From Oscillospiraceae bacterium (GTDB taxonomy: Bacteria; Bacillota; Clostridia; Oscillospirales; Ruminococcaceae), in contig JAYFQJ010000030.1 of the NCBI GenBank assembly GCA_034927165.1, positions 1 to 59,443 on the forward strand: a stretch of 59,443 bases of DNA, in the 5' to 3' direction. The notes beneath the pieces are model-generated. The model was given only the letters and a program-made list of their open reading frames with translations. It was not told where the DNA came from and ran no database searches. Shown piece by piece: positions 1 to 59,443 of this stretch. The position numbers were made by a program, and so were the translations under genes. Within the stretch, counting starts at the first letter, position 1; the number at the start of each line of letters is the position of its first letter.

Positions 1-85
1 CAGCGGCTTCTGTCTGCTCCGGATGACCTGCCTGAGTTTCCTGCGTTGTTTCGGTCGTAGCGTCAGGGGAAGGAACAGATACACT

Positions 86-502
86 ATGGACGAGATAAAG
101 CCGAACGGTAACAACTTCATGGCGGCTATGCGTGTGGACGCTCTGAAGATAGCGCCTTTGGTTTTTGATTATCTGAAGGCGGTGCGAGGTTTTGATTTTG
201 ATTCGCTGATGCTTCTTCGCCAGCCGGACGACCCTGAGAGAAAGAGATACTGGAGAGTGTTGCAAAAAGCAGTGAATGCCCTTTGCAGAAAGCGCTACTC
301 CCGAAGCTGCGTGGAGGACAGGCGAACAATGATGCTCGAATCCATCACAAATCATACGATGCGGATTTGGAGGATGTGCGGCAGAGCTATGACCGGCTGT
401 GGGATGCGGCCAGCAAAATCCTATCCTCGCTGGCCGCCATTCAATAGCATACGGGCGGCATCGCTTTATCGGGCGCGCCGCCCCTTTTTATACAAAAGTT
501 AG
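86..502 (+). CDS. Hypothetical protein of the mobile element (possibly frameshifted)
   Basis: ATG at 86 (MDEIKPNG...). The listed frame runs through a GC hairpin at about 443-476. An alternative frame from about 238 ends at TAG 455-457, right before that hairpin, and looks more protein-like (..DADLEDVRQSYDRLWDAASKILSSLAAIQ). This suggests a frameshift near 235-245. Confidence 0.3.
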   Translation: MDEIKPNGNNFMAAMRVDALKIAPLVFDYLKAVRGFDFDSLMLLRQPDDPERKRYWRVLQKAVNALCRKRYSRSCVEDRRTMMLESITNHTMRIWRMCGRAMTGCGMRPAKSYPRWPPFNSIRAASLYRARRPFLYKS

Positions 503-596
503 CCGATTACTTGGCGCATATCCCGCATCCTTGCGAAAAGGGATGTTTCCCGGTATTCTTGCAGTAGAACAGGGCGTGAAAGGAAGTGACGTAATC

Positions 597-908
597 ATGT
601 TGACACACGAAAAAGTCTTGGAAATCTTCAAGGACTATCTCCGTGAAGATACGGAATATGAGGTAGTCTTGACCAGCCGGGGTTACACACTCATGGAGTG
701 GGAAAGCAAGGGCGAAGAATGGAGCGACGCCCGTTTCTGCAAAACGCCGGAGGTTCTGGCCGAAGCCCTGCTGGACGCTTACGAGGGGTATCTTGAATAT
801 AAAGCCGCATACGGGCGGCGAGACCTGACCCCGCAGGAGGAACAGGGCATACAGGAAAAGCGGGCCGCCCTCGCGGAGAAATGCCGGAAAGCGGGTGAAG
901 AAATATAA
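597..908 (+). CDS. Hypothetical protein (mobile-element cargo)
   Basis: ATG at 597 (MLTHEKVLEIFKDYL...) with balanced, acidic, protein-like composition. I recognise no family. Confidence 0.5.
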   Translation: MLTHEKVLEIFKDYLREDTEYEVVLTSRGYTLMEWESKGEEWSDARFCKTPEVLAEALLDAYEGYLEYKAAYGRRDLTPQEEQGIQEKRAALAEKCRKAGEEI

Positions 909-940
909 GGTTCTTACTAAAAATCTTTGCCGCGCCCATT

Positions 941-1195
941 GTGGCGATACTGACGGTGCTCGTCTGGATTTGCTCCGGCCTGCTCTACTGCTCCGCGTGG
1001 ATATTTTCTCTGGCCTCCACCATTTTCGGTATTCTCGGCCTTGCTATTCTCATATTGGATTCGGTGAAGAACGGCATCATCGTTTTGGTGATCGCTTTTC
1101 TCGTCAGCCCCGTGGGATTGCCAATGGCGGCAGCGTGGCTGATAGGTCAGGCGCAACGGCTGCGCTACGCTATCCAGGATAGGGTTTACGGGTAA
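941..1195 (+). CDS. Small integral membrane protein
   Basis: 84 aa with two to three hydrophobic helices (MAILTVLVWICSGLLYCSAWIFSLASTIFGILGLAILIL...). Such proteins are typical of clostridial conjugative or integrative elements. Confidence 0.5.
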   Translation: MAILTVLVWICSGLLYCSAWIFSLASTIFGILGLAILILDSVKNGIIVLVIAFLVSPVGLPMAAAWLIGQAQRLRYAIQDRVYG

Positions 1196-1252
1196 AAATA
1201 AAGCGCGGAGCGTAATGATCGCTTCGCGCTTTATGGTTCCTGACTTCAACAG

Positions 1253-1435
1253 TTATTCTTTTTGTTCAGAAAGCGGAATTGTTCCGTGCGATTCTTCAAA
1301 CTCACCGACGCATTTGCGGACGAGCGACAGCAGGAGCCAGTTCATTGAGCGGTCATCATATTTTGCCACATAGTCAAACTTCTTGAGCAAATCCTTATCT
1401 ATCCGCAGAGACAAGTGCCTCTCATTCTTTTTCAT
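1253..1435 (-). CDS. Ribbon-helix-helix (Arc/CopG-like) DNA-binding protein
   Basis: MKKNERHLSLRIDKDLLKKFDYVAKYDDRSMNWLLLSLV shows an RHH-like beta-strand/helix pattern. A GGAGG lies 5 nt before the ATG at 1435. Confidence 0.55.
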   Translation of the reverse strand: MKKNERHLSLRIDKDLLKKFDYVAKYDDRSMNWLLLSLVRKCVGEFEESHGTIPLSEQKE

Positions 1436-1450
1436 AATTGCCTCCACCTT

Positions 1451-1518
1451 GAACCTATTATGAGTTTATTTTAGGTTCTGTATGCGTTATAATGCAGACA
1501 TGAACCCATGTTGGGTTC
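1451..1518. promoter_or_regulatory. Two inverted repeats sharing the half-site GAACCYA (candidate operators of the RHH protein)
   Basis: GAACCTA (1451-1457) pairs with TAGGTTC (1472-1478), and GAACCCA (1502-1508) pairs with TGGGTTC (1512-1518). Both sit in the divergent region between the RHH gene and the SLOG-like gene. A TATAAT lies at 1486-1491. Confidence 0.3.
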
Positions 1519-1538
1519 ACAATAACTTGGTGGTGGTG

Positions 1539-1886
1539 ATGGATACGCTGGTGACGCTCTGTGGACACAGCGAAATATCTCAGCCGGATGCGGTAAAGGA
1601 CTGGCTCAATATTGTAACGCGCGAGCTGCTTTCAAGCGGTGCGGATATATTTTATTTTGGAGGATATGGTGCGTTTGACCGGCTGGCGGCGTCTGTCATA
1701 CGCGAGGTAAAAGCAGGACAGAATAATGTGAAAGCGGTGCTGGTATTGCCGTATCTCAATTCCAATATTGACGCTACGGGCTATGACTATACCGTTTACC
1801 CTCCGTTGGAATCCGTACCGCTTCGTTTCGCCATTTCAAAGAGAAATCAATGGATGGTATCCTTGCCTTGTAAATACTGCTCTTGA
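1539..1886 (+). CDS. SLOG/DUF1273-like protein, C-terminally truncated
   Basis: VTLCGHSEI...FYFGGYGAFDRLAA...FAISKRNQWMV matches the DUF1273/SLOG pattern. The sequence then ends abruptly in SLPCKYCS*, 20 nt before the recombinase start. Confidence 0.5.
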   Translation: MDTLVTLCGHSEISQPDAVKDWLNIVTRELLSSGADIFYFGGYGAFDRLAASVIREVKAGQNNVKAVLVLPYLNSNIDATGYDYTVYPPLESVPLRFAISKRNQWMVSLPCKYCS

Positions 1887-1905
1887 CTGCCGGAAAGGAG
1901 GATTT

Positions 1906-3615
1906 GTGAAACAGTCAAGTAGTAGAAAAAACCGCGAGGATACCGCGTTTTTGTATCCGCGTCTTTCCCGCGATGACAACCTCGATGGCGACAGTTACAG
2001 CATCCAGAACCAAAAGAAACTGCTCACCAAAGCAGCGAAGGACATGGGCTATACGAACCTTGTGACATTTTGCGATGACGGTGTTTCCGGCGTCACGATG
2101 GATCGCCCCGGCTTCAATGCGATGATAGCAGAATTGGAGAAAGGTCACGCCGCCGCTGTTTTTGTCAAGGATATGTCGCGCTTGGGACGCAACTATATTG
2201 AAGTCGGCAGGCTCATGGAAGAATTTTTCCCGGAACACGACATCCGGCTTGTGGCCGTTTCCGATGGCATCGACACCGCCGAGGGTGAAAGCGAGATGGC
2301 CCCGATAAAAAACCTGTTCAACGAATGGTATGCGCGGGACATCAGCAAAAAGCGGAGAATTAGCAACAAAATCAAGGGGAACGCCGGTGAGCCGATGGGC
2401 CAGCCGCCTTATGGGTACATGAAAGACCCGGACAACCTGAAGCATTGGCTTGTGGACGATGAACCCGCTGCCGTTGTTCGCCGCATTTATCGCATGACGA
2501 TGGATGGCCTTGGAACGGAGCAAATCGCCACACGGTTGGAGGAAGAAGGGGTGCTGACCCCGATGGCTTACTGGCAGAGCAAGGGCATCAACCGCCCCGG
2601 CAAGCGCAAGGACGCGCCGCCTACCAAGTGGAACAGCTCCTCGGTCATTAAAATCCTGTCCTCACAAGAGTATTGCGGCGACATTCTCAATTTCAAGACC
2701 TACTCAAAGTCCTACAAGCTCAAAAAGCGGATTGAGAATGACCGTGAGAACTGGGTAATATTCCGCGATGTGCATGAGGCCATTATCGAGCGTACCGTAT
2801 GGGAACAGGTACAGCAAAAGCGCGGGAAGCTCCGCAAGCGCAAGACCAACGATGGCGACACCTGCATGTTTTCCGGCCTGCTTGTCTGTGCCGACTGCGG
2901 GAAAAACCTCCACTTCCACTTCAACCAGGGGAACCCGGAGATTAAGTATTTCAACTGCTCCAACTATAAGGGCAACCGGGGTACTTGCAATTCAACCCAT
3001 TATATCCGGGTGGACTTTCTGGAACAGGTCGTACTTGGGGAAATCCGCAGGCTCACCAAATTCGCCAGCCAATACGAGAAGATGTTTGCGGAGGCAGTCA
3101 TGGGGTATTCCCAGCAGAGCGCCGTTACAGAGCGCCAGTCTATGCAGAAAGAGCTATACGCGCTTCAAGCCCGCGACAGAGAGCTGGATACGTTGTTTGA
3201 GAAAATCTATGAGGACAATGCTTCGGGAAAAATCTCAGATGAACGGTTTGCCCGCATGTCGATCAAGTATGAGGATGAACAAAAAGAACTGACCGAGAAA
3301 ATCAAGGCGCTCAGAAACGCGCTCGATAAATCGGTCAGCAAGTCCGTCACAGCGGATATGTTCATCTCCACCGTCCGCAAATACACACGGGCAAAAAAGC
3401 TCACGCCCCGGATGCTCAATGAGCTTGTAGAGCGCATCGAAGTCCATCAGGCCGAGAAGGTCAACGGCGTTTGGGAACAGCGGCTGACGATTCGCTATAA
3501 CTGCATCGGCGCAATCGACATTCCCGACATGCTGCCCTTGCCTTATCCCGAAGTCTCTGTGAACACCAGAAAAGGCGTGATTGTGAACTACGTTCCCAAC
3601 ACGCTGGCGAGTTGA
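1906..3615 (+). CDS. Large serine recombinase (TnpX/TndX-like)
   Basis: GTG at 1906 follows AAGGAGG. Catalytic motif YPRLSRDD. Resolvase domain, recombinase domain and a Cys-rich zinc ribbon (CADCGKNLHFHF..NCSNYKGNRGTCNSTHY). A coiled coil and a DUF4368-like tail (LVERIEVHQAEK...) follow. Confidence 0.9.
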   Translation: MKQSSSRKNREDTAFLYPRLSRDDNLDGDSYSIQNQKKLLTKAAKDMGYTNLVTFCDDGVSGVTMDRPGFNAMIAELEKGHAAAVFVKDMSRLGRNYIEVGRLMEEFFPEHDIRLVAVSDGIDTAEGESEMAPIKNLFNEWYARDISKKRRISNKIKGNAGEPMGQPPYGYMKDPDNLKHWLVDDEPAAVVRRIYRMTMDGLGTEQIATRLEEEGVLTPMAYWQSKGINRPGKRKDAPPTKWNSSSVIKILSSQEYCGDILNFKTYSKSYKLKKRIENDRENWVIFRDVHEAIIERTVWEQVQQKRGKLRKRKTNDGDTCMFSGLLVCADCGKNLHFHFNQGNPEIKYFNCSNYKGNRGTCNSTHYIRVDFLEQVVLGEIRRLTKFASQYEKMFAEAVMGYSQQSAVTERQSMQKELYALQARDRELDTLFEKIYEDNASGKISDERFARMSIKYEDEQKELTEKIKALRNALDKSVSKSVTADMFISTVRKYTRAKKLTPRMLNELVERIEVHQAEKVNGVWEQRLTIRYNCIGAIDIPDMLPLPYPEVSVNTRKGVIVNYVPNTLAS

Positions 3616-3629
3616 GGGAGGGATACAGG

Positions 3630-3986
3630 ATGGCGCAAAAGCGAGTGTGGATATATTGCCGGATAGCCCATCAGTCTCCCGATAACGATTTCGCCATGAC
3701 CGCCCAGGTAAGATGCCTGACGGAGTATGCCGCCAAGTAAGGGCTTGCTGTTGCGGGTATCACCACCGAATACGGAAACGGCCTTACGCTCGACAGGCTG
3801 GGGCTGAAGGAAGTAACGGATGCCGTGAAAGACGGAAAAGCAGAAGCAGTATTGGTCAAAAATCTGTCGCGCATCGTGCGTAGCTATCTGCTCATGCCAG
3901 AGGTCGTAAAGACGCTCAATCAGTACGGTGCGGAGCTTATCTCGGCAGACGAGGGCGTTTCCCTTGGACAGCGGGAACACTTTTGA
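3630..3986 (+). pseudogene. Decayed small resolvase-like serine recombinase
   Basis: 118-codon frame resembling a resolvase catalytic domain (..AVLVKNLSRIVRSYL..). It has an in-frame TAA at 3738-3740. The catalytic Ser position reads YCRIAHQS instead of Y-x-R-x-S. Confidence 0.6.
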
Positions 3987-3990
3987 GCAT

Positions 3991-4039
3991 AAAAAAGCGA
4001 GTGTTCTTACAGCATTTTTCAAATGCTATAAGAACACTC
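3991..4039 (-). terminator. Rho-independent terminator of tRNA-Leu
   Basis: 17-bp stem with one mismatch (3999-4015 pairs with 4023-4039). It is followed on the minus strand by a T6 run (A-run 3991-3996 on plus). Confidence 0.7.
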
Positions 4040-4043
4040 GGCA

Positions 4044-4130
4044 TGGTGCGGATAACAGGAGTTGAACCTGCATGAACTTGCGTTCACTGGAACCTGAATC
4101 CAGCGCGTCTGCCAATTCCGCCATATCCGC
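4044..4130 (-). tRNA. tRNA-Leu (anticodon CAG)
   Basis: The reverse complement folds as a cloverleaf. Acceptor GCGGATA/TATCCGC. Anticodon arm CTGGA-TTCAGGT-TCCAG. Long variable arm TGAAC-GCAA-GTTCA. T arm GCAGG-TTCAACT-CCTGT. CCA is encoded. Confidence 0.9.
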
Positions 4131-4189
4131 TTATTGTGTAAACGCGGTTTTCCGCGCGTACAGGAGCACCAACCGAACGGTGCCTAAAC

Positions 4190-4218
4190 ATGATAGCATT
4201 TTGCGGCGCGCTTGTCAA
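4190..4218 (-). promoter_or_regulatory. Sigma-A-type promoter upstream of tRNA-Leu
   Basis: On the minus strand: TTGACA (4213-4218), a 17-nt spacer, then TATCAT (4190-4195). Confidence 0.5.
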
Positions 4219-4259
4219 TTGCTCCTGCACAAAAAGAGCGGCAATTTCGAGCGGACACT

Positions 4260-4288
4260 AAAGAGATCCGGCCCCGCCGGATCTCTTT
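4260..4288 (-). terminator. Terminator after the Fe-alcohol dehydrogenase gene
   Basis: 10-bp stem AGAGATCCGG/CCGGATCTCT with a 5-nt loop, 12 nt after the stop codon. The T-run is short. Confidence 0.6.
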
Positions 4289-4300
4289 GTCTCTCCTGAT

Positions 4301-5446
4301 CTACCAGATCTTGCGATACAGCTCAACGACCTCCGCCTTCGTCGGCACGCGCGGATTGGTTTCCGTGCAGGAATCGTTGAGCGCCGCGTCCGCCATCGAG
4401 TCGAGCTCCGCTTCATATTGTTCTTTTGTGATCTTCAAAAACTCGCTCAGATGCATGGGGATATTCATATCGTCCGCCATAAAACGCAGATAATTACACA
4501 GCGAATGGATCGTCATGACCTCGTTTGTGCCGTGCAAACCAAGCGTTGTTGCGATATTGCAGTAGCGGAAAACACAGCCGGCTTTCATATCGCGGTCGCG
4601 CGATATATTGGTAATGCCGCTGTTGTATTCGATGACTGTTGGCAGCAATATGGCGTTCGCACGGCCGTGCGCGATGTGAAAATGTGCGCCCAGCTGATGC
4701 GCCATGCCGTGGTTCAGGCCGAGGCTTGCCGTGTTGAACGCGAGACCCGCAAGACACGCCGCAATGTGCATTTTTCTGCGCGCATGAATGTCTGTATTAT
4801 CCGCGTAGGAGCGATACAGGAACTGCCCGCAGATATCGGCGGCTTTTTCCGCGAGCGCGCCGGAGAATTCATTCGTCTTGGTGCTCACGTATGCCTCGAT
4901 CGCGTGGGTGAGCACGTCCATGCCGGTGTCCGCCGTGACGCCCGCGGGCACGCTCATGACGAGCGTCTCGTCGAGGATCGCCTCATCCGGCGTCATATCG
5001 TCGGAAACAAGCGGGATCTTTGTTTTTGTCTCGGGATCGGTGATGACGGCAAAGGACGTGACCTCGCTGCCGGTGCCGCTTGTTGTGGGAATGGCGATCA
5101 GGCGCGGATGCAGCTCCGCATTGACCTGCTGCGACATTTTGCGCACCGCTTTGGACAGATCCAGCGCCGAACCGCCGCCTACGCCAATGATGCCGTCGCA
5201 GCCGGAGGCGATAAAGGCCTTGACGCCTTCCGCGACCTTTTCGATGGGCGGGTCGGGGACGACATCGGTGAACAGCTCGTAGCTGATTCCTCCTGCCTCC
5301 AGCGGCTTTTTTATGTGACGGATAAGTCCGCTGTCCACGACGAACGGATCGGTGATGATAAATACTTTTTTGCATTCGATCTCGCGAAGACGCTGCAGCG
5401 CGTCTTCGCCGAAATAAATATCCGTGAGGACCTCAAATTTGTTCAT
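4301..5446 (-). CDS. Iron-containing (group III) alcohol dehydrogenase
   Basis: GVGGGSALDLSKA nucleotide-binding motif and His-rich metal site (HGMAHQLGAHFHIAHG). ATG at 5446 is preceded by GGAGA. The track start at 5452 is a TTG. Confidence 0.9.
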   Translation of the reverse strand: MNKFEVLTDIYFGEDALQRLREIECKKVFIITDPFVVDSGLIRHIKKPLEAGGISYELFTDVVPDPPIEKVAEGVKAFIASGCDGIIGVGGGSALDLSKAVRKMSQQVNAELHPRLIAIPTTSGTGSEVTSFAVITDPETKTKIPLVSDDMTPDEAILDETLVMSVPAGVTADTGMDVLTHAIEAYVSTKTNEFSGALAEKAADICGQFLYRSYADNTDIHARRKMHIAACLAGLAFNTASLGLNHGMAHQLGAHFHIAHGRANAILLPTVIEYNSGITNISRDRDMKAGCVFRYCNIATTLGLHGTNEVMTIHSLCNYLRFMADDMNIPMHLSEFLKITKEQYEAELDSMADAALNDSCTETNPRVPTKAEVVELYRKIW

Positions 5447-5576
5447 GCCCAATCTCCATAACCAACATTGTTAATTATATAACAGTATAGCACGAAATGC
5501 GCTGCTCGTATAGGCGCAGAGCGTCGCTTTATCAGAAAATAATCCGCAGTGCCGGAAAAAAGATTTGTAAAAAGTG

Positions 5577-6598
5577 CTATACGGGATCCGTCCAGTCGAT
5601 GACGACGCAGTGGTAGTTTTCCTTGTCGTACATGAGCCCGTAATAGGCATCCTGTACCTGCGCCGGGCGGATGACGTGGCTGATGAGCGCGCGGACATCC
5701 AGCTCACCGCGGGAAAGCAATCCGCAGATAACGCGGTAATTGCGTTCAACGCAGACGCGCGAGCCCTCTGTCTCATACACGGGATCAAGGCTGTTGAAGG
5801 CGCCCGTCACACGCAGCATATTCATATGGATGGCGCTCAGCAGCGGCGTCAGCTCGCCGCTGAAGGGCGCGCGTGGAGAGCTAAGCAGGATCACCTGTCC
5901 GTATTTCCCGCAGCTCATCAGAGCGTTCGCGATGGCGGGCGACGCCCCCGTCGCATCCGCCGCGATGTCGACGCCCCGGCCGCCGGTCAGCGCCTTCAGC
6001 GCCGCGACCTGCTCCTGCGGCGGACAGTCGAGCGTCTGCTCAATGCCGAACTGCCGCGCGAGCGCGCAGCGACTGGGCACGGGATCGACGCCGATGACCC
6101 GCGCGCCGCATTTTTTGTAGAGCGCGCCGCGATGAGGCCGATCGCGCCGAGACCGAATACGGCGAGCGTGTCGCCGAGCTTCACCTGCGTTGCGTTGACG
6201 CCGCTCATGGCGACAAGGCCGAGCGTGATGAGCGCAGCGGCCTGTGGATCGATGTCGGCGGGCAGGGGAAAGAGCATCGGCTCCTGCGTGCGCTCCCCGC
6301 GGTAAAGGCGGCAGACCGACGCGTGCGGACCGCTGTAAAAGACCCGGCCGCCGACGTCAATGTCCGTGAGCGCGCTGCCTTTTGCCAGCACGCGTCCCAC
6401 CGCGCAATAACCGGGCCGCACCGGGTAGGTGAAGCCCTGCTTGATCGCGAACACGCGGGACAGCTCGGTGCCCGCGCTGATCATCGTCGCTTCCGCGCGC
6501 AGCACCGCCTCATTCGGCAAAAGGCCGTCGAGACTGACCACCTCGCTTGCGACGGCTGCGCGGCCCTTTTCAGGAATCACGATATAATCAGACTTCAT
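5577..6598 (-). pseudogene. Zinc-type (MDR) alcohol/polyol dehydrogenase, 1-nt frameshift
   Basis: The N-terminal ORF (5996-6598) ends its conserved part at GLGAIGLIAA. The C-terminal ORF continues as LYKKCGARVIGVDP... in another frame. The frames rejoin if one base is restored in the GCGCGC tract at about 6121-6130. Confidence 0.75.
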
Positions 6599-6602
6599 AG
6601 CT

Positions 6603-7520
6603 TCAATTTCGCTCGCCGAACAGCGCGCGCAGACTGCCGCCGCAGGCGTTGAGCGCGTTGCCCGCGTCGTTTGCGCTCTTGCCTGTGCGCAGCATCGCGG
6701 CTGCGAGTTTGACGCTTCCGTCGGCAGCTGTGAGCGCCTCCCGCAGCGCCGCCTCCTCCGCTTCGGGGAAGATAGCGCGCAGGATGTTGAGACAGCGCGC
6801 GTTCAGCTTCTCGTTGGTCGCCCTGACGTCCACCATCAGATTGCTGTAGGTCTTTCCCTGCTGGATCATGGTGCAGGTCGTCAAAAGGTTGAGCACGAGC
6901 TTTTGCGCTGTGCCGGATTTCAAGCGTGTAGAGCCGGTGAGCGCCTCCGGGCCGACCTCGACCTCGATAGCGACGTCGCTGTGCTGCGCGAGGATGCTGT
7001 TTTTGTTGTTTGCGACGCACAGCGTCGCCGCTCCGACGCTTTTGGCATAATCGAGCGCGCCGATGACATAGGGTGTGCGCCCGCTCGCAGCAATGCCGCA
7101 GACGACATCATCAGCGCACGCCGTCGCCTCGCGCAGCTGCCGGACAGCGGCGTCCGCGTCATCCTCAACGTGCTCCACAGCGCTGCGTAAGGCGCGCTCG
7201 CCGCCCGCGATGATACCTACCACGCGGTCGGGGGAGACGGAGAAGGTCGGGGGGCATTCCGAGGCGTCGAGCACGCCCAGACGGCCGCTTGTGCCTGCGC
7301 CGATAAAGATCAGCCGCCCGCCGCGCCGCATACGCGCGGTGATGACGTCCACGGCGGCGGCGATGCTTCGCGCTTGCTCGTCTACGGCGTCGGCCAGCAC
7401 GCGGTTCTCATCATTGATGCGCCGCACCATGTCCACGGTGGACAAAAGGTCGATGTCCATTGTGCGCTCATTGCGCTGTTCTGTCGTCAATTTACGGATA
7501 TCCTCTGGGTTCACGCTCAT
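6603..7520 (-). CDS. murQ: N-acetylmuramic acid 6-phosphate etherase
   Basis: LTTEQRNERTMDIDLLS...GGRLIFIGAGTSGRLGVLDASECPPTF is a MurQ-type SIS signature. AAAGGAG lies 9 nt before the ATG at 7520. Confidence 0.9.
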   Translation of the reverse strand: MSVNPEDIRKLTTEQRNERTMDIDLLSTVDMVRRINDENRVLADAVDEQARSIAAAVDVITARMRRGGRLIFIGAGTSGRLGVLDASECPPTFSVSPDRVVGIIAGGERALRSAVEHVEDDADAAVRQLREATACADDVVCGIAASGRTPYVIGALDYAKSVGAATLCVANNKNSILAQHSDVAIEVEVGPEALTGSTRLKSGTAQKLVLNLLTTCTMIQQGKTYSNLMVDVRATNEKLNARCLNILRAIFPEAEEAALREALTAADGSVKLAAAMLRTGKSANDAGNALNACGGSLRALFGERN

Positions 7521-7536
7521 AGCAGGATGCTCCTTT

Positions 7537-8391
7537 TTATAAATTGAACAGATGGCGGATCGACTTGGCGACGCCCGCATTCTGCACGGTGTCGGTCACA
7601 TAATCCGCGATTTCCCTTATATCGTCGCTCGCGTTGCCCATAGCGACACAGTATCCTGCGCGCCGCATGATGGCCGCGTCGTTGCCGCTGTCGCCGAAGA
7701 CGACGGCGTTTTCCGGTGTGCTGCCGAGATGCGCACAAAGGATCTCAAGACCGGCGCCCTTGCTGACGCCGCGCGGTGAGATCTCGACCATATCGCTGTC
7801 AGTCACGACGACCTCGGCGTCGAGCGTTTCCCGCAGCATCGCGCACGCGGCATCGACGGACGACGCGCCGCGAAAGCGGCAGCCGAACTTGACGGCGGGA
7901 CGGTCGATCCTTTTCATAAGCGTCTGCGCGTCGGGAACGATATCGTACATACGCCGCAGCGAGCGAAGGCAATCCGCCTTGCGCGCGCGCGTGGGATATG
8001 CTTCGAGGAGCATATCCACATCCTGCTGCGTAATCATGCCCCCGTCCTGAAAAACGATGTGCAGCTTATCGGTGCACGCGCACAGCGTGCGCGCGAAGGT
8101 TCGGGTGCAGGCGACGTCCATCTCGACGACGCGGAGCGTTTCATGAGAGCGGATATCGGCGATGATGCCGCCGTTCGACGCGATGGCATAACGAAAACAA
8201 GGGATCGCCATAATCTCCTCGGGCAGAAAGAAGGGGTGGCGTCCGGTCGAGATGACCGTCTCCACGCCGCTTTCGCTCAGGCGGAGGATCGCGTCCCTTG
8301 TCTCGCACAACAGTGTGCCGCGGTCGAAGATGGTGCCGTCCAGGTCGAACGCGGCGACCTGAATACGGTCTTTATCAAATGAACGCGGCAA
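7537..8391 (-). CDS. Cof-type HAD-IIB sugar phosphatase
   Basis: AAFDLDGTIF motif I and GDSGNDAAIM motif IV. The start is uncertain: a TTG lies immediately after the HPr stop. Confidence 0.8.
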   Translation of the reverse strand: MPRSFDKDRIQVAAFDLDGTIFDRGTLLCETRDAILRLSESGVETVISTGRHPFFLPEEIMAIPCFRYAIASNGGIIADIRSHETLRVVEMDVACTRTFARTLCACTDKLHIVFQDGGMITQQDVDMLLEAYPTRARKADCLRSLRRMYDIVPDAQTLMKRIDRPAVKFGCRFRGASSVDAACAMLRETLDAEVVVTDSDMVEISPRGVSKGAGLEILCAHLGSTPENAVVFGDSGNDAAIMRRAGYCVAMGNASDDIREIADYVTDTVQNAGVAKSIRHLFNL

Positions 8392-8667
8392 TTACTCCTC
8401 CCCGAAGCCCGATGCGACGAGCGCGACGAGCGCGTCGACCGCGGCCTGCTCGTCCGGGCCGTCCGCGGCGATTTCTATCTCCGTGCCCTGCGCGACGCCG
8501 ATGGCGAGCAGACGAATGATGGATTTCGCATTGACAGGCTCCTCGCTGCCGTTTGCCTCGCGGATCGTCACCTTGGATTCAAAGCTCTTCGCCTTCAAAA
8601 CAAAATCGGATGCGGGACGCGCGTGCAGGCCTGTTTTGTTGATGACCGTTGTTTTGCGTGTGATCAT
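8392..8667 (-). CDS. HPr-family phosphocarrier protein (operon-embedded paralogue)
   Basis: TGLHARPAS with the active-site His, and an NAKSIIRLL Ser46-like region. 91 aa. AAGGAG RBS. Confidence 0.9.
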   Translation of the reverse strand: MITRKTTVINKTGLHARPASDFVLKAKSFESKVTIREANGSEEPVNAKSIIRLLAIGVAQGTEIEIAADGPDEQAAVDALVALVASGFGEE

Positions 8668-8695
8668 TTTCGACTCCTTGCTGTTTCTTTTTTTA

Positions 8696-9424
8696 TTAAA
8701 GGCATTTGATAATGCTCTTATACTTCTCTATATACTGCACATTGCGCGCGTCGCCGCCGGGCACGTTGCTGGAGGAGTAGGTCTCGAGCGGAAAATTCTC
8801 CTTCTCGGCGAGCTCAACGATATTTGCCGTGATGGCGTGCAGGATCATCGCGCCGGCAATGGTCGACGTCGGACAGATATTGCCGTTCGCGCTGGGCACA
8901 CACGCGTCGCCCAGCACGCCGTGGTTGTCGATCACATGATCGCACAGCTCATACAGCTTTTTTCCGGAGTGGTGCCGGGAGGAGAGCGGCTTTGAGTGTG
9001 TGAGATTGGTCAGCGCCACTGTCAGCGCGCCGCGCTGCTTCGCGCCCAGCGCCATCTCGATGGGCAGGGGATTGATGCCGCTGTTGGATATTACTACGAT
9101 CGCGTCATTTGCGCCGACCTTGTATTCGTCGAGCAGCTGCTCGGCGACGCCCTCACGGCGCTCATACAAGGAGGAAGCCGACGCGGAAACGTGCAGCATC
9201 AACGCGTCGTTGAGAATGGGGCAGACCCGCACAAGACCGCCCGCCCGATAAAAGACCTCCAGCGCCAGCAGGTGGCCGTGGCCGGTGCCGAAGGTGTAAA
9301 GCATACCGCCCTTTTTGAGGCACCCCAGCATTTCCGCCGCGACCTTTTCATAGACGTCCGCGTCGTCCTCTATTTTTCCGATGACGTCCTCTACATATTC
9401 AAAGTATTCCTCAGCGTATTTCAT
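8696..9424 (-). CDS. SIS-domain sugar-phosphate isomerase-like protein (UPF0309-type), copy B
   Basis: LYTFGTGHGHLLALEVFYRAGGL ... VVISNSGINPLPIEMA. GGAGG lies before the ATG at 9424. Confidence 0.8.
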   Translation of the reverse strand: MKYAEEYFEYVEDVIGKIEDDADVYEKVAAEMLGCLKKGGMLYTFGTGHGHLLALEVFYRAGGLVRVCPILNDALMLHVSASASSLYERREGVAEQLLDEYKVGANDAIVVISNSGINPLPIEMALGAKQRGALTVALTNLTHSKPLSSRHHSGKKLYELCDHVIDNHGVLGDACVPSANGNICPTSTIAGAMILHAITANIVELAEKENFPLETYSSSNVPGGDARNVQYIEKYKSIIKCL

Positions 9425-9462
9425 GACATCCTCCGTTTGATCGGAGCCGAGCGTCGGCTCCG

Positions 9463-10704
9463 TTATTTTGCGATGAGCGCGCACAGCTCCGACGTGATCT
9501 GCTCGGTTCCGCCCTTCGGCAGCGGGGATAACAGGCTCTCATACGTTTTTCCGTATTCGCCCTCGTCCGCCATATAGCCGGCATAATCGTCGGCATAGCC
9601 CCAAATGAGGGTCAGCTTTGCCGGGCTCGCCTGCTTGATCTGTTTTCCAAAGCGGGAGAACATCTCGCCGGGCAGCTTGCAGATGCGAAGATCGCCCATG
9701 CGCAGAATAGAAGCGTCGTAATCCGCGATGATGTGGGGGGTCGACAGCTTCAGATCGACCGCAAACAGCGACGACTGCAGGATCTTGTGCTTGTCGTATT
9801 CTTTTTCCGCATCCATCGCCGCTTGCAGCTCATTTCGGCGCTGCTGCCACTCGCTCGTGTCAATATCATATTCTCTGTGGTAATTATACAGCTCCGCGCT
9901 CGGTTGCGCAAGCTGCAGCGGCGCATAGGTGCCGTCCGAAAACATCTGCGCGACAATGCCGTCGCCCGTGCGCCGCAGCTCCGCGGCGTCGTGCCCGTGA
10001 CGGTAGTTGCGGTTGCTCATATCGCCCGCCGCTCCCTGCAGCATGACGGGGAAAACGCCGAAGCGCGTTTCGGTCTCGCGGCTGATATATCCAAGCAGAT
10101 CGCCGCTGACGAGCAGATTGTTTGCGCCGAGCACCGTCGGGTGGCAGGAAATATTCACGAGCGCCGCTTTGACCGCGCCGTCCTCGCCGGTGAACCTCAC
10201 AATGGTGACATCCTTGTCCTCCGGCTTGCCGATGCCGTTGCGATTGCCGTAAAAGCCGTCGATCCTGACCGTGTGGTAGGAGGCCTGCGCCTGCGTGAAG
10301 CCGGTCTCGAAGCATTCCGATATTGTCTCGAAAATCGTCTTTTTCAAGAATTCCTGATAGTGGATCCAAAAGCTGGGGTCGGCGTTCTCATCAAACATTT
10401 TCAGGCGCGCCGAGCGGATCTCCGGCGCGGCGTGGGTGTGGATGGACGCGACGGTCACGAGCGCCGGGTCGATGCCGAACGCCGTGTGCAGACGCTCCTT
10501 CACATATTGAACGATCTCACGCGTGAGCATGAGCACCTCGACGTCACACAGCACGACGAAGTCTCCGTCGATGTCGAGTACTGCGGCGGTGCATTTCAGC
10601 GCATCCAGGACGCCGGCGGATTTCTCGGTGCGCATGGAATAGCCCGCGAGATAGCAGGGCTCCTTCGGAGTCACATACCTTGTGGCGGTGGAAACGCGCA
10701 GCAT
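9463..10704 (-). CDS. Neutral/alkaline ceramidase-like amidohydrolase-fold protein, function unknown
   Basis: The N-terminal pattern YLAGYSMRTEKSAGVLDALKCTAAVLD...VASIHTHAAPE resembles the ceramidase_alk N-domain. AGGAGG RBS. The family call is made from memory only. Confidence 0.55.
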   Translation of the reverse strand: MLRVSTATRYVTPKEPCYLAGYSMRTEKSAGVLDALKCTAAVLDIDGDFVVLCDVEVLMLTREIVQYVKERLHTAFGIDPALVTVASIHTHAAPEIRSARLKMFDENADPSFWIHYQEFLKKTIFETISECFETGFTQAQASYHTVRIDGFYGNRNGIGKPEDKDVTIVRFTGEDGAVKAALVNISCHPTVLGANNLLVSGDLLGYISRETETRFGVFPVMLQGAAGDMSNRNYRHGHDAAELRRTGDGIVAQMFSDGTYAPLQLAQPSAELYNYHREYDIDTSEWQQRRNELQAAMDAEKEYDKHKILQSSLFAVDLKLSTPHIIADYDASILRMGDLRICKLPGEMFSRFGKQIKQASPAKLTLIWGYADDYAGYMADEGEYGKTYESLLSPLPKGGTEQITSELCALIAK

Positions 10705-10705
10705 A

Positions 10706-11920
10706 TCATTGCCTCCTGTGATTTTCAAGCATTTGCGGATTGAAAACCGAATTGCCTTCGGTTTTACGGTCAAAGACCTTCACGCCCCCGACATAGGTTT
10801 CGAGCGCCCGATAATCGTCGCTGATGATGACAAAGTCGGCGTCCTTGCCCGGCAGAAGCGAGCCCTTGCGGTCGCCGAAGCCGTATTTGCGGCACGCGTT
10901 GAGAGAGGAGAGCCGCAGCACGGCGCTCATGTCCATGCCGAGATTCTCCACGAGGTTGCCCACGCCGTACAGCACCGGCTTGCTGCTGCCGCGCAGCCGG
11001 CCGCCCGGCTCGCGCACGAAGCCCTGCGCGTCGACGATGATCTCGCCGTTGTGGCCGAGGAAGCCTCTGTAAACGCCTGCGGGCGCGCCGGAATAGCCGG
11101 TGCAGTCGGAGATCATCATGATCCTGTCGAGCGGCTTTGTGCGCAGGATGAGCCTGAGCATATCATTGCACACGTGCAGGCCGTCGCATATGAGCTCACA
11201 GCAGACGCGTCCGTCGAGCAACGCGGCGCCAAGGCCTCCGACGCCGCGGTGGTGTATGCCCGTCATGACGTTGCACAGGTGCGTCGCCACCGTGACGCCG
11301 CGGTCGAACGCGGCGAAGGCCTCCTCGCTCGTGCAGTCGGAATGGGTGAAGGCGACCGTCACGCCGTTTTGAAGCAGCAGATCGATCAGCTCGTATGCGT
11401 GGGGCAGCTCTGGCGCGAGACCCATCAAGCGCAGCTTTCCGCCGCAGGCGTCGAGCATCTTCCGCACGAGCGCAAGATCGATCGGGCGCGGTTCGGTGCG
11501 CGTCCCTTTTTCGCCCACGCGGTTGAGATACGGTCCCTCAAAATGGACGCCGCCGACGGACGCGCCGTTCTGCGGCCTGCCGACACACGCGGCGACGCCG
11601 CTGAGCAGATCGACTGCCTTCCCGCCGTCGCCCGTCGCGCTGAACAGCGTCGGAAACACAAGCGTTACTCCTTCGCTCGCGACGCCTTTTAAATAGCCGT
11701 CGAGGTCGCGCCCGACAGCGCTCGCATCATCCCACAGCGAATATCCCTGTGTTCCGTGGTTGTGCGTATCAAAAATGCCCGGGATGACGCGCAGGGCGCC
11801 GATGTCCCGGGCACCTGCGCATTCTCCGGCGCCGATGCGGCGAATAACGCCGTTTTCGGTCTCCATGAAGCCGTCCACGACGCCGTATTCGGTATAAATT
11901 CTTTTGGAGCGCAGCAGCAT
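10706..11920 (-). CDS. NagA-family N-acetyl-amino-sugar-6-phosphate deacetylase, divergent paralogue
   Basis: DTHNHG, FEGPYLN, THLCNVM..HHRGVGGLGAALL, ELICDGLHV and GKDADF motifs line up with NagA. ATG at 11920 has GGGAGG 8 nt upstream. The track start at 11929 is a GTG. Confidence 0.8.
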   Translation of the reverse strand: MLLRSKRIYTEYGVVDGFMETENGVIRRIGAGECAGARDIGALRVIPGIFDTHNHGTQGYSLWDDASAVGRDLDGYLKGVASEGVTLVFPTLFSATGDGGKAVDLLSGVAACVGRPQNGASVGGVHFEGPYLNRVGEKGTRTEPRPIDLALVRKMLDACGGKLRLMGLAPELPHAYELIDLLLQNGVTVAFTHSDCTSEEAFAAFDRGVTVATHLCNVMTGIHHRGVGGLGAALLDGRVCCELICDGLHVCNDMLRLILRTKPLDRIMMISDCTGYSGAPAGVYRGFLGHNGEIIVDAQGFVREPGGRLRGSSKPVLYGVGNLVENLGMDMSAVLRLSSLNACRKYGFGDRKGSLLPGKDADFVIISDDYRALETYVGGVKVFDRKTEGNSVFNPQMLENHRRQ

Positions 11921-11925
11921 CCGCG

Positions 11926-12912
11926 TCACCTCCCGTCCGACGGGAACAGGATACCGGCGCCCCGGCGCGCCCTTTCGGTCATGCGTGTGGCGAGCAGACT
12001 GTTTTCAAACAGCTCGTCGAGCCGCAGATAATCCCGCGACAGATAGATGTCGGCGAAATCACACAGCTCATAATAGAGAGCGTTTTCGTCCGTCTGCGCA
12101 TTGTAATGCGCTTCGCCCGCCGCCGTGTGCACGTCAAAGGACAAGCAGCGGCTGCTCTCGTGCGGCAAGTAGATATACCCCGCGTCGCCCTGCAGCTGAA
12201 CGAAGTTCTCGCTGCGGCTGTCCTTTGCGCCGACGGCCTCGCAGACAAAGCCGTCGTACCGCAGCGTCAGCACGCCGGAGGTGTCGATGCCGTTGGCAGC
12301 CGTGTTCGCGAGATATCGGATATCCAAGGGCTCGCCGAATAAGCAAAGCGCAAAATACAAATTGTAATAGTTGATGTCCATGAGCGCGCCGCCCGCGAAC
12401 TCCGAATTAAAAACATTGGGATTCTTTCCATCCACGAATGCCTTATATCGGCTGGAATACTGCGAAAAATTCATCTGCACGAGGCGCAGCGAACCAAGCG
12501 CACCGAGATGCTCGCGCAGCAGCTTATAGTTCGGCAGATGGGGGACGGTGATCGCTTCAAACAAAAACAGCTCCCGCTCCCGCGCCAGCGAAACGAGCGT
12601 CTCCAGCTCCCGCAGCGTGGGGACGAACGGCTTTTCGCAGATGACGCTGCGGCCGGCGCGCAGCGCGTCGCGCGACCATTCAAAATGCAGTGAATTCGGA
12701 GAGGCGACATAGATGATATCGAGCGCCTCGTCCGAGAGGAAAGCGTCTTTGTCGCAGCTGTATTTCGTGACGCCGTGCTTTTTCGCAAAGCCGCGCGCTT
12801 TCTCCTTGTCCCTGGAATAAACGCAGGTGACCTCCATGTCCGGCACACGGCTGACGGCGTCGAAGAAGTTGTCCACGATGAAGCCGGTGCCGACGGTTCC
12901 GATGCGGATCAT
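11926..12912 (-). CDS. Gfo/Idh/MocA-family NAD(P)-dependent oxidoreductase
   Basis: MIRIGTVGTGFIVDNF Rossmann N-terminus and an EKPF motif (VICEKPFVPT). ATGA overlap with the upstream gene. Confidence 0.85.
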   Translation of the reverse strand: MIRIGTVGTGFIVDNFFDAVSRVPDMEVTCVYSRDKEKARGFAKKHGVTKYSCDKDAFLSDEALDIIYVASPNSLHFEWSRDALRAGRSVICEKPFVPTLRELETLVSLARERELFLFEAITVPHLPNYKLLREHLGALGSLRLVQMNFSQYSSRYKAFVDGKNPNVFNSEFAGGALMDINYYNLYFALCLFGEPLDIRYLANTAANGIDTSGVLTLRYDGFVCEAVGAKDSRSENFVQLQGDAGYIYLPHESSRCLSFDVHTAAGEAHYNAQTDENALYYELCDFADIYLSRDYLRLDELFENSLLATRMTERARRGAGILFPSDGR

Positions 12913-13619
12913 TGTGCGTTCTCCTTTGCCTTCTTTTTGTTCTTTTTGTCCGGGTGTGTTTCATGTGCTGCGGCGGCCTCCTGCCGCTCGAGCTTTTTCT
13001 GCTCAGCGGCGTGCTTCTGTTCCGCTATCGTCTCCTTAAAGGTCTTGATGACCATGCCCTTGTTGTAGTAGGCGTTGACGTAATTGATGCCAACGTCTTT
13101 GTTTTTTTCGAGCTTTTGTACGACGGGCATCAGCGCGGGCAGATGGCTGATGAGCACGTTCGGGATTATAAAGATCTGGCCGGGCTTCGCTTCGTCATAG
13201 GTCACGAAAACGGTGCCCTGCGGCACCTCGTCCGTCTGGAAATTCATTTTATCGTAGAATTTCGTATCGACGAGCTTCGTGAGATCGGGCGTGATAATGT
13301 CGCCCGCGAACTCGTACAGCCAGTAATTCGTAAAACTGGAATCGCGCATGCGCATGACGCGCTGCGCGCTTTTGATGTTGGCGACGGCGATCTTTCCGTC
13401 GCGCGCCATTTTTGTGATGACCCGCTTGTCCCAGTTGGCCTCGAGCCACTTGAAGACCCACAGGGAGATCACTGCCACGAGGACAAAGCCGATCAGATAG
13501 GGCGTTTTGTACTGCGGATAGGCGCTGTAAACATAATAATAGCCGCCGGCCAGCGCGAGGACGAGGACGGTGATCAGGATCAGAATATTGTTCAGTGCTT
13601 TTGCGACTTTTAATTGCAT
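12909..13619 (-). CDS. Membrane protein of unknown function inside the PTS operon
   Basis: Two N-terminal TM helices, a soluble domain and a Lys-rich tail. ATG at 13619 has AAAGGAG 6 nt upstream. Confidence 0.6.
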   Translation of the reverse strand: MQLKVAKALNNILILITVLVLALAGGYYYVYSAYPQYKTPYLIGFVLVAVISLWVFKWLEANWDKRVITKMARDGKIAVANIKSAQRVMRMRDSSFTNYWLYEFAGDIITPDLTKLVDTKFYDKMNFQTDEVPQGTVFVTYDEAKPGQIFIIPNVLISHLPALMPVVQKLEKNKDVGINYVNAYYNKGMVIKTFKETIAEQKHAAEQKKLERQEAAAAHETHPDKKNKKKAKENAQ

Positions 13620-13643
13620 AGCGCGCTCCTTTGCCTTGTTAGG

Positions 13644-13681
13644 CAGAGTGGCCACGTCGATCGCTCAAAGTGACCACTCTG
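13644..13681 (-). promoter_or_regulatory. Intra-operon hairpin between PTS IIB and the membrane-protein gene
   Basis: 12-bp inverted repeat CAGAGTGGCCAC / GTGACCACTCTG (one mismatch) with a 14-nt loop, directly upstream of the RBS. No T-run follows. Confidence 0.3.
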
Positions 13682-13738
13682 TTCCTTTTCAATACTATCG
13701 GGGCGCCGAAGCGCCGCTTCCGATAATCCGGGCGAAAT

Positions 13739-14227
13739 CTACAGACCCGCCTTGGTGAGCAGCTCCAAAAAATTCTGGGGCTCGTAGGTGGAGACGGTCT
13801 GCGTCGTCAGCTTGCCGCCGCGCAGCTCCGCGATCTTGCGGTATACGACCGCGTCTTCCTTTGTCGCGGCGATCGCGCGCTTCTCGACCATCACGTAATC
13901 GGTTCCGGCGATGGGCGCGGCGTTGCCGACGTTGACCTCGTCGACGTGCAGGCCGCTCTCCAGGATGCGCAGGGCGTCCGCCGGGAATTTGGCGATGACG
14001 AACAGCGTCTGATCGGGATGCTCCTGGTCGTACTTGATGAGCTCGTCGACCGACAAAACCAGTACCTTTGCATCTCTCGCCGCCAGCGGCAGCGCCATCT
14101 TTTGAATGGGGTCCTTCGCGACGGCGTCGTTGACGACGGCGATCGCGTCGGCGTTGATGCGGCGCATCCAGGTGACGGCCACCTGCCCGTGGATCAGTCT
14201 GTTGTCTATGCGAAGATGTTTGATCAT
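13739..14227 (-). CDS. PTS mannose/sorbose-family EIIB
   Basis: MIKHLRIDNRLIHGQV carries the phospho-His motif. Confidence 0.9.
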   Translation of the reverse strand: MIKHLRIDNRLIHGQVAVTWMRRINADAIAVVNDAVAKDPIQKMALPLAARDAKVLVLSVDELIKYDQEHPDQTLFVIAKFPADALRILESGLHVDEVNVGNAAPIAGTDYVMVEKRAIAATKEDAVVYRKIAELRGGKLTTQTVSTYEPQNFLELLTKAGL

Positions 14228-14640
14228 TTGTTGTTCAGCCCTCTCTGTTTCATAAGTTCATTGACGTCCACCGTTCCGACTTTTGCCATTTCCAGCGTTT
14301 CGGACGTGATCTCGTCGAGATCGTCGGTGTCCTCGCGCGCGGACAACAATGTGACAAGCATTGGCATACTGAGGCCGGAGAGCACGCGCACCTTATCTCC
14401 CAGCAGGTACATCGACCTGTTGCAGGGGGTCCCGCCGAGAAGATCTGCGAGGATAAAGACACCGCCGCCGGTGTCGACCTCTCTGACCTTTGCTTCCAAC
14501 TTGGACTGGAACTCATCCGGGTTATCTTCGGGCCATAATGTCAAACTCACGCACTGACAGAAGTCCGGATACAACATGGGCGCCGACGTCATCATTCCAT
14601 CGGCCATTCCGCCGTGGCTTATCAGAACAATCCCGACCAT
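14224..14640 (-). CDS. PTS mannose/sorbose-family EIIA
   Basis: MVGIVLISHGGMADG carries the active-site His. ATGA overlap with the IIB gene. Confidence 0.9.
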   Translation of the reverse strand: MVGIVLISHGGMADGMMTSAPMLYPDFCQCVSLTLWPEDNPDEFQSKLEAKVREVDTGGGVFILADLLGGTPCNRSMYLLGDKVRVLSGLSMPMLVTLLSAREDTDDLDEITSETLEMAKVGTVDVNELMKQRGLNNK

Positions 14641-14641
14641 A

Positions 14642-15469
14642 TCAGCCCATGATACCGAGCGCGCCGAGAACGAAAGCGAGGACGGCGACGATCAGGATGA
14701 CCTTGACGGGCGAGATCTTCTTGGTCTTGAGCAGCCAATAGCACAAACCGACAAGGCAGATCGGGAGCAGATAGGGAAGGATGCCGTCGAGCGTATCCTG
14801 CAGCGCGATCGTCTTTGTGACGGCTTCGCCGGCTTCGTTCGTCAGCTCTTTGGTGTAGGCATATTTCAGCTTGACGCCGATCATGCTCGGCACAAAGCCG
14901 CCGACGACGGTCAGACCGAGGATCTGCGCGGCCTCGCGCAGCGAGTTGAAATCGCTGTTGCCGCTGATGTCCTCTATGATCTTGACGGAACGGTTGTAGC
15001 CCCATCTGAACAGCGGCCAGCGCAGCAGGAATAGGATGAGCAGCGGGATGATGACCACCGGAACGGCCAGAAGGCTGCCCTCGTTCGCGAGCGACGCGGC
15101 GATGATATAAGTGATGGGCTGTACGAGGACGGCCTGCACGGTGTCGCCGATGCCGGCGAGCGGTCCCATGAGGGCGACCTTGATGCTGTCGGACATCTCG
15201 GGCTGATAGTCCTCCTCAAGAGCGACGGAAGCGCCCATGATGATGGCGGAAGCGCCCGGATGGCAATTGTAGAACTGCATATGCCGCTCGAGGTTTTCGC
15301 AGACCTCGTCGTTGGTATCATACAGCTCCTGCATGATGGGGACCATCGCATACGCAAAGCCGGAGGCCTGCATACGCTCGTAGTTCCAGCACCACTGCAG
15401 CGTCCAGTTGTGACGGTTGGCAGCCTTTTTCAGGGCCGCCTCGGAAAGCTTTTTATTTGTTTTTGCCAT
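14642..15469 (-). CDS. PTS mannose/sorbose-family EIID
   Basis: The N-terminus ...WTLQWCWNYERMQASGFAYAMVP is typical of IID. Multi-pass membrane protein. Confidence 0.9.
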   Translation of the reverse strand: MAKTNKKLSEAALKKAANRHNWTLQWCWNYERMQASGFAYAMVPIMQELYDTNDEVCENLERHMQFYNCHPGASAIIMGASVALEEDYQPEMSDSIKVALMGPLAGIGDTVQAVLVQPITYIIAASLANEGSLLAVPVVIIPLLILFLLRWPLFRWGYNRSVKIIEDISGNSDFNSLREAAQILGLTVVGGFVPSMIGVKLKYAYTKELTNEAGEAVTKTIALQDTLDGILPYLLPICLVGLCYWLLKTKKISPVKVILIVAVLAFVLGALGIMG

Positions 15470-15471
15470 TG

Positions 15472-16215
15472 TTATTCAGCCTCCCCCTTCGTCTTTTTGT
15501 AGCTCGTGAAGAGCGCGCCCGCGGCGATACCTATGATCGCGAGGCCGAGCGTCGGAACGCCCATGAACGCGAACAGTGCGTAGCCGAGAAGCATAAACGG
15601 CCAATAGTGCTTGATGTCCATATAGGACAGCAGAAGCGCGAAGCCGACCGCCGGCAGGCATTTTCCGATGACAGACAGACCGTTTTTGATCCACGCGTAT
15701 TTCTCAACGAAATTGGCGATGACCATGTATTTGTCAATGAAAAGCATGCCGACGAACACGGGGATGAAGCGGCTCCAGAACCAGCCCATGGTGCCCATGA
15801 GGTGCCAGCGCTCGAAGGCCTTGACGTCCTTGCGCGCGAGGGCCTTGTCGCCGCCGTGCTGGAAGACGGTCGTCGCGGCGCGGCCGAGGATATCAAACCA
15901 GGACATCAGCAGCGCGATGACCGAGCCGATAACGATGCCCTGCGTCACATCGCCGCTCTGGGATGCGACGACGACGCCGAACATGGCGCCGACGTTGTAG
16001 TCCGGGATGGTGGCGCCTCCGTAGGTGTAGAAGCCGAGAGCCATCAGGGCGCAGGAAGCGCCGACTTGCAGGCCGAGGGTGACGTTTCCGACAATGAGAC
16101 CGGTTACGAATGCGAAGATAATGGGGGTGTACAGACCGCCCATCGCCAGCGAAGCAAACAGGATCATGAGACCTGTGAACGTTGCCAGCACAAACGCAAG
16201 TAACACTGTGTTCAT
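15472..16215 (-). CDS. PTS mannose/sorbose-family EIIC
   Basis: Hydrophobic 247-aa protein with IIC-like sequence, positioned directly upstream of IID. Confidence 0.85.
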   Translation of the reverse strand: MNTVLLAFVLATFTGLMILFASLAMGGLYTPIIFAFVTGLIVGNVTLGLQVGASCALMALGFYTYGGATIPDYNVGAMFGVVVASQSGDVTQGIVIGSVIALLMSWFDILGRAATTVFQHGGDKALARKDVKAFERWHLMGTMGWFWSRFIPVFVGMLFIDKYMVIANFVEKYAWIKNGLSVIGKCLPAVGFALLLSYMDIKHYWPFMLLGYALFAFMGVPTLGLAIIGIAAGALFTSYKKTKGEAE

Positions 16216-16270
16216 AGCTTACTCCTTACTCAATTTTTTATTTCAAACGGGGAACAACACCCGTCCAAAA

Positions 16271-16975
16271 TCACATATGGTAGAGCCGGTCAAAGTGTTT
16301 GTCGAGCAGCAGCTGGTTGTACGCCTCGCCGCCGTCTATGTTCTGGGATTTGAAGAAGGGCGGGGTGACGCCGCGGGACAGGAGCATCTTCGCCGCCTCA
16401 AGCACGACCGCCTGCAGCGCGACCGCCGTCGTGATCGTCGACATACCGCAGATGCCGGTGTCGAGACCGTCAAGGTGAACGCACGCGTCGCCGTCCGGCA
16501 CCTGATTGTCGATGACGACGTCGGCAAGCTCAAACAGCCGCTTGCCGGATTTGTGCTTGGATGTGAGCTTTTTGCTGGCCTCCACGGAGGTGACCGCGAC
16601 GACCTTGGCGCCGCGCCGCCGCGCTTCGCACGCGATCTCCAAAGGCAGCGGGTTGCGGCCGGAATTGGAGATGATGAAGACGACGTCGTTTTCGCGGATG
16701 TCTACCTTTTTCAAAAAAATCTCCGCAACGCCCGGAACGGACTCGTACAGTCCGTTCGCCGGCTCGCGGATCGCCTTCGTGGGCACGAAGCCGCCCGCGC
16801 GGTGACACAGCTCCAGCGCGCCCGCGTTGGAATGTCCCGAGCCGAACGCCTGCAGGATGCCGCCCGCCTCAAATGTATCGGCGATGCACTTTGCCGCGGC
16901 GAGAATATTAGCGCCCTGCGTCCGCTGCAGCTGCCCCATGAGCTCGTATGCGGTCGTGAATACTTCGTTTTCCAT
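16271..16975 (-). CDS. SIS-domain sugar-phosphate isomerase-like protein (UPF0309-type), copy A
   Basis: LQAFGSGHSNAGALELCHRAGGF ... FIISNSGRNPLPLEIA. It aligns along its whole length with copy B. Confidence 0.8.
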   Translation of the reverse strand: MENEVFTTAYELMGQLQRTQGANILAAAKCIADTFEAGGILQAFGSGHSNAGALELCHRAGGFVPTKAIREPANGLYESVPGVAEIFLKKVDIRENDVVFIISNSGRNPLPLEIACEARRRGAKVVAVTSVEASKKLTSKHKSGKRLFELADVVIDNQVPDGDACVHLDGLDTGICGMSTITTAVALQAVVLEAAKMLLSRGVTPPFFKSQNIDGGEAYNQLLLDKHFDRLYHM

Positions 16976-17060
16976 TTTTATGCATTCCCCTTCGAATGTT
17001 GTGCAATACAAACAAAAAACTTTTACTGAATCTTATAATTAAAGTGATATTGTGTTAACA

Positions 17061-17099
17061 TTCTGTAAACAGAATATCCTCGCCGCGCTTTTTTGTCAA
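17061..17099 (-). promoter_or_regulatory. Candidate promoter with overlapping palindromic operator for the SIS-PTS operon
   Basis: On the minus strand: TTGACA (17094-17099), 17 nt, then TATTCT (17071-17076). The 14-bp palindrome TTCTGTTTACAGAA (17061-17074) overlaps the -10. TGTTAACA is adjacent. Confidence 0.4.
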
Positions 17100-17165
17100 T
17101 ACAGATAGGGGGGAATTGCTGATTTTTCGCGTTTGTTACAATTTTGCCAATCCGATTTGTGCACT

Positions 17166-17942
17166 TTAAATCTTGACATCCTTCGGATATTCTATTTTGC
17201 GGAGCATTTCGACAAAATCAGACAGGCGGGCTGTGTCGACGACGGAAACGGAGGTCTCCGAGGCCGTCGCGGGCGCATTGAAATGCACGGCGGAGCCGCT
17301 CGCGGAGCAGTCGCAGACGGTCGTGTGACAGGAAAAATGCAGTTGTCGCACCCCGGTGGCCGTCACGAGCGCGGCGGCGTTGTTTTCGCGCACGCCGCCG
17401 CCCGCGAGGATCTCGATGCGGTTCGCCGCCGCCAGCGCGCAGCGGCGGATGCAGTCGGCGCCGTCCGGCGCCGCGGGACGGCGGCCGCTGGTGAGTATGC
17501 GGGTGAATCCGAGACGGACGAGCGTCTCAACGTCCGCCTCCGGCTCGCCGCGCAGCACGTCGAACGCGCGGTGAAAAACGGTCTGCGCATCACCGGCTGC
17601 ATCGATAAGGCGCGCGCAGCGTTCCCTGTCGATGCGGCCGTCCTGCGTGAGGCACCCGAAGGCAAGTCCGGCGGCGCCCGCAGCGCACAGCGCGCGCGCA
17701 TCGCGCAGCATACAGTCGAACTCCAGCGCGGAATAACAGAAGCCGCCGGCGCGCGGCCGCACCATGCAGACGACGGGCAGCGGCGCGTTGTCGAGCGCGC
17801 TCTCCAGAAGACCGAGGGAAGGCGTGAGGCCGCCCGCGTCGAGCGCGCAGTTGAGCTCAATGCGGTCGGCGCCCGCGAGAAAGGCGCGCGCCGCGTCGTC
17901 CGCGGAGCCGCAGCAGACCTCCACGGTGATGTATTCGCCCAT
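17166..17942 (-). CDS. cutC: CutC-family TIM-barrel protein
   Basis: VEVCCGSADDAARAFLAGADRIELNCALDAGGLTPS is a CutC signature. Strong AAAGGAGG RBS. Confidence 0.85.
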   Translation of the reverse strand: MGEYITVEVCCGSADDAARAFLAGADRIELNCALDAGGLTPSLGLLESALDNAPLPVVCMVRPRAGGFCYSALEFDCMLRDARALCAAGAAGLAFGCLTQDGRIDRERCARLIDAAGDAQTVFHRAFDVLRGEPEADVETLVRLGFTRILTSGRRPAAPDGADCIRRCALAAANRIEILAGGGVRENNAAALVTATGVRQLHFSCHTTVCDCSASGSAVHFNAPATASETSVSVVDTARLSDFVEMLRKIEYPKDVKI

Positions 17943-17969
17943 TTCTACCTCCTTTATCCGATCGCCGGG

Positions 17970-18752
17970 TCATATTAATTTATACAGCGCAAAGGTCCTA
18001 TATATGCCGTCCGCGTCCGGGCTTTCAGCCACATAATCCGCGGCGGCGAGCACGTCGGGCGCGCTGCCGGCCATCGCGACGCCCACGCCGGCCGCACGCA
18101 GCATCGCGATATCGTTGCCGCCGTCGCCGAATGCCATGCTGTCACACGCGGGGATGCCGAGATGAGCGAGCATTTTCAGTATGCCGACATCCTTGCCTCC
18201 CTCGCGGGGGATGATGTCGCAGGTGATCTCGTTATAGCGCACGGCGGTGCTGTGCGTCAGCTGCGGCAGCAGCTCCCGCTCGGCCCGCCTGTCGAGGAAC
18301 GGGGAGAAGGCATAGATGTCCCGCTCGGACAAATTCTGCGCGCCGTGCACGGCGTACAGCGGGATCCTGATATGCGCTTGAAAATCGAGGACCGTCTGAC
18401 TAATGCGATTGATATAATTTTCATTCAGCTCGCTGACGAGATAAGCGCAGCCGCGCGCGTCGCAGTACCGCTGCGCAGTCGCTACGTCCCGCGCGTCGAG
18501 CGGGCGGCGGAAGACGATCGTGTCGTCGGCGAGATAGCAGATCTGTCCGTTGAGCGCGACGCACCCGTCGAGCGTCACGCCGCGCAGGATCGCGCCCTCC
18601 TCGGGCGTGCGGGTGTTGCGTCCGGTCGCCGCAAAGACGCGCACCCCGTTCGCTCTGGCGCGCGCGATCGCCTCCAGCGCGCTTTGCGGAATGGCGCGGG
18701 TGACGCTGCTTGTGAGCGTATTGTCGATATCCAGAAACACCGCTTGGATCAC
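17970..18752 (-). CDS. Cof-type HAD-IIB sugar phosphatase, second copy
   Basis: FLDIDNTLT motif I and GDGGNDIAML motif IV. The GTG at 18752 has GGAGG 6 nt upstream. The track start at 18788 is a TTG. Confidence 0.8.
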   Translation of the reverse strand: MIQAVFLDIDNTLTSSVTRAIPQSALEAIARARANGVRVFAATGRNTRTPEEGAILRGVTLDGCVALNGQICYLADDTIVFRRPLDARDVATAQRYCDARGCAYLVSELNENYINRISQTVLDFQAHIRIPLYAVHGAQNLSERDIYAFSPFLDRRAERELLPQLTHSTAVRYNEITCDIIPREGGKDVGILKMLAHLGIPACDSMAFGDGGNDIAMLRAAGVGVAMAGSAPDVLAAADYVAESPDADGIYRTFALYKLI

Positions 18753-18857
18753 AGAACGCCTCCGTACGGTAAATTTGCAAAAAATCAAAGCTTATTCTTT
18801 TCAAATTGTATCTAAAGTGTTACCATAATGTAAAGAACATTTTTTGGAGGTAACAGG

Positions 18858-19979
18858 ATGCAGATCAAAAACGGACGTGTATTCTGCGCGGACGGGACCT
18901 TCCACGACGCCGATGTTTTTGCCGAGGGCGACCGCATCGCCGCGGCTGCCGGCGGAGAAACGCTGGACGCGAAGGGCTGCATTGTCGCGCCGGGCTTTGT
19001 GGACTGCCATATCCACGGCGCGCACCGCCATGATTTCTGCGAGGGGACGGACGCGGCGAACGGCGATATCGCCGCCTATCTCGCGTCGGTGGGCGTGACA
19101 AGCTATCTCGGTACGACTATGGCGATGGAAAAGGACGTCCTGCGCGCGATTTTGAAGAGCGCAAAGCATTTTATGGACGTCCCGGAGCCGGGTCGGGCGG
19201 TCATGCGGGGCGTCAACCTCGAGGGACCCTTTGCGTCTAAAGAGAAGAAGGGCGCCATGCAGGAAACGCTGCTGCTGCTGCCGGATTTTGATTTTCTGTG
19301 CGAGCTCGACGCGCTGTGCGGCGGCCGTATCATCTTCGCGGACGTTGCGCCCGAGCTGCCCGGCGGCATGGACTTCGTCCGCGCGGCAAGCGAAAAATAT
19401 GTCGTCAGCATCGCTCATTCCGCCGCGGATTACGACACGGCAAAGGAGGCGTTTCTGAACGGCGCGTCCCATGTGACCCATTTATACAACGCAATGATGC
19501 CGTTTTCCCACCGCGCGCCGGGGCTCATCGGCGCGGCGATGGATTACGCGCGGGACGTCGAGCTCATCAGCGACGGCATCCATGTACACCCGTCGGCAGT
19601 GCGCGCGGCGTTCCGTCTGTTCGGCGACGACCGCGTCTGCCTGATCAGCGACGCGATGATGGCCTGCGGTATGCCCAACGGCGCATATGAGCTCGGCGGT
19701 CAGGATGTCACCGTGAAGGACGGGCTCGCCACGCTCGCGAACGGCACCATCGCCGGCAGCGCGACGCCGCTGAGCGAATGCTTCCGCCGCGCGGTCAAGG
19801 AGTTCGACATCCCGCTCGTGTCGGCGCTCAAGGCCGCGACGATCAACCCGGCGCGCGCGGCGCGCCTCGACGGAGACGTCGGCAGCATCGCGGTCGGCAA
19901 GCGCGCTGATTTTACGCTGCTCGACGGGGACACCCTGCGCGTGCGACACTGTGTCGTCGGCGGCGCGCTGGTCTTCTGA
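18858..19979 (+). CDS. nagA: N-acetylglucosamine-6-phosphate deacetylase
   Basis: GFVDCHIHG, LEGPF, THLYNAM...HRAPGLIGAA, ELISDGIHVHP, GKRADF. GGAGG RBS. Confidence 0.9.
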   Translation: MQIKNGRVFCADGTFHDADVFAEGDRIAAAAGGETLDAKGCIVAPGFVDCHIHGAHRHDFCEGTDAANGDIAAYLASVGVTSYLGTTMAMEKDVLRAILKSAKHFMDVPEPGRAVMRGVNLEGPFASKEKKGAMQETLLLLPDFDFLCELDALCGGRIIFADVAPELPGGMDFVRAASEKYVVSIAHSAADYDTAKEAFLNGASHVTHLYNAMMPFSHRAPGLIGAAMDYARDVELISDGIHVHPSAVRAAFRLFGDDRVCLISDAMMACGMPNGAYELGGQDVTVKDGLATLANGTIAGSATPLSECFRRAVKEFDIPLVSALKAATINPARAARLDGDVGSIAVGKRADFTLLDGDTLRVRHCVVGGALVF

Positions 19980-20000
19980 TCCGGTCTGCTTATGTGAAAA

Positions 20001-20027
20001 GCGCCGCGGTTTACCCGCGGCGCTTTT
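20001..20027 (+). terminator. Rho-independent terminator after nagA
   Basis: 9-bp stem GCGCCGCGG/CCGCGGCGC with a 5-nt loop, followed by TTTT. Confidence 0.75.
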
Positions 20028-20116
20028 GCGCGTCTTTTTGGGATCACCGCATATAAAAAAACAGACGCTTATGTTAGAATAGAATAAAGCCAAGAAGAAT
20101 AAAGGGGAAACGCGAC

Positions 20117-20521
20117 GTGGAATGCTTATGTAAAAGATTGCGCAGGGGAGAGGATCTGCTCGCGGAGATCGAACGGCTCGCGCGGGAGAATCACATAGCG
20201 GCCGGCGTCGTGCTGTCGGCGGTCGGATGTGTCAGCGAAGCGCGCGTGCGCGACGCGTCGGGCATCGCGATACGGCATATCGCGCAGCCGTGCGAGATCG
20301 TATCGATGACGGGGACGGTCAGCGCCGTGCGCACGCATTTGCATATTGCGCTGTCAAAAGAGGACCTGTCGACGGTCGGAGGGCATCTTGCGGAGGGCTG
20401 CATCGTCAATACGACCTGCGAGCTTGTGATCGGTGTTTTGGACGCATATGCCCACGGCGTCGAGCAGGATGCGCACACGGGCTACGACAAGCTCGTTTTT
20501 CTCAGCGGGAAACAGGCATGA
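20117..20521 (+). CDS. PPC (DUF296) domain protein
   Basis: Pattern L..GEDLL.EI..LA....I..G.VLSAVG.V..A.V......EI.S..G.......HLHI.L.......GGHL..G is typical of PPC/DUF296. The stop overlaps the next start (ATGA at 20518-20521). Confidence 0.75.
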   Translation: MECLCKRLRRGEDLLAEIERLARENHIAAGVVLSAVGCVSEARVRDASGIAIRHIAQPCEIVSMTGTVSAVRTHLHIALSKEDLSTVGGHLAEGCIVNTTCELVIGVLDAYAHGVEQDAHTGYDKLVFLSGKQA

Positions 20522-23058
20522 AGCGGCTTTGCATCGGCGTCGTCGCGCATGTGGACGCGGGAAAGACGACGCTCTCTGAGGCGCTGCTGGTTCGGGCGGG
20601 TGTTCTTCGCGCCGCCGGCAGGGTCGATCACGGCGACGCCTATCTCGACACCGACGCGCTCGAAAAGGCGCGCGGGATCACCATCTTTTCCAAACAGGCG
20701 ATCATCCGCAGGCCCGCGTGCGAGCTTACCTTTGTGGATACGCCGGGCCATGTGGATTTTTCAGGAGAGATGCAGCGGGCGCTCGGCGCGCTCGACTGCG
20801 CGGTGCTCGTCGTCAGCGCGGCGGACGGCGTGCAAAGCCACACGCGGACGCTCTGGCGGCTGCTGCGCTATTATCAGATCCCGACGATGATCTTCGTCAA
20901 TAAGACCGATCTTCCGAACGCCGATTGCGGCCGGACGCGCGACGCCCTTGCGGCGCTGGACGCGCGGTGCGTCGATTTCACGGCCGCTGCCTCCGCGCGC
21001 GACGAGGCGGCGGCGCTGTGCGACGAGGCGCTGATGGAGGATTATCTGCGCGGCGGGGCGCTGTCGGACGCGTCGCTCGCGCGGGCGATTTCCGAGCGCG
21101 CGCTGTTCCCGTGCTTTTACGGCTCCGCGCTGAAGCTGGAGGGCGTGGACGCGCTGCTGCGGGCGCTGGAAACGCTGACGATCGAGCCGCCGCGGAGCGC
21201 GGCGTTCGGCGCGCGGGTCATCAAGATATCGACGGACGAGACGGGCGCGCGGCTGACGCACATGAAGCTGACGGGCGGATCGCTCAAGCCGCGCGCGGCG
21301 ATAGAATATGACGGGATATCCGAAAAGGCGACCGCTGTGCGCATCTATTCCGGCGCGAAATACGAAGCGGTCGAGGAGGCGTTCGCGGGCAGCGTCTGTG
21401 CTGTGACGGGGCTTGCGAAAACCTATGCCGGGCAGACGCTCGGCAGCTGTGAAAGCGCGCCGCCGCCGCTGCTCGCGCCGGTGCTGTGCTATCGCGTCGC
21501 GGCGGAAAACGAGGACGCGGACACGCTGCTGCGCCAGCTGCGCGCGCTGGAGCAGGAGGACCCGCTGCTGCACGTCCGTTTTGAACCGTCAAATGCACAG
21601 ATCAGCGTGCGGCTCATGGGCGCGGTGCAGCGCGAGGTGCTCGGAAAGCTTCTGCTGGAGCGCTTCGGCGCCGACGTCCGCTTCTCTCAGGGCGGCGTGC
21701 TTTACCGGGAGACGATCGAAGCCCCCGTCGAGGGCGTCGGTCATTTCGAGCCGCTGCGGCATTACGCGGAGGTGCATCTGCTGCTCGAGCCGACCGAGCA
21801 GGGCAGCGGACTTGCGTTTTCGAGCGCGCTGCGCGGGGATGCGCTGGACCGCAGCTTTCAGAAGCTGATATTGACCCATCTCGCGCAGCGGGAGCATCCC
21901 GGCGTGCTCACCGGCGCGCCCATCACGGACATGAGGATCACGCTCATCGCCGGGAAGAGCCACCTCAAGCACACCGAGGGGGGCGATTTCCGACAGGCGA
22001 CCTACCGCGCGGTGCGGCAGGGGCTCAAGTGCGCGCGGAGCGTTCTGCTCGAGCCGATCTATGACGTGACGCTGGAGCTTCCGAGGGGATTTGTCGGACG
22101 GGCGATGGCGGATGTGCGCCGCATGAACGGTCAATCTGATCCGCCGCGGGCGGACGGGGAGACGGTCGTCCTCAGCGCGCGGGTGCCTGTGCGCGATTTT
22201 GAAGGGTACGCGGCGCAGCTCGCGGCGTATACCGGGGGGCTCGGCCGCGTCAACTGCTTCGTCGGCGGCTATGCGCCCGCGCACGATGCGCCCGCGCTGA
22301 TCGACTCGATCGGTTACGACAGCGAGAGCGACACGGAGAATCCTACCGGCTCGGTGTTCTGCGCGCACGGCGCGGTCTTTACCGTGCCGTGGAACGAGGT
22401 GCGCGGTCATATGCACGTCGGCAGCGGCTTCAGATTCGCGCAGGATGAGCCGGAGTCGGCGGTGCGGAAGAAGCGCTCGGACGAGTTTCGCTCCGCGCTC
22501 GCGCTCGACGCGGAGCTGTTATCTATCTTTGAGCGCACCTACGGACCCGTCAAACGGGAGAAAAAGCAAAGGGCGACCGCCGCGCTGCAGCCGCCGCGTG
22601 CGGCGCGTTCGCAGCCCATCCCGGAGGGGCCGGAGTATCTGCTCGTCGACGGCTATAACATCATCTTCGCGTGGGACGAGCTGCGCGCGCTCACGCAGGA
22701 GAATATGGATGGGGCGCGGGTTCAGCTCATCGACCGCCTTTGCAGCTATCAGGGATATTGTAAAAATGAGTTGATTCTTGTGTTCGACGCTTACCGCGTC
22801 AAGGGCGGCACGGGCGAGGTGGAGCGGCACGGCGGCATCAGCGTGGTGTACACGAAGGAGGCCGAAACGGCGGATATGTATATCGAAAAGACGGCGCACT
22901 CGCTCGCAAAAACGAGACGTGTGCGCGTCGCGACGTCGGACGGAACCGAGCAGATCATCATCCTCGGGCAGGGCGCGCGCCGGGTGTCCGCGACGGCGTT
23001 CCACGACGAGGTGGAGGCGGTCGAAAAGGAGATCCGTGAGATCATCGAAGGGCTGTGA
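20518..23058 (+). CDS. EF-G/TetM-like translational GTPase fused to a C-terminal NYN (YacP/Rae1-type) ribonuclease domain
   Basis: G1 AHVDAGKT, G3 DTPGH, G4 NKTD. EF-G domain IV/V-like GHFEPLRHYAEVHLLLEP. The C-terminus has YLLVDGYNIIFAW, LVFDAY, ETADMYIE and ATSDGTEQIIILGQGA, matching Rae1/YacP motifs. The portion of the long track ORF (from 20227) upstream of 20518 overlaps the PPC gene out of frame. Confidence 0.85.
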   Translation: MKRLCIGVVAHVDAGKTTLSEALLVRAGVLRAAGRVDHGDAYLDTDALEKARGITIFSKQAIIRRPACELTFVDTPGHVDFSGEMQRALGALDCAVLVVSAADGVQSHTRTLWRLLRYYQIPTMIFVNKTDLPNADCGRTRDALAALDARCVDFTAAASARDEAAALCDEALMEDYLRGGALSDASLARAISERALFPCFYGSALKLEGVDALLRALETLTIEPPRSAAFGARVIKISTDETGARLTHMKLTGGSLKPRAAIEYDGISEKATAVRIYSGAKYEAVEEAFAGSVCAVTGLAKTYAGQTLGSCESAPPPLLAPVLCYRVAAENEDADTLLRQLRALEQEDPLLHVRFEPSNAQISVRLMGAVQREVLGKLLLERFGADVRFSQGGVLYRETIEAPVEGVGHFEPLRHYAEVHLLLEPTEQGSGLAFSSALRGDALDRSFQKLILTHLAQREHPGVLTGAPITDMRITLIAGKSHLKHTEGGDFRQATYRAVRQGLKCARSVLLEPIYDVTLELPRGFVGRAMADVRRMNGQSDPPRADGETVVLSARVPVRDFEGYAAQLAAYTGGLGRVNCFVGGYAPAHDAPALIDSIGYDSESDTENPTGSVFCAHGAVFTVPWNEVRGHMHVGSGFRFAQDEPESAVRKKRSDEFRSALALDAELLSIFERTYGPVKREKKQRATAALQPPRAARSQPIPEGPEYLLVDGYNIIFAWDELRALTQENMDGARVQLIDRLCSYQGYCKNELILVFDAYRVKGGTGEVERHGGISVVYTKEAETADMYIEKTAHSLAKTRRVRVATSDGTEQIIILGQGARRVSATAFHDEVEAVEKEIREIIEGL

Positions 23059-23089
23059 GCCGTCTTCCGCAGGGCATATGAATGAAAAG

Positions 23090-23113
23090 CGCCCGCATTG
23101 CGGGCGATTTTTT
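23090..23113 (+). terminator. Rho-independent terminator of the PPC-GTPase-NYN operon
   Basis: 7-bp stem CGCCCGC/GCGGGCG with a 3-nt loop, followed by T6. Confidence 0.75.
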
Positions 23114-23152
23114 GTTGTGCTTCAGCGCAGAACGCGGCGCGCAGCGGCAAGC

Positions 23153-23177
23153 TAAAAGCCCGCCCGCTGCGCGGGCG
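23153..23177 (-). terminator. Minus-strand terminator about 280 nt downstream of the DUF4130 gene
   Basis: The same CGCCCGC/GCGGGCG stem (23161-23167 pairs with 23171-23177). It is followed on the minus strand by GGCTTTT. Confidence 0.5.
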
Positions 23178-23457
23178 AGATTAAGCGCTTAAAGCATATA
23201 AAGCAATACTTGGATTTCGCACAAGGAAATATGTGAACGAAGATGGTATTGCACAAATAGAATTTTTAGAAAGTTATATTAGATGCCTTTTGCATACTTG
23301 CTTTTTGGGGCGTTCCATGTATCGCCTGCTTCAGCCAACACAAGACGATCCTCCAAAGGGAAAAGCACAGGGAGCGATAACGAGCTTCGCGTCGCAGATG
23401 CGAGGCTCGGGGAGTCGGGAGGTCCTTCTCTTGCAGAGAATATCGCCGAGGACGACC

Positions 23458-24291
23458 TCATTCCCCTTGTGCGCGGACGAGCCGTCCGCCGATGCGCTCG
23501 CCGCCGCGCAGCGCGCGCTCGAGCTCTGCGCGCGACGCGGGCGCGCCCGCGTCCGTCTCCGGCAGCAGCGGCCAGTAGCGCTTTTGCATATGCGATCGCT
23601 GGCAGACCGGGTTGCGCCGCTCGCGGATGGCCACGCTCTCGCAGTAGTCCTTCCACAGCGCGTGGAATTCCCGTTCGGCGGGGCTGAGCGAGGGCGTGTC
23701 AAACGCGTCCACGCTGATGATCTCGCTGCGCCCGCGCTGGCAGATCAGCGCCGCCGCGTGGGTGCGGTCGTAGATAAGGAAGGCGTCCCGCGGCAGGCGA
23801 TCCTTGAAATGCGCTTCCAGCAGCGGCAGTACGAAATTTTTCGGTTCGATCTCGGCGACGAGCGCGCCGCCCGCGTCGGAAAAACGCACGAAGCCAAGGT
23901 ACTGATGCGCCTCCCGCTCGAGACGGCGCACTGCGAGCGTCAGCTCGCTGACGGTGTCGTCCGCGAGCATGGAGGCCGCGCGCGGACCGCAGCGGAAGCA
24001 CAGCCGCACAAAGTCGAGGATGAGCGTTTCCTTGTGGGAGTGACAGGTCAAAAAACCGCGCCGCACGAGCTCGAGTGCTTCCTCTGATATCTTGTTGAGA
24101 ATGCCGTTTTCCACCCGCCGCGCCTTTGCGAAATCGGTGTCGATGCAGCGCGTCTCGTACAGCGTCGGCTCGCCGTCGCCGCACACGATGTCGATGGGGC
24201 GTTGATTATGGAAAAAACTCGCAAAAACGCAGCACAGCAGGCCGTCGTAGCTGCCGTCGTACCGATAGATCACATCTGACCGCTCAAGCAT
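23458..24291 (-). CDS. DUF4130-type putative DNA-repair protein (partner of the radical-SAM protein)
   Basis: MLERSDVIYRYDGSYDGLLCCVF... matches the N-terminus typical of the TIGR03915-type family. It overlaps the upstream gene by 22 nt. Confidence 0.8.
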   Translation of the reverse strand: MLERSDVIYRYDGSYDGLLCCVFASFFHNQRPIDIVCGDGEPTLYETRCIDTDFAKARRVENGILNKISEEALELVRRGFLTCHSHKETLILDFVRLCFRCGPRAASMLADDTVSELTLAVRRLEREAHQYLGFVRFSDAGGALVAEIEPKNFVLPLLEAHFKDRLPRDAFLIYDRTHAAALICQRGRSEIISVDAFDTPSLSPAEREFHALWKDYCESVAIRERRNPVCQRSHMQKRYWPLLPETDAGAPASRAELERALRGGERIGGRLVRAQGE

Positions 24292-25577
24292 TTTATAGTG
24301 TCCTCCCTTGTGAGCATGGGTGTAAATAAGCTGAGCTGTTCGACCTCGCAGCCGACCGCGAGACGCTCCTTGCAGCTGTCCGAGACGAGCGCGCGCAGCA
24401 CGGTGTCCGGCGTGATGCACACGCCCGCGGCGAGCCGCCCTTTGCAGGTGATGAAATACTGCGCGCGCTTGAGGACGACGCCGATCTTCCGCAGGCCCTC
24501 AAAATCGAGCGCCCCGTTCCTGCGCGCGCGCAGGATGCGCATCGTGCTGTTGACGCCGATGCCCGGCACGCGCAGCAGCAGCTCGCGCGGCGCGGAGTTT
24601 ACGTCGACGGGGAACTGATCGAGGTGGTTGATGGCCCAGTTGCATTTCGGGTCGATGAGCTGGTTGAAGTTCTCGTGCCGGTCGTCCAGCAGTTCTCCCG
24701 CCGTGAAGCCGTAAAAGCGCAGCAGCCAGTCCGCCTGATAGATGCGGTGCTCGCGCAGCAGCGGCGGCCGCGTGTCGACCGAGGGCAGCAGCGGGCTGCT
24801 GTTGACCGGGATATAGGCGGAGTAAAAGACCCGCTTGAGCTTGTATTTCTGATACATCGCTTCGGAAAGCTGCAATATTTTGCGATCGCTCTCGCCCGTT
24901 GCGCCGACGATGAGCTGGGTGCTCTGCCCGGCGGGCGCAAAAGCGCTCGCGTGCTTGTATACGATTAGCTCGCGGCTGTTTTCCGCGATGCGGTTGCGGA
25001 TGAGACCCATCGGCCGCAGGATGGCCGCCTTGCTCTTGTCGGGCGCGAGGCGCGCGAGGCTGTCGCTCGAGGGCAGCTCGAGGTTGACGCTCATGCGGTC
25101 GCACAGCAGACCCAGCCGCTCGATGAGCGCGTCGTCCGCGCCGGGGATCGCCTTCGCGTGGATGTAGCCGCGAAAGCCGTATTCCTCCCGCAGGATGCGC
25201 AGCGTCTCGATCATCCGCTCGCACGTCGCGTCGGGCGTGCCGAGGATGCCGGAGCTGACGAACAGCCCTTCGATGTAGTTGCGGCGATAAAAGGCGATGG
25301 TGAGATCGGCAAGCTCCCGCGGTGTGAAGCTCGCGCGCTCCACGTCGTTGGAGCGCCGGTTGCGGCAGTACGCGCAGTCGTACGCGCACGCATTGCTCAT
25401 GAGCACCTTTAAAAGCGAGATGCAGCGCCCGTCCGCTGCGAAGCTGTGGCAGATGCCGCAGGCCTTCGCGTTGCCAAGGGCGCCGCCCGCGCCGCTCTTG
25501 TCGACGCCGCTGCTCGTGCAGGCGACGTCGTATTTCGCCGCGTCCGCAAGGATGCGAAGCTTGTCAAACAGATCCAT
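24270..25577 (-). CDS. Putative DNA modification/repair radical SAM protein
   Basis: The N-terminus LADAAKYDVACTSSG matches the TIGR03916-type family. Radical-SAM Cys cluster CAYDCAYC. Confidence 0.85.
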   Translation of the reverse strand: MDLFDKLRILADAAKYDVACTSSGVDKSGAGGALGNAKACGICHSFAADGRCISLLKVLMSNACAYDCAYCRNRRSNDVERASFTPRELADLTIAFYRRNYIEGLFVSSGILGTPDATCERMIETLRILREEYGFRGYIHAKAIPGADDALIERLGLLCDRMSVNLELPSSDSLARLAPDKSKAAILRPMGLIRNRIAENSRELIVYKHASAFAPAGQSTQLIVGATGESDRKILQLSEAMYQKYKLKRVFYSAYIPVNSSPLLPSVDTRPPLLREHRIYQADWLLRFYGFTAGELLDDRHENFNQLIDPKCNWAINHLDQFPVDVNSAPRELLLRVPGIGVNSTMRILRARRNGALDFEGLRKIGVVLKRAQYFITCKGRLAAGVCITPDTVLRALVSDSCKERLAVGCEVEQLSLFTPMLTREDTIKCLSGQM

Positions 25578-25607
25578 AGCCCGCCTCGAAGAATAAATGT
25601 TTTTATC

Positions 25608-25637
25608 ATTATACTACAAGAACAATTGTTCTGTAAA
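25608..25637 (-). promoter_or_regulatory. Promoter with LexA (Cheo) box for the radical-SAM/DUF4130 operon
   Basis: On the minus strand: TTTACA (25632-25637), 18 nt, then TATAAT (25608-25613). The box AGAACAATTGTTCT (25619-25632) fills the spacer. Confidence 0.7.
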
Positions 25638-25650
25638 GCCCCCGAACATA

Positions 25651-25677
25651 AAAAACCGCCGGCGTTTAAACCGGCGG
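25651..25677 (-). terminator. Terminator after the 337-aa membrane-protein gene
   Basis: 7-bp stem CCGCCGG/CCGGCGG with an 8-nt loop, followed on the minus strand by T6. Confidence 0.7.
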
Positions 25678-25695
25678 TCGTTTGCTGCGGGCGGC

Positions 25696-26709
25696 CTAGT
25701 TTTTGGAGGCGGCCTTCTCCTGCTTGCGGTAGGCGTTGAAGGCGTCGATATTGTCCCGGACGAAGCCGAGGCGCATCTGCGGGTTGCGCTGCGCCATCTG
25801 CTGCATGATCTGCTCGAGCGTGCCCGCGTACTTTTTCCCCACGGGGTTGACGGCGAGGTTGACCTGACCGCAGAAGGCGGCCGCGGCGACGAGCGTTTCG
25901 GCGCTCTTGATGAAATAGATGCGCTGGATGCGCATGAAGCTCCAGAAGATATCCTCATACCGCAGCACCGCGCCGCTCGCGGGGCTGTAGACGAAGTCGC
26001 GCGACAGCATGATGTTCTGCGTCCGATAGGCGACGTTGTCCGGCGCGGTGAGCTGGTCGGCGGCGGCGTCGAGCAGCCCGAGGGAATCCAGCCGCGCAAG
26101 GCATTTCTTCGTCGTGCGGTTCTTCGGCAGCGCGCTCAGGAACATGAACAGCGCCATCAAACCCGAAAACAGCGCGACGAGCATGAAGATGCCGCCCGTG
26201 TCGCTTGAGGGCTGAGAGGTGGCGTTGAGATAATACGGCCCGAAGTTTGTGTAATACTCGTCGGCGTCCTGCATCGACCATGCGTTTGCGAGCGCCTCGG
26301 CGATCTCGGAGGACGCGCGCGCGCACAGGCCGCTGATGCGGTAGGCGTCCGGCGCGGGATCATCCTCGGTGCCGGTCATAAAGTAATTATACTGCGCGCT
26401 CATGGCGGCAAACTGCGTGTCGGACAAGCAGGCGGTGTACCAGTATCTGTCCGCGTCCATCACCGAGTAGTAGGTGCCGCTGTCCGTCTTATACAGCCAG
26501 TTGGACACGAGCACGGCGTCTATGTAGGCGTAATCGCCGACGGGCGTCTCGGCGGGATAAAAGGGCTCCGCCTGCGGCTTTACGTAGCTCGCCTCGCTCA
26601 CGGCGGCGCCGACGATGCACGCGACGCACAGCGCGGCGCAGATGATCGCGGCGATCAGTGTCGCGTTCGAGGCTTTCAGATACTTTTCAAGTGCTTTTCT
26701 GGATTCCAT
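25696..26709 (-). CDS. Membrane-anchored protein of unknown function
   Basis: An N-terminal TM segment and an internal TM segment (GGIFMLVALFSGLMALFMFL). GGGAGA RBS. It lies directly downstream of the ECF T gene. Confidence 0.6.
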   Translation of the reverse strand: MESRKALEKYLKASNATLIAAIICAALCVACIVGAAVSEASYVKPQAEPFYPAETPVGDYAYIDAVLVSNWLYKTDSGTYYSVMDADRYWYTACLSDTQFAAMSAQYNYFMTGTEDDPAPDAYRISGLCARASSEIAEALANAWSMQDADEYYTNFGPYYLNATSQPSSDTGGIFMLVALFSGLMALFMFLSALPKNRTTKKCLARLDSLGLLDAAADQLTAPDNVAYRTQNIMLSRDFVYSPASGAVLRYEDIFWSFMRIQRIYFIKSAETLVAAAAFCGQVNLAVNPVGKKYAGTLEQIMQQMAQRNPQMRLGFVRDNIDAFNAYRKQEKAASKN

Positions 26710-26768
26710 TTCATTCTCCCGTAATAAGATATATTCAACTGTAACCCGCTTTCAGGGAACACAGATCG

Positions 26769-27599
26769 CTAAACGAAGGGATTGTAGTAGCGACCGCTGT
26801 TGACGAACAGCGTGAGCGCGACGGACAGCAGCAGCAGCGCGGCGCACGCGGCCATGGACACCCAGTCCGCGGTGCGGAAGGGCCGCGCCCGGTACCAGGT
26901 GCGCTTTTTGTTTTTGCCGAAGCCGCGCAGCTCCATGGCGTTCGAGACGATCTCGATGCGGTCCATGCTCGACAGGATCAGCGGCGTCAGCGTGCCGGCG
27001 GCGCTTTTGAGCCGCTTGCTCAGCCGTTCCTTTTTGGACAGCTCGACGCCGCGCGCCTGCAGCGACAGCGAGATGTCGTGATACTCCCGCTGAACGTCGG
27101 GGATATAGCGCAGCGCCAGCGCCACCGCGTAGGCGATCTTGTAGCTCACGCCGATGCGGTTGAGTGACGCGGCGAACTCGCTCGGGTCGGTGGTCGACAC
27201 GAACAGCAGCACAATGGGGATGGTCGACAGATATTTGAGGAACACGTTTAGGTGATAAAACAGCTGCTCCTTTGTCACGACATAGTTGCCCGCGATCTCG
27301 AACAGCACATGGCGCGCGCCGTACAGCTCGACGCCGTGCTGCGGCGAGAACAGAAAGATCAGCACGTTGTTCATAACGCAGAACGCAAAGGTGAACCACA
27401 GCATGAAGCGCACATCCTTCAGGCGGATCCTGGAGACGCGGAACAGCGACAGCGCAAGCACGGCCAGCCCCGCGAGCAGCCGCGTGTCAAAGGAGGACAT
27501 CGCGGCGAAGGACCACAGCAGCAGACAGACGAGCTTGGTCGCGCCGGTCAGCCGGTGGATGGGGGAGGAGCGGTCGATATAGTTGAATATGTTTGTCAT
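26769..27599 (-). CDS. ECF transporter transmembrane (T) component
   Basis: IHRLTGATKLVCLLLW... N-terminus and the Ala-Arg-Gly coupling motif (LSLQARGVE). ATGA overlap with the ATPase gene. Confidence 0.85.
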   Translation of the reverse strand: MTNIFNYIDRSSPIHRLTGATKLVCLLLWSFAAMSSFDTRLLAGLAVLALSLFRVSRIRLKDVRFMLWFTFAFCVMNNVLIFLFSPQHGVELYGARHVLFEIAGNYVVTKEQLFYHLNVFLKYLSTIPIVLLFVSTTDPSEFAASLNRIGVSYKIAYAVALALRYIPDVQREYHDISLSLQARGVELSKKERLSKRLKSAAGTLTPLILSSMDRIEIVSNAMELRGFGKNKKRTWYRARPFRTADWVSMAACAALLLLSVALTLFVNSGRYYNPFV

Positions 27600-29302
27600 C
27601 TGCGGCGCACCTCCCGGTCGTGGTCGATAAAGCGCGTGACGAAGCCGCGCGGGTCGTCGATGCCGCAGCGCACCGCGAGTGCGAACAGCGACGTCTCCTT
27701 GAGGCTCGCGCGCTCGATGATGTCCGTGTCGGTGAGGATGGCCGCCGGCGTGTCGTTCGCGATGACCCGCCCGTCCGCAAAGACGACCGCGCGGTCGCAG
27801 TATTCGAGCATGAGGTGCATATCGTGCGTGATCATCACAACGGTGACGCCCGCGCGGTTGAGCTCGAGCAGGAACTCCATGATCTCGGTATAGTGGCGGA
27901 AGTCCTGCCCGGCCGTCGGCTCGTCGAGCAGGATGATCTCGGGGCGCAGCGCGAGGATCGCGCCGATGGTCACCCGCTTTTTCTGCCCGTAGCTGAGCGC
28001 CGACACCGGCCACTCGCGGTAGGGATACAGCCCGCAGGTCCTGAGCGTTTCCGCGACGCGCGCGTTGACCTCCTCCTCGCTCTTGCCGCGCAGCACAAGG
28101 CCGAGCCCCACCTCCTCGGCGATAAAAACCTTGGAGATCATCTGATTGGGGTTCTGCATCACGTAGCCGATGTGCTCGGCGCGCTCCTTGATGCTGTCGA
28201 GCGCGAGGTCGCGCCCTTCAAAGGAAATAGTGCCCTGCTGTTGCGTCTCAAATCTGCACACGAGCTTGCAGAAGGTGGACTTGCCCGCGCCGTTGCGCCC
28301 GACGATGCCCATCATCTCGCCGCGGCCGATGCTGACGCTCACATCCTCGAGCGCGCGGTGACCGTTGGCGTAGTCAAAGGTGATATCCTTCGCTTCGAGC
28401 AGCGGGGCGGGCGGCTGCTTCGCGGGAGCGGCGGGCGTGTTTTTGAACCAGTCGCGCACGCGCCGCTTGTTCTCCTCGCTGAGGGCGACGCTCTCGATGT
28501 GCTCGGGGTGGATGTCCGGCGTGAGCGCGCAGCCCGCGTATTTCATCGCCGTAATATACAGCGGCTCGCGGATGCCGTTTTGCCGCAGCAGACCCGCGCA
28601 CAGCAGCTCTGCGGGCGTCACGTCCGCGAGGATGCGCCCGTCGTTCATCAGGATCACGCGGTCCACGTCGCGATGCAGCACGTCCTCGAGGCGGTGTTCT
28701 ATAATGATAACGGTTTTACCGGTCTTTTTCTGAATATCGTCGATCAGCTCGATCGCCTGCTTGCCCGTCGCGGGGTCAAGGTTGGCGAGCGGCTCGTCGA
28801 ACAGCAGCACGTCCACGTCGTCCACAAGGACGCCCGCAAGGGATACGCGCTGTTTTTGCCCGCCCGACAGCTCGTGCGGGGCGTGAGAGAGGTGGCCCTC
28901 CACCTCCACGGCCTTCGCCGCGTTCAGCACCCGTTCCTTCATCGGCTCGAGCGGAACGGCGTCGTTCTCAAGCGCGAAGGCGATATCCTCCGCGGTGGTG
29001 AGCCCCACGAACTGTCCGTCGGAATCCTGCAGAACGGTGCCGACCGTTTTGCTGCGCTCGAAAATGCCCGTATCCCGCGCCTGCTTTCCCTTGACCGAAA
29101 GGCTTCCGGTGTATTCTCCGTAATAGGAGAAGGGGATCAGCCCGTTGATGCAGTGGGCGAGGGTGGATTTTCCGCAGCCGGAGGGACCCGCGATGAGGAT
29201 CTTCTCACAGGGTTAAATATTGAGTTCGATGCCGAACAGCGTCGGATCGACCTGCACGTCGTATTTGAAGCCGAAGTTTTCAAAGCTGATGATCGGTTCC
29301 AC
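27596..29302 (-). pseudogene. Fused double ABC ATPase of an ECF transporter (YkoD-like), interrupted by an in-frame TAA
   Basis: A 569-codon frame runs from the GTG at 29302. Codon 30 is TAA (29213-29215): ..GIELNI*PCEKILIAGPSGCGKSTL. Both Walker A sites (GPSGCGKS, GRNGAGKS) and signature motifs (LSGGQKQR, LSYGQKKR) are otherwise intact. Confidence 0.8.
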
Positions 29303-29376
29303 GTTTTTCGCTCCTAAAAATCAAACGCAAAGGCGGACGTGCGCCCGCCTTTGCGCCGATGGTTTGTCACAGAGAC

Positions 29377-29925
29377 TTATTTCTTTTCGAGGCTGTTCTT
29401 CTTGGGCTTCGCGGCGGCGTACGCGATGCAAAGCAGCGTGCCGACGATGGCGGTGGTCACGATGTTCGCTGCTGCGGCGACGGCGCCCTGCAGGAAGACC
29501 TTATTCGCGGGCTCCGCATAGATGACGATGTCGAGCACCGGCGCGACGACGATCCATGCGACGATATGTGCGACGATCTGGTAGAGGTTGAAGCGAAGGA
29601 TGCTCTTCGGGCCGAACTGCTCGCGGCCGATGGCGGTCTTTTTGCTGACGAGGCCCATGATGAAGCCCGCGACGCCGGAGGCTATGACCCAGCTCCACCA
29701 GATGCCCCAACCGTAGGAGAAGTCGATGAGCGTGTGGCCGATAAGTCCGACGAACAGGCCGACGATCGGTCCGTACAAGCAGGCGATGAAGCCGAGCAGG
29801 CCGTACTGGATGCTGATGGTCGTGTTGGCCACCGGGCTCGGGATCGCGACGAAGCGGCCGAGCACAAAGAACAGCGCGGCGCCGATGCCGATGGCGACGA
29901 TGTGCTTTACAGAGAATTTTTCCAT
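29377..29925 (-). CDS. ECF transporter substrate-specific (S) component, UPF0397-like
   Basis: MEKFSVKHIVAIGIGAALFFVLGRFVAIP..TTISIQYGLL. 182-aa, six-helix hydrophobic protein. Confidence 0.75.
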   Translation of the reverse strand: MEKFSVKHIVAIGIGAALFFVLGRFVAIPSPVANTTISIQYGLLGFIACLYGPIVGLFVGLIGHTLIDFSYGWGIWWSWVIASGVAGFIMGLVSKKTAIGREQFGPKSILRFNLYQIVAHIVAWIVVAPVLDIVIYAEPANKVFLQGAVAAAANIVTTAIVGTLLCIAYAAAKPKKNSLEKK

Positions 29926-29993
29926 ATTCCGTATACTCCTCATTAAGTGTTTATGTAAGCGGGCGGCGGGTTGCCGCCCGGCTGACACCGAGC

Positions 29994-30839
29994 TTATGCC
30001 TTGCGCAGACGCACCTGCCAGTGGGTGCCGTGGCCGACGCTGTAGGCCTTCGCGAAGCTGCCCTGATTGATCGCGACCGCGATGCGGTACAGGGAATTGA
30101 GATAGACGATGGGCTCGCCGATGTTGACGTCGGCGAAGGAGTGGCCGTAGGTGACGGTGTTGCTGTACACGAGCGCGCCGCCGTTTTGGATCTCGACCCG
30201 GACGCGGTCGCCGTATTGTGCGCCCGTTTTCGCGAAATCCTCGTGCAGGATATTCGTCCAAAGGCTGCCGTAGCGGCCGTCGTGGATGTCGACGCAGCCG
30301 CTCACCCAGCCGTCTGAAAAGGTCACCTCGCCCGTGGGCAGCTCCAGAATATCCGCGACGGGCAGCGCGCCGCCGACGTGCTCAAAGTCGATCGCGCCGC
30401 TCGCGAGCCGCGCGCCGGTGTAGGCGTAGACGTCGCGCCCGTGAAAGGTGTAGCTGAGCGCCGTGCCCGCGCGGCGGTTGACCGACTCGTCGATCTCGCG
30501 CACCGCGTCGACGCCGACGTAGAGCTTTATATGGGTGAGGGTGCCGTTGTCGGGCGTCACGATGTACTGACCCGATTTCGTGCGCGCGGCGACGCTTTTG
30601 CGGGCGCTGCCGACGCCGGGATCGACGACGGACACAAATACGGTGCCTGCGGGCCAGTAGCTGACCGTCTGAAACAGGCCGTAGGAGGCCGACCAGATGT
30701 CGTACGGCGTGATGTCGTGCGTCAGGTCCTCGACCTTGAGCCGGTCGCTCACGCCGAGCGCCACGCCGTGCATCGTGCACACCGCGCCGTCCGTCAGGCC
30801 GAAATCACTTTGAAAAACAAGCAGTCCGTTTGCGTCCAT
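29994..30839 (-). CDS. SAM hydrolase / SAM-dependent halogenase-family protein (DUF62, SAM hydroxide adenosyltransferase-like)
   Basis: LVFQSDFGLTDGAVCTMHGV...VFVSVVDPGVGSARK...IVTPDNGTLTHI are hallmark DUF62 motifs. Confidence 0.85.
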   Translation of the reverse strand: MDANGLLVFQSDFGLTDGAVCTMHGVALGVSDRLKVEDLTHDITPYDIWSASYGLFQTVSYWPAGTVFVSVVDPGVGSARKSVAARTKSGQYIVTPDNGTLTHIKLYVGVDAVREIDESVNRRAGTALSYTFHGRDVYAYTGARLASGAIDFEHVGGALPVADILELPTGEVTFSDGWVSGCVDIHDGRYGSLWTNILHEDFAKTGAQYGDRVRVEIQNGGALVYSNTVTYGHSFADVNIGEPIVYLNSLYRIAVAINQGSFAKAYSVGHGTHWQVRLRKA

Positions 30840-30870
30840 ACCCCTGTCCTTTATTCACAAATACGTAACA

Positions 30871-30899
30871 ATTATACCCCACTCCGCGCCTGCTTTCAA
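30871..30899 (-). promoter_or_regulatory. Sigma-A-type promoter of the DUF62-ECF operon
   Basis: On the minus strand: TTGAAA (30894-30899), 17 nt, then TATAAT (30871-30876). The leader is short, leaving no room for a riboswitch. Confidence 0.55.
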
Positions 30900-30934
30900 G
30901 TAAAAAGGCGCGATTCTTCATTTTCGGGGGCGGC

Positions 30935-30972
30935 AAAAACAAAAACGCCGCGGGAAAGGCTCCCCGACGGCG
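30935..30972 (-). terminator. Terminator after the alpha/beta-hydrolase gene
   Basis: Imperfect GC hairpin (30946-30954 pairs with 30963-30972). It is followed on the minus strand by TTTTTGTTTTT. Confidence 0.55.
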
Positions 30973-30980
30973 CTGATGCA

Positions 30981-31784
30981 TTAAGAAAAAACGTCGCGCG
31001 CAAAGGACTCGATCTCGCGGTTGACCTGCTCCGGGTTGTCGCCGTTGGAAAAGTGCGCCGCATTTTTAATGAGATGCAGCGGACAGTCGGCCGCGCCGGC
31101 CCAGCGCGCGCAATACTGCTTTACCTTGCCGGTGCGGTCGCGGTCGCCAAGCAGAATGAGAATGGGGCAGGACAGGGAGATATCCCGGTTCTCGAGCGCG
31201 AATCTGCCGTATGCGACGCCCATCTGCTCGATGATCTGCGCTTTTGTCAGCGGCGCGAGCATCTCCTTCATTTTGTTGCAGGAGTAGTCCGTCGCGGAGA
31301 CGGAGCGCGCCATGCTCTCCCGCAGCAGATGATCCGGGAAGCAGCGCGCCATCGGCTCCACCTGCTGCAGCCACCACAGGTCGGATTTCGAATAATAGCG
31401 AAGGCCGAACGGCGTCGTGTCCAGCGCGACGAGGCCCGCCGCCGAAGCCGGGAACATCGCCGCGAACAGCTGGCTCGGGTAGCCGCCCATAGACATCCCG
31501 ACGAGCAGGACCCGGCGGATGTCCTCTCTTTCCAAAATACCGTGCAGCTCGAGCGCCGTTCGCTCATAAGTAAAATCACGATAGGGGCGGGACGCGCCGT
31601 GCAGCGGAACGTCCCAGGTGAGAACGCTGTACGCGCCGGAGAAATATGCGATCTGCTTTTCAAACATCGTGTGATCGGCGGTCAGGCCGTGCGTAAAGAC
31701 GATGCAGGGCGCCGCCGGGTCTTCGCTTTTCTCCAGCCAGTAGTGCGTGACGCCGTTTTCAGATTCGATCTGTTTGTGTTCCAC
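30981..31784 (-). CDS. Alpha/beta-fold hydrolase
   Basis: HGLTADHTMF oxyanion region and the nucleophile elbow GMSMGG. GTG start follows GGAG. Confidence 0.8.
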   Translation of the reverse strand: MEHKQIESENGVTHYWLEKSEDPAAPCIVFTHGLTADHTMFEKQIAYFSGAYSVLTWDVPLHGASRPYRDFTYERTALELHGILEREDIRRVLLVGMSMGGYPSQLFAAMFPASAAGLVALDTTPFGLRYYSKSDLWWLQQVEPMARCFPDHLLRESMARSVSATDYSCNKMKEMLAPLTKAQIIEQMGVAYGRFALENRDISLSCPILILLGDRDRTGKVKQYCARWAGAADCPLHLIKNAAHFSNGDNPEQVNREIESFARDVFS

Positions 31785-31826
31785 CGGTATCTCCGTCCGT
31801 TTCTTATTATCGTGTGTGCAGGCTGC

Positions 31827-33551
31827 TCACGCACGCTTTTCCCCGATGCGGCGCAGCGCCGCGGCCGCGCCGAGCGCCGCGCAGACGAGCAGCAGCACGC
31901 CCGCGCCGGTGAGATAATGCAGCTGGGTGCCGATGTGGAAATTGACCGCCTCAACATAGGCGACGACGCCAACGCGCAGCAGGATCGTCATCAGTATTCC
32001 CAGCAGCAGGATCAAAAGCAGGCCCTGCGGCCCGAACGCATAGGCGCTGCTGCGGAAAAACGCCCGCACACGCCGCGCAAAATCGACGAAGAAGCACGCG
32101 AGCGCCGGCCAGATCAGGATGCGGTACAGCCAGGTGATGCCGATCTGCACCGTGCCGCCGACGCGCTGAAACGGGTAATAGTCCGCCTCGTCGGTGCCGG
32201 CTTTCGCGGAATAGCTCGACAGACAATAAAAGTATTCATGGTACTCGGCGGCCTGCTCGGGCGTGGCGTAGCTCAGCGGCGCATAGGGCGACGTCTGCTC
32301 AAACAGCAGCAGCGCGCGCAGCGAGCGGCCGAATTCCTTGAGCGTGGGAGCAAGATAGGACGGATCGTACGGCGTGAGCATACCGCTGAGCGAATCATCC
32401 CGGTTGGGCTGCGCCGTTTCGATCGCGCCGCTGTCACACGCCGCGTTGATGTCGGCGGCGAGCTGTGTAAAATACGTCTGCGCCTCTGCCGCCGTCGTCG
32501 CGAGGCCCGCGTCGTAGGCCGCCTTCTTCACCATAAAGAAGAAGCCGCCGTGGACGAATTCGCGGGTGTCCGGGTCGCCGTAGCCGTGATAGTAATCGCC
32601 GTCGTCGAGATAGGCGCCGAGCGCGGCGGCGGACGGAACGGCGGCGTAGAGCTTCTGCCGCGTCTCATAGCAGACGTAGTTGCCCGTGTGCGGCAGATCC
32701 GTGTCGGCGCGGCGCATCGCGCTCAGCGCGTTGACGAATTCCGGCGCGGAGATCTCCGTGGTGATGTAGCGTCCATAGTAGATATAATTCATCGTGCAGT
32801 ATGCTCCGACAGGCAAATACGCCGCGGCGGCGAACAGCGCGAGGATGAGCAGCTTCGCCGCCTTTTGCCGGAGGCTTTGCGCTTTATCCGTCAGGACAAA
32901 CAGCAGGAACACGAGCGCGGCGCACACGGCAAAGGGCAGCAGCCACACGCCGTCGTCCTTTGTGATGTACGCGAAGCCGAAGCCGAGCCCCGCCGCGACG
33001 GCGAAGCCGACCGAACGGCGCGCGTTTTCCCTGTAGCGCAGGCAAAAGCCCAGCATTCCCGCGAAGAACAGCAGCACCAGCTGCGGCATGATGCTGTCGC
33101 GATAGACGCGCAGCGTTTCCGTCGCCCAGCTGTACGGGGAAAACCAGAGTATGAGAAAGACGAGCAGCTCGTATTTGCGCCGCCGGAGGACAGGCCCGTT
33201 CAACGCGCGCATGAGGACGAGGCAGCCCGCGAGATACAGCAGCTGATTGCCGATGAGGTAGGGGATGCGCAGCGCGTGCAGCAGCGCGATCCACACCGAG
33301 AAAAACATATTCTTCGTCAGCGTCAGCCAGCTGTAGGCGCCCAGCCATTCGCCCGTGCCGATGCTTTTGGCCGCCGTGAACAGCCACTCGTCGTCGATGG
33401 GCGTCTGCCCGGGATAGATGTGCAGCATCTGCACCGCGCACAGCGCGAGCTTGACAAGGATGAAGAACAGCAGCGTATAGCCGAGCTGCTTTCGCGTCAG
33501 ATCGTTTTTTAAAGCGTTTTTGATACCCTTGAACAGCCTTTTCATGCGCAT
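31827..33551 (-). CDS. Polytopic membrane protein, possibly a GT-C-like glycosyltransferase
   Basis: 574 aa and many TM helices. An acidic motif sits in the first predicted loop (PIDDEW), followed by a large soluble loop and C-terminal TM helices. The functional call is weak. Confidence 0.45.
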   Translation of the reverse strand: MRMKRLFKGIKNALKNDLTRKQLGYTLLFFILVKLALCAVQMLHIYPGQTPIDDEWLFTAAKSIGTGEWLGAYSWLTLTKNMFFSVWIALLHALRIPYLIGNQLLYLAGCLVLMRALNGPVLRRRKYELLVFLILWFSPYSWATETLRVYRDSIMPQLVLLFFAGMLGFCLRYRENARRSVGFAVAAGLGFGFAYITKDDGVWLLPFAVCAALVFLLFVLTDKAQSLRQKAAKLLILALFAAAAYLPVGAYCTMNYIYYGRYITTEISAPEFVNALSAMRRADTDLPHTGNYVCYETRQKLYAAVPSAAALGAYLDDGDYYHGYGDPDTREFVHGGFFFMVKKAAYDAGLATTAAEAQTYFTQLAADINAACDSGAIETAQPNRDDSLSGMLTPYDPSYLAPTLKEFGRSLRALLLFEQTSPYAPLSYATPEQAAEYHEYFYCLSSYSAKAGTDEADYYPFQRVGGTVQIGITWLYRILIWPALACFFVDFARRVRAFFRSSAYAFGPQGLLLILLLGILMTILLRVGVVAYVEAVNFHIGTQLHYLTGAGVLLLVCAALGAAAALRRIGEKRA

Positions 33552-33572
33552 CAGATTCCTTATTTACAACTT

Positions 33573-33776
33573 TTACGGCCCGGAAGCGGCCGGCGAAGCG
33601 CCCGCGCCGAGGAACAACTCATTTTCCCGGCGCCGCGCGCCGTAAGCGAGCGTCAGGCAAAACCGCAACGCCGCGCCGCATCCAGCTTCCGCGCGCGCTT
33701 CGGACAGACCGCCGCATACAGCTGTATGCCCGGGCGCGGCGCCCGTCGGGCTGAACGTAAGCGCAGTGAGTTTCAT
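33573..33776 (-). CDS. Small ORF (67 aa), possibly a relic of a flavodoxin-like gene
   Basis: TATAAT, then AAAGGAG 9 nt before the ATG at 33776. The N-terminus MKLTALTFSPTG resembles flavodoxin-type FSPTGGT starts. The rest is Ala/Gly-rich and unconvincing. Confidence 0.3.
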   Translation of the reverse strand: MKLTALTFSPTGAAPGHTAVCGGLSEARAEAGCGAALRFCLTLAYGARRRENELFLGAGASPAASGP

Positions 33777-33834
33777 AATGCCCGACTCCTTTATGGGTTC
33801 CATTATACCGCGTTTTCCGCAGGAAGGCTACAAC

Positions 33835-33861
33835 AAAAAAGCCCCGCAGTGCGGAGCTTTT
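33835..33861. terminator. Bidirectional-looking terminator after degV
   Basis: Stem GCCCCGC/GCGGAGC (one mismatch) flanked by A6 and T4. Confidence 0.65.
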
Positions 33862-33882
33862 CAGTACAGGGCAGACGCCCGG

Positions 33883-34743
33883 TCATTTTTTTGTTCCGGG
33901 GAAGAAAAGAGCCACCGTACCGGGCCCCACGTGCGCCCCGGTGACGGGTTCATAGCAGACGGTGAGGCAATCGCCCGTCAGACCACGCGCGCGCAGCTTG
34001 TCGAGCAGGCTTTGCGCTCCGGCGGGATTGTCCGCGTGCGCAATGCCGATATCGGCCGCCTTGTCGGCGGCGAGCCTCAGATATTTTTCCGCCAGATGCT
34101 CGAGCGCCCGCGCGCTGCCGCGCACCTTGTCGCACAATACGATGTGTCCCTGCTCGTCTCCCATCAGAATGGGCTTGATCCCGAGCAGATTGCCGATGAG
34201 CGCGGCGGCGCCGCTGATGCGTCCGCCCTTTTTCAGATATTCAAGATCATCCACGGTGAAGTACTGGCACATGGTATGGCGGCATGTCTCGATCTTCTGA
34301 CGTATTCCGTCAAAGAGCGCGCCCGCCGCCAGCATCTGCGCGGCCATGAGCACCAACAGACCCTCGCCGAGCGACGCGGCGTAGGTGTCGATGGCGGCGA
34401 TGCGGCGCTGCTTGTATTTTTCCCGCAGCTCCGACACGGCGACGGCGGCGGCGTTCGCCGTTCCGCTGATGCCGCCGGACATACCGATATAAAGCACGTC
34501 GTTTCCCGCCGAGAGATCCTCCTCGAAACGGTCGATAAAATCGCCGACATTGATGAGCGACGTCGTCACCTGCGCGTCCGCGCGCATCGCTCCGTAAAAA
34601 GCTTCGCCGTCGAAATCCAGCGTTTCATCGTAGACGGCCTTCTCTCCGTTCACATAATAGGAAAAGGAGACGACCTTCAGATGGTGCTGTTTGATGAGCG
34701 CGAGGGGAAGATTAGCCGAGGTATCGGTGTACAGTTGAATCAT
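33883..34743 (-). CDS. DegV-family fatty-acid-binding protein
   Basis: MIQLYTDTSANLP... and GISGTANAA are typical DegV sequence. Confidence 0.9.
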   Translation of the reverse strand: MIQLYTDTSANLPLALIKQHHLKVVSFSYYVNGEKAVYDETLDFDGEAFYGAMRADAQVTTSLINVGDFIDRFEEDLSAGNDVLYIGMSGGISGTANAAAVAVSELREKYKQRRIAAIDTYAASLGEGLLVLMAAQMLAAGALFDGIRQKIETCRHTMCQYFTVDDLEYLKKGGRISGAAALIGNLLGIKPILMGDEQGHIVLCDKVRGSARALEHLAEKYLRLAADKAADIGIAHADNPAGAQSLLDKLRARGLTGDCLTVCYEPVTGAHVGPGTVALFFPGTKK

Positions 34744-34920
34744 ATTTACTCCATTTGAATCCAAACTAAAGCTGTGCCCCGCACGCGGCGGGGGCTTTGC
34801 CCACTGTAGCGCATCTCTCGGAAATAGGCAACCTACGGATTTTCCGCGCCGCTCTACCCGAAAAAGCGGGACTCTACGCGCGGTAGGATGCCGTCTCCGT
34901 GCTGCGGAAAAACGGGGGAA

Positions 34921-34952
34921 TAAAATGCAGCCGCCGGAAAACCGGCGGCTGC
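34921..34952 (-). terminator. Terminator after the FMN-binding lipoprotein gene
   Basis: 11-bp stem GCAGCCGCCGG/CCGGCGGCTGC with a 4-nt loop, followed on the minus strand by ATTTTA. Confidence 0.7.
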
Positions 34953-34961
34953 AGCGCTTAT

Positions 34962-35405
34962 TCAGCGGTTTACGATGACTGTCTTGGTATCACCCGTGCG
35001 AACGTTCTTTTCGAGCGCCTTTAAAAGGGTGATAAAGCTGTTGGAGGTCGATGTCGCGCCCGCGACGACGTCGATGGCGTCGGCGTCGGGATTTTCAAGA
35101 TACTGATTAATAAGATCCTTATAGTACTTTTCCGGATAGGTCCCCTGGACGGATTCCATCTTTTCACGGTATTCCGCCGAAGCAGATTTGAGACTGCCGT
35201 CCTCTGCGACGCCGTCCGCCTCAATGGAAGCGACTGCGCCGTCTTCAAAGGTGATGACCACATAATCCTTGTAGCCGTGCTGGTCATAATCGGCGTATTC
35301 CGCGCGATAGGTCCCGTCCTGAATTTCTATATTACCACCGCTGCAGGCCGTAAATAAAAGCGCCGCAGCGAGGGCCAAAACAAGCAAGATCGAAAGTTTT
35401 TTCAT
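34962..35405 (-). CDS. FMN-binding-domain lipoprotein
   Basis: Lipobox LLFTAC after a signal peptide. C-terminal VVAGATSTSNS resembles the FMN_bind flavinylation motif. Confidence 0.8.
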   Translation of the reverse strand: MKKLSILLVLALAAALLFTACSGGNIEIQDGTYRAEYADYDQHGYKDYVVITFEDGAVASIEADGVAEDGSLKSASAEYREKMESVQGTYPEKYYKDLINQYLENPDADAIDVVAGATSTSNSFITLLKALEKNVRTGDTKTVIVNR

Positions 35406-35590
35406 GCAGGTTTTTGCCTCCTGTAAAAATGAACGCGTTTATTATATAATATACGCAGTTGGCTTGTCAAATAAACGTTACCGCGTAACCGGCGCGGCGT
35501 ATGAAAAAAGCCTCCTTAAATCAAAGACTATCTACGTTATATCTTCTAAATATGAAGATTTCAAGAACAAACATTGTTTCCGGAGGGCTT

Positions 35591-36103
35591 ATGCGCAATC
35601 AGAAGACAAGGACCGTCGCCTTCATGGGGCTGCTCGTCGCGCTCGCGATCACGCTGTCCTATATTGAAGCGCTGGTGCCGTCCTTTATCCCCGTTCCGGG
35701 CGTCAAGCTCGGCTTGTCCAATATCGCTACGATGTACTGTCTGTTTTTTGTGGGCGCGCCGAGCGCGCTGCTGCTCGCGGTGTTGAAGTCCGCCTTTGTG
35801 CTGCTGACGCGGGGCGTGACGGCGGGGGCGCTCAGCCTTGCCGGGGGTCTTTTGTCCGTCGGGGTGATGGCGCTCGCCACAGCGCTGCACGCATCCAAGG
35901 GTCTCGCGAGCGTTGCGGGCGCAGTGTTCCACAATCTCGGGCAGCTTGCTGCCGCGTATCTTCTGCTGCGCACGGCGACGGTGCTTTACTACGCGCCGGT
36001 GCTCATCCTCAGCGGCGTCGTCATGGGCGTGCTCACGGCGAGCGCGCTGCGTCTGCTGCTGCCCGCGCTGCAGCGCATTCGCGGTCAAAACGGAAACAAG
36101 TAA
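35591..36103 (+). CDS. Gx transporter-family membrane protein (Hpre_diP_synt_I-like)
   Basis: RTVAFMGLLVALAITLSYIEALVP..PGVKLGLSNIATMYCLF. GGAGGG lies before the ATG at 35591. Confidence 0.75.
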   Translation: MRNQKTRTVAFMGLLVALAITLSYIEALVPSFIPVPGVKLGLSNIATMYCLFFVGAPSALLLAVLKSAFVLLTRGVTAGALSLAGGLLSVGVMALATALHASKGLASVAGAVFHNLGQLAAAYLLLRTATVLYYAPVLILSGVVMGVLTASALRLLLPALQRIRGQNGNK

Positions 36104-36123
36104 AAAAAATGCCGCGGGATGTA

Positions 36124-36151
36124 TTGACATTTGAGAAAAATGGGTTAAAAT
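36124..36151 (+). promoter_or_regulatory. Sigma-A promoter of groESL
   Basis: TTGACA (36124-36129), 16 nt, then TAAAAT (36146-36151). Confidence 0.7.
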
Positions 36152-36155
36152 ATTC

Positions 36156-36492
<337 letters not shown>

Positions 36493-36514
36493 TAAACCTA
36501 TTATCAAGGAGTGA

Positions 36515-38152
<1,638 letters not shown>

Positions 38153-38174
38153 GAATAATTTTCTTCCTCTTGAA

Positions 38175-38203
38175 AGCGGAGACCGACAGGTCTCCGCTTT
38201 TGC
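38175..38203 (+). terminator. Rho-independent terminator after groEL
   Basis: 10-bp stem AGCGGAGACC/GGTCTCCGCT with a 4-nt loop, followed by TTT. Confidence 0.8.
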
Positions 38204-38250
38204 GCGTTTAAAAGCTCCGCGCGCCGTCAACACTAAGCGCGGGTGATAAG

Positions 38251-39852
38251 ATGACAAGGAAACGCGTTTACATCCTGTTTTTTATACTCGTGCTGTTTGC
38301 AAATATCGTCATGCTGCGCCTGTTCACGCTTATGAGCGACGCCGATTACGCCGCGGCCGTAGAGAGCCAGAGCACCTACACGCAGAAAATCGCCTCGCTG
38401 CGCCCGGATTTTTACGACTGCAGTGGGCGCCTGCTGACAGGCGTCGACAGCGCGCAGCTTGCCGTCGCCGTTCCCGGTGACACGGCGAGCTGGTCGCTGC
38501 GGGATTATGTCGACGAAAGCGGCCTTGCGGGCTTTGACGAGAATATGCTGGGCAGTCTGCCGTTCACGGTGCGCCTGAGCGGAGCGCTGCCCGATCTTCT
38601 GCCGGTGGACACCGTCGCCGTCAGCAAACGGTACGGCGGCCTTTCGCTCGCGCGGCATCTCATCGGATATCTCGATTACGAAAATAGGGGCGTCACGGGG
38701 CTCGAAAGCGTTTTTGAGACCTACCTGTCGCAGAATACCGTGTCGCAGTATCTGCAGGTGTAGACCAACGCGCGCGGACAGGCGATCGACGGGGAACCGG
38801 TGCGCGTCGTCACGGACGGGACCGCGGCGGGCGGCGTGACGCTCACCATCGACGCGACCATCCAATATGCCGCAGAACGGATCGCCGACAGCAGCTTCCG
38901 GCGCGGCGCGATCGTCGTCGCCGACTGCGCGACGGGCGAGCTGCTCGCGCTCGTCAGCCGTCCGAACTACGACCAGAACGACGTCGGCGCGTCGATAGAA
39001 AAGAACGACACGTCGCTGCTCGATCGCACGAGGACGGCGTACAATGTCGGCTCCGTCTATAAACCGGTCATCGCCTGCGCGGCGCTCGACGCGGGCGTCA
39101 GCGAGACGTTCACCTACGAGTGCGCGGGGGAGATCGAGGTGGACGGCGTCGTCTACAGCTGCAACAACGGCAAGGCGCACGGGAAGATGACGCTCGAGAG
39201 CGCGCTCGCGCAGTCCTGCAACACCTACTTTATCGCGCTCGGGCAGAAGGTGGGCGCGCAGGCGATCTACAACACGGCGCAGGCGCTCGGCCTCGGGTCG
39301 GCGCTGACGCTCTGCGAGGGCTTCACGACGGCGAAGGGCAGCTTCCCGAGCGAGGCGGCGCTGGAAAGCAGCGCGGCGGAGCTGTGCAACCACAGCTTCG
39401 GGCAGGGCAAGCTGCTGCTGACGCCGATGCACATCGCGGCGTATACGATGTGCATCGCAAACGGCGGTATATACCGGGAGCTGTCGGTCGTCAAGAGCGT
39501 CGGCGGGGAAGCCGCGCCCGCCGCGCGTGAAAAGCGCGCCGTAGGGGAGACCGCGGCGAACACCGCAGCGGCGGCGATGCGCGAGGCGATGCTGACAGGG
39601 ACGGGCGCGGGCGGCGCGCCGCAGACGGTCTCCTCGGCGGGCAAGACCGGCACGGCGCAGACGGGCGCGTACAACGACGACGGAAGCGAGGTCGTCATCG
39701 GCTGGTTCACCGGTTTTTTTCCGGCGGAGGAACCGCGCTATGCGGTGACGGTCATGGTGGAGACCGAGGGCTACGGCTACGCGAGCGCGGCGCCGGTTGT
39801 CGGGCGCCTCGCGGACGTGATAGCGGCGTACGAAGCCGAGAAGACCGCTTGA
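38251..39852 (+). pseudogene. PBP2/FtsI/SpoVD-class penicillin-binding transpeptidase with an in-frame TAG
   Basis: N-terminal TM anchor plus pedestal (38251-38760). TAG at 38761-38763. The same frame continues into an intact transpeptidase domain with SVYK (SxxK), SCN (SxN) and KTGTA (KTG). Confidence 0.75.
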
Positions 39853-39877
39853 CAAAGGCGATTTCGTTTCCTATAAT
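39849..39877 (+). promoter_or_regulatory. Consensus sigma-A promoter of alaS
   Basis: TTGACA (39849-39854), 17 nt, then TATAAT (39872-39877). Confidence 0.8.
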
Positions 39878-40066
39878 ACTAATGTTGTAAAAGAATAGAA
39901 AAAGGCGTTGAGACGGCGTTGCGAACCGTCGAGCCGCGTATTGATACGACGTGCGGACCGCGTTAAGGTCCGATACATGAGCGGCGCGCGGCAAAGCGCG
40001 CAATGCGGGTGGTACCGCGGATGCTTCGGCCTTCGTCCCGTTCCGGGGCAAAGGTATATATTTTTT
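39878..40066 (+). promoter_or_regulatory. T-box leader (tRNA-sensing riboswitch) of alaS
   Basis: Conserved T-box GGGTGGTACCGCG at 40007-40019. Terminator hairpin 40030-40054 followed by a T-run to 40066. The GCC at 39933-39935 is only a tentative specifier. Confidence 0.8.
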
Positions 40067-40096
40067 GATCATAATAATTACATTTTGGGGTGTACT

Positions 40097-42730
40097 ATGG
40101 AGTGGACCGGTCTCAATGAGCTGCGCGAGCAGTTCCTCAGCTTTTATGTGGGCAAGGGGCATTATCGCATGGAGAGCTTCCCGCTCATCCCGCAGGACGA
40201 CAAGAGCCTGCTGCTCATCAATTCCGGCATGGCGCCGCTGAAAAAGTATTTTCTCGGACAGGCGAAGGTGCCGGGCAACCGCGCGACCACCTGTCAGAAA
40301 TGTATCCGCACGCCCGACATCGAGCGCGTCGGAAAAACTGCCCGCCACGGCACCTATTTCGAGATGCTCGGCAACTTCTCCTTCGGCGATTACTTCAAGC
40401 GCGAGGCGATCCACTGGGCGTGGGAGTTCATCACGACGGTCATCAAAATGCCCGTCGACCGCCTGTACATCTCGGTGTTTGAGGACGACGACGAGGCCTA
40501 CGGCATCTGGACGAAGGAGATCGGCGTCGAGCCGTCCCATATGGTGCGCCTCGGGCGGGACGACAATTTCTGGGAGATCGGCAGCGGCCCGTGCGGCCCG
40601 TGCTCGGAGATCTATTTCGACCGCGGAGAAAAGTACGGCTGCGGCAAGCCGACGTGCGGCGTCGGGTGCGACTGCGACCGCTATGTCGAGTTCTGGAACC
40701 TCGTGTTCACCCAGTTCATCTCGGACGGCAACGGCCACTACGAGAAGATGGAGCACGGCAACATCGATACCGGCATGGGTCTTGAGCGGCTCGCGTGCAT
40801 CTGTCAGGGCGTCGACAACCTCTTCGAGGTCGACACGGTGCAGAACATCATGAAGCACATCGAGCGCATCGCGGGCGTCGAGTACCACAAGGACGACAAG
40901 ACCGACGTATCGCTGCGCGTCATCACCGACCACATCCGCAGCACCGTCTTTATGGTGGGCGACGGCGTGGGCCCGTCCAACGAGGGGCGCGGCTATGTGC
41001 TGCGCCGTCTGCTGCGCCGCGCGGCGCGCCACGGCCGGCTGCTGGGCGTCGAGCGCCCGTTCCTGTATGAGGTCTGCGACACGGTCATCGACGAGAACAA
41101 GAGCGCGTACCCGAATCTCGACGAGCACCGCGATTATATCAAGAAGGTCATCAAGGCTGAGGAGGAGCGCTTTGCGAAGACTGTCGACGCGGGCTTCGAG
41201 TCGCTCAACAGCCTGCTCGACGAGATGGAGAAAAAGGGTGAAACGGTGCTGTCCGGCAGTGAGGCGTTCCGCTTGAGCGACACGCTCGGCTTCCCGCTCG
41301 ATCTCACAAAGGAGATCATCGCCGAGCGCGGGTGCACTGTCGACGAGGACGCGTTCAACGCGCTGCTGTCGGCGCAGAAAAAGCGCGCGCGCGACGACGC
41401 GAAGAGCAGGGATTACAGCTGGGAGACGGACCTGTTCAAGGATCTCGGCTGTAAGCCGACTGAGTTTATCGGCTACGACACAATGGAAAGTGCGGCAAAG
41501 CTGCTGTTCATCGCGAAGGACGGCGGGGCCGTGGACGCGGCGGCCGAGGGCGACGAGGTCAAGCTCATCCTCGACAGGACGCCGTTTTATGCGGAAAGCG
41601 GCGGTCAGGTCGGCGACCGCGGCGCGATAGAGGCGGGCAAATGCGTCGTCGCCGTCAGCGACTGCCGCAAGACCAACGAGGGCTATTACGTCCACACGGG
41701 CGTTGTGAAGACCGGCGTGCTCGAGGCGGGCGCGGCGGTACAAGCGAAGGTCGACAAGAAGCTGCGCGCCGCGACGATGCGCAATCACACGTCGGCGCAT
41801 CTGCTGCAAGCGGCGCTGCGCGAGGTTCTCGGCGAGCATGTCCACCAAGCGGGTTCTTATGTCGACGAACATCGCGTGCGCTTCGACTTTACGCATTTTG
41901 AGGCGGTCAAGCCCGAGGAGCTGCGCCGCGTTGAGGAGATCGTCAATGATACGATCCTCGCCGGCATAGAGGTCAACCACAAGGTGATGCCCATCGCCGA
42001 GGCGAAAAAGCTCGGCGCGATGGCGTTGTTCGGTGAAAAGTACGGCGATATCGTGCGCGTTATCGAGGTGCCCGGCGTTTCCACTGAGTTCTGCGGCGGC
42101 ACCCATGTGCGCAACACGGCGTCGCTCGGGCTGTTCAAGATATTGAGCGAGGCCTCCGTCGCGGCAGGCGTGCGCCGCATCGAGGGCACGACGGGCAGGG
42201 GGGTGCTCGACTACATCCGCGCGGACGACGCGCTGCTCGCCGAAACGGCGGCCGTGTTCAGGCTCACGGGCAAGGAGGAGCTGCCGGCGAAGGCGAAGGC
42301 CGCGCTCGCGCAGACGAAGGAGCTCGAGCGGGCGCTCGAGGCCGCCAATGCGAAGCTTGCGGGCTCTGCGGCGGACGCGATCCTTAAGAGCGCCGAGGAC
42401 GTCGGCTGCGTGCGCGTTTTTACGGGAACGCTTGCGGGAGCGTCGGCGGACGCGCTGCGCGATACGGCGGCCATGCTGCGCGACAAGTATCCGCTGAGCG
42501 TCGCGGTGCTCGCGTCCGCGGGCGACAAGCTCACGCTGTGCGCGGCGGTCGGCGCGGACGCCCAGAAGAAGGGCCTGCGCGCGGGCGATATCGTCAAAGC
42601 GGCGGCGGCGGCGGTCGGCGGCTCCGGCGGCGGAAAGCCGGATCTCGCGATGGCGGGCGGCCGGGACGCCGCAAAACTGCCGGAAGCGTTCGCGGCGGCC
42701 AAGGCGGCCGTTGCGGCGAATATCAGATAG
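40097..42730 (+). CDS. alaS: Alanine--tRNA ligase
   Basis: FEMLGNFSFGDYFK, editing-domain HTSAHLL and a C-terminal DHHA1-like region. 877 aa from the ATG at 40097. Confidence 0.97.
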   Translation: MEWTGLNELREQFLSFYVGKGHYRMESFPLIPQDDKSLLLINSGMAPLKKYFLGQAKVPGNRATTCQKCIRTPDIERVGKTARHGTYFEMLGNFSFGDYFKREAIHWAWEFITTVIKMPVDRLYISVFEDDDEAYGIWTKEIGVEPSHMVRLGRDDNFWEIGSGPCGPCSEIYFDRGEKYGCGKPTCGVGCDCDRYVEFWNLVFTQFISDGNGHYEKMEHGNIDTGMGLERLACICQGVDNLFEVDTVQNIMKHIERIAGVEYHKDDKTDVSLRVITDHIRSTVFMVGDGVGPSNEGRGYVLRRLLRRAARHGRLLGVERPFLYEVCDTVIDENKSAYPNLDEHRDYIKKVIKAEEERFAKTVDAGFESLNSLLDEMEKKGETVLSGSEAFRLSDTLGFPLDLTKEIIAERGCTVDEDAFNALLSAQKKRARDDAKSRDYSWETDLFKDLGCKPTEFIGYDTMESAAKLLFIAKDGGAVDAAAEGDEVKLILDRTPFYAESGGQVGDRGAIEAGKCVVAVSDCRKTNEGYYVHTGVVKTGVLEAGAAVQAKVDKKLRAATMRNHTSAHLLQAALREVLGEHVHQAGSYVDEHRVRFDFTHFEAVKPEELRRVEEIVNDTILAGIEVNHKVMPIAEAKKLGAMALFGEKYGDIVRVIEVPGVSTEFCGGTHVRNTASLGLFKILSEASVAAGVRRIEGTTGRGVLDYIRADDALLAETAAVFRLTGKEELPAKAKAALAQTKELERALEAANAKLAGSAADAILKSAEDVGCVRVFTGTLAGASADALRDTAAMLRDKYPLSVAVLASAGDKLTLCAAVGADAQKKGLRAGDIVKAAAAAVGGSGGGKPDLAMAGGRDAAKLPEAFAAAKAAVAANIR

Positions 42731-42743
42731 AGGAGGGCGCCGG

Positions 42744-43082
42744 ATGGATTGTCTGTTTTGTAAGATCGCGGCGGGGGATATTCCGAGCGACCGGATCTAT
42801 GAGGACGACCTGGTCGTCGCCTTCAACGACATCGCGCCGCAGGCGCCCGTGCATTTTCTTGTTATCCCGAAGCGGCACATCGAAAGCTGCGCCGCGATCG
42901 ACGCGGACAACAGCGCGATCGTCGCGCATATCTTTGAGGTGATCGCGAAGCTCGCGAAGGAGCGCGGCTTGTCTGAGGGCTTTCGCGTCGTCTCCAACAC
43001 CGGCGAACAGGCGGGGCAGTCGGTGCCGCATCTGCATTTCCACGTCCTCGCAAAACGCGACCTTACTTGGCCTCCGGGCTGA
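42744..43082 (+). CDS. HIT-family (Hint-like) nucleotide hydrolase
   Basis: CLFCKI... N-terminus and the histidine triad VPHLHFHVL. Confidence 0.9.
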   Translation: MDCLFCKIAAGDIPSDRIYEDDLVVAFNDIAPQAPVHFLVIPKRHIESCAAIDADNSAIVAHIFEVIAKLAKERGLSEGFRVVSNTGEQAGQSVPHLHFHVLAKRDLTWPPG

Positions 43083-43108
43083 TTATAGAGAATAAGGGAG
43101 AAATAGAA

Positions 43109-43654
43109 ATGGATAAAACCTATGAACTGCATGTCGCGGGGCTGACCCGTCAGCTCCCCATCTGCAAGGTCAACGACGAGCTTTCCATCGCCGCGTTCAT
43201 CATGCTGTCCGACGTGGAGCTGACCATCCGCTGCGCCGAGGAGCTGCTCAAGAAGGTGCCGGATTTTGATGTTCTCGTGACGGCCGAGGCGAAGGGGATT
43301 CCGCTCGCGTACGAGATGTCCCGCCAGAGCGGCAAGGTCTATATCGCCGCGCGCAAGATGAGCAAGCTTTACATGAAGAATCCCATCGAGGTGAGCGTCA
43401 AGTCCATCACGACGGATCACATCCAGACGCTGTTCATCGACGAGCACGAGATCGAGATGATCAAGGGCAAGCGCATCCTCATCGTCGACGACGTCATCAG
43501 CACGGGCGGCTCGCTGCTCGCGCTCGAAGCGATTGTCAACAAGGCCGAGGGCAACATCGTCTGCAAGGCCGCCGTTCTCGCCGAGGGCGTCGCCGCCGAC
43601 CGCGACGACATCGTTTATCTTGAGGTGCTGCCGATCTTCGGCACGGAGAAATAG
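43109..43654 (+). CDS. Phosphoribosyltransferase-family protein (Apt/purine PRT-like)
   Basis: PRPP-binding motif ILIVDDVISTGGS. Confidence 0.8.
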   Translation: MDKTYELHVAGLTRQLPICKVNDELSIAAFIMLSDVELTIRCAEELLKKVPDFDVLVTAEAKGIPLAYEMSRQSGKVYIAARKMSKLYMKNPIEVSVKSITTDHIQTLFIDEHEIEMIKGKRILIVDDVISTGGSLLALEAIVNKAEGNIVCKAAVLAEGVAADRDDIVYLEVLPIFGTEK

Positions 43655-43704
43655 AGAAGAGATCGATTTTTGCTACTCATTCATGAGTTTGAAGGAGTAC
43701 GGAC

Positions 43705-45810
43705 ATGAAACGACCGCTTGCGACGCTCGGAACCACGGTTCTGTGTTCGCTTGCGGCCGTTTTTGCGTGGGGAACAGGGGCCGGCGCGCTGCTGCTGATC
43801 GCGGCGAGCGCGGCGTCGATCGCCCTTTTCTTTCTCCGACGCCGCGCAAAAACGCTGGAGACGGCGTTCGCCGTCGCGCTCGCGATCACGATTGGGCTCG
43901 GCGCCGGCACAGCGGTGCAGACGCGCTGCGACCGCGCTTTTGCCGAGTACGCGGGTACGCAGCGGACGCTGCGGGTGCTTGTGACGGAGGTTTCCGCGCA
44001 GGGGACGTCCGTCTACGCGCGGGGCGTCGTTCAAACGGCGGACGGCTCGCCGGAGCGCAGGCTCTCCGTCCGGTTTTATTGTTATGACAATATCAAGCCG
44101 GGCGACGTCGCGGACGGCTGCTTTTTGCTCGGCGCGCACGCGCTCGACAGCGCGAGTGCGCGGACGGTTCTTTTCGCCGCCGCGCAGGGCGGGCTCTCCG
44201 TCCAGCCCCGGGAAAACCGCTGGCTTTCAGCGGCGTATGCGATCCGGACAAAGCTCACCGTCGCGATGACGTCGGTGCTGTCCGGCGCGGAGGGGCAGCT
44301 CTGCGCGGCGGTGCTCACGGGCGACAAAGCGCTGCTGCCCGCGACGCTGCGGCTGCTGCTTCAGCGCGCGGGCGTCAGCCATATGCTCGTCGTGTCGGGG
44401 CTGCACGTCAGCGCGATGCTGGGCCTTCTGCTGAAGCTGCTGCGAAAGCTGCGCGCTTCCGGGGCGGTCGGCTTTTTCTGTACGCTTCTCGCGGCGGGAC
44501 TGCTGAGCCTGTTTTACGGCTTTACGCCGTCGGTGCTGCGCGCGTGTGCGATGACGGCGCTGGTCGTTTTGGCGAAGCTCGTGAACGGTCGCGCAGACGG
44601 CTTTACCTCGCTCACGGCGGCGGCGCTTTTCATCGCGCTTGTCGACGCAAAATCCGTTATAGACGTTTCCTTCCTGCTGTCTTATGCCTGCTGCTTTGCA
44701 ATCGTCGTGATCTTCCCGCGGCTTTGCGCTGCGCTGTGTCGACGCTTTCCTCGCCTCGCCGTACAAGTCGCCCATGCGCCCGCGCCGTCGCTGCGCCCGT
44801 GGGCGCGGACACTGCTGCTGCCGCCGGTCGTAAATCTTGTTACGCTGCCGGTGCTGGTGCTGTTCTCCATGCCGCTATCGCTCGCCGCGCCGTTTTCCAA
44901 CCTGCTGATCGTGCCGCTCGTGCCGATCCTGCTCGCGTTGTCGGCGCTGACGGTCGTCTTGTTTTTTCTCGCGCCGCTGCGCGCGTTGTGCAGCCTTTGC
45001 GGCCTCGCCGCAGGGCTGGCAGCAAAGCTGATCCTTGCGGTCTCCCGATTTTTCGCGGGCTTTTCGCTCGCGGCTGTGTCGCTCGACGCGGGATATCTGC
45101 GGCTTTGGGTGCTGCTCGCGTGCGCGATGTGGGGCGTCTTCTTACTGTCGCTCGGCGCCGTCAAGGCGCGCTTCGTGTGCGCTTGCTGCGCGGCGTCGTT
45201 GTTTTGCGGCGTGCTGTCCTGCGCCGTGCTGACGAAGGACCGCCCCTGCGCCGTGCTGCTGGGCGGCCGCGACATCGCCGTCTGCGACTGCGGCAGCGCC
45301 GGCGTTGTTTTCCGCGGCACGGCGGCGGACGAGGTCGATTATCTGCACGCCGACTTAAAATATCGCTTCATCCGCGACGTCCCGTATGTTATAATCACAG
45401 AGGACGTCGGGACCGGCGTGCGCCTTCGGCTGTCCGCGCTGTTTCCGAGCAGCGAGCTCGTCTATCTCACCGACAGCGCGCCGGACGCGCGCACCGGCGT
45501 GGATGCGGCCTATGTGCGCCGCGCGGTGAGAAACGCGGGGCTAACGCCTTATTTCGGCGGCAGCGTCGCGGCGGACTGCGCGGGGCATACGCTTCTTTTT
45601 TGCACCGCTGCGCCGGAGAATCCGGAGCGCTTTGAGCTGCTCGTATATTTTGAAGATGTGCAGCCGGCGCTCGCGGACGGGAAAACGGTCTGCTGTGCGC
45701 AGTACGGTTTCCCGCAGGCGGCTTACACCTATGCTTACGGCGGCGACGCCGCGTTCTATTTCAATGAATCAGGGATAAAGGCGGTGCTGGATCGTGCTTC
45801 AGCTCAGTGA
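43705..45810 (+). CDS. comEC: ComEC/Rec2-family DNA internalisation channel protein
   Basis: Competence domain with LLQRAGVSHMLVVSGLHV. Polytopic membrane protein. The C-terminal region lacks the metallo-beta-lactamase His motif. Confidence 0.85.
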   Translation: MKRPLATLGTTVLCSLAAVFAWGTGAGALLLIAASAASIALFFLRRRAKTLETAFAVALAITIGLGAGTAVQTRCDRAFAEYAGTQRTLRVLVTEVSAQGTSVYARGVVQTADGSPERRLSVRFYCYDNIKPGDVADGCFLLGAHALDSASARTVLFAAAQGGLSVQPRENRWLSAAYAIRTKLTVAMTSVLSGAEGQLCAAVLTGDKALLPATLRLLLQRAGVSHMLVVSGLHVSAMLGLLLKLLRKLRASGAVGFFCTLLAAGLLSLFYGFTPSVLRACAMTALVVLAKLVNGRADGFTSLTAAALFIALVDAKSVIDVSFLLSYACCFAIVVIFPRLCAALCRRFPRLAVQVAHAPAPSLRPWARTLLLPPVVNLVTLPVLVLFSMPLSLAAPFSNLLIVPLVPILLALSALTVVLFFLAPLRALCSLCGLAAGLAAKLILAVSRFFAGFSLAAVSLDAGYLRLWVLLACAMWGVFLLSLGAVKARFVCACCAASLFCGVLSCAVLTKDRPCAVLLGGRDIAVCDCGSAGVVFRGTAADEVDYLHADLKYRFIRDVPYVIITEDVGTGVRLRLSALFPSSELVYLTDSAPDARTGVDAAYVRRAVRNAGLTPYFGGSVAADCAGHTLLFCTAAPENPERFELLVYFEDVQPALADGKTVCCAQYGFPQAAYTYAYGGDAAFYFNESGIKAVLDRASAQ

Positions 45811-46828
45811 TAAAACCTTAAAAAAATCGCTCGCGGCGGATGGGCTGCAAAAGGTCTATCTGATCGCGGGCAACGATGCGTTTCTCATCAACACCTGCGC
45901 AAAGACCGTGCTCGACGCCGTGTTCGCGGGCGGGGAGCGGTTCGTCACGCTCTTTGACGCGCAGCATACGCCCGACGAGGAGCTGGAGGCCTTTTTTTTG
46001 AGTTTTTCTCTCGTCAGCGAGCCGAAGGCGGCCGTTTTTGAGGACTTTTCCGGCGCGGCGCTCAATAAGGAGCGCGCCGAGCTGCTGCGGTCGCTGCTCG
46101 CGCAGCAGCCGGACGACGTCACGGTCCTTCTTAAGGAGTATGTGGACGACAAGCGCTTTTTCGTTCCGAAAAAGTCGCAGCAGCTGCTGGACGGCCTGCG
46201 CCGCGCCGCCGTCGTGAGCGCGACGGCAAAGACGGGGTCGGAGCTTTGTGTTTATATCACCGCCATCGCGAAGCGGGAGGGCTGCTCTATTGAAGACGAC
46301 GCGGCGCAGCGGGTGGGCGAGCTGTGCGCGGGCGATTTGCTGCTCGCGGAAAATGAAATCAGAAAGCTCGCGGCGCTCAGCGGCTATGCATCGATAACCC
46401 GCGCGCACGTCGACGCCCTGTGCGTGCGCACGCCCGAGGCGGGCGTTTACGATATGATCAGCGCGATCGAACGGGGAAATGCGAAAAAAGCGCTTGGCGT
46501 GCTCGAGGATATGCTCGACGAGCGCACCGAGCCGCTCGCCATCACCGCCGCGCTGAATATCGCGTTCATCAACCTTTACCGCGCACGGCTCGCGCGCGAC
46601 GCGAAGCGCGGCGAGCGGGCGTTGTTCGATCTGTTCAATTATAAAAAGGGCGACCGCAAGGTCTCCATCGCCTACGAACGCAGCGCGCGCTATTCCGAGC
46701 GCCAGCTCGCGGACATCCTCGGGCTGCTGTATGCGCTGGATAAAAAGCTCAAATCCACCGCGGCCGAAAAGCGTTACGTGCTTGAGCAGGCGCTCGTTCG
46801 GCTCATGGCGAAGGCGGGCGCGTTGTGA
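45794..46828 (+). CDS. holA: DNA polymerase III delta subunit
   Basis: VYLIAGNDAFLIN N-terminus. Its length and its position after comEC are typical of Firmicutes. Confidence 0.85.
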   Translation: MLQLSDKTLKKSLAADGLQKVYLIAGNDAFLINTCAKTVLDAVFAGGERFVTLFDAQHTPDEELEAFFLSFSLVSEPKAAVFEDFSGAALNKERAELLRSLLAQQPDDVTVLLKEYVDDKRFFVPKKSQQLLDGLRRAAVVSATAKTGSELCVYITAIAKREGCSIEDDAAQRVGELCAGDLLLAENEIRKLAALSGYASITRAHVDALCVRTPEAGVYDMISAIERGNAKKALGVLEDMLDERTEPLAITAALNIAFINLYRARLARDAKRGERALFDLFNYKKGDRKVSIAYERSARYSERQLADILGLLYALDKKLKSTAAEKRYVLEQALVRLMAKAGAL

Positions 46829-47439
46829 TCGCGCTGTCCGCCGCGGTCGTCGTCGAGGGCAGATATGATGCGGCGCGCCTTGCGACGATCACCGACGCGC
46901 TCATCGTGCAGACGGACGGCTTCGGCGTCTTCACCGACCCGGAAAAACAGGAGCTGATCCGACGCCTTGCCGGGACGACGGGCGTCATCGTCCTTACGGA
47001 CAGCGACGCGGCGGGCTTCAGGATACGAAAATTTATCGAGGATATCACGGGCGGCGCGGGCGTGCGGCACGCATATATCCCGGAGATCCCCGGCAAGGAG
47101 CCGCGCAAGCGCGCGCCGGGCGCCGAGGGGCTGCTCGGGGTGGAGGGGGTCGACAGCGCGGTGATCGAAGCGGCGCTGCGCCGCTTTTGCGTCGAGCAGA
47201 CGCAGTGCCGGAGCGACAGGGAAATTGCGGCGGGCGACCTGTACGCCGACGGTCTGTACGGCACGCCGGGCGCCGGCGCGCGGCGGAATGCGTTCAAGCG
47301 GAACCTCGGCTTTCCGGCGCGCTTATCGCGCAATGCTTTTTTAAAGCTGCTCAACACGCTCGTTGGCTATGACGAATATAAAAGGCAGCTCTCCCACACG
47401 AAGGAGGAGCCGCCGGGGACCGACGAAAAAGAGGCATGA
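46825..47439 (+). CDS. Toprim-domain protein (RNase M5-like / DUF4093)
   Basis: VVVEGRYD carries the Toprim Glu, and VLTDSDAAG is the DxD motif. GTGA overlap with holA. Confidence 0.75.
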   Translation: MIALSAAVVVEGRYDAARLATITDALIVQTDGFGVFTDPEKQELIRRLAGTTGVIVLTDSDAAGFRIRKFIEDITGGAGVRHAYIPEIPGKEPRKRAPGAEGLLGVEGVDSAVIEAALRRFCVEQTQCRSDREIAAGDLYADGLYGTPGAGARRNAFKRNLGFPARLSRNAFLKLLNTLVGYDEYKRQLSHTKEEPPGTDEKEA

Positions 47440-47440
47440 G

Positions 47441-47467
47441 AAAAGCCCCGGGGGACCGGGGCTTTTT
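47441..47467. terminator. Bidirectional terminator between convergent genes
   Basis: 8-bp stem AGCCCCGG/CCGGGGCT flanked by A4 and T5. Confidence 0.7.
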
Positions 47468-47469
47468 CC

Positions 47470-47670
47470 TTACATCTCGTGTTCCTCGTTCCAGCGGCGC
47501 ATAGCCTCGACGTCGGCCCTGCTGACGCCTTCCGCGGGGTCGTCCGCCGGGGTGAGAATGCCGGGCGGCACGATCTGGCTTTCGGGGATGACCGGCAGCT
47601 CCTCCACGAGCCGCTGCCCCTCGCCGGCGGGGATGGTGCGCCGGCGTGATTTCTTCTTGTTTTCAGACAT
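47470..47670 (-). CDS. Small hypothetical protein (66 aa)
   Basis: Strong AAGGAGGG RBS 7 nt before the ATG at 47670. Basic N-terminus and acidic C-terminus. I recognise no family. Confidence 0.45.
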   Translation of the reverse strand: MSENKKKSRRRTIPAGEGQRLVEELPVIPESQIVPPGILTPADDPAEGVSRADVEAMRRWNEEHEM

Positions 47671-47727
47671 AAAACTGCCCTCCTTTACGCGCATAGTATG
47701 CCCGCAAAGGAGGGCGTGATTCCGATG

Positions 47728-48132
47728 TCAGCAGTCAAAAATATTTTTGGCGCTGTTTTCCGGGAGCTCCGGAGCGGGGGCCGCCGTACCCTCTGCGGGC
47801 GCAGGGCTGTCCGGATTTTCATCCGACGCATCGGCGTCCGCCGTCGGGATATCCCCACGCTCCTTTGTGTCCTCGGCGTCGAGATAAAAATTCCGCTTGC
47901 GGGCGGTTGCCTCCTCCTGCGCCTGCAGCTTTTCCTCCTCCCGTTTCGCCTTATCCTCCTTGCTCTGTATCCAACACTTTTTTCCGAAAATGACGCCCAG
48001 CGGAACGAATGCGGCGCACATCGCCACGAGGATCCACTGCACGGTGTCAAAGGGCAGACCATGCTCCCAGAGCGATTTTATGGTCGTATAAAGGAAGTAA
48101 ACGATCAGAAGAAAGATCAAATATACACGCAT
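47728..48132 (-). CDS. Small membrane protein with a charged C-terminal tail
   Basis: Two TM helices followed by a Lys/Glu-rich coiled segment. GGAGA RBS before the ATG at 48132. Confidence 0.5.
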   Translation of the reverse strand: MRVYLIFLLIVYFLYTTIKSLWEHGLPFDTVQWILVAMCAAFVPLGVIFGKKCWIQSKEDKAKREEEKLQAQEEATARKRNFYLDAEDTKERGDIPTADADASDENPDSPAPAEGTAAPAPELPENSAKNIFDC

Positions 48133-48147
48133 TTTACATCTCCGCAA

Positions 48148-49449
48148 TTAATCGGCCGCGCCGTTTTTTGTACTCTTGAAATATTTTCTTCCCAGCAGCA
48201 GCGACACGCCGCCGGCAAAGAACAGGAGAATAACGCTGAGGATGCCCAGCGACGAGCGGTCTGTCATGGAGTAGACAAGCGAATACAGCGCCGGCCCGAT
48301 CACGCAGGAGAATTTCCCGAAAATATCGAGAAAACCGTAATACTCGTTGGAGCGCTCGGGCGGGATGATCTGCCCGAAGAAGGAGCGGGACAGCGCCTGG
48401 ATACCGCCCTGCACTGTGCCGACGAGCCCTGCGAGCACCCAAAACAGCACCGAGGAAAGCTGCTTTGCCGCCGCGACGTCGCCGCCGTGCAGTTGCGCTT
48501 GCTCAATATTGAAGCCCATGAAGAAGCCGAGGATCGTAATGACAAAATAGACGCCGACGGCAATGGAGATCATTTTGATCGCGCCCACCTTCTTGGACAG
48601 GTTGCCGAAAAGGATGGAGAAAGGCACGGCGACGATCTGCGTGACGAGCAGCGCGAGGATCATGCCGATGGTGCCGAGCTCCAGCGTTGTGCCGTAGTTG
48701 GTCGCGAGACTGATGATGGTATCGACGCCGTCGATGTAGAAGAAGTAGGCGAGGATAAAGAACAGGATCTTTTTGTCGCGGATGATGTCCTTAAAGGTGC
48801 GCAGGGCGTTGGAGAACGCCGCCTTCGCGAGCGCGGCGGGCGCTTCCTCGACGCTGTACACCTGCTTTACATTTTTGAGGAAGGGAATGCTGAACAGCGA
48901 CCACCACACGACGACGATCAAAATCGCGATTTTATAGGACAGGATGCTCATGTTCATGATCACCATGACGGCGATGGAGATGATGAAGGGGATGGTGCTG
49001 CCGCCGATGTAGCCCATCGCGTAGCCCCACGAGGAGACCTTGTCCATGCGCTCGGGCGTGGTCACGTCAGTCAGGAAGGAATCGTAAAACAAGCAGCTGC
49101 CGGAAAAGCCGATGCGGGAGATCACAAAGCCGACGAGCATGAGCTTCCAGTTGTCTGTGAAGGCCATCGTCGCGGTGAAGACGACGCCGACGATCAGAAA
49201 ACCGGAGAAGAGCTTTTTTTTCATCCCGGTGAAGTCGCCGATGGCGCCCAGCAGCGGCGCAAGCAGCGCGACGACAAGGTTCGCCGCCGATACCGCAAAG
49301 CCATAGATCTTGTCGCCCGTTTCCGTCGCGACAAGCGCGAAATAGATCGGGAAGATGGCGGCCATGATGTTGGTCGCGTAGATGGAGTTGGCCCAGTCGT
49401 ACATGATCCAGCTCTTTTCCACTTTTGAGAAGCGCTTTTCTTTCTCCAT
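48148..49449 (-). CDS. MFS transporter (UMF1 family)
   Basis: The N-terminus SWIMYDWANSIYATNIMAAIFPIYF is typical of UMF1. About 12 TM helices. Confidence 0.85.
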   Translation of the reverse strand: MEKEKRFSKVEKSWIMYDWANSIYATNIMAAIFPIYFALVATETGDKIYGFAVSAANLVVALLAPLLGAIGDFTGMKKKLFSGFLIVGVVFTATMAFTDNWKLMLVGFVISRIGFSGSCLFYDSFLTDVTTPERMDKVSSWGYAMGYIGGSTIPFIISIAVMVIMNMSILSYKIAILIVVVWWSLFSIPFLKNVKQVYSVEEAPAALAKAAFSNALRTFKDIIRDKKILFFILAYFFYIDGVDTIISLATNYGTTLELGTIGMILALLVTQIVAVPFSILFGNLSKKVGAIKMISIAVGVYFVITILGFFMGFNIEQAQLHGGDVAAAKQLSSVLFWVLAGLVGTVQGGIQALSRSFFGQIIPPERSNEYYGFLDIFGKFSCVIGPALYSLVYSMTDRSSLGILSVILLFFAGGVSLLLGRKYFKSTKNGAAD

Positions 49450-49610
49450 GTTGAGACCCTTTCTTTTGAATTTTCAAACTTATTTTCATTGTGTCAAAAA
49501 CGGAGGGCAAAGTCAACAAGTTTGACTATTACGCCTAAAAAATATATGATATACATTAGAATCCGGCAAAGAATAACTTCCGGAAGAACGGCGGGAGGGC
49601 ACAGGACGCG

Positions 49611-50882
49611 ATGCGTAAAAAAATGTTGTGTGCGGCGGTGCTCGCCGCGCTGATGCTCTGTGCGGGCTGCGCCGATTTTTCGGTGGAGGACAAGCTCACG
49701 GCGCCCGCGCTGTCCGCAGACCAGAGCGCGGTGGAAGCCGCGCTCGGCAGTCTTGGGCAAAAGATCACGCTCATCTATCCGGCGTCCGGCGACCGGCGCA
49801 CGCCCGTCCAGTTTCTCGATCTTGACGGCGACGCGGACAACGAGGCGGTCGTTTTTTATCTGGACACCGAGCGGGAGACGGTCGCGCATATCGCCATTCT
49901 TGAGCGGGACCCTCAGGGGGAGTGGCAGATCATTAGCACCGCCGACGGCGCGGGCGAGGAGATCGAGAGCGTCAGCGTGCTGCGCGTGCGCACCGTCGGG
50001 CTGCGCGCCGTCCTTGTCGAGTGGAAAAGCGCCGGACAGAGCGAAAACACGCTGACCGTGTACCGGTACGACGGCGCGGCGCTCACAGACAGCTTCAGCG
50101 ATAAATGCCAGCAGTCGCTCGTCTATGATATCGACGGCGACGGCTATATGGAAATATGCTATCTGTACCGCTCCGGCATCTCGGAGCCGTACAATCTGTG
50201 CTGCGTTCAGCTCACCGAAACGGCGTACGCGCTTCTCGGCCGGGTCGAGCTCAGCGGGGACGCGATGGACTGTCTGAGCTTTATTGCCGGGCGCATCTCC
50301 TCAGGCAGCTACGCGGCTGTCATCGACGAGGACCTCGGAAACGGCTATATGCAGACGGAGATCTTTGTCGTCCGCGACGGTCAGCTGCAGCCGATGACCC
50401 TCGCGGACGGCACCTCCATCGAGGAGCTCACGCTGCGGCCGTCGAGCGCCCCGGTCTGTCGGGAGCTGTACCAGGACTCCTTCATCTACCTGCCCACGGT
50501 GCGCGAGCCGCAGACCGAGGTCCTGCAGCCGGACGCGTGGATCTACTGGTATCTTCTCGGCCCGGACGCCGCGCACTATTCGCGCGCAACGTATATTGAG
50601 ATCGGTTACAAGCTCGCGCTGAGCGTGCCGGACGCGTGGCTGGGCCATGTACTGATCTACCGCAGCGACAGCGAGCCGCGCCTCATCGAGGTGCAGGATC
50701 AGACGAGCGGCGAGGTGCTGCTGCGGTTGAAAATCCTCACGGCGGGCGAGGACGCGCGGCCCTATGGCGGCGACGGCTATTCGCAGATCGCGCAGTCGGG
50801 CGTGTACCGCTACTATTTGCAGACCGCCTGCTCCGAGGAGGAGCGGGATGCGATCATCAAAAACTTTATCGTACTTGGATAA
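49611..50882 (+). CDS. Lipoprotein of unknown function
   Basis: Lipobox LCAGC. Repeated D-x-D-G-D loops (LDLDGDADNE, DIDGDGYME) resemble FG-GAP/VCBS-like calcium loops. Confidence 0.7.
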   Translation: MRKKMLCAAVLAALMLCAGCADFSVEDKLTAPALSADQSAVEAALGSLGQKITLIYPASGDRRTPVQFLDLDGDADNEAVVFYLDTERETVAHIAILERDPQGEWQIISTADGAGEEIESVSVLRVRTVGLRAVLVEWKSAGQSENTLTVYRYDGAALTDSFSDKCQQSLVYDIDGDGYMEICYLYRSGISEPYNLCCVQLTETAYALLGRVELSGDAMDCLSFIAGRISSGSYAAVIDEDLGNGYMQTEIFVVRDGQLQPMTLADGTSIEELTLRPSSAPVCRELYQDSFIYLPTVREPQTEVLQPDAWIYWYLLGPDAAHYSRATYIEIGYKLALSVPDAWLGHVLIYRSDSEPRLIEVQDQTSGEVLLRLKILTAGEDARPYGGDGYSQIAQSGVYRYYLQTACSEEERDAIIKNFIVLG

Positions 50883-50894
50883 CGGAGGAAGCGC

Positions 50895-51587
50895 ATGAAA
50901 AAGGTGCTTGTCGTTGAAGATGAATATGCCATCCGCGATCTCGTCGTGCTGAATCTGCGTATGGCGGGGTACGAAGCCGTCGGCGCGGAGAGCGCCGAGA
51001 AGGCGATCGATCTCTATCGCGCCGATCCGGACAGCTTCGATCTCGCACTGCTCGATATCATGCTGCCGGGGGTCAGCGGACTCGCGCTTTGCGAAACGCT
51101 GCGTCGGGAGAACGAGCGCATCGGGATCATTATGCTGACCGCGAAAACGCAGGAGCAGGATAAGATCGAGGGTCTCGCGACGGGCGCGGACGACTATGTG
51201 ACCAAGCCGTTCAGCATCGGCGAGCTGCTCGCGCGCGTCGATGCGGTTTATCGCCGCACACAGCGCAGCGCGAAGAAAAGCGGGGCGAACAAGCTGATAA
51301 GCGGCGATTTTGTGCTCGACACCGCGTCGCGCGTGCTGACAAAGCGCGGTGACGCGGTGGACCTCACGCAGGTCGAGTATCTGCTCATGGAGCTGTTTAT
51401 GAAGAACTCAGGCGTTGCGATGGATCGGGAAAAGATCCTGCGCGAGGTTTGGGGAAAGGGCTATTACGGCGACATAAAGATCGTAGACGTCAATATCTGC
51501 CGTCTTCGCAACAAGATAGAGGACGACACCAACAATCCCGCACATATCCTGACGGTGTGGGGCTACGGCTATCGGTTCGTCGAGTAA
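50895..51587 (+). CDS. OmpR-family response regulator
   Basis: Receiver domain (VLVVEDE...LLDIMLPG) plus a winged-helix C-terminus (...VWGYGYRFV). Confidence 0.92.
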   Translation: MKKVLVVEDEYAIRDLVVLNLRMAGYEAVGAESAEKAIDLYRADPDSFDLALLDIMLPGVSGLALCETLRRENERIGIIMLTAKTQEQDKIEGLATGADDYVTKPFSIGELLARVDAVYRRTQRSAKKSGANKLISGDFVLDTASRVLTKRGDAVDLTQVEYLLMELFMKNSGVAMDREKILREVWGKGYYGDIKIVDVNICRLRNKIEDDTNNPAHILTVWGYGYRFVE

Positions 51588-51590
51588 GCG

Positions 51591-53042
51591 ATGGAGAAAA
51601 AGAGCAAAAAAAAAGCCGCGGCCCGCAGCATCACCCGGCGGTGGGCGCTGGTCAGTCTGCTGTCCACCGTTGTGATCCTGCTGGTCGCGTCGATCACGAT
51701 CGTGATCTCCGTGCGCAACAACTACAATCTGACCGCGCAGCAGATATTGCAGTTCAAGGCGAAATCCCTGATGAACACGCTGCCCGCCGCGACCTCGGCG
51801 AGCTCGACCGAGCGTGCCGACGCAGCCGTGGGGCTCGTGGAGGGGTTTGCCGAAAAAGATAAATATGAGCTGATGCTCATCGACAGCACGGGAAAGGTCA
51901 TCGTTACTTCCTCCGGCTTCGCGTGGGGATCGGAAGAGCCGCTCGACGACTATGCGGCGGCGCTCGGCAGCGAATCGGGCCAGGGGACTTACTTCGGCCG
52001 CACAACGAACGACGAGCACATCATCGCCGTCACGCAGATCATCACGAGCGGCTATGCGGGCGACATCGTCGCCCTGCGGCTGGTCAGCTCTCTTGCGGGC
52101 GTGGATGCGCAGCTCGCGGCGACTGCTAACCTCGTTTTCTGGGTGTGCATCGTCATTCTCGGCTTTGTGATCTTTTCAGGCACCTATTTCATCCGCTCCA
52201 TCGTGCTGCCCATCCGCAGCATCGGCGCGTCCGCGCGGCGCATCGCCGGCGGCGATTACGAGGCGCGCGTTGAAAACAAATACAACGATGAGATCGGCGA
52301 GCTGTGCGATATTGTCAACGATATGGCTGTCGGGCTTTCCAAGACAGACAGAATGAAAAATGAGTTTATCTCGAGCGTCTCGCACGAACTGCGAACGCCG
52401 CTCACGTCCATCAAGGGCTGGGGCGAGACGCTCGTAAACATCGGCACAAAGGATGAGGAAAACTTTCAAAAGGGAATGCGCATCATCCTCAGCGAGACGG
52501 ACAGACTTTCCTGTCTTGTCGAGGACCTGCTGGATTTCTCACGTCTGCAGACGGGCCGCATCGAGCTCAATACCGCGTCGGTCGACCTGAAAAAGGAGCT
52601 CGGCGAGGCGGTTTCGACCATCGAGCAGCGCGCGGTGCGCGCGGGCATCACCTTTGACGTGCACTTGCCCGACGGTCCCGTGACGCTCACCGCGGACAAA
52701 AACCGTCTGCGGCAGGTGTTCGCAAATCTCTTTGACAACGCGATCAAATATTCCAATCCCGGCGGCAGCATCACGGTGCGCCTGACGGCGGACGCCGTAG
52801 CGCGCGTGACCGTGACGGATACCGGCGCGGGCATCCCGCCGGATGCGCTGCCGCGTGTGACTGAGCGCTTTTATAAAGCGGGCAACGCCGTGACCGGCTC
52901 CGGCATCGGTCTCGCGGTCGTCAAGGAGATCATGGCGCTGCACGGCGGCGCGCTCGACATACAAAGCGAGCTCGGCCGTGGGACCACGGTTGAACTGACC
53001 TTTCCGCTGCGCGCGGACGCGCGGCAGAGCATAAAGGAGTAA
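51591..53042 (+). CDS. Sensor histidine kinase
   Basis: Two TM segments and a HAMP domain. H-box SHELRTPLTSIKGW, N-box FDNAIKYS, G-boxes DTGAGI and GSGIGLAVV. Confidence 0.92.
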   Translation: MEKKSKKKAAARSITRRWALVSLLSTVVILLVASITIVISVRNNYNLTAQQILQFKAKSLMNTLPAATSASSTERADAAVGLVEGFAEKDKYELMLIDSTGKVIVTSSGFAWGSEEPLDDYAAALGSESGQGTYFGRTTNDEHIIAVTQIITSGYAGDIVALRLVSSLAGVDAQLAATANLVFWVCIVILGFVIFSGTYFIRSIVLPIRSIGASARRIAGGDYEARVENKYNDEIGELCDIVNDMAVGLSKTDRMKNEFISSVSHELRTPLTSIKGWGETLVNIGTKDEENFQKGMRIILSETDRLSCLVEDLLDFSRLQTGRIELNTASVDLKKELGEAVSTIEQRAVRAGITFDVHLPDGPVTLTADKNRLRQVFANLFDNAIKYSNPGGSITVRLTADAVARVTVTDTGAGIPPDALPRVTERFYKAGNAVTGSGIGLAVVKEIMALHGGALDIQSELGRGTTVELTFPLRADARQSIKE

Positions 53043-53044
53043 GC

Positions 53045-53965
53045 ATGGCAAAAGAAGCATTCAAGACCTCTGTCGGAGGACAGGCCATCATCGAGGGCAT
53101 CGTCATGAAGGGCCCGGAAAAGACCTGCATGGCGGTGCGCCGTCCGAACGGAGAGATCACCGCAGAGGTGTATGATACACGCAAAAATCCCCTGCGGAAG
53201 ATCCCGATCCTGCGCGGCGCGGCGGCGATGATCCTCAATCTCGTCGACGGCTATAAGAGCATCATGCGGTCCTCGGATATCGCATTCCCGGACGGCGAGG
53301 GCGACGACGCGCTCGACCGGTTTCTGAAGAAAAAATTCGGCGCAAGGGCGGGCGAAACGCTCGGCGTCATCGCTGCGATGCTCGGTATGCTGCTCGCAGT
53401 GCTGCTGTTCATCCTGCTGCCGACCTTTCTGACGGGCCGGCTGGCCAACGTCGTCGCGCTCGGCGGCTGGCGCTCGGCGGTGGAGGGCGCGTTCAAGATC
53501 GCCATATTCCTCCTGTACCTTTTCGCCGTCACGCGGCAGAAGGACATTCGCCGCGTATTTGAATACCATGGCGCGGAGCACAAGTCCATCGCCTGCTACG
53601 AGCACGGCGAAGCGCTCGCCGTGGAGAACGTTCGCAAGTATTCCCGTTTTCATCCCCGCTGCGGGACAAGCTTTTTGTTCATCGTGATCCTCATCAGCAT
53701 TCTTGTCGGCGCGTTCATCCCCTTCACGGGTACTGCGCTGCGCGCGCTTGCAAAGCTGCTGCTGCTGCCGCTCATCATGGGCATATCCTACAAGATCATC
53801 AAGTATGCCGGCGCGCACGACAACGCGCTGTGCCGTGTGCTCTCCGCGCCCGGCCTCTGGATCCAACGCCTGACCGCCTTTGAGCCGGACGACAGCATGA
53901 TCGAAGTCGCGCTCACGGCGCTCAAGGCCGTCATCCCCGAGAACGCGGAGGAGGCACGGTGGTAG
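53045..53965 (+). CDS. DUF1385 (YqhQ-like) membrane protein
   Basis: VGGQAIIEGIVMKGP N-terminus and EYHGAEHK motif. Confidence 0.85.
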   Translation: MAKEAFKTSVGGQAIIEGIVMKGPEKTCMAVRRPNGEITAEVYDTRKNPLRKIPILRGAAAMILNLVDGYKSIMRSSDIAFPDGEGDDALDRFLKKKFGARAGETLGVIAAMLGMLLAVLLFILLPTFLTGRLANVVALGGWRSAVEGAFKIAIFLLYLFAVTRQKDIRRVFEYHGAEHKSIACYEHGEALAVENVRKYSRFHPRCGTSFLFIVILISILVGAFIPFTGTALRALAKLLLLPLIMGISYKIIKYAGAHDNALCRVLSAPGLWIQRLTAFEPDDSMIEVALTALKAVIPENAEEARW

Positions 53966-54807
53966 ACGCGCGGGCGCTGTTCGCGGACGCAAAAAAGAGA
54001 CTGGAGGCTGCGGGCCTGTCCGGCGCGAACGAGCTGAATGTCCTGTTTGAGACGGCGTGCGGTATGCGCTACCCCGAGGCTGCTGCGGCGGGCGGCGTCA
54101 GCGGCGAACAAGCGGCTCGCTTCGACGCGCTGCTCGCGCGGCGCCTTTCGGGCGAGCCGCTGCAATACATCGCGGGAGCATGGCCGTTTCTCGATTTCGA
54201 GCTGCTCGTCGGCCCCGGCGTGCTCGTCCCGCGCGACGAGACGGAGCTCGCCGTGCGCACTGCGCTGGAGCTGCTGCGCGGTGCCGAAGCGCCGCGTGTG
54301 CTGGATCTATGTGCGGGCAGCGGCTGTATTGCATTCGCGCTGAAGCGCGCTTGCCCCGGCGCCGCCGTCACGGCGGTGGAGCGCTCCGCAGACGCGCTCG
54401 GCTGGCTTGAGCGCAACAAGGTGCGCCTTGGCTGCGCTGTCGACGCGATGCAGGCGGATGTTTTTGGATATGAGACCGTTTTATCGGACAACAAATATGA
54501 TATGATCGTATCCAATCCCCCGTATGTCACGTCCGCGGAGTATGCGGACAATCTGTCGGAGCTTCGCTGCGAGCCGCCCGAGGCCTTCCTCGGCGGCGCG
54601 GACGGGCTGGACTTTTACCGCTATATCATCCCGCATTACCGCTCGAAGCTTCGCCCCGGCGGCGGCATGGTCTTTGAGATCGGCGCGGGGCAGGCGGCGG
54701 CGGTGGAAGCGTTGTTTGCCCAAAGCGGCTACGCCGGGATCAAAACGCGCGGCGATATGTACGGACAGCCGCGCGTCGTCAGCGCAAAAAGATTGAAAAC
54801 CGTATAA
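53959..54807 (+). CDS. prmC: Release-factor glutamine N5-methyltransferase
   Basis: EPLQYI, SAM-binding LDLCAGSGCI, and catalytic NPPY. Confidence 0.9.
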   Translation: MVDARALFADAKKRLEAAGLSGANELNVLFETACGMRYPEAAAAGGVSGEQAARFDALLARRLSGEPLQYIAGAWPFLDFELLVGPGVLVPRDETELAVRTALELLRGAEAPRVLDLCAGSGCIAFALKRACPGAAVTAVERSADALGWLERNKVRLGCAVDAMQADVFGYETVLSDNKYDMIVSNPPYVTSAEYADNLSELRCEPPEAFLGGADGLDFYRYIIPHYRSKLRPGGGMVFEIGAGQAAAVEALFAQSGYAGIKTRGDMYGQPRVVSAKRLKTV

Positions 54808-54841
54808 TTTTATAGTATAATGAAGAAAGAACAAAAGTTCT
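54793..54841 (+). promoter_or_regulatory. recA promoter with LexA (Cheo) box
   Basis: TTGAAA (54793-54798), 17 nt, then TATAAT (54816-54821). The box AGAACAAAAGTTCT lies at 54828-54841. Confidence 0.75.
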
Positions 54842-54861
54842 TTTTTTAAAGGAGAATAACT

Positions 54862-55950
54862 ATGGCGACAGACAAGAAAGCGGCCCTCGACACGGCGCTC
54901 GCGCAGATCGAAAAGCAGTTCGGCAAGGGCGCGGTCATGAAGCTCGGCCAGAACGTCGCGATGAACGTCGAGGCGATCTCGACGGGTTCGCTGTCGCTGG
55001 ATATAGCGTTGGGTATCGGCGGCCTGCCGCGCGGCAGGATCGTCGAGATCTTCGGGCCGGAGAGCTCCGGTAAGACGACTGTCGCGCTGCACGTCGTCGC
55101 GGAAGCGCAGAAGGCGGGCGGCGACGCGGCGTTTATCGACGTCGAGCACGCGCTGGATCCCGTGTACGCGGCTGCGCTCGGCGTCAATATCGACAATCTG
55201 CTCGTATCCCAGCCGGACACGGGAGAGCAGGCGCTCGAGATAACGGAAGCGCTCGTGCGCTCGGGCGCGATCGACGTCATCGTCATCGACTCCGTCGCGG
55301 CGATGGTCACGAAGGCGGAGATCGAAGGCGAAATGGGCGACGCGCACGTCGGCACGCAGGCGCGGCTGATGTCGCAGGCGCTGCGCAAGCTGACGAGCGT
55401 CATCGGGAAATCCAACTGCGTCGCGATCTTCATCAACCAGCTGCGCGAAAAGATCGGCGTCATGTACGGAAATCCCGAGACGACGCCGGGCGGCCGCGCG
55501 CTCAAGTTCTATTCCTCCGTGCGGCTGGACATCCGCCGCATCGAATCAATCAAGGTCGGCGGCGAGGTCATCGGCAACCGCACGCGCGCGAAGGTCGTGA
55601 AGAACAAGGTCGCGCCGCCGTTCAAGGAGGGCGAATTCGACATCCTCTATGGCAAGGGCATCTCGAAAACGGGCGAGATCCTCGATCTCGCCGTCAAGCT
55701 CGACATCATCCAGAAATCGGGCGCGTGGTTCAACTACGGCGAGACGCGCCTTGGCCAGGGACGCGACAATGTCCGAAAATACATAGAGGATAACCCGGAT
55801 TTCGCTGCGGATATCGAAAAGCAGGTCCGCGCGCACGCCGACGATCTGCTGCACCCGAAGAAGGGGGCGGCCGGTAAGACGGCCGCCGCTGCCGAGCCGG
55901 TTCCGGTCATTATTTCTTCAGAGGATTCGATCGACATCGAAGTAGAATAA
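54862..55950 (+). CDS. recA: Recombinase RecA
   Basis: [12 protein letters not shown], and the Walker A motif GPESSGKTT. Confidence 0.98.
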
Positions 55951-55952
55951 GC

Positions 55953-56600
55953 ATGGCGGACAGTGTTGAAATTACCGACATCACGATCACAAGGAAGGGC
56001 AGATATGCCCTTTTTTGTGATGGGGAGTTTGCCTTTTCGCTGGACGAGGAGACCTACTTAAAAAGCCATGTGCGCGTCGGCGCGCAGCTCACACCACAGG
56101 AGCTGACCTCGCTGCGCGCCGCGTCGGACTATTTTGCGGCAAAGAGCAAGGCGCTTGACTATCTCAGTTACCGCGACCATTCCGAAAAGGAACTGCGCGA
56201 CAAGCTCGCGCGGAAGTTCGATCCGGATACCGGCGCGCAGGCGGTCGCGCGTATGCGGGAGCTGGGGCTCGTGGACGACGCGGCGTTCGCCGAAAAGCTC
56301 GCGGAGGAGCTCATCGCGCGGAAATACTGCAGCAAGCGCGCCGCAGCCGCAAAGCTCCGCGAAAAGGGCGTCGACAAGGCGCTCATCGCCGAGACGCTCG
56401 CCGCCTATGACGATGACGAGCGACCGGTGATCCGCGCGGTCGTCGAGCGCAAGTATGCGCTCAAGCTGCGCGACCCTGCAAAGCGCGCGTCTGTGTTTGC
56501 GGCGCTCGCGCGGCTGGGCTTTCGCGGCGGCGACATCCGCGCGGTGTTCGGGGAGTACGGAGACGACGAGGACAGGCCCCTTTACGGGCCGATGGATTGA
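55953..56600 (+). CDS. recX: RecA regulator RecX
   Basis: Position directly after recA. Helical repeats with ...ALDYLSYRDHSEKELRDKL... Confidence 0.85.
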   Translation: MADSVEITDITITRKGRYALFCDGEFAFSLDEETYLKSHVRVGAQLTPQELTSLRAASDYFAAKSKALDYLSYRDHSEKELRDKLARKFDPDTGAQAVARMRELGLVDDAAFAEKLAEELIARKYCSKRAAAAKLREKGVDKALIAETLAAYDDDERPVIRAVVERKYALKLRDPAKRASVFAALARLGFRGGDIRAVFGEYGDDEDRPLYGPMD

Positions 56601-56663
56601 CGAGGCGGAAAACGCGGACAAAACGGGCGGACGCCAAGACGGAAAAGAGGTGTGCAGCCGATC

Positions 56664-56981
56664 ATGGGAACGGTCAAGGAGATCCTCGTTTCGGTGCTGA
56701 TCGAGGACTGGTATTACGGACTGGCGCTGGCGTTCATCGTCAGCTTTGTGTTTTTTGTGCTGTTGGAACAGATCGAAAAATCCCTTGGCAGACCGGCGGC
56801 GATCGCCCTCGGGGCGCTGGGGATCGGGCTGTACCTGTGGCTCGCCGTCGCCCTGTTCTCTGCGTATGCGCTGTTCTCGGTCGGGCTGATGCTTGTGGGC
56901 GCGCTGGTGCTCTATTTCGCTTACTTCGCTTACTTTTCAAAAGAAAAAACGAAGAAGAAGGAACCGCCCTCCGGGCAATAG
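56664..56981 (+). CDS. Small membrane protein, unknown function
   Basis: Three hydrophobic helices and a Lys-rich tail. The start is uncertain (GTG 56652 or ATG 56664). Confidence 0.45.
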   Translation: MGTVKEILVSVLIEDWYYGLALAFIVSFVFFVLLEQIEKSLGRPAAIALGALGIGLYLWLAVALFSAYALFSVGLMLVGALVLYFAYFAYFSKEKTKKKEPPSGQ

Positions 56982-57018
56982 ACTGACAGATCCAAAAAAT
57001 TCAATACGGAGTATACGA

Positions 57019-58338
57019 TTGGCTAAAATATTTTTTATTTCGCTCGGCTGTGATAAGAACCGCATCGACGCCGAGATCATGCTCAAAAAGCTGTCCGACG
57101 CCGGCCACGCCCTCGTCGGCGCCGTCGACGGCGCCGACTGCGCCGTCGTCAACACCTGCGGCTTCATCGAGAGCGCCAAGCAGGAGGCAATAGAAGCCAT
57201 CTTCGATATGGTGCGCGAGAAGCAGGCGGGCCGGCTGCGGGCCGTCGTGGTGACGGGCTGCCTTGCTGAGCGCTACCGCGAGCAGGTGCTCGCGGAGATC
57301 CCGGAGCTCGACGCCGTCGCGGGGCTCGCGGGCAACGCGGATATCTGCGCGCTCGTGGAAGAGGCGCTCGCCGGTCAAAAGAAGGCCTGCTTCGGTGAAA
57401 AGTCAGCGCTGCCGCTCAACGGCGGGCGGCTGCTGTCGACGCCGCCGCATTATGCTTACCTGAAGATCGCGGAGGGCTGCTCCAATCACTGCACCTATTG
57501 CGCCATCCCCTCCATCCGCGGGCCGTTCCGCTCGCGCGCGCAGATGGATATCCTCGCGGAGGCCGCGTCGCTCGTGCGCGACGGCGTGCGCGAGCTCATC
57601 GTCATCGCGCAGGACACGACCTCCTATGGGAAGGACCTCCCGAACGGAGAGAGCCTCGCAGGGCTGCTGCGCGCGCTCGCACGGCTCGACGGCCTGTGGA
57701 AGCTGCGCGTCCTGTACGCGTATCCCGACCGCATCGATGACGCGCTCATGGAGGTGATGGGGCAGGAGCCGAGGATAGCGCATTATCTCGACCTCCCGCT
57801 GCAGCACGCGAGCGCGCCGGTGCTGCGGCGCATGGCGCGCTTCGGCGACCGGCCCTCGCTGCTCGCGCTGATCGAAAGGCTGCGGGCGGCCGTGCCGGAT
57901 ATCACGCTGCGCTCGACGTTCATCGTCGGCTTTCCCGGCGAGACGGATGCGCAGTTTGAGGAGCTCATTGACTTTCTGCGCGAAGCGCGGTTCGACCGCG
58001 CGGGCTGCTTTGAGTTTTCGCCCGAGGAGGGGACCCCGGCGGAGAAGCTGACGCCGCGCGTGGACGACGCGCTGAAGGCGTCGCGCGCCGAGCGGTTCAG
58101 GCTCGTGCAATCAGAGATCATGGCAGAAAAAAACAGGGAAAAGGTCGGCCGCACCGTGGAGGTCATCTGCGACGGGTTCGACGAGGAGAAGGGGATGTTC
58201 GCCTGCAGGGGACAGGCGGACGCGCCGGATATCGATTCTGTTGTCTGGCTGCCGCTCGCGTGCGACCTGATGGTCGGCGAGCTGTACCGGGTCAGGATCA
58301 CCGACGCGGATGAAATTGATTTATATGCCGAATTATAG
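57019..58338 (+). CDS. rimO: Ribosomal protein S12 methylthiotransferase
   Basis: KIFFISLGCDKNRIDAEIM N-terminus, radical-SAM CSNHCTYC, and a C-terminal TRAM domain. The TTG start at 57019 lies 8 nt after GGAG. Confidence 0.85.
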   Translation: MAKIFFISLGCDKNRIDAEIMLKKLSDAGHALVGAVDGADCAVVNTCGFIESAKQEAIEAIFDMVREKQAGRLRAVVVTGCLAERYREQVLAEIPELDAVAGLAGNADICALVEEALAGQKKACFGEKSALPLNGGRLLSTPPHYAYLKIAEGCSNHCTYCAIPSIRGPFRSRAQMDILAEAASLVRDGVRELIVIAQDTTSYGKDLPNGESLAGLLRALARLDGLWKLRVLYAYPDRIDDALMEVMGQEPRIAHYLDLPLQHASAPVLRRMARFGDRPSLLALIERLRAAVPDITLRSTFIVGFPGETDAQFEELIDFLREARFDRAGCFEFSPEEGTPAEKLTPRVDDALKASRAERFRLVQSEIMAEKNREKVGRTVEVICDGFDEEKGMFACRGQADAPDIDSVVWLPLACDLMVGELYRVRITDADEIDLYAEL

Positions 58339-58405
58339 CCCGCCGCTCTGTACATTTTGACGGGGGTGGCTTATAATAAAACCATCGATCATCAGGAGGG
58401 TACCT

Positions 58406-58972
58406 ATGAACCTGCCGAATAAGCTGACGGTGCTGCGCACGCTGCTCGTGCCGGTATTTCTGCTGTTTTTGCTTGTGCCGTCCATTCCGGGGAATTACCT
58501 GTGGGCGTTCATCGTCTTTGCGGCGGCGTCCTTTACGGATTTTCTCGACGGCCGCATCGCGCGCAAAAACAACATCGTTACGACCTTCGGAAAGTTTCTC
58601 GACCCGCTGGCGGACAAGGTGCTCGTGACCTGCGCGCTCGTCGCGTTCACGGCGCTCGGCTACTGTCCGCCCGTCGCGTGCATCATCATTATCTCGCGCG
58701 ATTACCTGGTCTCCGCCATCCGCCTTATCGCCGTGTCGGGCGAGGGCAAGGTGATCGCGGCGAATATCTGGGGCAAGATCAAGACCGCGCTGCAGATGCT
58801 CGTGCTGTGCGCCGCGATGCTTGCGCTGTATTTTGTAAGCCTCGGCTTACTGGACGCGGCGCTCGTCACAGTTGTATGCCGCGCGGCGATGTGGCTGCTC
58901 GCGGGTGTGACCGCGCTGTCCGGTATCGTTTATCTCAAGCAGAATCTGTATCTCATCAATACATTTGAATAA
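58406..58972 (+). CDS. pgsA: CDP-diacylglycerol--glycerol-3-phosphate 3-phosphatidyltransferase
   Basis: CDP-alcohol phosphatidyltransferase motif [10 protein letters not shown]...[10 protein letters not shown]. Confidence 0.9.
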
Positions 58973-58991
58973 TAAGCAAACAGGGGTAATT

Positions 58992-59443
58992 ATGCAGATA
59001 TACAACACGCTGTCCCGCAAAAAAGAGGAGCTTGTTCCGCTCGAGGGGAACACGGTGCGCATCTACGCGTGCGGGCCGACGGTCTACAATTTTATCCATA
59101 TCGGCAACGCGCGGCCGCTGTGCGTGTTCGACACGCTGCGGCGTTATCTCGAGTATGTCGGTTATGAGGTGAAGTATGTGCAGAATTTCACCGATGTCGA
59201 CGATAAGCTCATCAAGAAGGCGAACGAGGAGGGGATCACCGTCCCCGAGGTCGCCGCTCGCTATATAGAGGAATATTGGACGGACGCCGACGGCATGAAC
59301 GTGCGCCGTGCGACGGTGCACCCGCGCGCGACGGACAATATCGACGGCATTCTCGAAATCATAAAAACGTTGGTCGACAAGGGCTACGCCTATGCGACGG
59401 AAAACGGCGACGTTTATTTCCGCGCGCGCAAATTCGACGAGTA
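58992..59443 (+). CDS. cysS: Cysteine--tRNA ligase, 5' part (runs off the window)
   Basis: [16 protein letters not shown]...[18 protein letters not shown] carries the HIGH motif. Confidence 0.93.

Follow-up and report, generated by a model that had tools for sequence, protein, structure and literature searches.

A Man-family PTS gene cluster conserved in two bacterial phyla and its predicted role in the catabolism of an amide-bearing amino sugar

The genes described here form a genuine gene cluster that is conserved in two bacterial phyla. Judged from its gene content, the locus most likely imports and degrades an amide-bearing amino sugar through uncharacterised enzyme families, and this sugar probably derives from bacterial cell walls. 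The window, that is, the whole stretch of Oscillospiraceae DNA analysed (59,443 nucleotides), carries the cluster with the features listed in Table 1. In the order of transcription these genes encode SIS-A, PTS IIC, IID, IIA and IIB, an orphan protein with two transmembrane helices (TMunk) and a Gfo/Idh/MocA oxidoreductase, followed by a NagA paralogue, the ceramidase-like protein Cer, SIS-B, HPr, a Cof-type HAD phosphatase and MurQ. Pfam and NCBIfam searches bore out every family, position and strand assignment of the earlier note. The fourteen genes that it counted between 16975 and 6603 come to 13 intact co-directional genes, the 14th lying just outside this range. This last gene, a Zn-ADH, is broken in two by a frameshift near 6110-6122, a site that contigs from an independent DNA run span without indels, and it is unbroken (336 aa) in Anaerolineaceae and L023-type clusters. 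On the other side, the CutC-family and second HAD genes adjoin the cluster upstream on the operon strand, with synteny kept in relatives.

Table 1. Positions of genes, RNA hairpins and the promoter-like site in the window.
Feature	Position	Strand	Remarks
Zn-ADH/MDR	5577..6598	-	14th co-directional gene; frameshifted
MurQ, MurNAc-6-phosphate etherase	6603..7520	-	TIGR00274, 359 > 302 cutoff
Cof-type HAD-IIB phosphatase, in-operon copy	7537..8391	-	Pfam, NCBIfam
HPr paralogue, operon-encoded	8392..8667	-	His15 and Ser46 contexts present
SIS-B, second UPF0309/PRK02947 protein	8696..9424	-	264 bits (PRK02947)
9-bp GC-rich hairpin	9442..9462	-	directly 3' of Cer stop codon
Cer, 'mini-ceramidase', predicted Zn-amidase, 413 aa	9463..10704	-	Ceramidase_alk-like
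NagA paralogue, in-operon	10706..11920	-	TIGR00221, 200.6 < 225.65 cutoff
Gfo/Idh/MocA NAD(P)-dependent oxidoreductase	11926..12912	-	Pfam, NCBIfam
TMunk, orphan membrane protein	12909..13619	-	no Pfam or NCBIfam match
Hairpin 2, stem-loop AGAGUGGUCAC...GUGGCCACUCU	13645..13680	-	directly 5' of orphan gene; conserved
Hairpin 1, gap after IIB	13694..13727	-	structure kept in relatives, sequence not
Man-family PTS IIB	13739..14227	-	'IHGQ' phospho-His motif
Man-family PTS IIA	14224..14640	-	'SHG' phospho-His motif
Man-family PTS IID	14642..15469	-	EIID-AGA, 6.8e-83
Man-family PTS IIC	15472..16215	-	EII-Sor, 1.9e-50; under every equivalog cutoff
SIS-A, UPF0309/PRK02947 SIS_2, NagS family	16271..16975	-	259 bits vs cutoff 135
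Promoter-like site TTGACA-17-TATTCT	17071..17099	-	10/12 matches; consensus match only
CutC-family TIM-barrel protein	17166..17942	-	upstream; syntenic with cluster
Second Cof-type HAD phosphatase	17970..18788	-	upstream; syntenic with cluster
Canonical NagA (GlcNAc-6P deacetylase)	18858..19979	+	divergent; syntenic; TIGR00221, 253.7 > 225.65 cutoff

When the neighbourhoods were compared, about 25 independent assemblies, spread over two phyla, showed the same gene order, and the arrangement is therefore not due to chance. Oscillospiraceae MAG 5C_30 and about 18 Anaerolineaceae MAGs keep the whole set in synteny, at protein identities of 60-95% and 41-87%, respectively, with MurQ, SIS-B, the in-operon HAD, HPr and IIA variably present across the clusters. 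As the earlier note had claimed, the gene set does not match the textbook nag, aga, murP-murQ or gfr/frl operons, and full-text literature searches returned no paper on the cluster. Its function is also absent from curated family models, and for the PTS subunits, both SIS proteins, Cer, the oxidoreductase and the copy of NagA inside the operon there is no curated equivalog model that names them. NagB, sugar kinases and aldolases, said to be lacking, were indeed not found among the window ORFs scanned (all but about 13, most of these beyond 53 kb), nor was a regulator. The paralogue pairs have low identities (37% for SIS-A and SIS-B, 29% for the NagA paralogue and the adjacent canonical NagA, and a weak relationship between the two Cof-type HADs), and their ancient divergence argues for distinct specificities.

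Cer consists of a neutral-ceramidase catalytic domain with nothing further, and is probably located in the cytoplasm. Its profile matches the solved ceramidases 4wgk and 2zws at about 3e-19, its HxH, HPT, PGE and Y motifs falling on conserved motifs of these structures, the residues of these motifs are invariant or near-invariant, and the model (pLDDT 92, TMq 0.75 to 2zws) indicates a neutral-ceramidase catalytic fold with conserved metal-site motifs. The NagA paralogue keeps the metal ligands, the catalytic Asp and the phosphate-binding Arg and carries a clade-specific 'GEKGxR' insertion. Since the canonical NagA is a recurrent neighbour, N-acetylhexosamine-6P would be an intermediate or product, and the target of Cer is therefore probably some other amide.

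The amino-sugar substrate that had been proposed is plausible, as the PTS subunits are nearest to Aga-type (GalN/GalNAc) models and the locus holds MurQ and two NagA-type genes. The scores against the Aga-type models are the best for these subunits and are all below cutoff, with galactosamine IID as the top equivalog for IID (187 bits against a cutoff of 400) and AgaF, also below cutoff, for IIA. The suggestion that a lactyl ether is involved fared less well: MurQ is missing from the cluster in L023, L027, L029 and L033, and in all minimal modules. Among the orthologous clusters without MurQ are those of Faecalibacterium, Angelakisella and other Oscillospiraceae MAGs. By this distribution MurQ is accessory to the conserved core, so that the lactyl-ether idea is not core either and a muramic-acid substrate cannot explain the core.

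What is kept in distant Firmicutes, by the gene neighbourhoods, is a core of Man-family PTS, Cer and Cof-type HAD. Distant Cer homologues (30-40% identity) adjoin Man-family IIB, IIC and IID in Erysipelotrichaceae, Holdemania, Solobacterium, Lachnospiraceae and Eubacterium, usually next to a Cof-type HAD, which the minimal modules of distant taxa thus also carry, and a PRD/Mga, PucR or DeoR regulator. It is conceivable, at a clearly lower probability than the reading that we prefer, that this core imports an amide-linked sugar conjugate of non-muramic origin, such as GlcNAc-Asn from glycoproteins or a hexosamine with a non-acetyl N-acyl or aminoacyl group. Cer would then free GlcNAc-6P or GlcN-6P, to be handled by NagA and a deaminase, and MurQ would be a lineage-specific addition serving a second substrate. 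In line with this, gut-associated Firmicutes carry the minimal module of PTS, Cer, Cof-type HAD and regulator with no MurQ. This module is often adjoined by NagA (e.g. L005 and L041), sits in L005 inside an aga-like cluster (AgaS, KbaZ, NagA) and is preceded in L030 by a DeoR regulator and a PfkB kinase; moreover, ceramidases act on 2-acylamido-1,3-diols, a motif that N-acyl hexosamines would share. A precedent is the uptake of GlcNAc-Asn by a PTS in Enterococcus faecalis, as reported in PMC11976118 with reference to Combret et al. 2023, but that system has a Lac/Cel-family PTS, whereas the locus here has a Man-family PTS, and its glycosylasparaginase is unrelated. Such a conjugate would also leave three MurQ/NagS-clade enzymes, two oxidoreductases and the CutC protein of the extended cluster unexplained, and the MurQ of the window cluster is at equivalog level.

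The two UPF0309 proteins belong, by their sequences, to the NagS family and are relatives of MurQ. SIS-A matches PDB 3cvj at 9e-45 and NagS (9eol) at 9e-41, and keeps the NagS residues H53, R64, E94, D179 and N228 with Gly at S91; SIS-B keeps H53, R64, S91, E94, D179 and N228 with Gly at S54. With the NagS catalytic residues kept, a C3 elimination of the MurQ/NagS type fits these proteins better than the isomerase or deaminase role suggested earlier. The sole characterised UPF0309 member is the GlcNAc-6P dehydratase NagS, and the tested non-Streptomycete homologues did not dehydrate GlcNAc-6P (PMC12680351). A NagB-independent dehydratase route is a rather doubtful alternative, in which dehydration of a HexNAc-6P by a NagS-type SIS enzyme would give a 6P-chromogen-I-type enamide, deacylation by the NagA paralogue or Cer would turn this into an enamine/imine that loses ammonia to give 3-deoxy-hexosulose-6P, and Gfo or Zn-ADH would oxidise or reduce it towards a KDPG-like or 3-deoxy-ketose intermediate, with the phosphatases protecting against toxic intermediates. 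Exactly such an imine is made by NagS followed by NagA in Streptomyces (PMC12680351), and the conserved NagS residues of both SIS proteins, the divergent NagA paralogue with its clade-specific motif, the recurrence of two oxidoreductases in the cluster family and the absence of NagB among the ORFs scanned are consistent with the route. However, it is a toxic dead end in Streptomyces, the inactivity of the tested homologues on GlcNAc-6P speaks against it, the cluster has no aldolase or kinase, NagB may lie elsewhere in the genome, and the steps past the imine are chemical reasoning only.

Deglycation of a fructosamine (Amadori or Heyns) of the gfr/frl type, with the SIS proteins serving as deglycases and an Asn- or Gln-type conjugate being deamidated by Cer, is very improbable. 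The gfr system also has a Man-family PTS, the cluster has SIS-domain enzymes and one distant module is preceded by a DeoR regulator and a PfkB kinase; the SIS proteins, however, are of the PRK02947/NagS type and not of the FrlB/GfrE/GfrF type, MurQ and two NagA-type deacetylases indicate N-acetyl amino sugars, and a sigma-54/LevR regulator is absent here.

The single transcript implied by the earlier note finds only partial support. Most junctions are tight (-4 to +5 nt), but wider gaps of 55, 119, 38 and 28 nt also occur, and stable hairpins lie in two of these four. The promoter-like site lies about 95 nt 5' of the SIS-A start codon, immediately followed on its 3' side by a 'TACAGAAT' box common to relatives. 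The 119-nt gap between IIB and the orphan gene contains conserved structured RNA with covariation: in the alignment of hairpin 2, 96% of cells are paired and 7 pairs are changed on both sides, the observed value was reached in 0/500 shuffles, and G-U pairs occur on the sense strand only. Hairpin 2 had no match in Rfam, and the hairpin after Cer has no U-tract on the operon strand. RNA contigs from three metatranscriptomes cover only 13590-16931, the segment from SIS-A to IIB, with contig ends at 13732 and 13716 in runs X3 and X6, and sampled words from the 8 kb downstream occurred in no RNA run; these are assembled contigs from very small libraries, in which zero depth is no proof of absence. 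Expression along the locus is probably non-uniform. It is most unlikely that the locus is no single pathway but a juxtaposition of unrelated transcription units, one for the PTS, one for the enzymes and one for murQ. The restriction of the RNA contigs, the structured gaps 3' of IIB and Cer and the variable presence of MurQ, SIS-B, the in-operon HAD, HPr and IIA could be read in this way, but about 25 assemblies from two phyla share the gene order, adjacent genes mostly overlap or are at most 5 nt apart, Cer is coupled to the Man-family PTS even at 30% identity, and the gap after IIB gave no promoter-like site.

We give about an even chance to the preferred reading, in which the genes form a single conserved locus for the catabolism of an amino sugar with an extra amide or 3-O substituent and expression is attenuated after IIB. 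For this organism, the most probable substrate is a muramic-acid derivative that originates from peptidoglycan, for example MurNAc, MurNAc-amino-acid, MurNAc-peptide or a related muramyl amide. The compound would be taken up and phosphorylated by the Man-family PTS (IIA, IIB, IIC and IID with its own HPr), after which Cer, as a cytoplasmic Zn-amidase, may cut a non-acetyl amide bond of the sugar phosphate, and N-acyl or N-acetyl groups may be taken off by the NagA paralogue and canonical NagA. MurQ and the two NagS-family SIS enzymes would open the ring and catalyse C3 elimination or hydration, by which the lactyl ether or other 3-O substituents would be lost and GlcNAc-6P or GlcN-6P would enter central metabolism. 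A redox step on an intermediate or a released side product is predicted for the Gfo/Idh/MocA protein, whose top PDB matches are the uncharacterised S. pneumoniae proteins 2ho5 and 4iq0 (1e-37), together with Zn-ADH in relatives, and the two Cof-type HADs may dephosphorylate an intermediate or ease sugar-phosphate stress. SIS-A and the PTS genes would be transcribed from a promoter 5' of SIS-A, and the stem-loop after IIB may attenuate or segment the message, leaving the downstream enzyme mRNA much scarcer. TMunk, with two transmembrane helices, a small beta-barrel domain and a Lys-rich C-terminal helix, has about 30 homologue clusters and an identical position in every orthologous cluster checked; its AF2 model (pLDDT 89) resembles no PDB fold significantly.

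The source samples represent communities of groundwater, wastewater and manure, in which microbial necromass would be a plausible substrate. The interpretation of the locus given in the earlier note is, as a whole, partly supported. The MurNAc PTS transporters so far known are Glc-family MurP proteins, and we know of no Man-family PTS for MurNAc or a muropeptide. None of the MurNAc schemes accounts for the roles of the CutC, Gfo and Zn-ADH proteins, the orphan protein and the two phosphatases of the locus.

On the minus strand, an unbroken chain of co-directional open reading frames runs from 17011 to 6603, with families assigned by Pfam and NCBIfam (see table). The junctions within the cluster are mostly -4 to +5 nt, with wider gaps of 55 nt between IIC and SIS-A (one of two UPF0309/PRK02947 proteins of the cluster, the other being SIS-B), 119 nt between IIB and the gene for an orphan membrane protein, 38 nt between the ceramidase-like Cer and SIS-B, and 28 nt between SIS-B and HPr. 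The phosphorelay motifs listed for IIA, IIB and HPr were read in the translations. In neither the cluster nor the other scanned ORFs of the window did NagB, a sugar kinase, an aldolase or a transcription regulator turn up; about 13 ORFs, mostly beyond 53 kb, lie outside that scan. Elsewhere the scanned part of the window carries housekeeping genes, and its left edge has a serine recombinase and a tRNA-Leu.

Genes of the cluster and its direct neighbours in the window
Feature	Coordinates	Strand	Family evidence and remarks
Canonical NagA	18858-19979	+	divergent; TIGR00221 253.7, over the 225.65 cutoff
Second Cof-type HAD	18788-17970	-	directly upstream of cluster, same strand
CutC-family protein	17942-17166	-	directly upstream of cluster, same strand
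SIS-A	16975-16271	-	SIS_2, PRK02947/UPF0309, 259 bits vs cutoff 135
Man-family PTS IIC	16215-15472	-	Pfam/NCBIfam
Man-family PTS IID	15469-14642	-	Pfam/NCBIfam
Man-family PTS IIA	14640-14224	-	Pfam/NCBIfam; SHG motif
Man-family PTS IIB	14227-13739	-	Pfam/NCBIfam; IHGQ motif
Orphan membrane protein, 236 aa	13619-12909	-	no family match in Pfam/NCBIfam
Gfo/Idh/MocA oxidoreductase (Gfo)	12912-11926	-	Pfam/NCBIfam
NagA-like amidohydrolase (NagA paralogue)	11920-10706	-	TIGR00221 200.6, under the 225.65 cutoff
Ceramidase_alk-like protein (Cer)	10704-9463	-	Pfam
SIS-B	9424-8696	-	PRK02947, 264 bits vs cutoff 135
HPr	8667-8392	-	Pfam/NCBIfam; His15 and Ser46 contexts
Cof-type HAD phosphatase (in-operon)	8391-7537	-	Pfam/NCBIfam
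MurQ	7520-6603	-	TIGR00274 359 bits, over the 302 cutoff (MurNAc-6P etherase, equivalog level)
Zn-ADH/MDR, 14th co-directional gene	6598-5577	-	starts 4 nt past murQ; frameshifted near 6110-6122

Several features lie just outside the chain. An Fe-ADH resembling lactaldehyde reductase (4301-5446, minus strand) follows the cluster, with a -10-like TATAAT of its own in a 130-nt spacer; it is syntenic in the closest relative only and is therefore probably transcribed separately. A large serine recombinase (Resolvase, Recombinase, Zn-ribbon and DUF4368 domains) is encoded at 1768-3615 on the plus strand beside tRNA-Leu(CAG) at 4044-4130 on the minus strand, GC content drops to 50-56% across positions 1-6000, and the recombinase/tRNA region is missing from the closest relative (L001); this left-edge region probably represents a mobile element that integrated next to the cluster. 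On the other side, at 20227-23058 (plus strand), a 943-aa protein of unusual architecture carries a full EF-G-like GTPase (GTP_EFTU, EFG domains II-IV, EFG_C) fused to a YacP-like NYN nuclease at C-terminal residues 805-939.

A sigma-70-like promoter match lies at 17099-17071, ahead of SIS-A. Two strong hairpins form when the 119-nt gap behind IIB is folded (dG -53 kcal/mol, z = -3.4); of these, hairpin 2 (13645-13680) is kept in sequence and structure in all 13 of 13 distinct orthologous intergenic regions. In an alignment of 11 sequences, 96% of its cells are paired and 7 of the 15 pairs have changed on both sides, values reached by none of 500 shuffles and by no slid register. The G-U pairs of hairpin 2 stand on the sense strand, so that the other strand would carry A-C mismatches, and together with the compensatory changes this favours an RNA element and disfavours a palindromic DNA operator. 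Behind the hairpin, the Faecalibacterium, Anaerolineaceae and L023 (Oscillospiraceae MAG) versions have a T-rich run that the window lacks. Hairpin 2 may have a protein-binding role. Rfam gave no family for either hairpin or for the 5' leader, its sole real match being the tRNA at 4047-4130. In the Faecalibacterium MAG (L027:6318-6693) the same gap has grown to about 370 nt, and past the conserved hairpin a GC-rich repeat (CCCGCCGCCCTGCGGCGGAG...) occurs in it three times. At 17040-17070 (minus strand), shortly after the -10 element of the window, lies a short TACAGAAT box that recurs upstream of SIS-A in L001 and in the relatives' loci L013, L017 and L025, Anaerolineaceae promoter regions included; in the window this box belongs to a TTCTGT-TT-ACAGAA palindrome and could be an operator.

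Metagenomes of groundwater, wastewater and manure contain the window sequence. Three metatranscriptomes, two from groundwater and one from wastewater, have contigs of at least 99% identity; these cover only 13590-16931, from SIS-A to IIB, and in two of the three the coverage ends at 13716-13732, at hairpin 1. Words sampled from 5600-13600 occurred in no RNA run, an absence that, being contig-based, is weak evidence. That three samples share a boundary, and that it coincides with an RNA structure under conservation, speaks against a 10-kb mRNA of uniform abundance, and the pattern fits attenuation, partial termination or segmental stabilisation at the IIB/orphan gap. The fourteen-gene single transcript proposed in the earlier note must thus be revised on both counts: RNA contigs stop after IIB, where the hairpin is conserved, and the proposed range holds 13 intact genes, the fourteenth, Zn-ADH, being frameshifted.

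The gene order is widely kept. In the nearest relative, Oscillospiraceae MAG 5C_30, it is the same from the NagA-HAD-CutC block as far as MurQ and the Fe-ADH, with protein identities of 60-95%, and about 18 MAGs from independent studies, labelled Anaerolineaceae or Chloroflexota, keep it at 41-87% identity. Maintenance of a locus of some 15 genes across two phyla excludes chance adjacency, and the near-identical order points to lateral transfer of the whole locus between phyla as one unit. That we are dealing with unrelated neighbouring transcription units is, when this conservation is set beside the RNA boundary after IIB, very improbable. The Anaerolineaceae clusters (L003, L008-L022 and L025) have neither IIA nor HPr, which bears on how their PTS would be energised, and the Zn-ADH that comes after their MurQ is intact at 336 aa. 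The Zn-ADH gene, to which no specific MDR subfamily could be assigned by comparison, is deleted in the nearest Oscillospiraceae relative, and in the window its frameshift site is crossed, with no indels, by contigs of an independent DNA run; in this lineage Zn-ADH is apparently in decay.

The central role that MurQ was first given is not borne out by the relatives. Four loci, from a Faecalibacterium MAG (L027), an Angelakisella MAG (L029) and two Oscillospiraceae MAGs (L023 and L033), have HAD, CutC, SIS-A, PTS, orphan protein, Gfo and Cer and are devoid of MurQ, as are all minimal modules of distant relatives; in L023, moreover, a Zn-ADH replaces the NagA paralogue. For the genome scan with Cer a 16-sequence alignment was too diverse, and one of 10 sequences served. 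Cer homologues of 30-40% identity adjoin Man-family IIB, IIC and IID in Erysipelotrichaceae, Holdemania, Solobacterium, Lachnospiraceae and Eubacterium album, usually with a Cof-type HAD and a PRD/Mga (LevR-like), PucR or DeoR regulator alongside. One such module has AgaS, KbaZ and NagA around it in an aga-like cluster, another comes after a DeoR regulator and a PfkB kinase, and one HAD-Cer pair is next to a Glc-type PTS with a BglG antiterminator. Because PTS, mini-ceramidase (Cer) and Cof-type HAD persist in the distant modules, where MurQ is absent, these three are the evolutionary core, and MurQ, SIS-B, the NagA paralogue, HPr and Zn-ADH are lineage-specific additions. In loci of Holdemania and Erysipelotrichaceae (L031:15311-16357, L006:9862-10923, L046:7685-8716) the minimal Cer-PTS module also comes with a protein of about 345 aa that has no Pfam match, at a mutual identity of 25-36%.

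With the neutral ceramidases 4wgk and 2zws, the family profile of Cer gives a match of about 3e-19. Its HTH, HPT, P(G)E and Tyr motifs, which hold the Zn ligands in ceramidases, align with the solved structures, and the motif residues are invariant or nearly so across the family, as is a GDMSNR motif that corresponds to the ceramidase GDVSPN. The AlphaFold model (pLDDT 92) superposes on the ceramidase catalytic domain with TMq 0.72-0.75; the Foldseek match to neutral ceramidase reaches 4e-28 and TMq 0.75, with TMt just 0.46-0.50. Judged against PF04734, then, Cer has the catalytic-domain fold with the His/His/Glu/Tyr positions of the HxH/H/E/Y pattern and the GD(M/V)S(N/P) motif in common with neutral/alkaline ceramidases, although identity is about 16% and the Pfam match itself spans residues 185-237 of the 436-aa ORF translation. 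Unlike those enzymes, of about 630-690 aa with a C-terminal Ig-like domain, the 413-aa Cer has no Ig-like domain, and inspection of the translation gave no hydrophobic leader or signal peptide at its N-terminus; its gene stands among PTS genes, whereas lipid-metabolism genes are the contrasting context of neutral ceramidase. An exhaustive profile search returned 2,109 representative clusters at E<=1e-30, and most of the top 150 are about 400 aa long, a family separate from neutral ceramidase. This is a large, uncharacterised family of putative amidases that are probably cytoplasmic. Should the ceramidase-like proteins be sugar-phosphate amidases, this would be a first function for the family of 2,109 representative clusters and would define a new PTS-linked module in gut and environmental Firmicutes.

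The NagA paralogue retains the metal ligands, the catalytic Asp and the phosphate-binding Arg, but is just 29% identical to the adjoining canonical NagA and stays under the TIGR00221 equivalog cutoff that this divergent neighbour passes. A clade-specific GEKGxR segment stands where E. coli NagA has its acyl-polarising residue. For Gfo, the best solved relatives are uncharacterised pneumococcal proteins. A GH109-like NAD-dependent glycosidase role for it has no support, no GH109 structure being among the PDB matches at E<=1e-8; 1,6-anhydro-MurNAc, a substrate prompted by levoglucosan-dehydrogenase-like chemistry of Gfo, was rejected on the reasoning that a PTS needs a free 6-OH. The orphan membrane protein is modelled with two transmembrane helices, a small beta-barrel domain and a Lys-rich C-terminal helix, and Foldseek against the PDB gave no significant match. 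Its family comprises only about 30 clusters and takes the same position in every orthologous cluster examined.

The sole characterised UPF0309 member is NagS (SCO4393, PDB 9eol), described in 2025 as a GlcNAc-6P dehydratase that yields 6P-chromogen I and is a relative of MurQ (PMC12680351). SIS-A and SIS-B align with 9eol over their full length (E 9e-41 and 3e-33), and mapping by hand from these alignments finds H53, R64, E94, D179 and N228, catalytically essential in NagS, as well as the phosphate-binding Ser119 and Ser121, kept in both. At 37% identity to each other they represent an old divergence, and by sequence the operon holds three putative enzymes of the MurQ/NagS clade (MurQ, SIS-A and SIS-B). 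Bona fide NagS orthologues have at least 58.7% identity, are confined to Streptomycetaceae and show dmdR1 linkage (PMC12680351); here the match is distant, the host Clostridia-like and the context a PTS operon. Since the homologues tested from outside Streptomycetaceae had negligible or no activity on GlcNAc-6P (PMC12680351), the substrates of SIS-A and SIS-B probably differ from GlcNAc-6P. The two divergent copies beside MurQ offer a natural context for finding the real ones.

The likeness to the Streptomyces NagS-NagA branch, in family, in catalytic residues and in the NagA-type deacetylases encoded alongside, nevertheless allows a productive NagS-type dehydratase route that bypasses NagB. 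The chemistry that is "toxic" in Streptomyces would be made productive here: the UPF0309 lyases would dehydrate, or eliminate a 3-O substituent from, PTS-delivered N-acyl hexosamine-6-phosphates, the mini-ceramidase or NagA paralogue would deacylate the enamide with spontaneous loss of ammonia, Gfo and Zn-ADH would channel 3-deoxy-hexosulose-6P to central metabolism, and the Cof phosphatases and CutC would handle reactive intermediates. As a corollary, a transport-coupled RNA switch could be made up of the conserved hairpin and the membrane-anchored beta-barrel/Lys-tail protein whose gene comes directly behind it. We regard this route as quite unlikely. Unlike the Streptomyces branch, the cluster has no dmdR1 linkage and places its SIS genes inside a PTS catabolic operon.

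The reading we prefer is PTS-dependent catabolism of an amino sugar with an extra amide and/or 3-O substituent, here likeliest a muramic-acid derivative, and as a layered statement we give it about an even chance of being right. Our confidence is higher for a PTS-linked amino-sugar amidase/lyase locus and lower for a muramyl substrate. Because MurQ is present at equivalog grade and the communities concerned are rich in necromass, a muramic-acid derivative (MurNAc, a MurNAc-amino-acid or MurNAc-peptide, or muramyl lactam) is the leading candidate. The recurrence of canonical NagA beside the cluster makes an N-acetylhexosamine-6P a probable intermediate, and Cer in turn probably cleaves an amide other than the N-acetyl group. 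The PTS would thus take up and phosphorylate the substrate, Cer would hydrolyse the amide with the NagA paralogue deacylating, MurQ and the UPF0309 enzymes would carry out elimination or hydration at C3, and NagA would act last; this order leaves Gfo, the Zn-ADH of the relatives, the two phosphatases and CutC outside its steps. The locus occurs in Anaerolineaceae and Oscillospiraceae of digesters, wastewater and groundwater, and its function therefore bears on the recycling of necromass and cell-wall amino sugars in anaerobic communities.

An alternative is the import of a different substrate: a non-muramyl conjugate with an amide bond, for example GlcNAc-Asn or N-acyl-GlcN, MurQ then being an add-on. 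PTS uptake of GlcNAc-Asn has a precedent in E. faecalis (Combret et al. 2023, cited in PMC11976118). There too, a PTS imports an amide-bearing sugar conjugate and intracellular amide cleavage gives GlcNAc(-6P). The E. faecalis locus differs, however, in its Lac/Cel PTS and its unrelated Ntn-hydrolase glycosylasparaginase, and has no SIS lyases, MurQ or oxidoreductases. We consider such a conjugate unlikely.

It remains to compare the locus with the established amino-sugar operons. With the murQ-murP(-murR) operon of E. coli, B. subtilis and S. aureus it has in common an equivalog MurQ, PTS-dependent uptake and an adjoining NagA. In contrast to that operon, it combines Man-family IIA, IIB, IIC and IID with an HPr of its own where the other has the Glc-family MurP, has no MurR/RpiR regulator, and adds ten genes without counterpart there; no Glc-family EIIBC MurP is present, as all PTS subunits of the cluster are Man-family by Pfam/NCBIfam. 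The aga/gam operons for GalNAc and GalN and the L. casei gnb operon are alike in their Man-family PTS, NagA/AgaA-type deacetylase and SIS-domain enzyme, and the best equivalog models for the PTS subunits are AgaF, AgaD and AgaW, all with scores far under cutoff (IID, for example, 187 vs 400). Unlike in aga/gam, the SIS proteins are of PRK02947 and not of AgaS/GlmS type; the cluster has no phospho-beta-galactosidase, in which it differs from the aga/gnb systems, and no AgaS deaminase, tagatose-6P kinase or aldolase was found among the scanned window ORFs. A fructosamine system (gfr/frl) is a further reading, but SIS-A and SIS-B match PRK02947 only and neither is of the FrlB/GfrE/GfrF deglycase type, and we give this explanation very little credence. 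Full-text literature searches, including those for ceramidase with Man-family PTS, MurQ with mannose PTS and CutC with GlcNAc, returned nothing describing this gene set, and a search for the name UPF0309 gave no paper. One for the PDB codes and locus tags of the Gfo homologues was uninformative, and a mycobacterial MurNAc preprint proved irrelevant. The label of an unassigned amino-sugar pathway, as the earlier note had it, holds. The locus works like the Man-family amino-sugar PTS operons (aga, gnb, gfr) and has MurQ in common with the mur operon, while it lacks the defining features of each, and as a PTS catabolic operon it is organised around uncharacterised protein families, at least three of them.

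Follow-up and report, generated by a model that had tools for sequence, protein, structure and literature searches.

Endonucleases that cut mRNA on stalled or collided ribosomes trigger ribosome rescue. In Gram-positive bacteria, Rae1 has newly been recognised as the nuclease that turns collided ribosomes into substrates for tmRNA. Its cleavage depends on ribosome collisions (PMC13622287) and has been mapped to a point 12 nt 5' of the A-site codon, where the tail of the stalled ribosome lies, and the premise that Rae1 cleaves in the A site was withdrawn by its authors in 2025 (PMC12407103). The experimentally defined substrates of the enzyme are translated mRNAs only (PMC12407103, PMC10351889). 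Bacillus subtilis Rae1 (PDB 5MQ8) is a free protein of 170 aa that ends in a conserved basic tail, L..E.L..FEKWRRG, and its gene lies in the operon cysS-mrnC-rlmB-rae1-sigH.

Fusions of a TetM-like translational GTPase (trGTPase) to an NYN_YacP domain were noted in Clostridia by Atkinson (2015, BMC Genomics; PMC4342817) and described by Matelska et al. (2017, NAR; PMC5499597); no functional study of this fusion family was found in the literature. The window analysed here, the whole stretch of 59,443 nucleotides from an Oscillospiraceae bacterium (contig JAYFQJ010000030.1), encodes one such protein, a single polypeptide that joins a Tet-like trGTPase to a C-terminal NYN_YacP domain, in a member of the Clostridia. 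The architecture is therefore already described, in 2015 and again in 2017, and the novelty implied by an earlier note on this DNA was overstated.

The fusion gene and its upstream neighbour

The fusion gene occupies positions 20518..23058 of the plus strand as one stop-free open reading frame of 846 aa plus stop codon. It is preceded on the same strand by a PPC/PCC (DUF296) gene that encodes 134 aa from a GTG start codon (20117..20521; PF03479, 8.9e-29), whose TGA stop codon overlaps the ATG start of the fusion in the sequence ATGA (20518..20521, plus strand). This overlap was correctly read in the earlier note, as were terminators on both sides of the pair, where GC-rich hairpins with T-runs are found. 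The upstream intrinsic-terminator-like hairpin (20001..20027, plus strand), 3' of a NagA-like amidohydrolase gene, has a 9-bp GC stem (GCGCCGCGG/CCGCGGCGC), the loop TTTAC and then TTTT, and marks the 5' border of the local PPC and fusion unit; a pattern scan also returned weaker, overlapping hairpins at 20016-20034. The downstream one (23090..23112, plus strand), seen in the sequence and by pattern scan, lies 32 nt beyond the fusion stop codon and consists of 7 GC pairs (23090-23106) followed by ATTTTTTGTT. Other genes in the window encode PTS, SIS, CutC, HAD and amidohydrolase proteins, DUF4130 with a radical SAM protein, and an ECF transporter.

That the two genes form a self-contained module, as had been proposed, does not hold in either direction. 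No PPC homologue lies within 6 kb of the fusion at any of 80 other fusion loci, and no PCC gene stood out among 68 upstream neighbours examined, small ORFs included. Conversely, the PPC proteins most similar to this one (69-73% identity) are encoded in different operons, alongside NUDIX or uridine-kinase genes, and none of their six contexts contains a fusion. The linkage is thus not conserved, which is the result that the earlier note had itself named as refuting a two-gene module; the coupling is peculiar to this genome, and PPC cannot be counted as a conserved partner. These observations also bear on the suggestion that the fusion is a translation-targeting toxin or anti-phage effector with PPC as its partner or antitoxin. 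The ATGA-coupled small gene would fit such a pair, and toxin-antitoxin genes do adjoin two members of the family (BrnT/CopG in A. rectalis and a RelB-like ORF at a second locus, L043). Against this stand the 80 loci that lack PPC, the NUDIX or uridine-kinase partners of its closest homologues, the lack of any match to the PADLOC defence models, and gene contexts that show neither defence islands nor mobile elements and instead feature genes for glycolysis, RF1 and TypA. Two virome records labelled 'Bacteriophage sp.' that contain the fusion proved to have Faecalibacterium chromosomal neighbours, and phage carriage was rejected. Given also the vertical spread of the family, the toxin or defence option raised in the earlier note is highly improbable.

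Domain organisation of the fusion protein

Every motif quoted in the earlier note was found in the 846-aa protein, and its description of a complete EF-G/TetM-like GTPase is borne out by the G1-G4 motifs and the Pfam matches. The latter comprise GTP_EFTU at residues 4-220 (5.8e-47), EF-G_D2 at 231-308, EFG_III at 327-390, EFG_IV at 393-506 and EFG_C at 509-592. All five EF-G domains (G, II, III, IV and V) are thus present by Pfam, AF2 and Foldseek, and are encoded on the plus strand at 20527..21177 (G domain, residues 4-220), 21208..21687 (domains II and III, 231-390), 21694..22035 (domain IV, 393-506) and 22042..22317 (domain V with a short C-terminal helix, 509-600). In Foldseek, a full-length AF2 model with a pLDDT of 81 finds ribosome-bound EF-G with an E-value of 2e-51. 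The G motifs AHVDAGKT (10-17), DTPGH (74-78) and NKTD (128-131) are accompanied by a G2 threonine, T55, and across 74 aligned family members G1, T55, G3 with its catalytic His78, and G4 are kept in 100%. Domain IV, which contains GHFEPLRHYAEVHLLLEP at residues 408-425, is the best-conserved region of the family (n=74), with the loop motifs GxGHxEPLRHYAEVHL and aHxKHTEGGDFRQA in place of the loop residues by which TetM displaces the drug. In the role proposed below, the protein would hydrolyse GTP in a ribosome-stimulated manner.

The C-terminal residues 706-846 (22633..23055, plus strand) form a Rae1/YacP-type NYN endoribonuclease domain, identified by Pfam, alignments and Foldseek. The NYN_YacP profile matches residues 708-842 at 2.4e-46 (158.2 bits against a gathering cutoff of 24.6), and hhalign against nine stand-alone Rae1 sequences gives a probability of 100% (E 3e-52). 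The domain is ~46-48% identical to B. subtilis Rae1 over 135 residues, and the leading Foldseek matches of its model are the Rae1 crystals 5MQ8 and 5MQ9 (E 1.9e-11, RMSD 1.9-2.8 A, 43-44% identity). The motifs LLVDGYN (708-714), VFDA (755-758), ETAD (783-786) and ATSD (805-808) supply the acidic residues D711, D757, D786 and D808, which align with Rae1 D7, D53, D81 and D104; the profile and this alignment uphold the NYN assignment, with its four acidic positions, that had been made from the sequence alone. The four residues are kept in 99-100% of the 74 members, and D711 and D786, invariant in 74/74, are the equivalents of those changed in the Rae1 catalytic mutant D7N D81N (PMC10351889). The conserved Rae1 tail (Pfam positions 138-166) is missing, in that both the match and the protein end at profile position 137 of 166. 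[quoted passage not shown]

Between the GTPase and the nuclease lies a family-specific beta-hairpin mini-module (residues 601-635; 22318..22422, plus strand; AF2 and alignment) with the consensus GYDxDxDxENPxDSVFCxHGAGxxVxW, for which alignment and model revealed no counterpart in TetM or EF-G. It is followed by a tether (residues 636-705; 22423..22632, plus strand; AF2 and family alignment) in which a fixed 27-residue segment (651-677) is preceded by an acidic spacer and followed by a basic, Pro-rich one, both of them variable. The fixed segment carries ELxxIFERTYGP within a long helix predicted at 647-675, and the distance from W625 to Y707 ranges from 78 to 101 residues with a median of 85 (n=74). 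The placement of the NYN domain relative to the GTPase body is unreliable in the model, as the linker has a pLDDT below 50, and AF2 on the C-terminal 264 residues likewise modelled the linker poorly (pLDDT <50) and is silent on packing of the helix against the NYN domain. The idea that the helix is a relocated copy of the Rae1 tail (LSEEVLKTFEKWRRG) was unsupported, with -2.9 bits in phmmer and, in hhalign, P = 0.13 and a probability of 0.5%.

An artefact of assembly or gene calling that joined two separate genes has a vanishingly small probability. A stop codon does separate the halves at one locus from a metagenome-assembled genome, L035, where the codon for the invariant W625 has changed from TGG to TGA, suggesting a mutation or sequencing error. 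The frame is continuous here and in 73 other independent genomes, and the fusion is intact in isolates such as R. flavefaciens ND2009, E. xylanophilum ATCC 35991 and A. rectalis. These comparative data refute an artefact and show a genuine covalent fusion, and chance can be excluded because of the E-values and because other genomes conserve the architecture as a whole.

Distribution, gene context and the relation to Tet proteins and EF-G

At least 588 species genomes encode a protein of this architecture, and clustering at 50% identity gives at least 150 clusters; carriers of the fusion are found in Oscillospirales, Monoglobales and some Lachnospirales, and its spread is wide and vertical. Full-length identity of the window protein to database members is 55-62%, with 62% for the best match, and the protein lacks a near-invariant cysteine of the family, Cys588; it is a divergent member, with no difference in kind from the known TetM-like/NYN_YacP fusions. 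Judging by the conservation within the family, both enzymes are under strong purifying selection. The gene contexts are chromosomal and housekeeping or translation-related: the Faecalibacterium fusion lies with pgk-tpi-gpmI, that of E. xylanophilum is arranged as prmC-prfA(RF1)-fusion-SpoU methylase, and at locus L080 typA adjoins the fusion gene. A downstream gene at L080 that had been taken for a second paralogue is an ordinary TypA/BipA. Plasmid carriage was rejected, the only two 'plasmid' matches being chromosome-like replicons with secA, rpoB and nusG.

Stand-alone rae1 occurs in the rlmB-rae1-sigH context in Bacillus, C. difficile, Listeria, Staphylococcus and others, whereas the fusion is a GTPase-tethered NYN outside such an operon, this context being absent in the window and at the fusion loci. 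Only at two of these loci, L048 and L065, does a SpoU methylase gene lie downstream of the fusion. Among chromosome-like PLSDB records, those of Monoglobus and Agathobacter that carry the fusion have an empty rlmB-rae1-sigH site and showed no second NYN gene. In Anaerotruncus, the SigH gene follows a MatE gene, with no rlmB nearby.

Atkinson (2015) speculated that the RNase domain might affect drug resistance (PMC4342817), and the fusion could accordingly be read as a tetracycline ribosomal-protection protein in which this domain adds to or modifies resistance. Its top NCBIfam match is tet_protect (NF012153, 372.7 bits), it is colinear with Tet(M) over residues 1-574 at 29% identity and 28-31% identical to Tet(O), Tet(S) and TetB(P), and PGAP gives members a TetM-family name; in RefSeq they are often called 'TetM/TetW/TetO/TetS family tetracycline resistance ribosomal protection protein'. 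The five-domain EF-G-like layout and short domain IV loops are common to Tet(M)/Tet(O) and the fusion. However, the NF012153 score is below half the curated cutoff of 775, and all specific Tet models fail (NF033148, 244 versus 1100; Tet(M), 198 versus 1420). In domain IV, the TetM loop III residues Y506-Y507-S508-P509-V510, which dislodge tetracycline according to the TetM-70S structures, align with S481-H482-L483-K484-H485 of the fusion; H482, K484 and H485 are family-invariant, and the family loop therefore differs from that of Tet proteins. The TetM C-terminal extension is likewise replaced by another. In hundreds of species the fusion gene lies on the chromosome among housekeeping genes, and it is absent from true plasmids, whereas mobile tet genes are on hundreds of plasmids. 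Drug displacement would, moreover, leave the strict conservation of the nuclease residues unexplained, and a resistance function is accordingly improbable.

EF-G is the top PDB match of the window protein by structure and by sequence (226 bits; Foldseek E 2e-51), and its domain IV histidine, H573 in T. thermophilus numbering, aligns with the family-invariant H482. It aligns with the fusion only in two or three pieces, whereas Tet(M) does so as one colinear stretch; the first domain IV loop, judged against Tet(M), also looks shorter than that of EF-G. The fusion also differs from EF-G in carrying a nuclease, and a translocase role is unlikely.

A proposed role at stalled ribosomes

The earlier note had proposed that the GTPase guides the nuclease onto ribosomes, on the grounds that Rae1 acts in the A site and that EF-G/TetM proteins dock at that same site. 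The intact, genuine fusion makes delivery of the nuclease to ribosomes a reasonable idea, whereas the toxin or defence role and the PPC module found no support. The argument from a shared site no longer holds, since the A-site premise has been withdrawn and Rae1 cuts 12 nt upstream, at the ribosome tail (PMC12407103). Because this mRNA-exit side is far from the factor site, a long tether or a trailing collided ribosome would be needed.

We put at about even the chances that the fusion is a housekeeping GTPase which, once docked on a stalled ribosome, cuts the mRNA with its own Rae1 nuclease and so feeds tmRNA rescue; ribosome binding, GTP dependence, an mRNA substrate and specificity for stalled ribosomes are all inferred here. 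The TetM/EF-G-like body in its GTP form would bind the ribosomal factor site, with the conserved domain IV inserted toward the decoding centre of a stalled, vacant-A-site or collided ribosome. The flexible tether of ~85 residues would allow the Rae1-type NYN domain to reach and cut mRNA at the ribosome edge or where it runs between collided ribosomes. The fusion factor would be released when GTP is hydrolysed at the sarcin-ricin loop, and the truncated mRNA would then pass to tmRNA, as for stand-alone Rae1. The GTPase module would, in effect, stand in for whatever recruits free Rae1 to ribosomes.

The substrate could instead be rRNA or tRNA, with the GTPase positioning the nuclease for maturation in ribosome assembly, the role originally predicted for NYN_YacP, or for inactivation or turnover of defective or idle ribosomes. 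Stand-alone rae1 belongs to an rRNA/tRNA-processing operon (cysS-mrnC-rlmB-rae1), some fusion genes adjoin putative rRNA/tRNA methyltransferase genes (SpoU/RlmB-like, and a TrmO-type look-alike), and the C-terminus of a factor-site GTPase lies near 16S h44 and 23S elements. We nevertheless regard this reading as rather unlikely: the defined Rae1 substrates are translated mRNAs, a long flexible tether suits a distant target and not rRNA adjoining domain IV, and the neighbourhood, with 88 Pfam families among 68 upstream genes, is too variable for a biogenesis operon.

Returning to mRNA cleavage on stalled ribosomes, it is tempting to go further and suggest, as a tentative extension with odds against it, that the fusion has taken the place of free Rae1 in Oscillospirales and related groups and operates as a GTP-gated 'no-go decay' machine made of one polypeptide, in which stall sensing by domain IV would license the cut. 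The collided-ribosome nucleases SmrB of E. coli and Cue2/NONU-1 of eukaryotes (PMC12407103, PMC13622287) resemble such a machine in functional logic only, their SMR fold being unrelated to the NYN fold of the fusion nuclease. With Dom34-Hbs1, in which a trGTPase delivers an A-site probe, the common logic would be the sensing of a stalled ribosome by a translational GTPase. No characterised system is known to combine a sensing GTPase and a nuclease in one polypeptide.

Relative to the earlier note, the analysis brings three corrections: the PPC 'module' lacks generality, the A-site premise has been superseded, and the architecture was already described. Many members bear Tet names in RefSeq although they score below the curated cutoffs and do not have the drug-displacing loop, so that a housekeeping gene may be tallied among the antibiotic-resistance genes when the resistomes of gut metagenomes are surveyed. 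A natural fusion to a factor-site GTPase offers a direct handle on how Rae1 is recruited, and it is carried by human gut commensals of very high abundance (Faecalibacterium, Ruminococcus, Agathobacter and Monoglobus). If the fusion has indeed replaced free Rae1, it would be the first case of a stall-sensing translational GTPase and a rescue nuclease in one protein, and would provide a natural experiment on where and how Rae1-type nucleases engage ribosomes.

Composition and conservation of the fusion gene

The six-frame ORF list contains a long plus-strand frame closing at 23058, and translation from the ATG at 20518 yields 846 residues with no internal stop. Pfam divides this protein into GTP_EFTU (residues 4-220, 5.8e-47), EF-G_D2 (231-308), EFG_III (327-390), EFG_IV (393-506), EFG_C (509-592) and, at its C-terminus, NYN_YacP (708-842, 2.4e-46; 158 bits, the gathering score being 24.6). 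The window has no other NYN gene. Directly upstream, a plus-strand ORF (20117-20521) encodes a PPC/PCC domain protein (PF03479, 8.9e-29), whose TGA overlaps the fusion ATG in an ATGA at 20518-20521. Hairpins with T-runs flank the pair, one with a 9-bp GC stem at ~20001-20027, 3' of the upstream amidohydrolase gene, and one with a 7-bp GC stem at 23090-23112. The motifs quoted in an earlier note are all present where it placed them, and its account of the domains, the PPC identity, the overlap and the hairpins agrees with Pfam and with our reading; as a sequence observation it is correct and careful. Inside the PPC 3' end, just before the overlap, a weak hairpin resembling a terminator (20477-20496, +; 4 GC pairs followed by TTTTCTC) is probably due to chance, as the region contains 9 such sites where 3.3 would be expected.

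The architecture is not new: two previous reports already describe TetM-like/NYN_YacP fusions (Atkinson 2015, PMC4342817; Matelska et al. 2017, PMC5499597), and the window protein is a divergent member of this twice-described family. A word-indexed protein search returned at least 8000 matches, the best 120 of which all carry the same six Pfam domains in 846-908 residues at 55-62% identity, with Oscillospiraceae, Faecalibacterium and Gemmiger as named sources. With only the C-terminal 264 residues (linker and NYN) as query, GTDB genomes, each standing for one species, gave at least 600 stretches, 588 of them confirmed by tblastn; the best 80 loci match the entire query, family-specific linker included, and tblastn with the full protein places the GTPase part in-frame upstream at these loci wherever the contig is long enough. 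Exhaustive HMMER searching of 50%-identity representatives listed at least 150 proteins (613-959 bits, 40-59% identity), most of which, with few exceptions, have 830-1000 residues and align end to end.

Both catalytic centers are intact and under selection. In an alignment of 74 full-length members, each from a different species genome, conservation is 100% for G1, G2 (T55), G3 (catalytic His78 included) and G4, and 99-100% for all four NYN acidic residues. Among whole regions it is highest in domain IV (mean column conservation 0.80) and poor in the two linker spacers (0.28 and 0.33). One might still ask whether assembly errors joined the two halves, and in one locus they are indeed apart: in the MAG locus L035 (1700-1750), a TGA replaces the codon for the invariant Trp625 (VVP*NE) and leaves GTPase and NYN in two ORFs. 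This TGA may be a point mutation or an error; the locus could be a pseudogene, could have been misread in sequencing, or could be naturally split. It is the single exception, and the conserved architecture and motifs across the family therefore exclude an assembly artefact, to which we assign a negligible probability. Among individual database proteins, a class IV aminotransferase domain occupies the NYN position of P0249, which may be a chimeric gene call; both P0267 and P0270 end after the hairpin module described below, without NYN; and P0150 has an insert of ~300 residues within the G domain.

The two halves and their connector

Tet(M) is colinear with residues 1-574 of the fusion at 29% identity, and Tet(O), Tet(S) and TetB(P) show 28-31% identity to the GTPase half; EF-G scores slightly higher in phmmer, but its alignment falls into two pieces. 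The AF2 model of the fusion (39-sequence alignment, mean pLDDT 81.3, pTM 0.62) matches ribosome-bound EF-G structures (E 2e-51). That the protein might confer tetracycline protection is implied by RefSeq, which gives many proteins of the family the name 'TetM/TetW/TetO/TetS family tetracycline resistance ribosomal protection protein'. However, the window protein misses all curated NCBIfam Tet models by a factor of at least 2 (NF012153: 372.7 against 775). In addition, the residues of TetM loop III, Y506-Y507-S508-P509-V510, which contact the drug in TetM-70S structures, align with S-H-L-K-H of the fusion. This stretch belongs to the family motif aHxKHTEGGDFRQA; among the 74 members, its H482, K484, H485, T486 and D490 never vary, and conservation of E487 is 99%. 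On these grounds, the missed cutoffs and the replaced loop, we rejected the fusion as a bona fide tetracycline protection protein, a role we consider improbable. Since the window member does not reach half of the curated cutoff, and since the TetM loop residues are missing from the family, the RefSeq names are likely to make surveys of gut resistomes count false-positive resistance genes.

The nuclease half is of the Rae1 type. Residues 3-137 of B. subtilis Rae1 (PDB 5MQ8) match it at E 2e-28, a profile of nine stand-alone Rae1 proteins aligns with the fusion NYN at 100% hhalign probability and 46% identity, and the modelled C-terminal region fits the 5MQ8/5MQ9 structures with an RMSD of 1.9-2.8 A. 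The published catalytic mutant of Rae1 is D7N D81N (PMC10351889), and the equivalent residues of the fusion are D711 and D786. The two differ at the C-terminus: stand-alone Rae1 ends in a conserved basic tail, L..E.L..FEKWRRG, and the fusion stops just short of it, its Pfam match ending at position 137 of 166. The family protein P0145 keeps this tail (profile positions 1-161 of 166).

Between the halves, a short helix (591-598) after domain V is followed by a conserved beta-hairpin mini-module (601-635; consensus GYDxDxDxENPxDSVFCxHGAGxxVxW) that has no counterpart in TetM or EF-G. Among the 74 members, an acidic spacer that varies between members (11-25 residues) then leads to a constant segment (651-677), exactly 27 residues long in 74/74, which bears ELxxIFERTYGP and lies within a long helix (647-675) in the AF2 prediction. 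A second variable spacer, basic and Pro-rich (23-39 residues, median net charge +5.5), completes a tether that from W625 to Y707 spans 78-101 residues. A slight likeness of the linker helix to the missing Rae1 tail was not significant (P = 0.13) and is not relied upon.

Genomic neighborhoods

The earlier note had proposed that the PPC gene and the fusion form a self-contained two-gene module. This linkage is conserved from neither side, which by the note's own standard refutes the module. No PPC homologue was found by tblastn within 6 kb of the fusion at any of the best 80 loci (0/80), a search sensitive enough for the PPC proteins of other Oscillospiraceae, which are 69-74% identical, and a lenient-threshold Pfam scan of ten small upstream ORFs detected ArsR, MarR, TetR, RelB, CbiC, LMWPc and other families but no PCC; HTH neighbors such as those of Matelska et al. 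(2017) are present among these ORFs too. The flanks are highly heterogeneous: 103 of 143 neighboring ORFs are singletons, and 68 upstream ORFs yield 88 Pfam families, none common to more than 3 loci. An aminotransferase gene precedes the closest listed fusion relative (P0002, 62%), and the abundant Faecalibacterium form lies downstream of pgk-tpi-gpmI. The closest PPC homologues occupy two other contexts and never adjoin a fusion, either following RsmE, CDP-alcohol transferase and DAG kinase genes and preceding NUDIX with a 4-nt PCC/NUDIX overlap (L100-L103), or following a uridine-kinase-like gene (L104, L105). The PPC gene thus seems a promiscuous small operon member and, with no PPC near other fusions and its homologues located elsewhere, the ATGA coupling in the window is a local operon accident.

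In the window, the pair is bordered on its 5' side by amino-sugar and PTS genes (EIID, SIS, CutC, HAD, amidohydrolase) and on the other by a DUF4130/radical-SAM pair and an ECF transporter. The DUF4130 and radical SAM genes, adjacent and possibly overlapping (23458-25577, -), lie 3' of the fusion, in the opposite orientation, and resemble the putative DNA modification/repair radical-SAM pair; they have no relation to the fusion. The sole Rfam match in the window is a tRNA gene (4047-4130, -; 54.5 bits).

Across the family, the context is housekeeping, neither mobile nor defence. Only 2 of 72,556 plasmid records carry the fusion, both chromosome-like replicons with secA, rpoB and nusG. Two 'UNVERIFIED Bacteriophage sp.' virome contigs also carry it (MT835563.1, L099:5397-8024; MT835514.1); in MT835563.1, the one examined, Carb_kinase and PG_binding genes follow as on the Faecalibacterium chromosome, so that this record has the look of bacterial sequence filed among phages. 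PADLOC found no match in the window, and a toxin or defence effector is accordingly a very improbable identity for the fusion. Toxin-antitoxin neighbors do occur, a divergent BrnT/CopG pair upstream of the fusion gene in A. rectalis (L085:4456-4964) and an upstream RelB-like antitoxin ORF (L043:1505-1876), but they are isolated and not conserved.

Some of the neighborhoods suggest a link with translation. In Eubacterium xylanophilum ATCC 35991 (L065:1238-7606), DUF1385, prmC, prfA (RF1), the fusion and a SpoU/RlmB-like rRNA methylase gene follow one another with 4-10 nt gaps or overlaps; in L048 (6810-7586), of which the downstream side was examined, such a methylase gene overlaps the fusion 3' end. 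These pairings recall rlmB-rae1 of Bacilli in reversed order. A typA/BipA translational GTPase gene lies directly downstream of the fusion in a Clostridiales MAG (L080:6951-8780), and in several loci the gene 3' of the fusion looks, by its sequence, like a TrmO-type tRNA methyltransferase.

Stand-alone rae1 lies directly 3' of rlmB and 5' of sigH in Bacillus, Listeria, Staphylococcus, Aerococcus, Latilactobacillus and C. difficile. Fusion-bearing Monoglobus and Agathobacter have no rlmB-rae1-sigH block before rpmG-secE-nusG, genes other than rae1 follow rlmB in Monoglobus and Vescimonas, and the fusion is the sole NYN match in the Monoglobus records searched (at least 1.2 Mb). At the loci examined in Monoglobus, Agathobacter and Vescimonas, these observations are consistent with the fusion replacing free Rae1. 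Several PLSDB 'plasmids' contain core chromosomal genes: NZ_OY725736/39/40 (Monoglobus), NZ_CP143948 (Agathobacter) and NZ_AP023416 (Vescimonas) have annotated rpoB/rpoC, nusG-rplK, secA or rlmB, and the unannotated Subdoligranulum records OY725837/79 gave tblastn matches to NusG and RlmB only. Such records are apparently parts of chromosomes or else secondary replicons of very large size.

A possible role at stalled ribosomes

The earlier note reasoned that the GTPase and the Rae1 part dock at the same site. That argument rests on a Rae1 model since superseded, and is outdated with it: Rae1 is now placed at the mRNA-exit side of the ribosome (PMC12407103), and a 2026 preprint reports that Rae1 makes tmRNA substrates from collided ribosomes (PMC13622287). 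In the best-supported reading, which we put at roughly even odds, the fusion is a housekeeping factor for stalled ribosomes. The EF-G/TetM-like body, in its GTP form, would bind the factor site, with the strongly constrained domain IV probing the decoding region; the tethered Rae1 nuclease would then cut mRNA, either at the edge of the ribosome or between two that have collided, and GTP hydrolysis would release the factor, leaving tmRNA to finish rescue. The comparisons establish the composition of the protein, its intact catalytic motifs, the selection on them, the distribution and the gene context; binding to ribosomes, dependence on GTP, the substrate and a preference for stalls are inferred. 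Because Rae1 cuts at the mRNA-exit side, either the ~85-residue tether would have to reach around the 30S subunit to that side, or the fusion would sit on the trailing one of two collided ribosomes, where mRNA enters right next to the tail of the leading one. The substrate might instead be rRNA or tRNA, a direction for this Rae1-like nuclease that we regard as unlikely.

Among the papers covered by our full-text searches, there is no experimental study of the fusion. The protein is genuinely intriguing, yet part of the earlier mechanistic premise is outdated. The fusion family is uncharacterised and abundant in the human gut, and the newly defined role of Rae1 in collision rescue makes its study timely.
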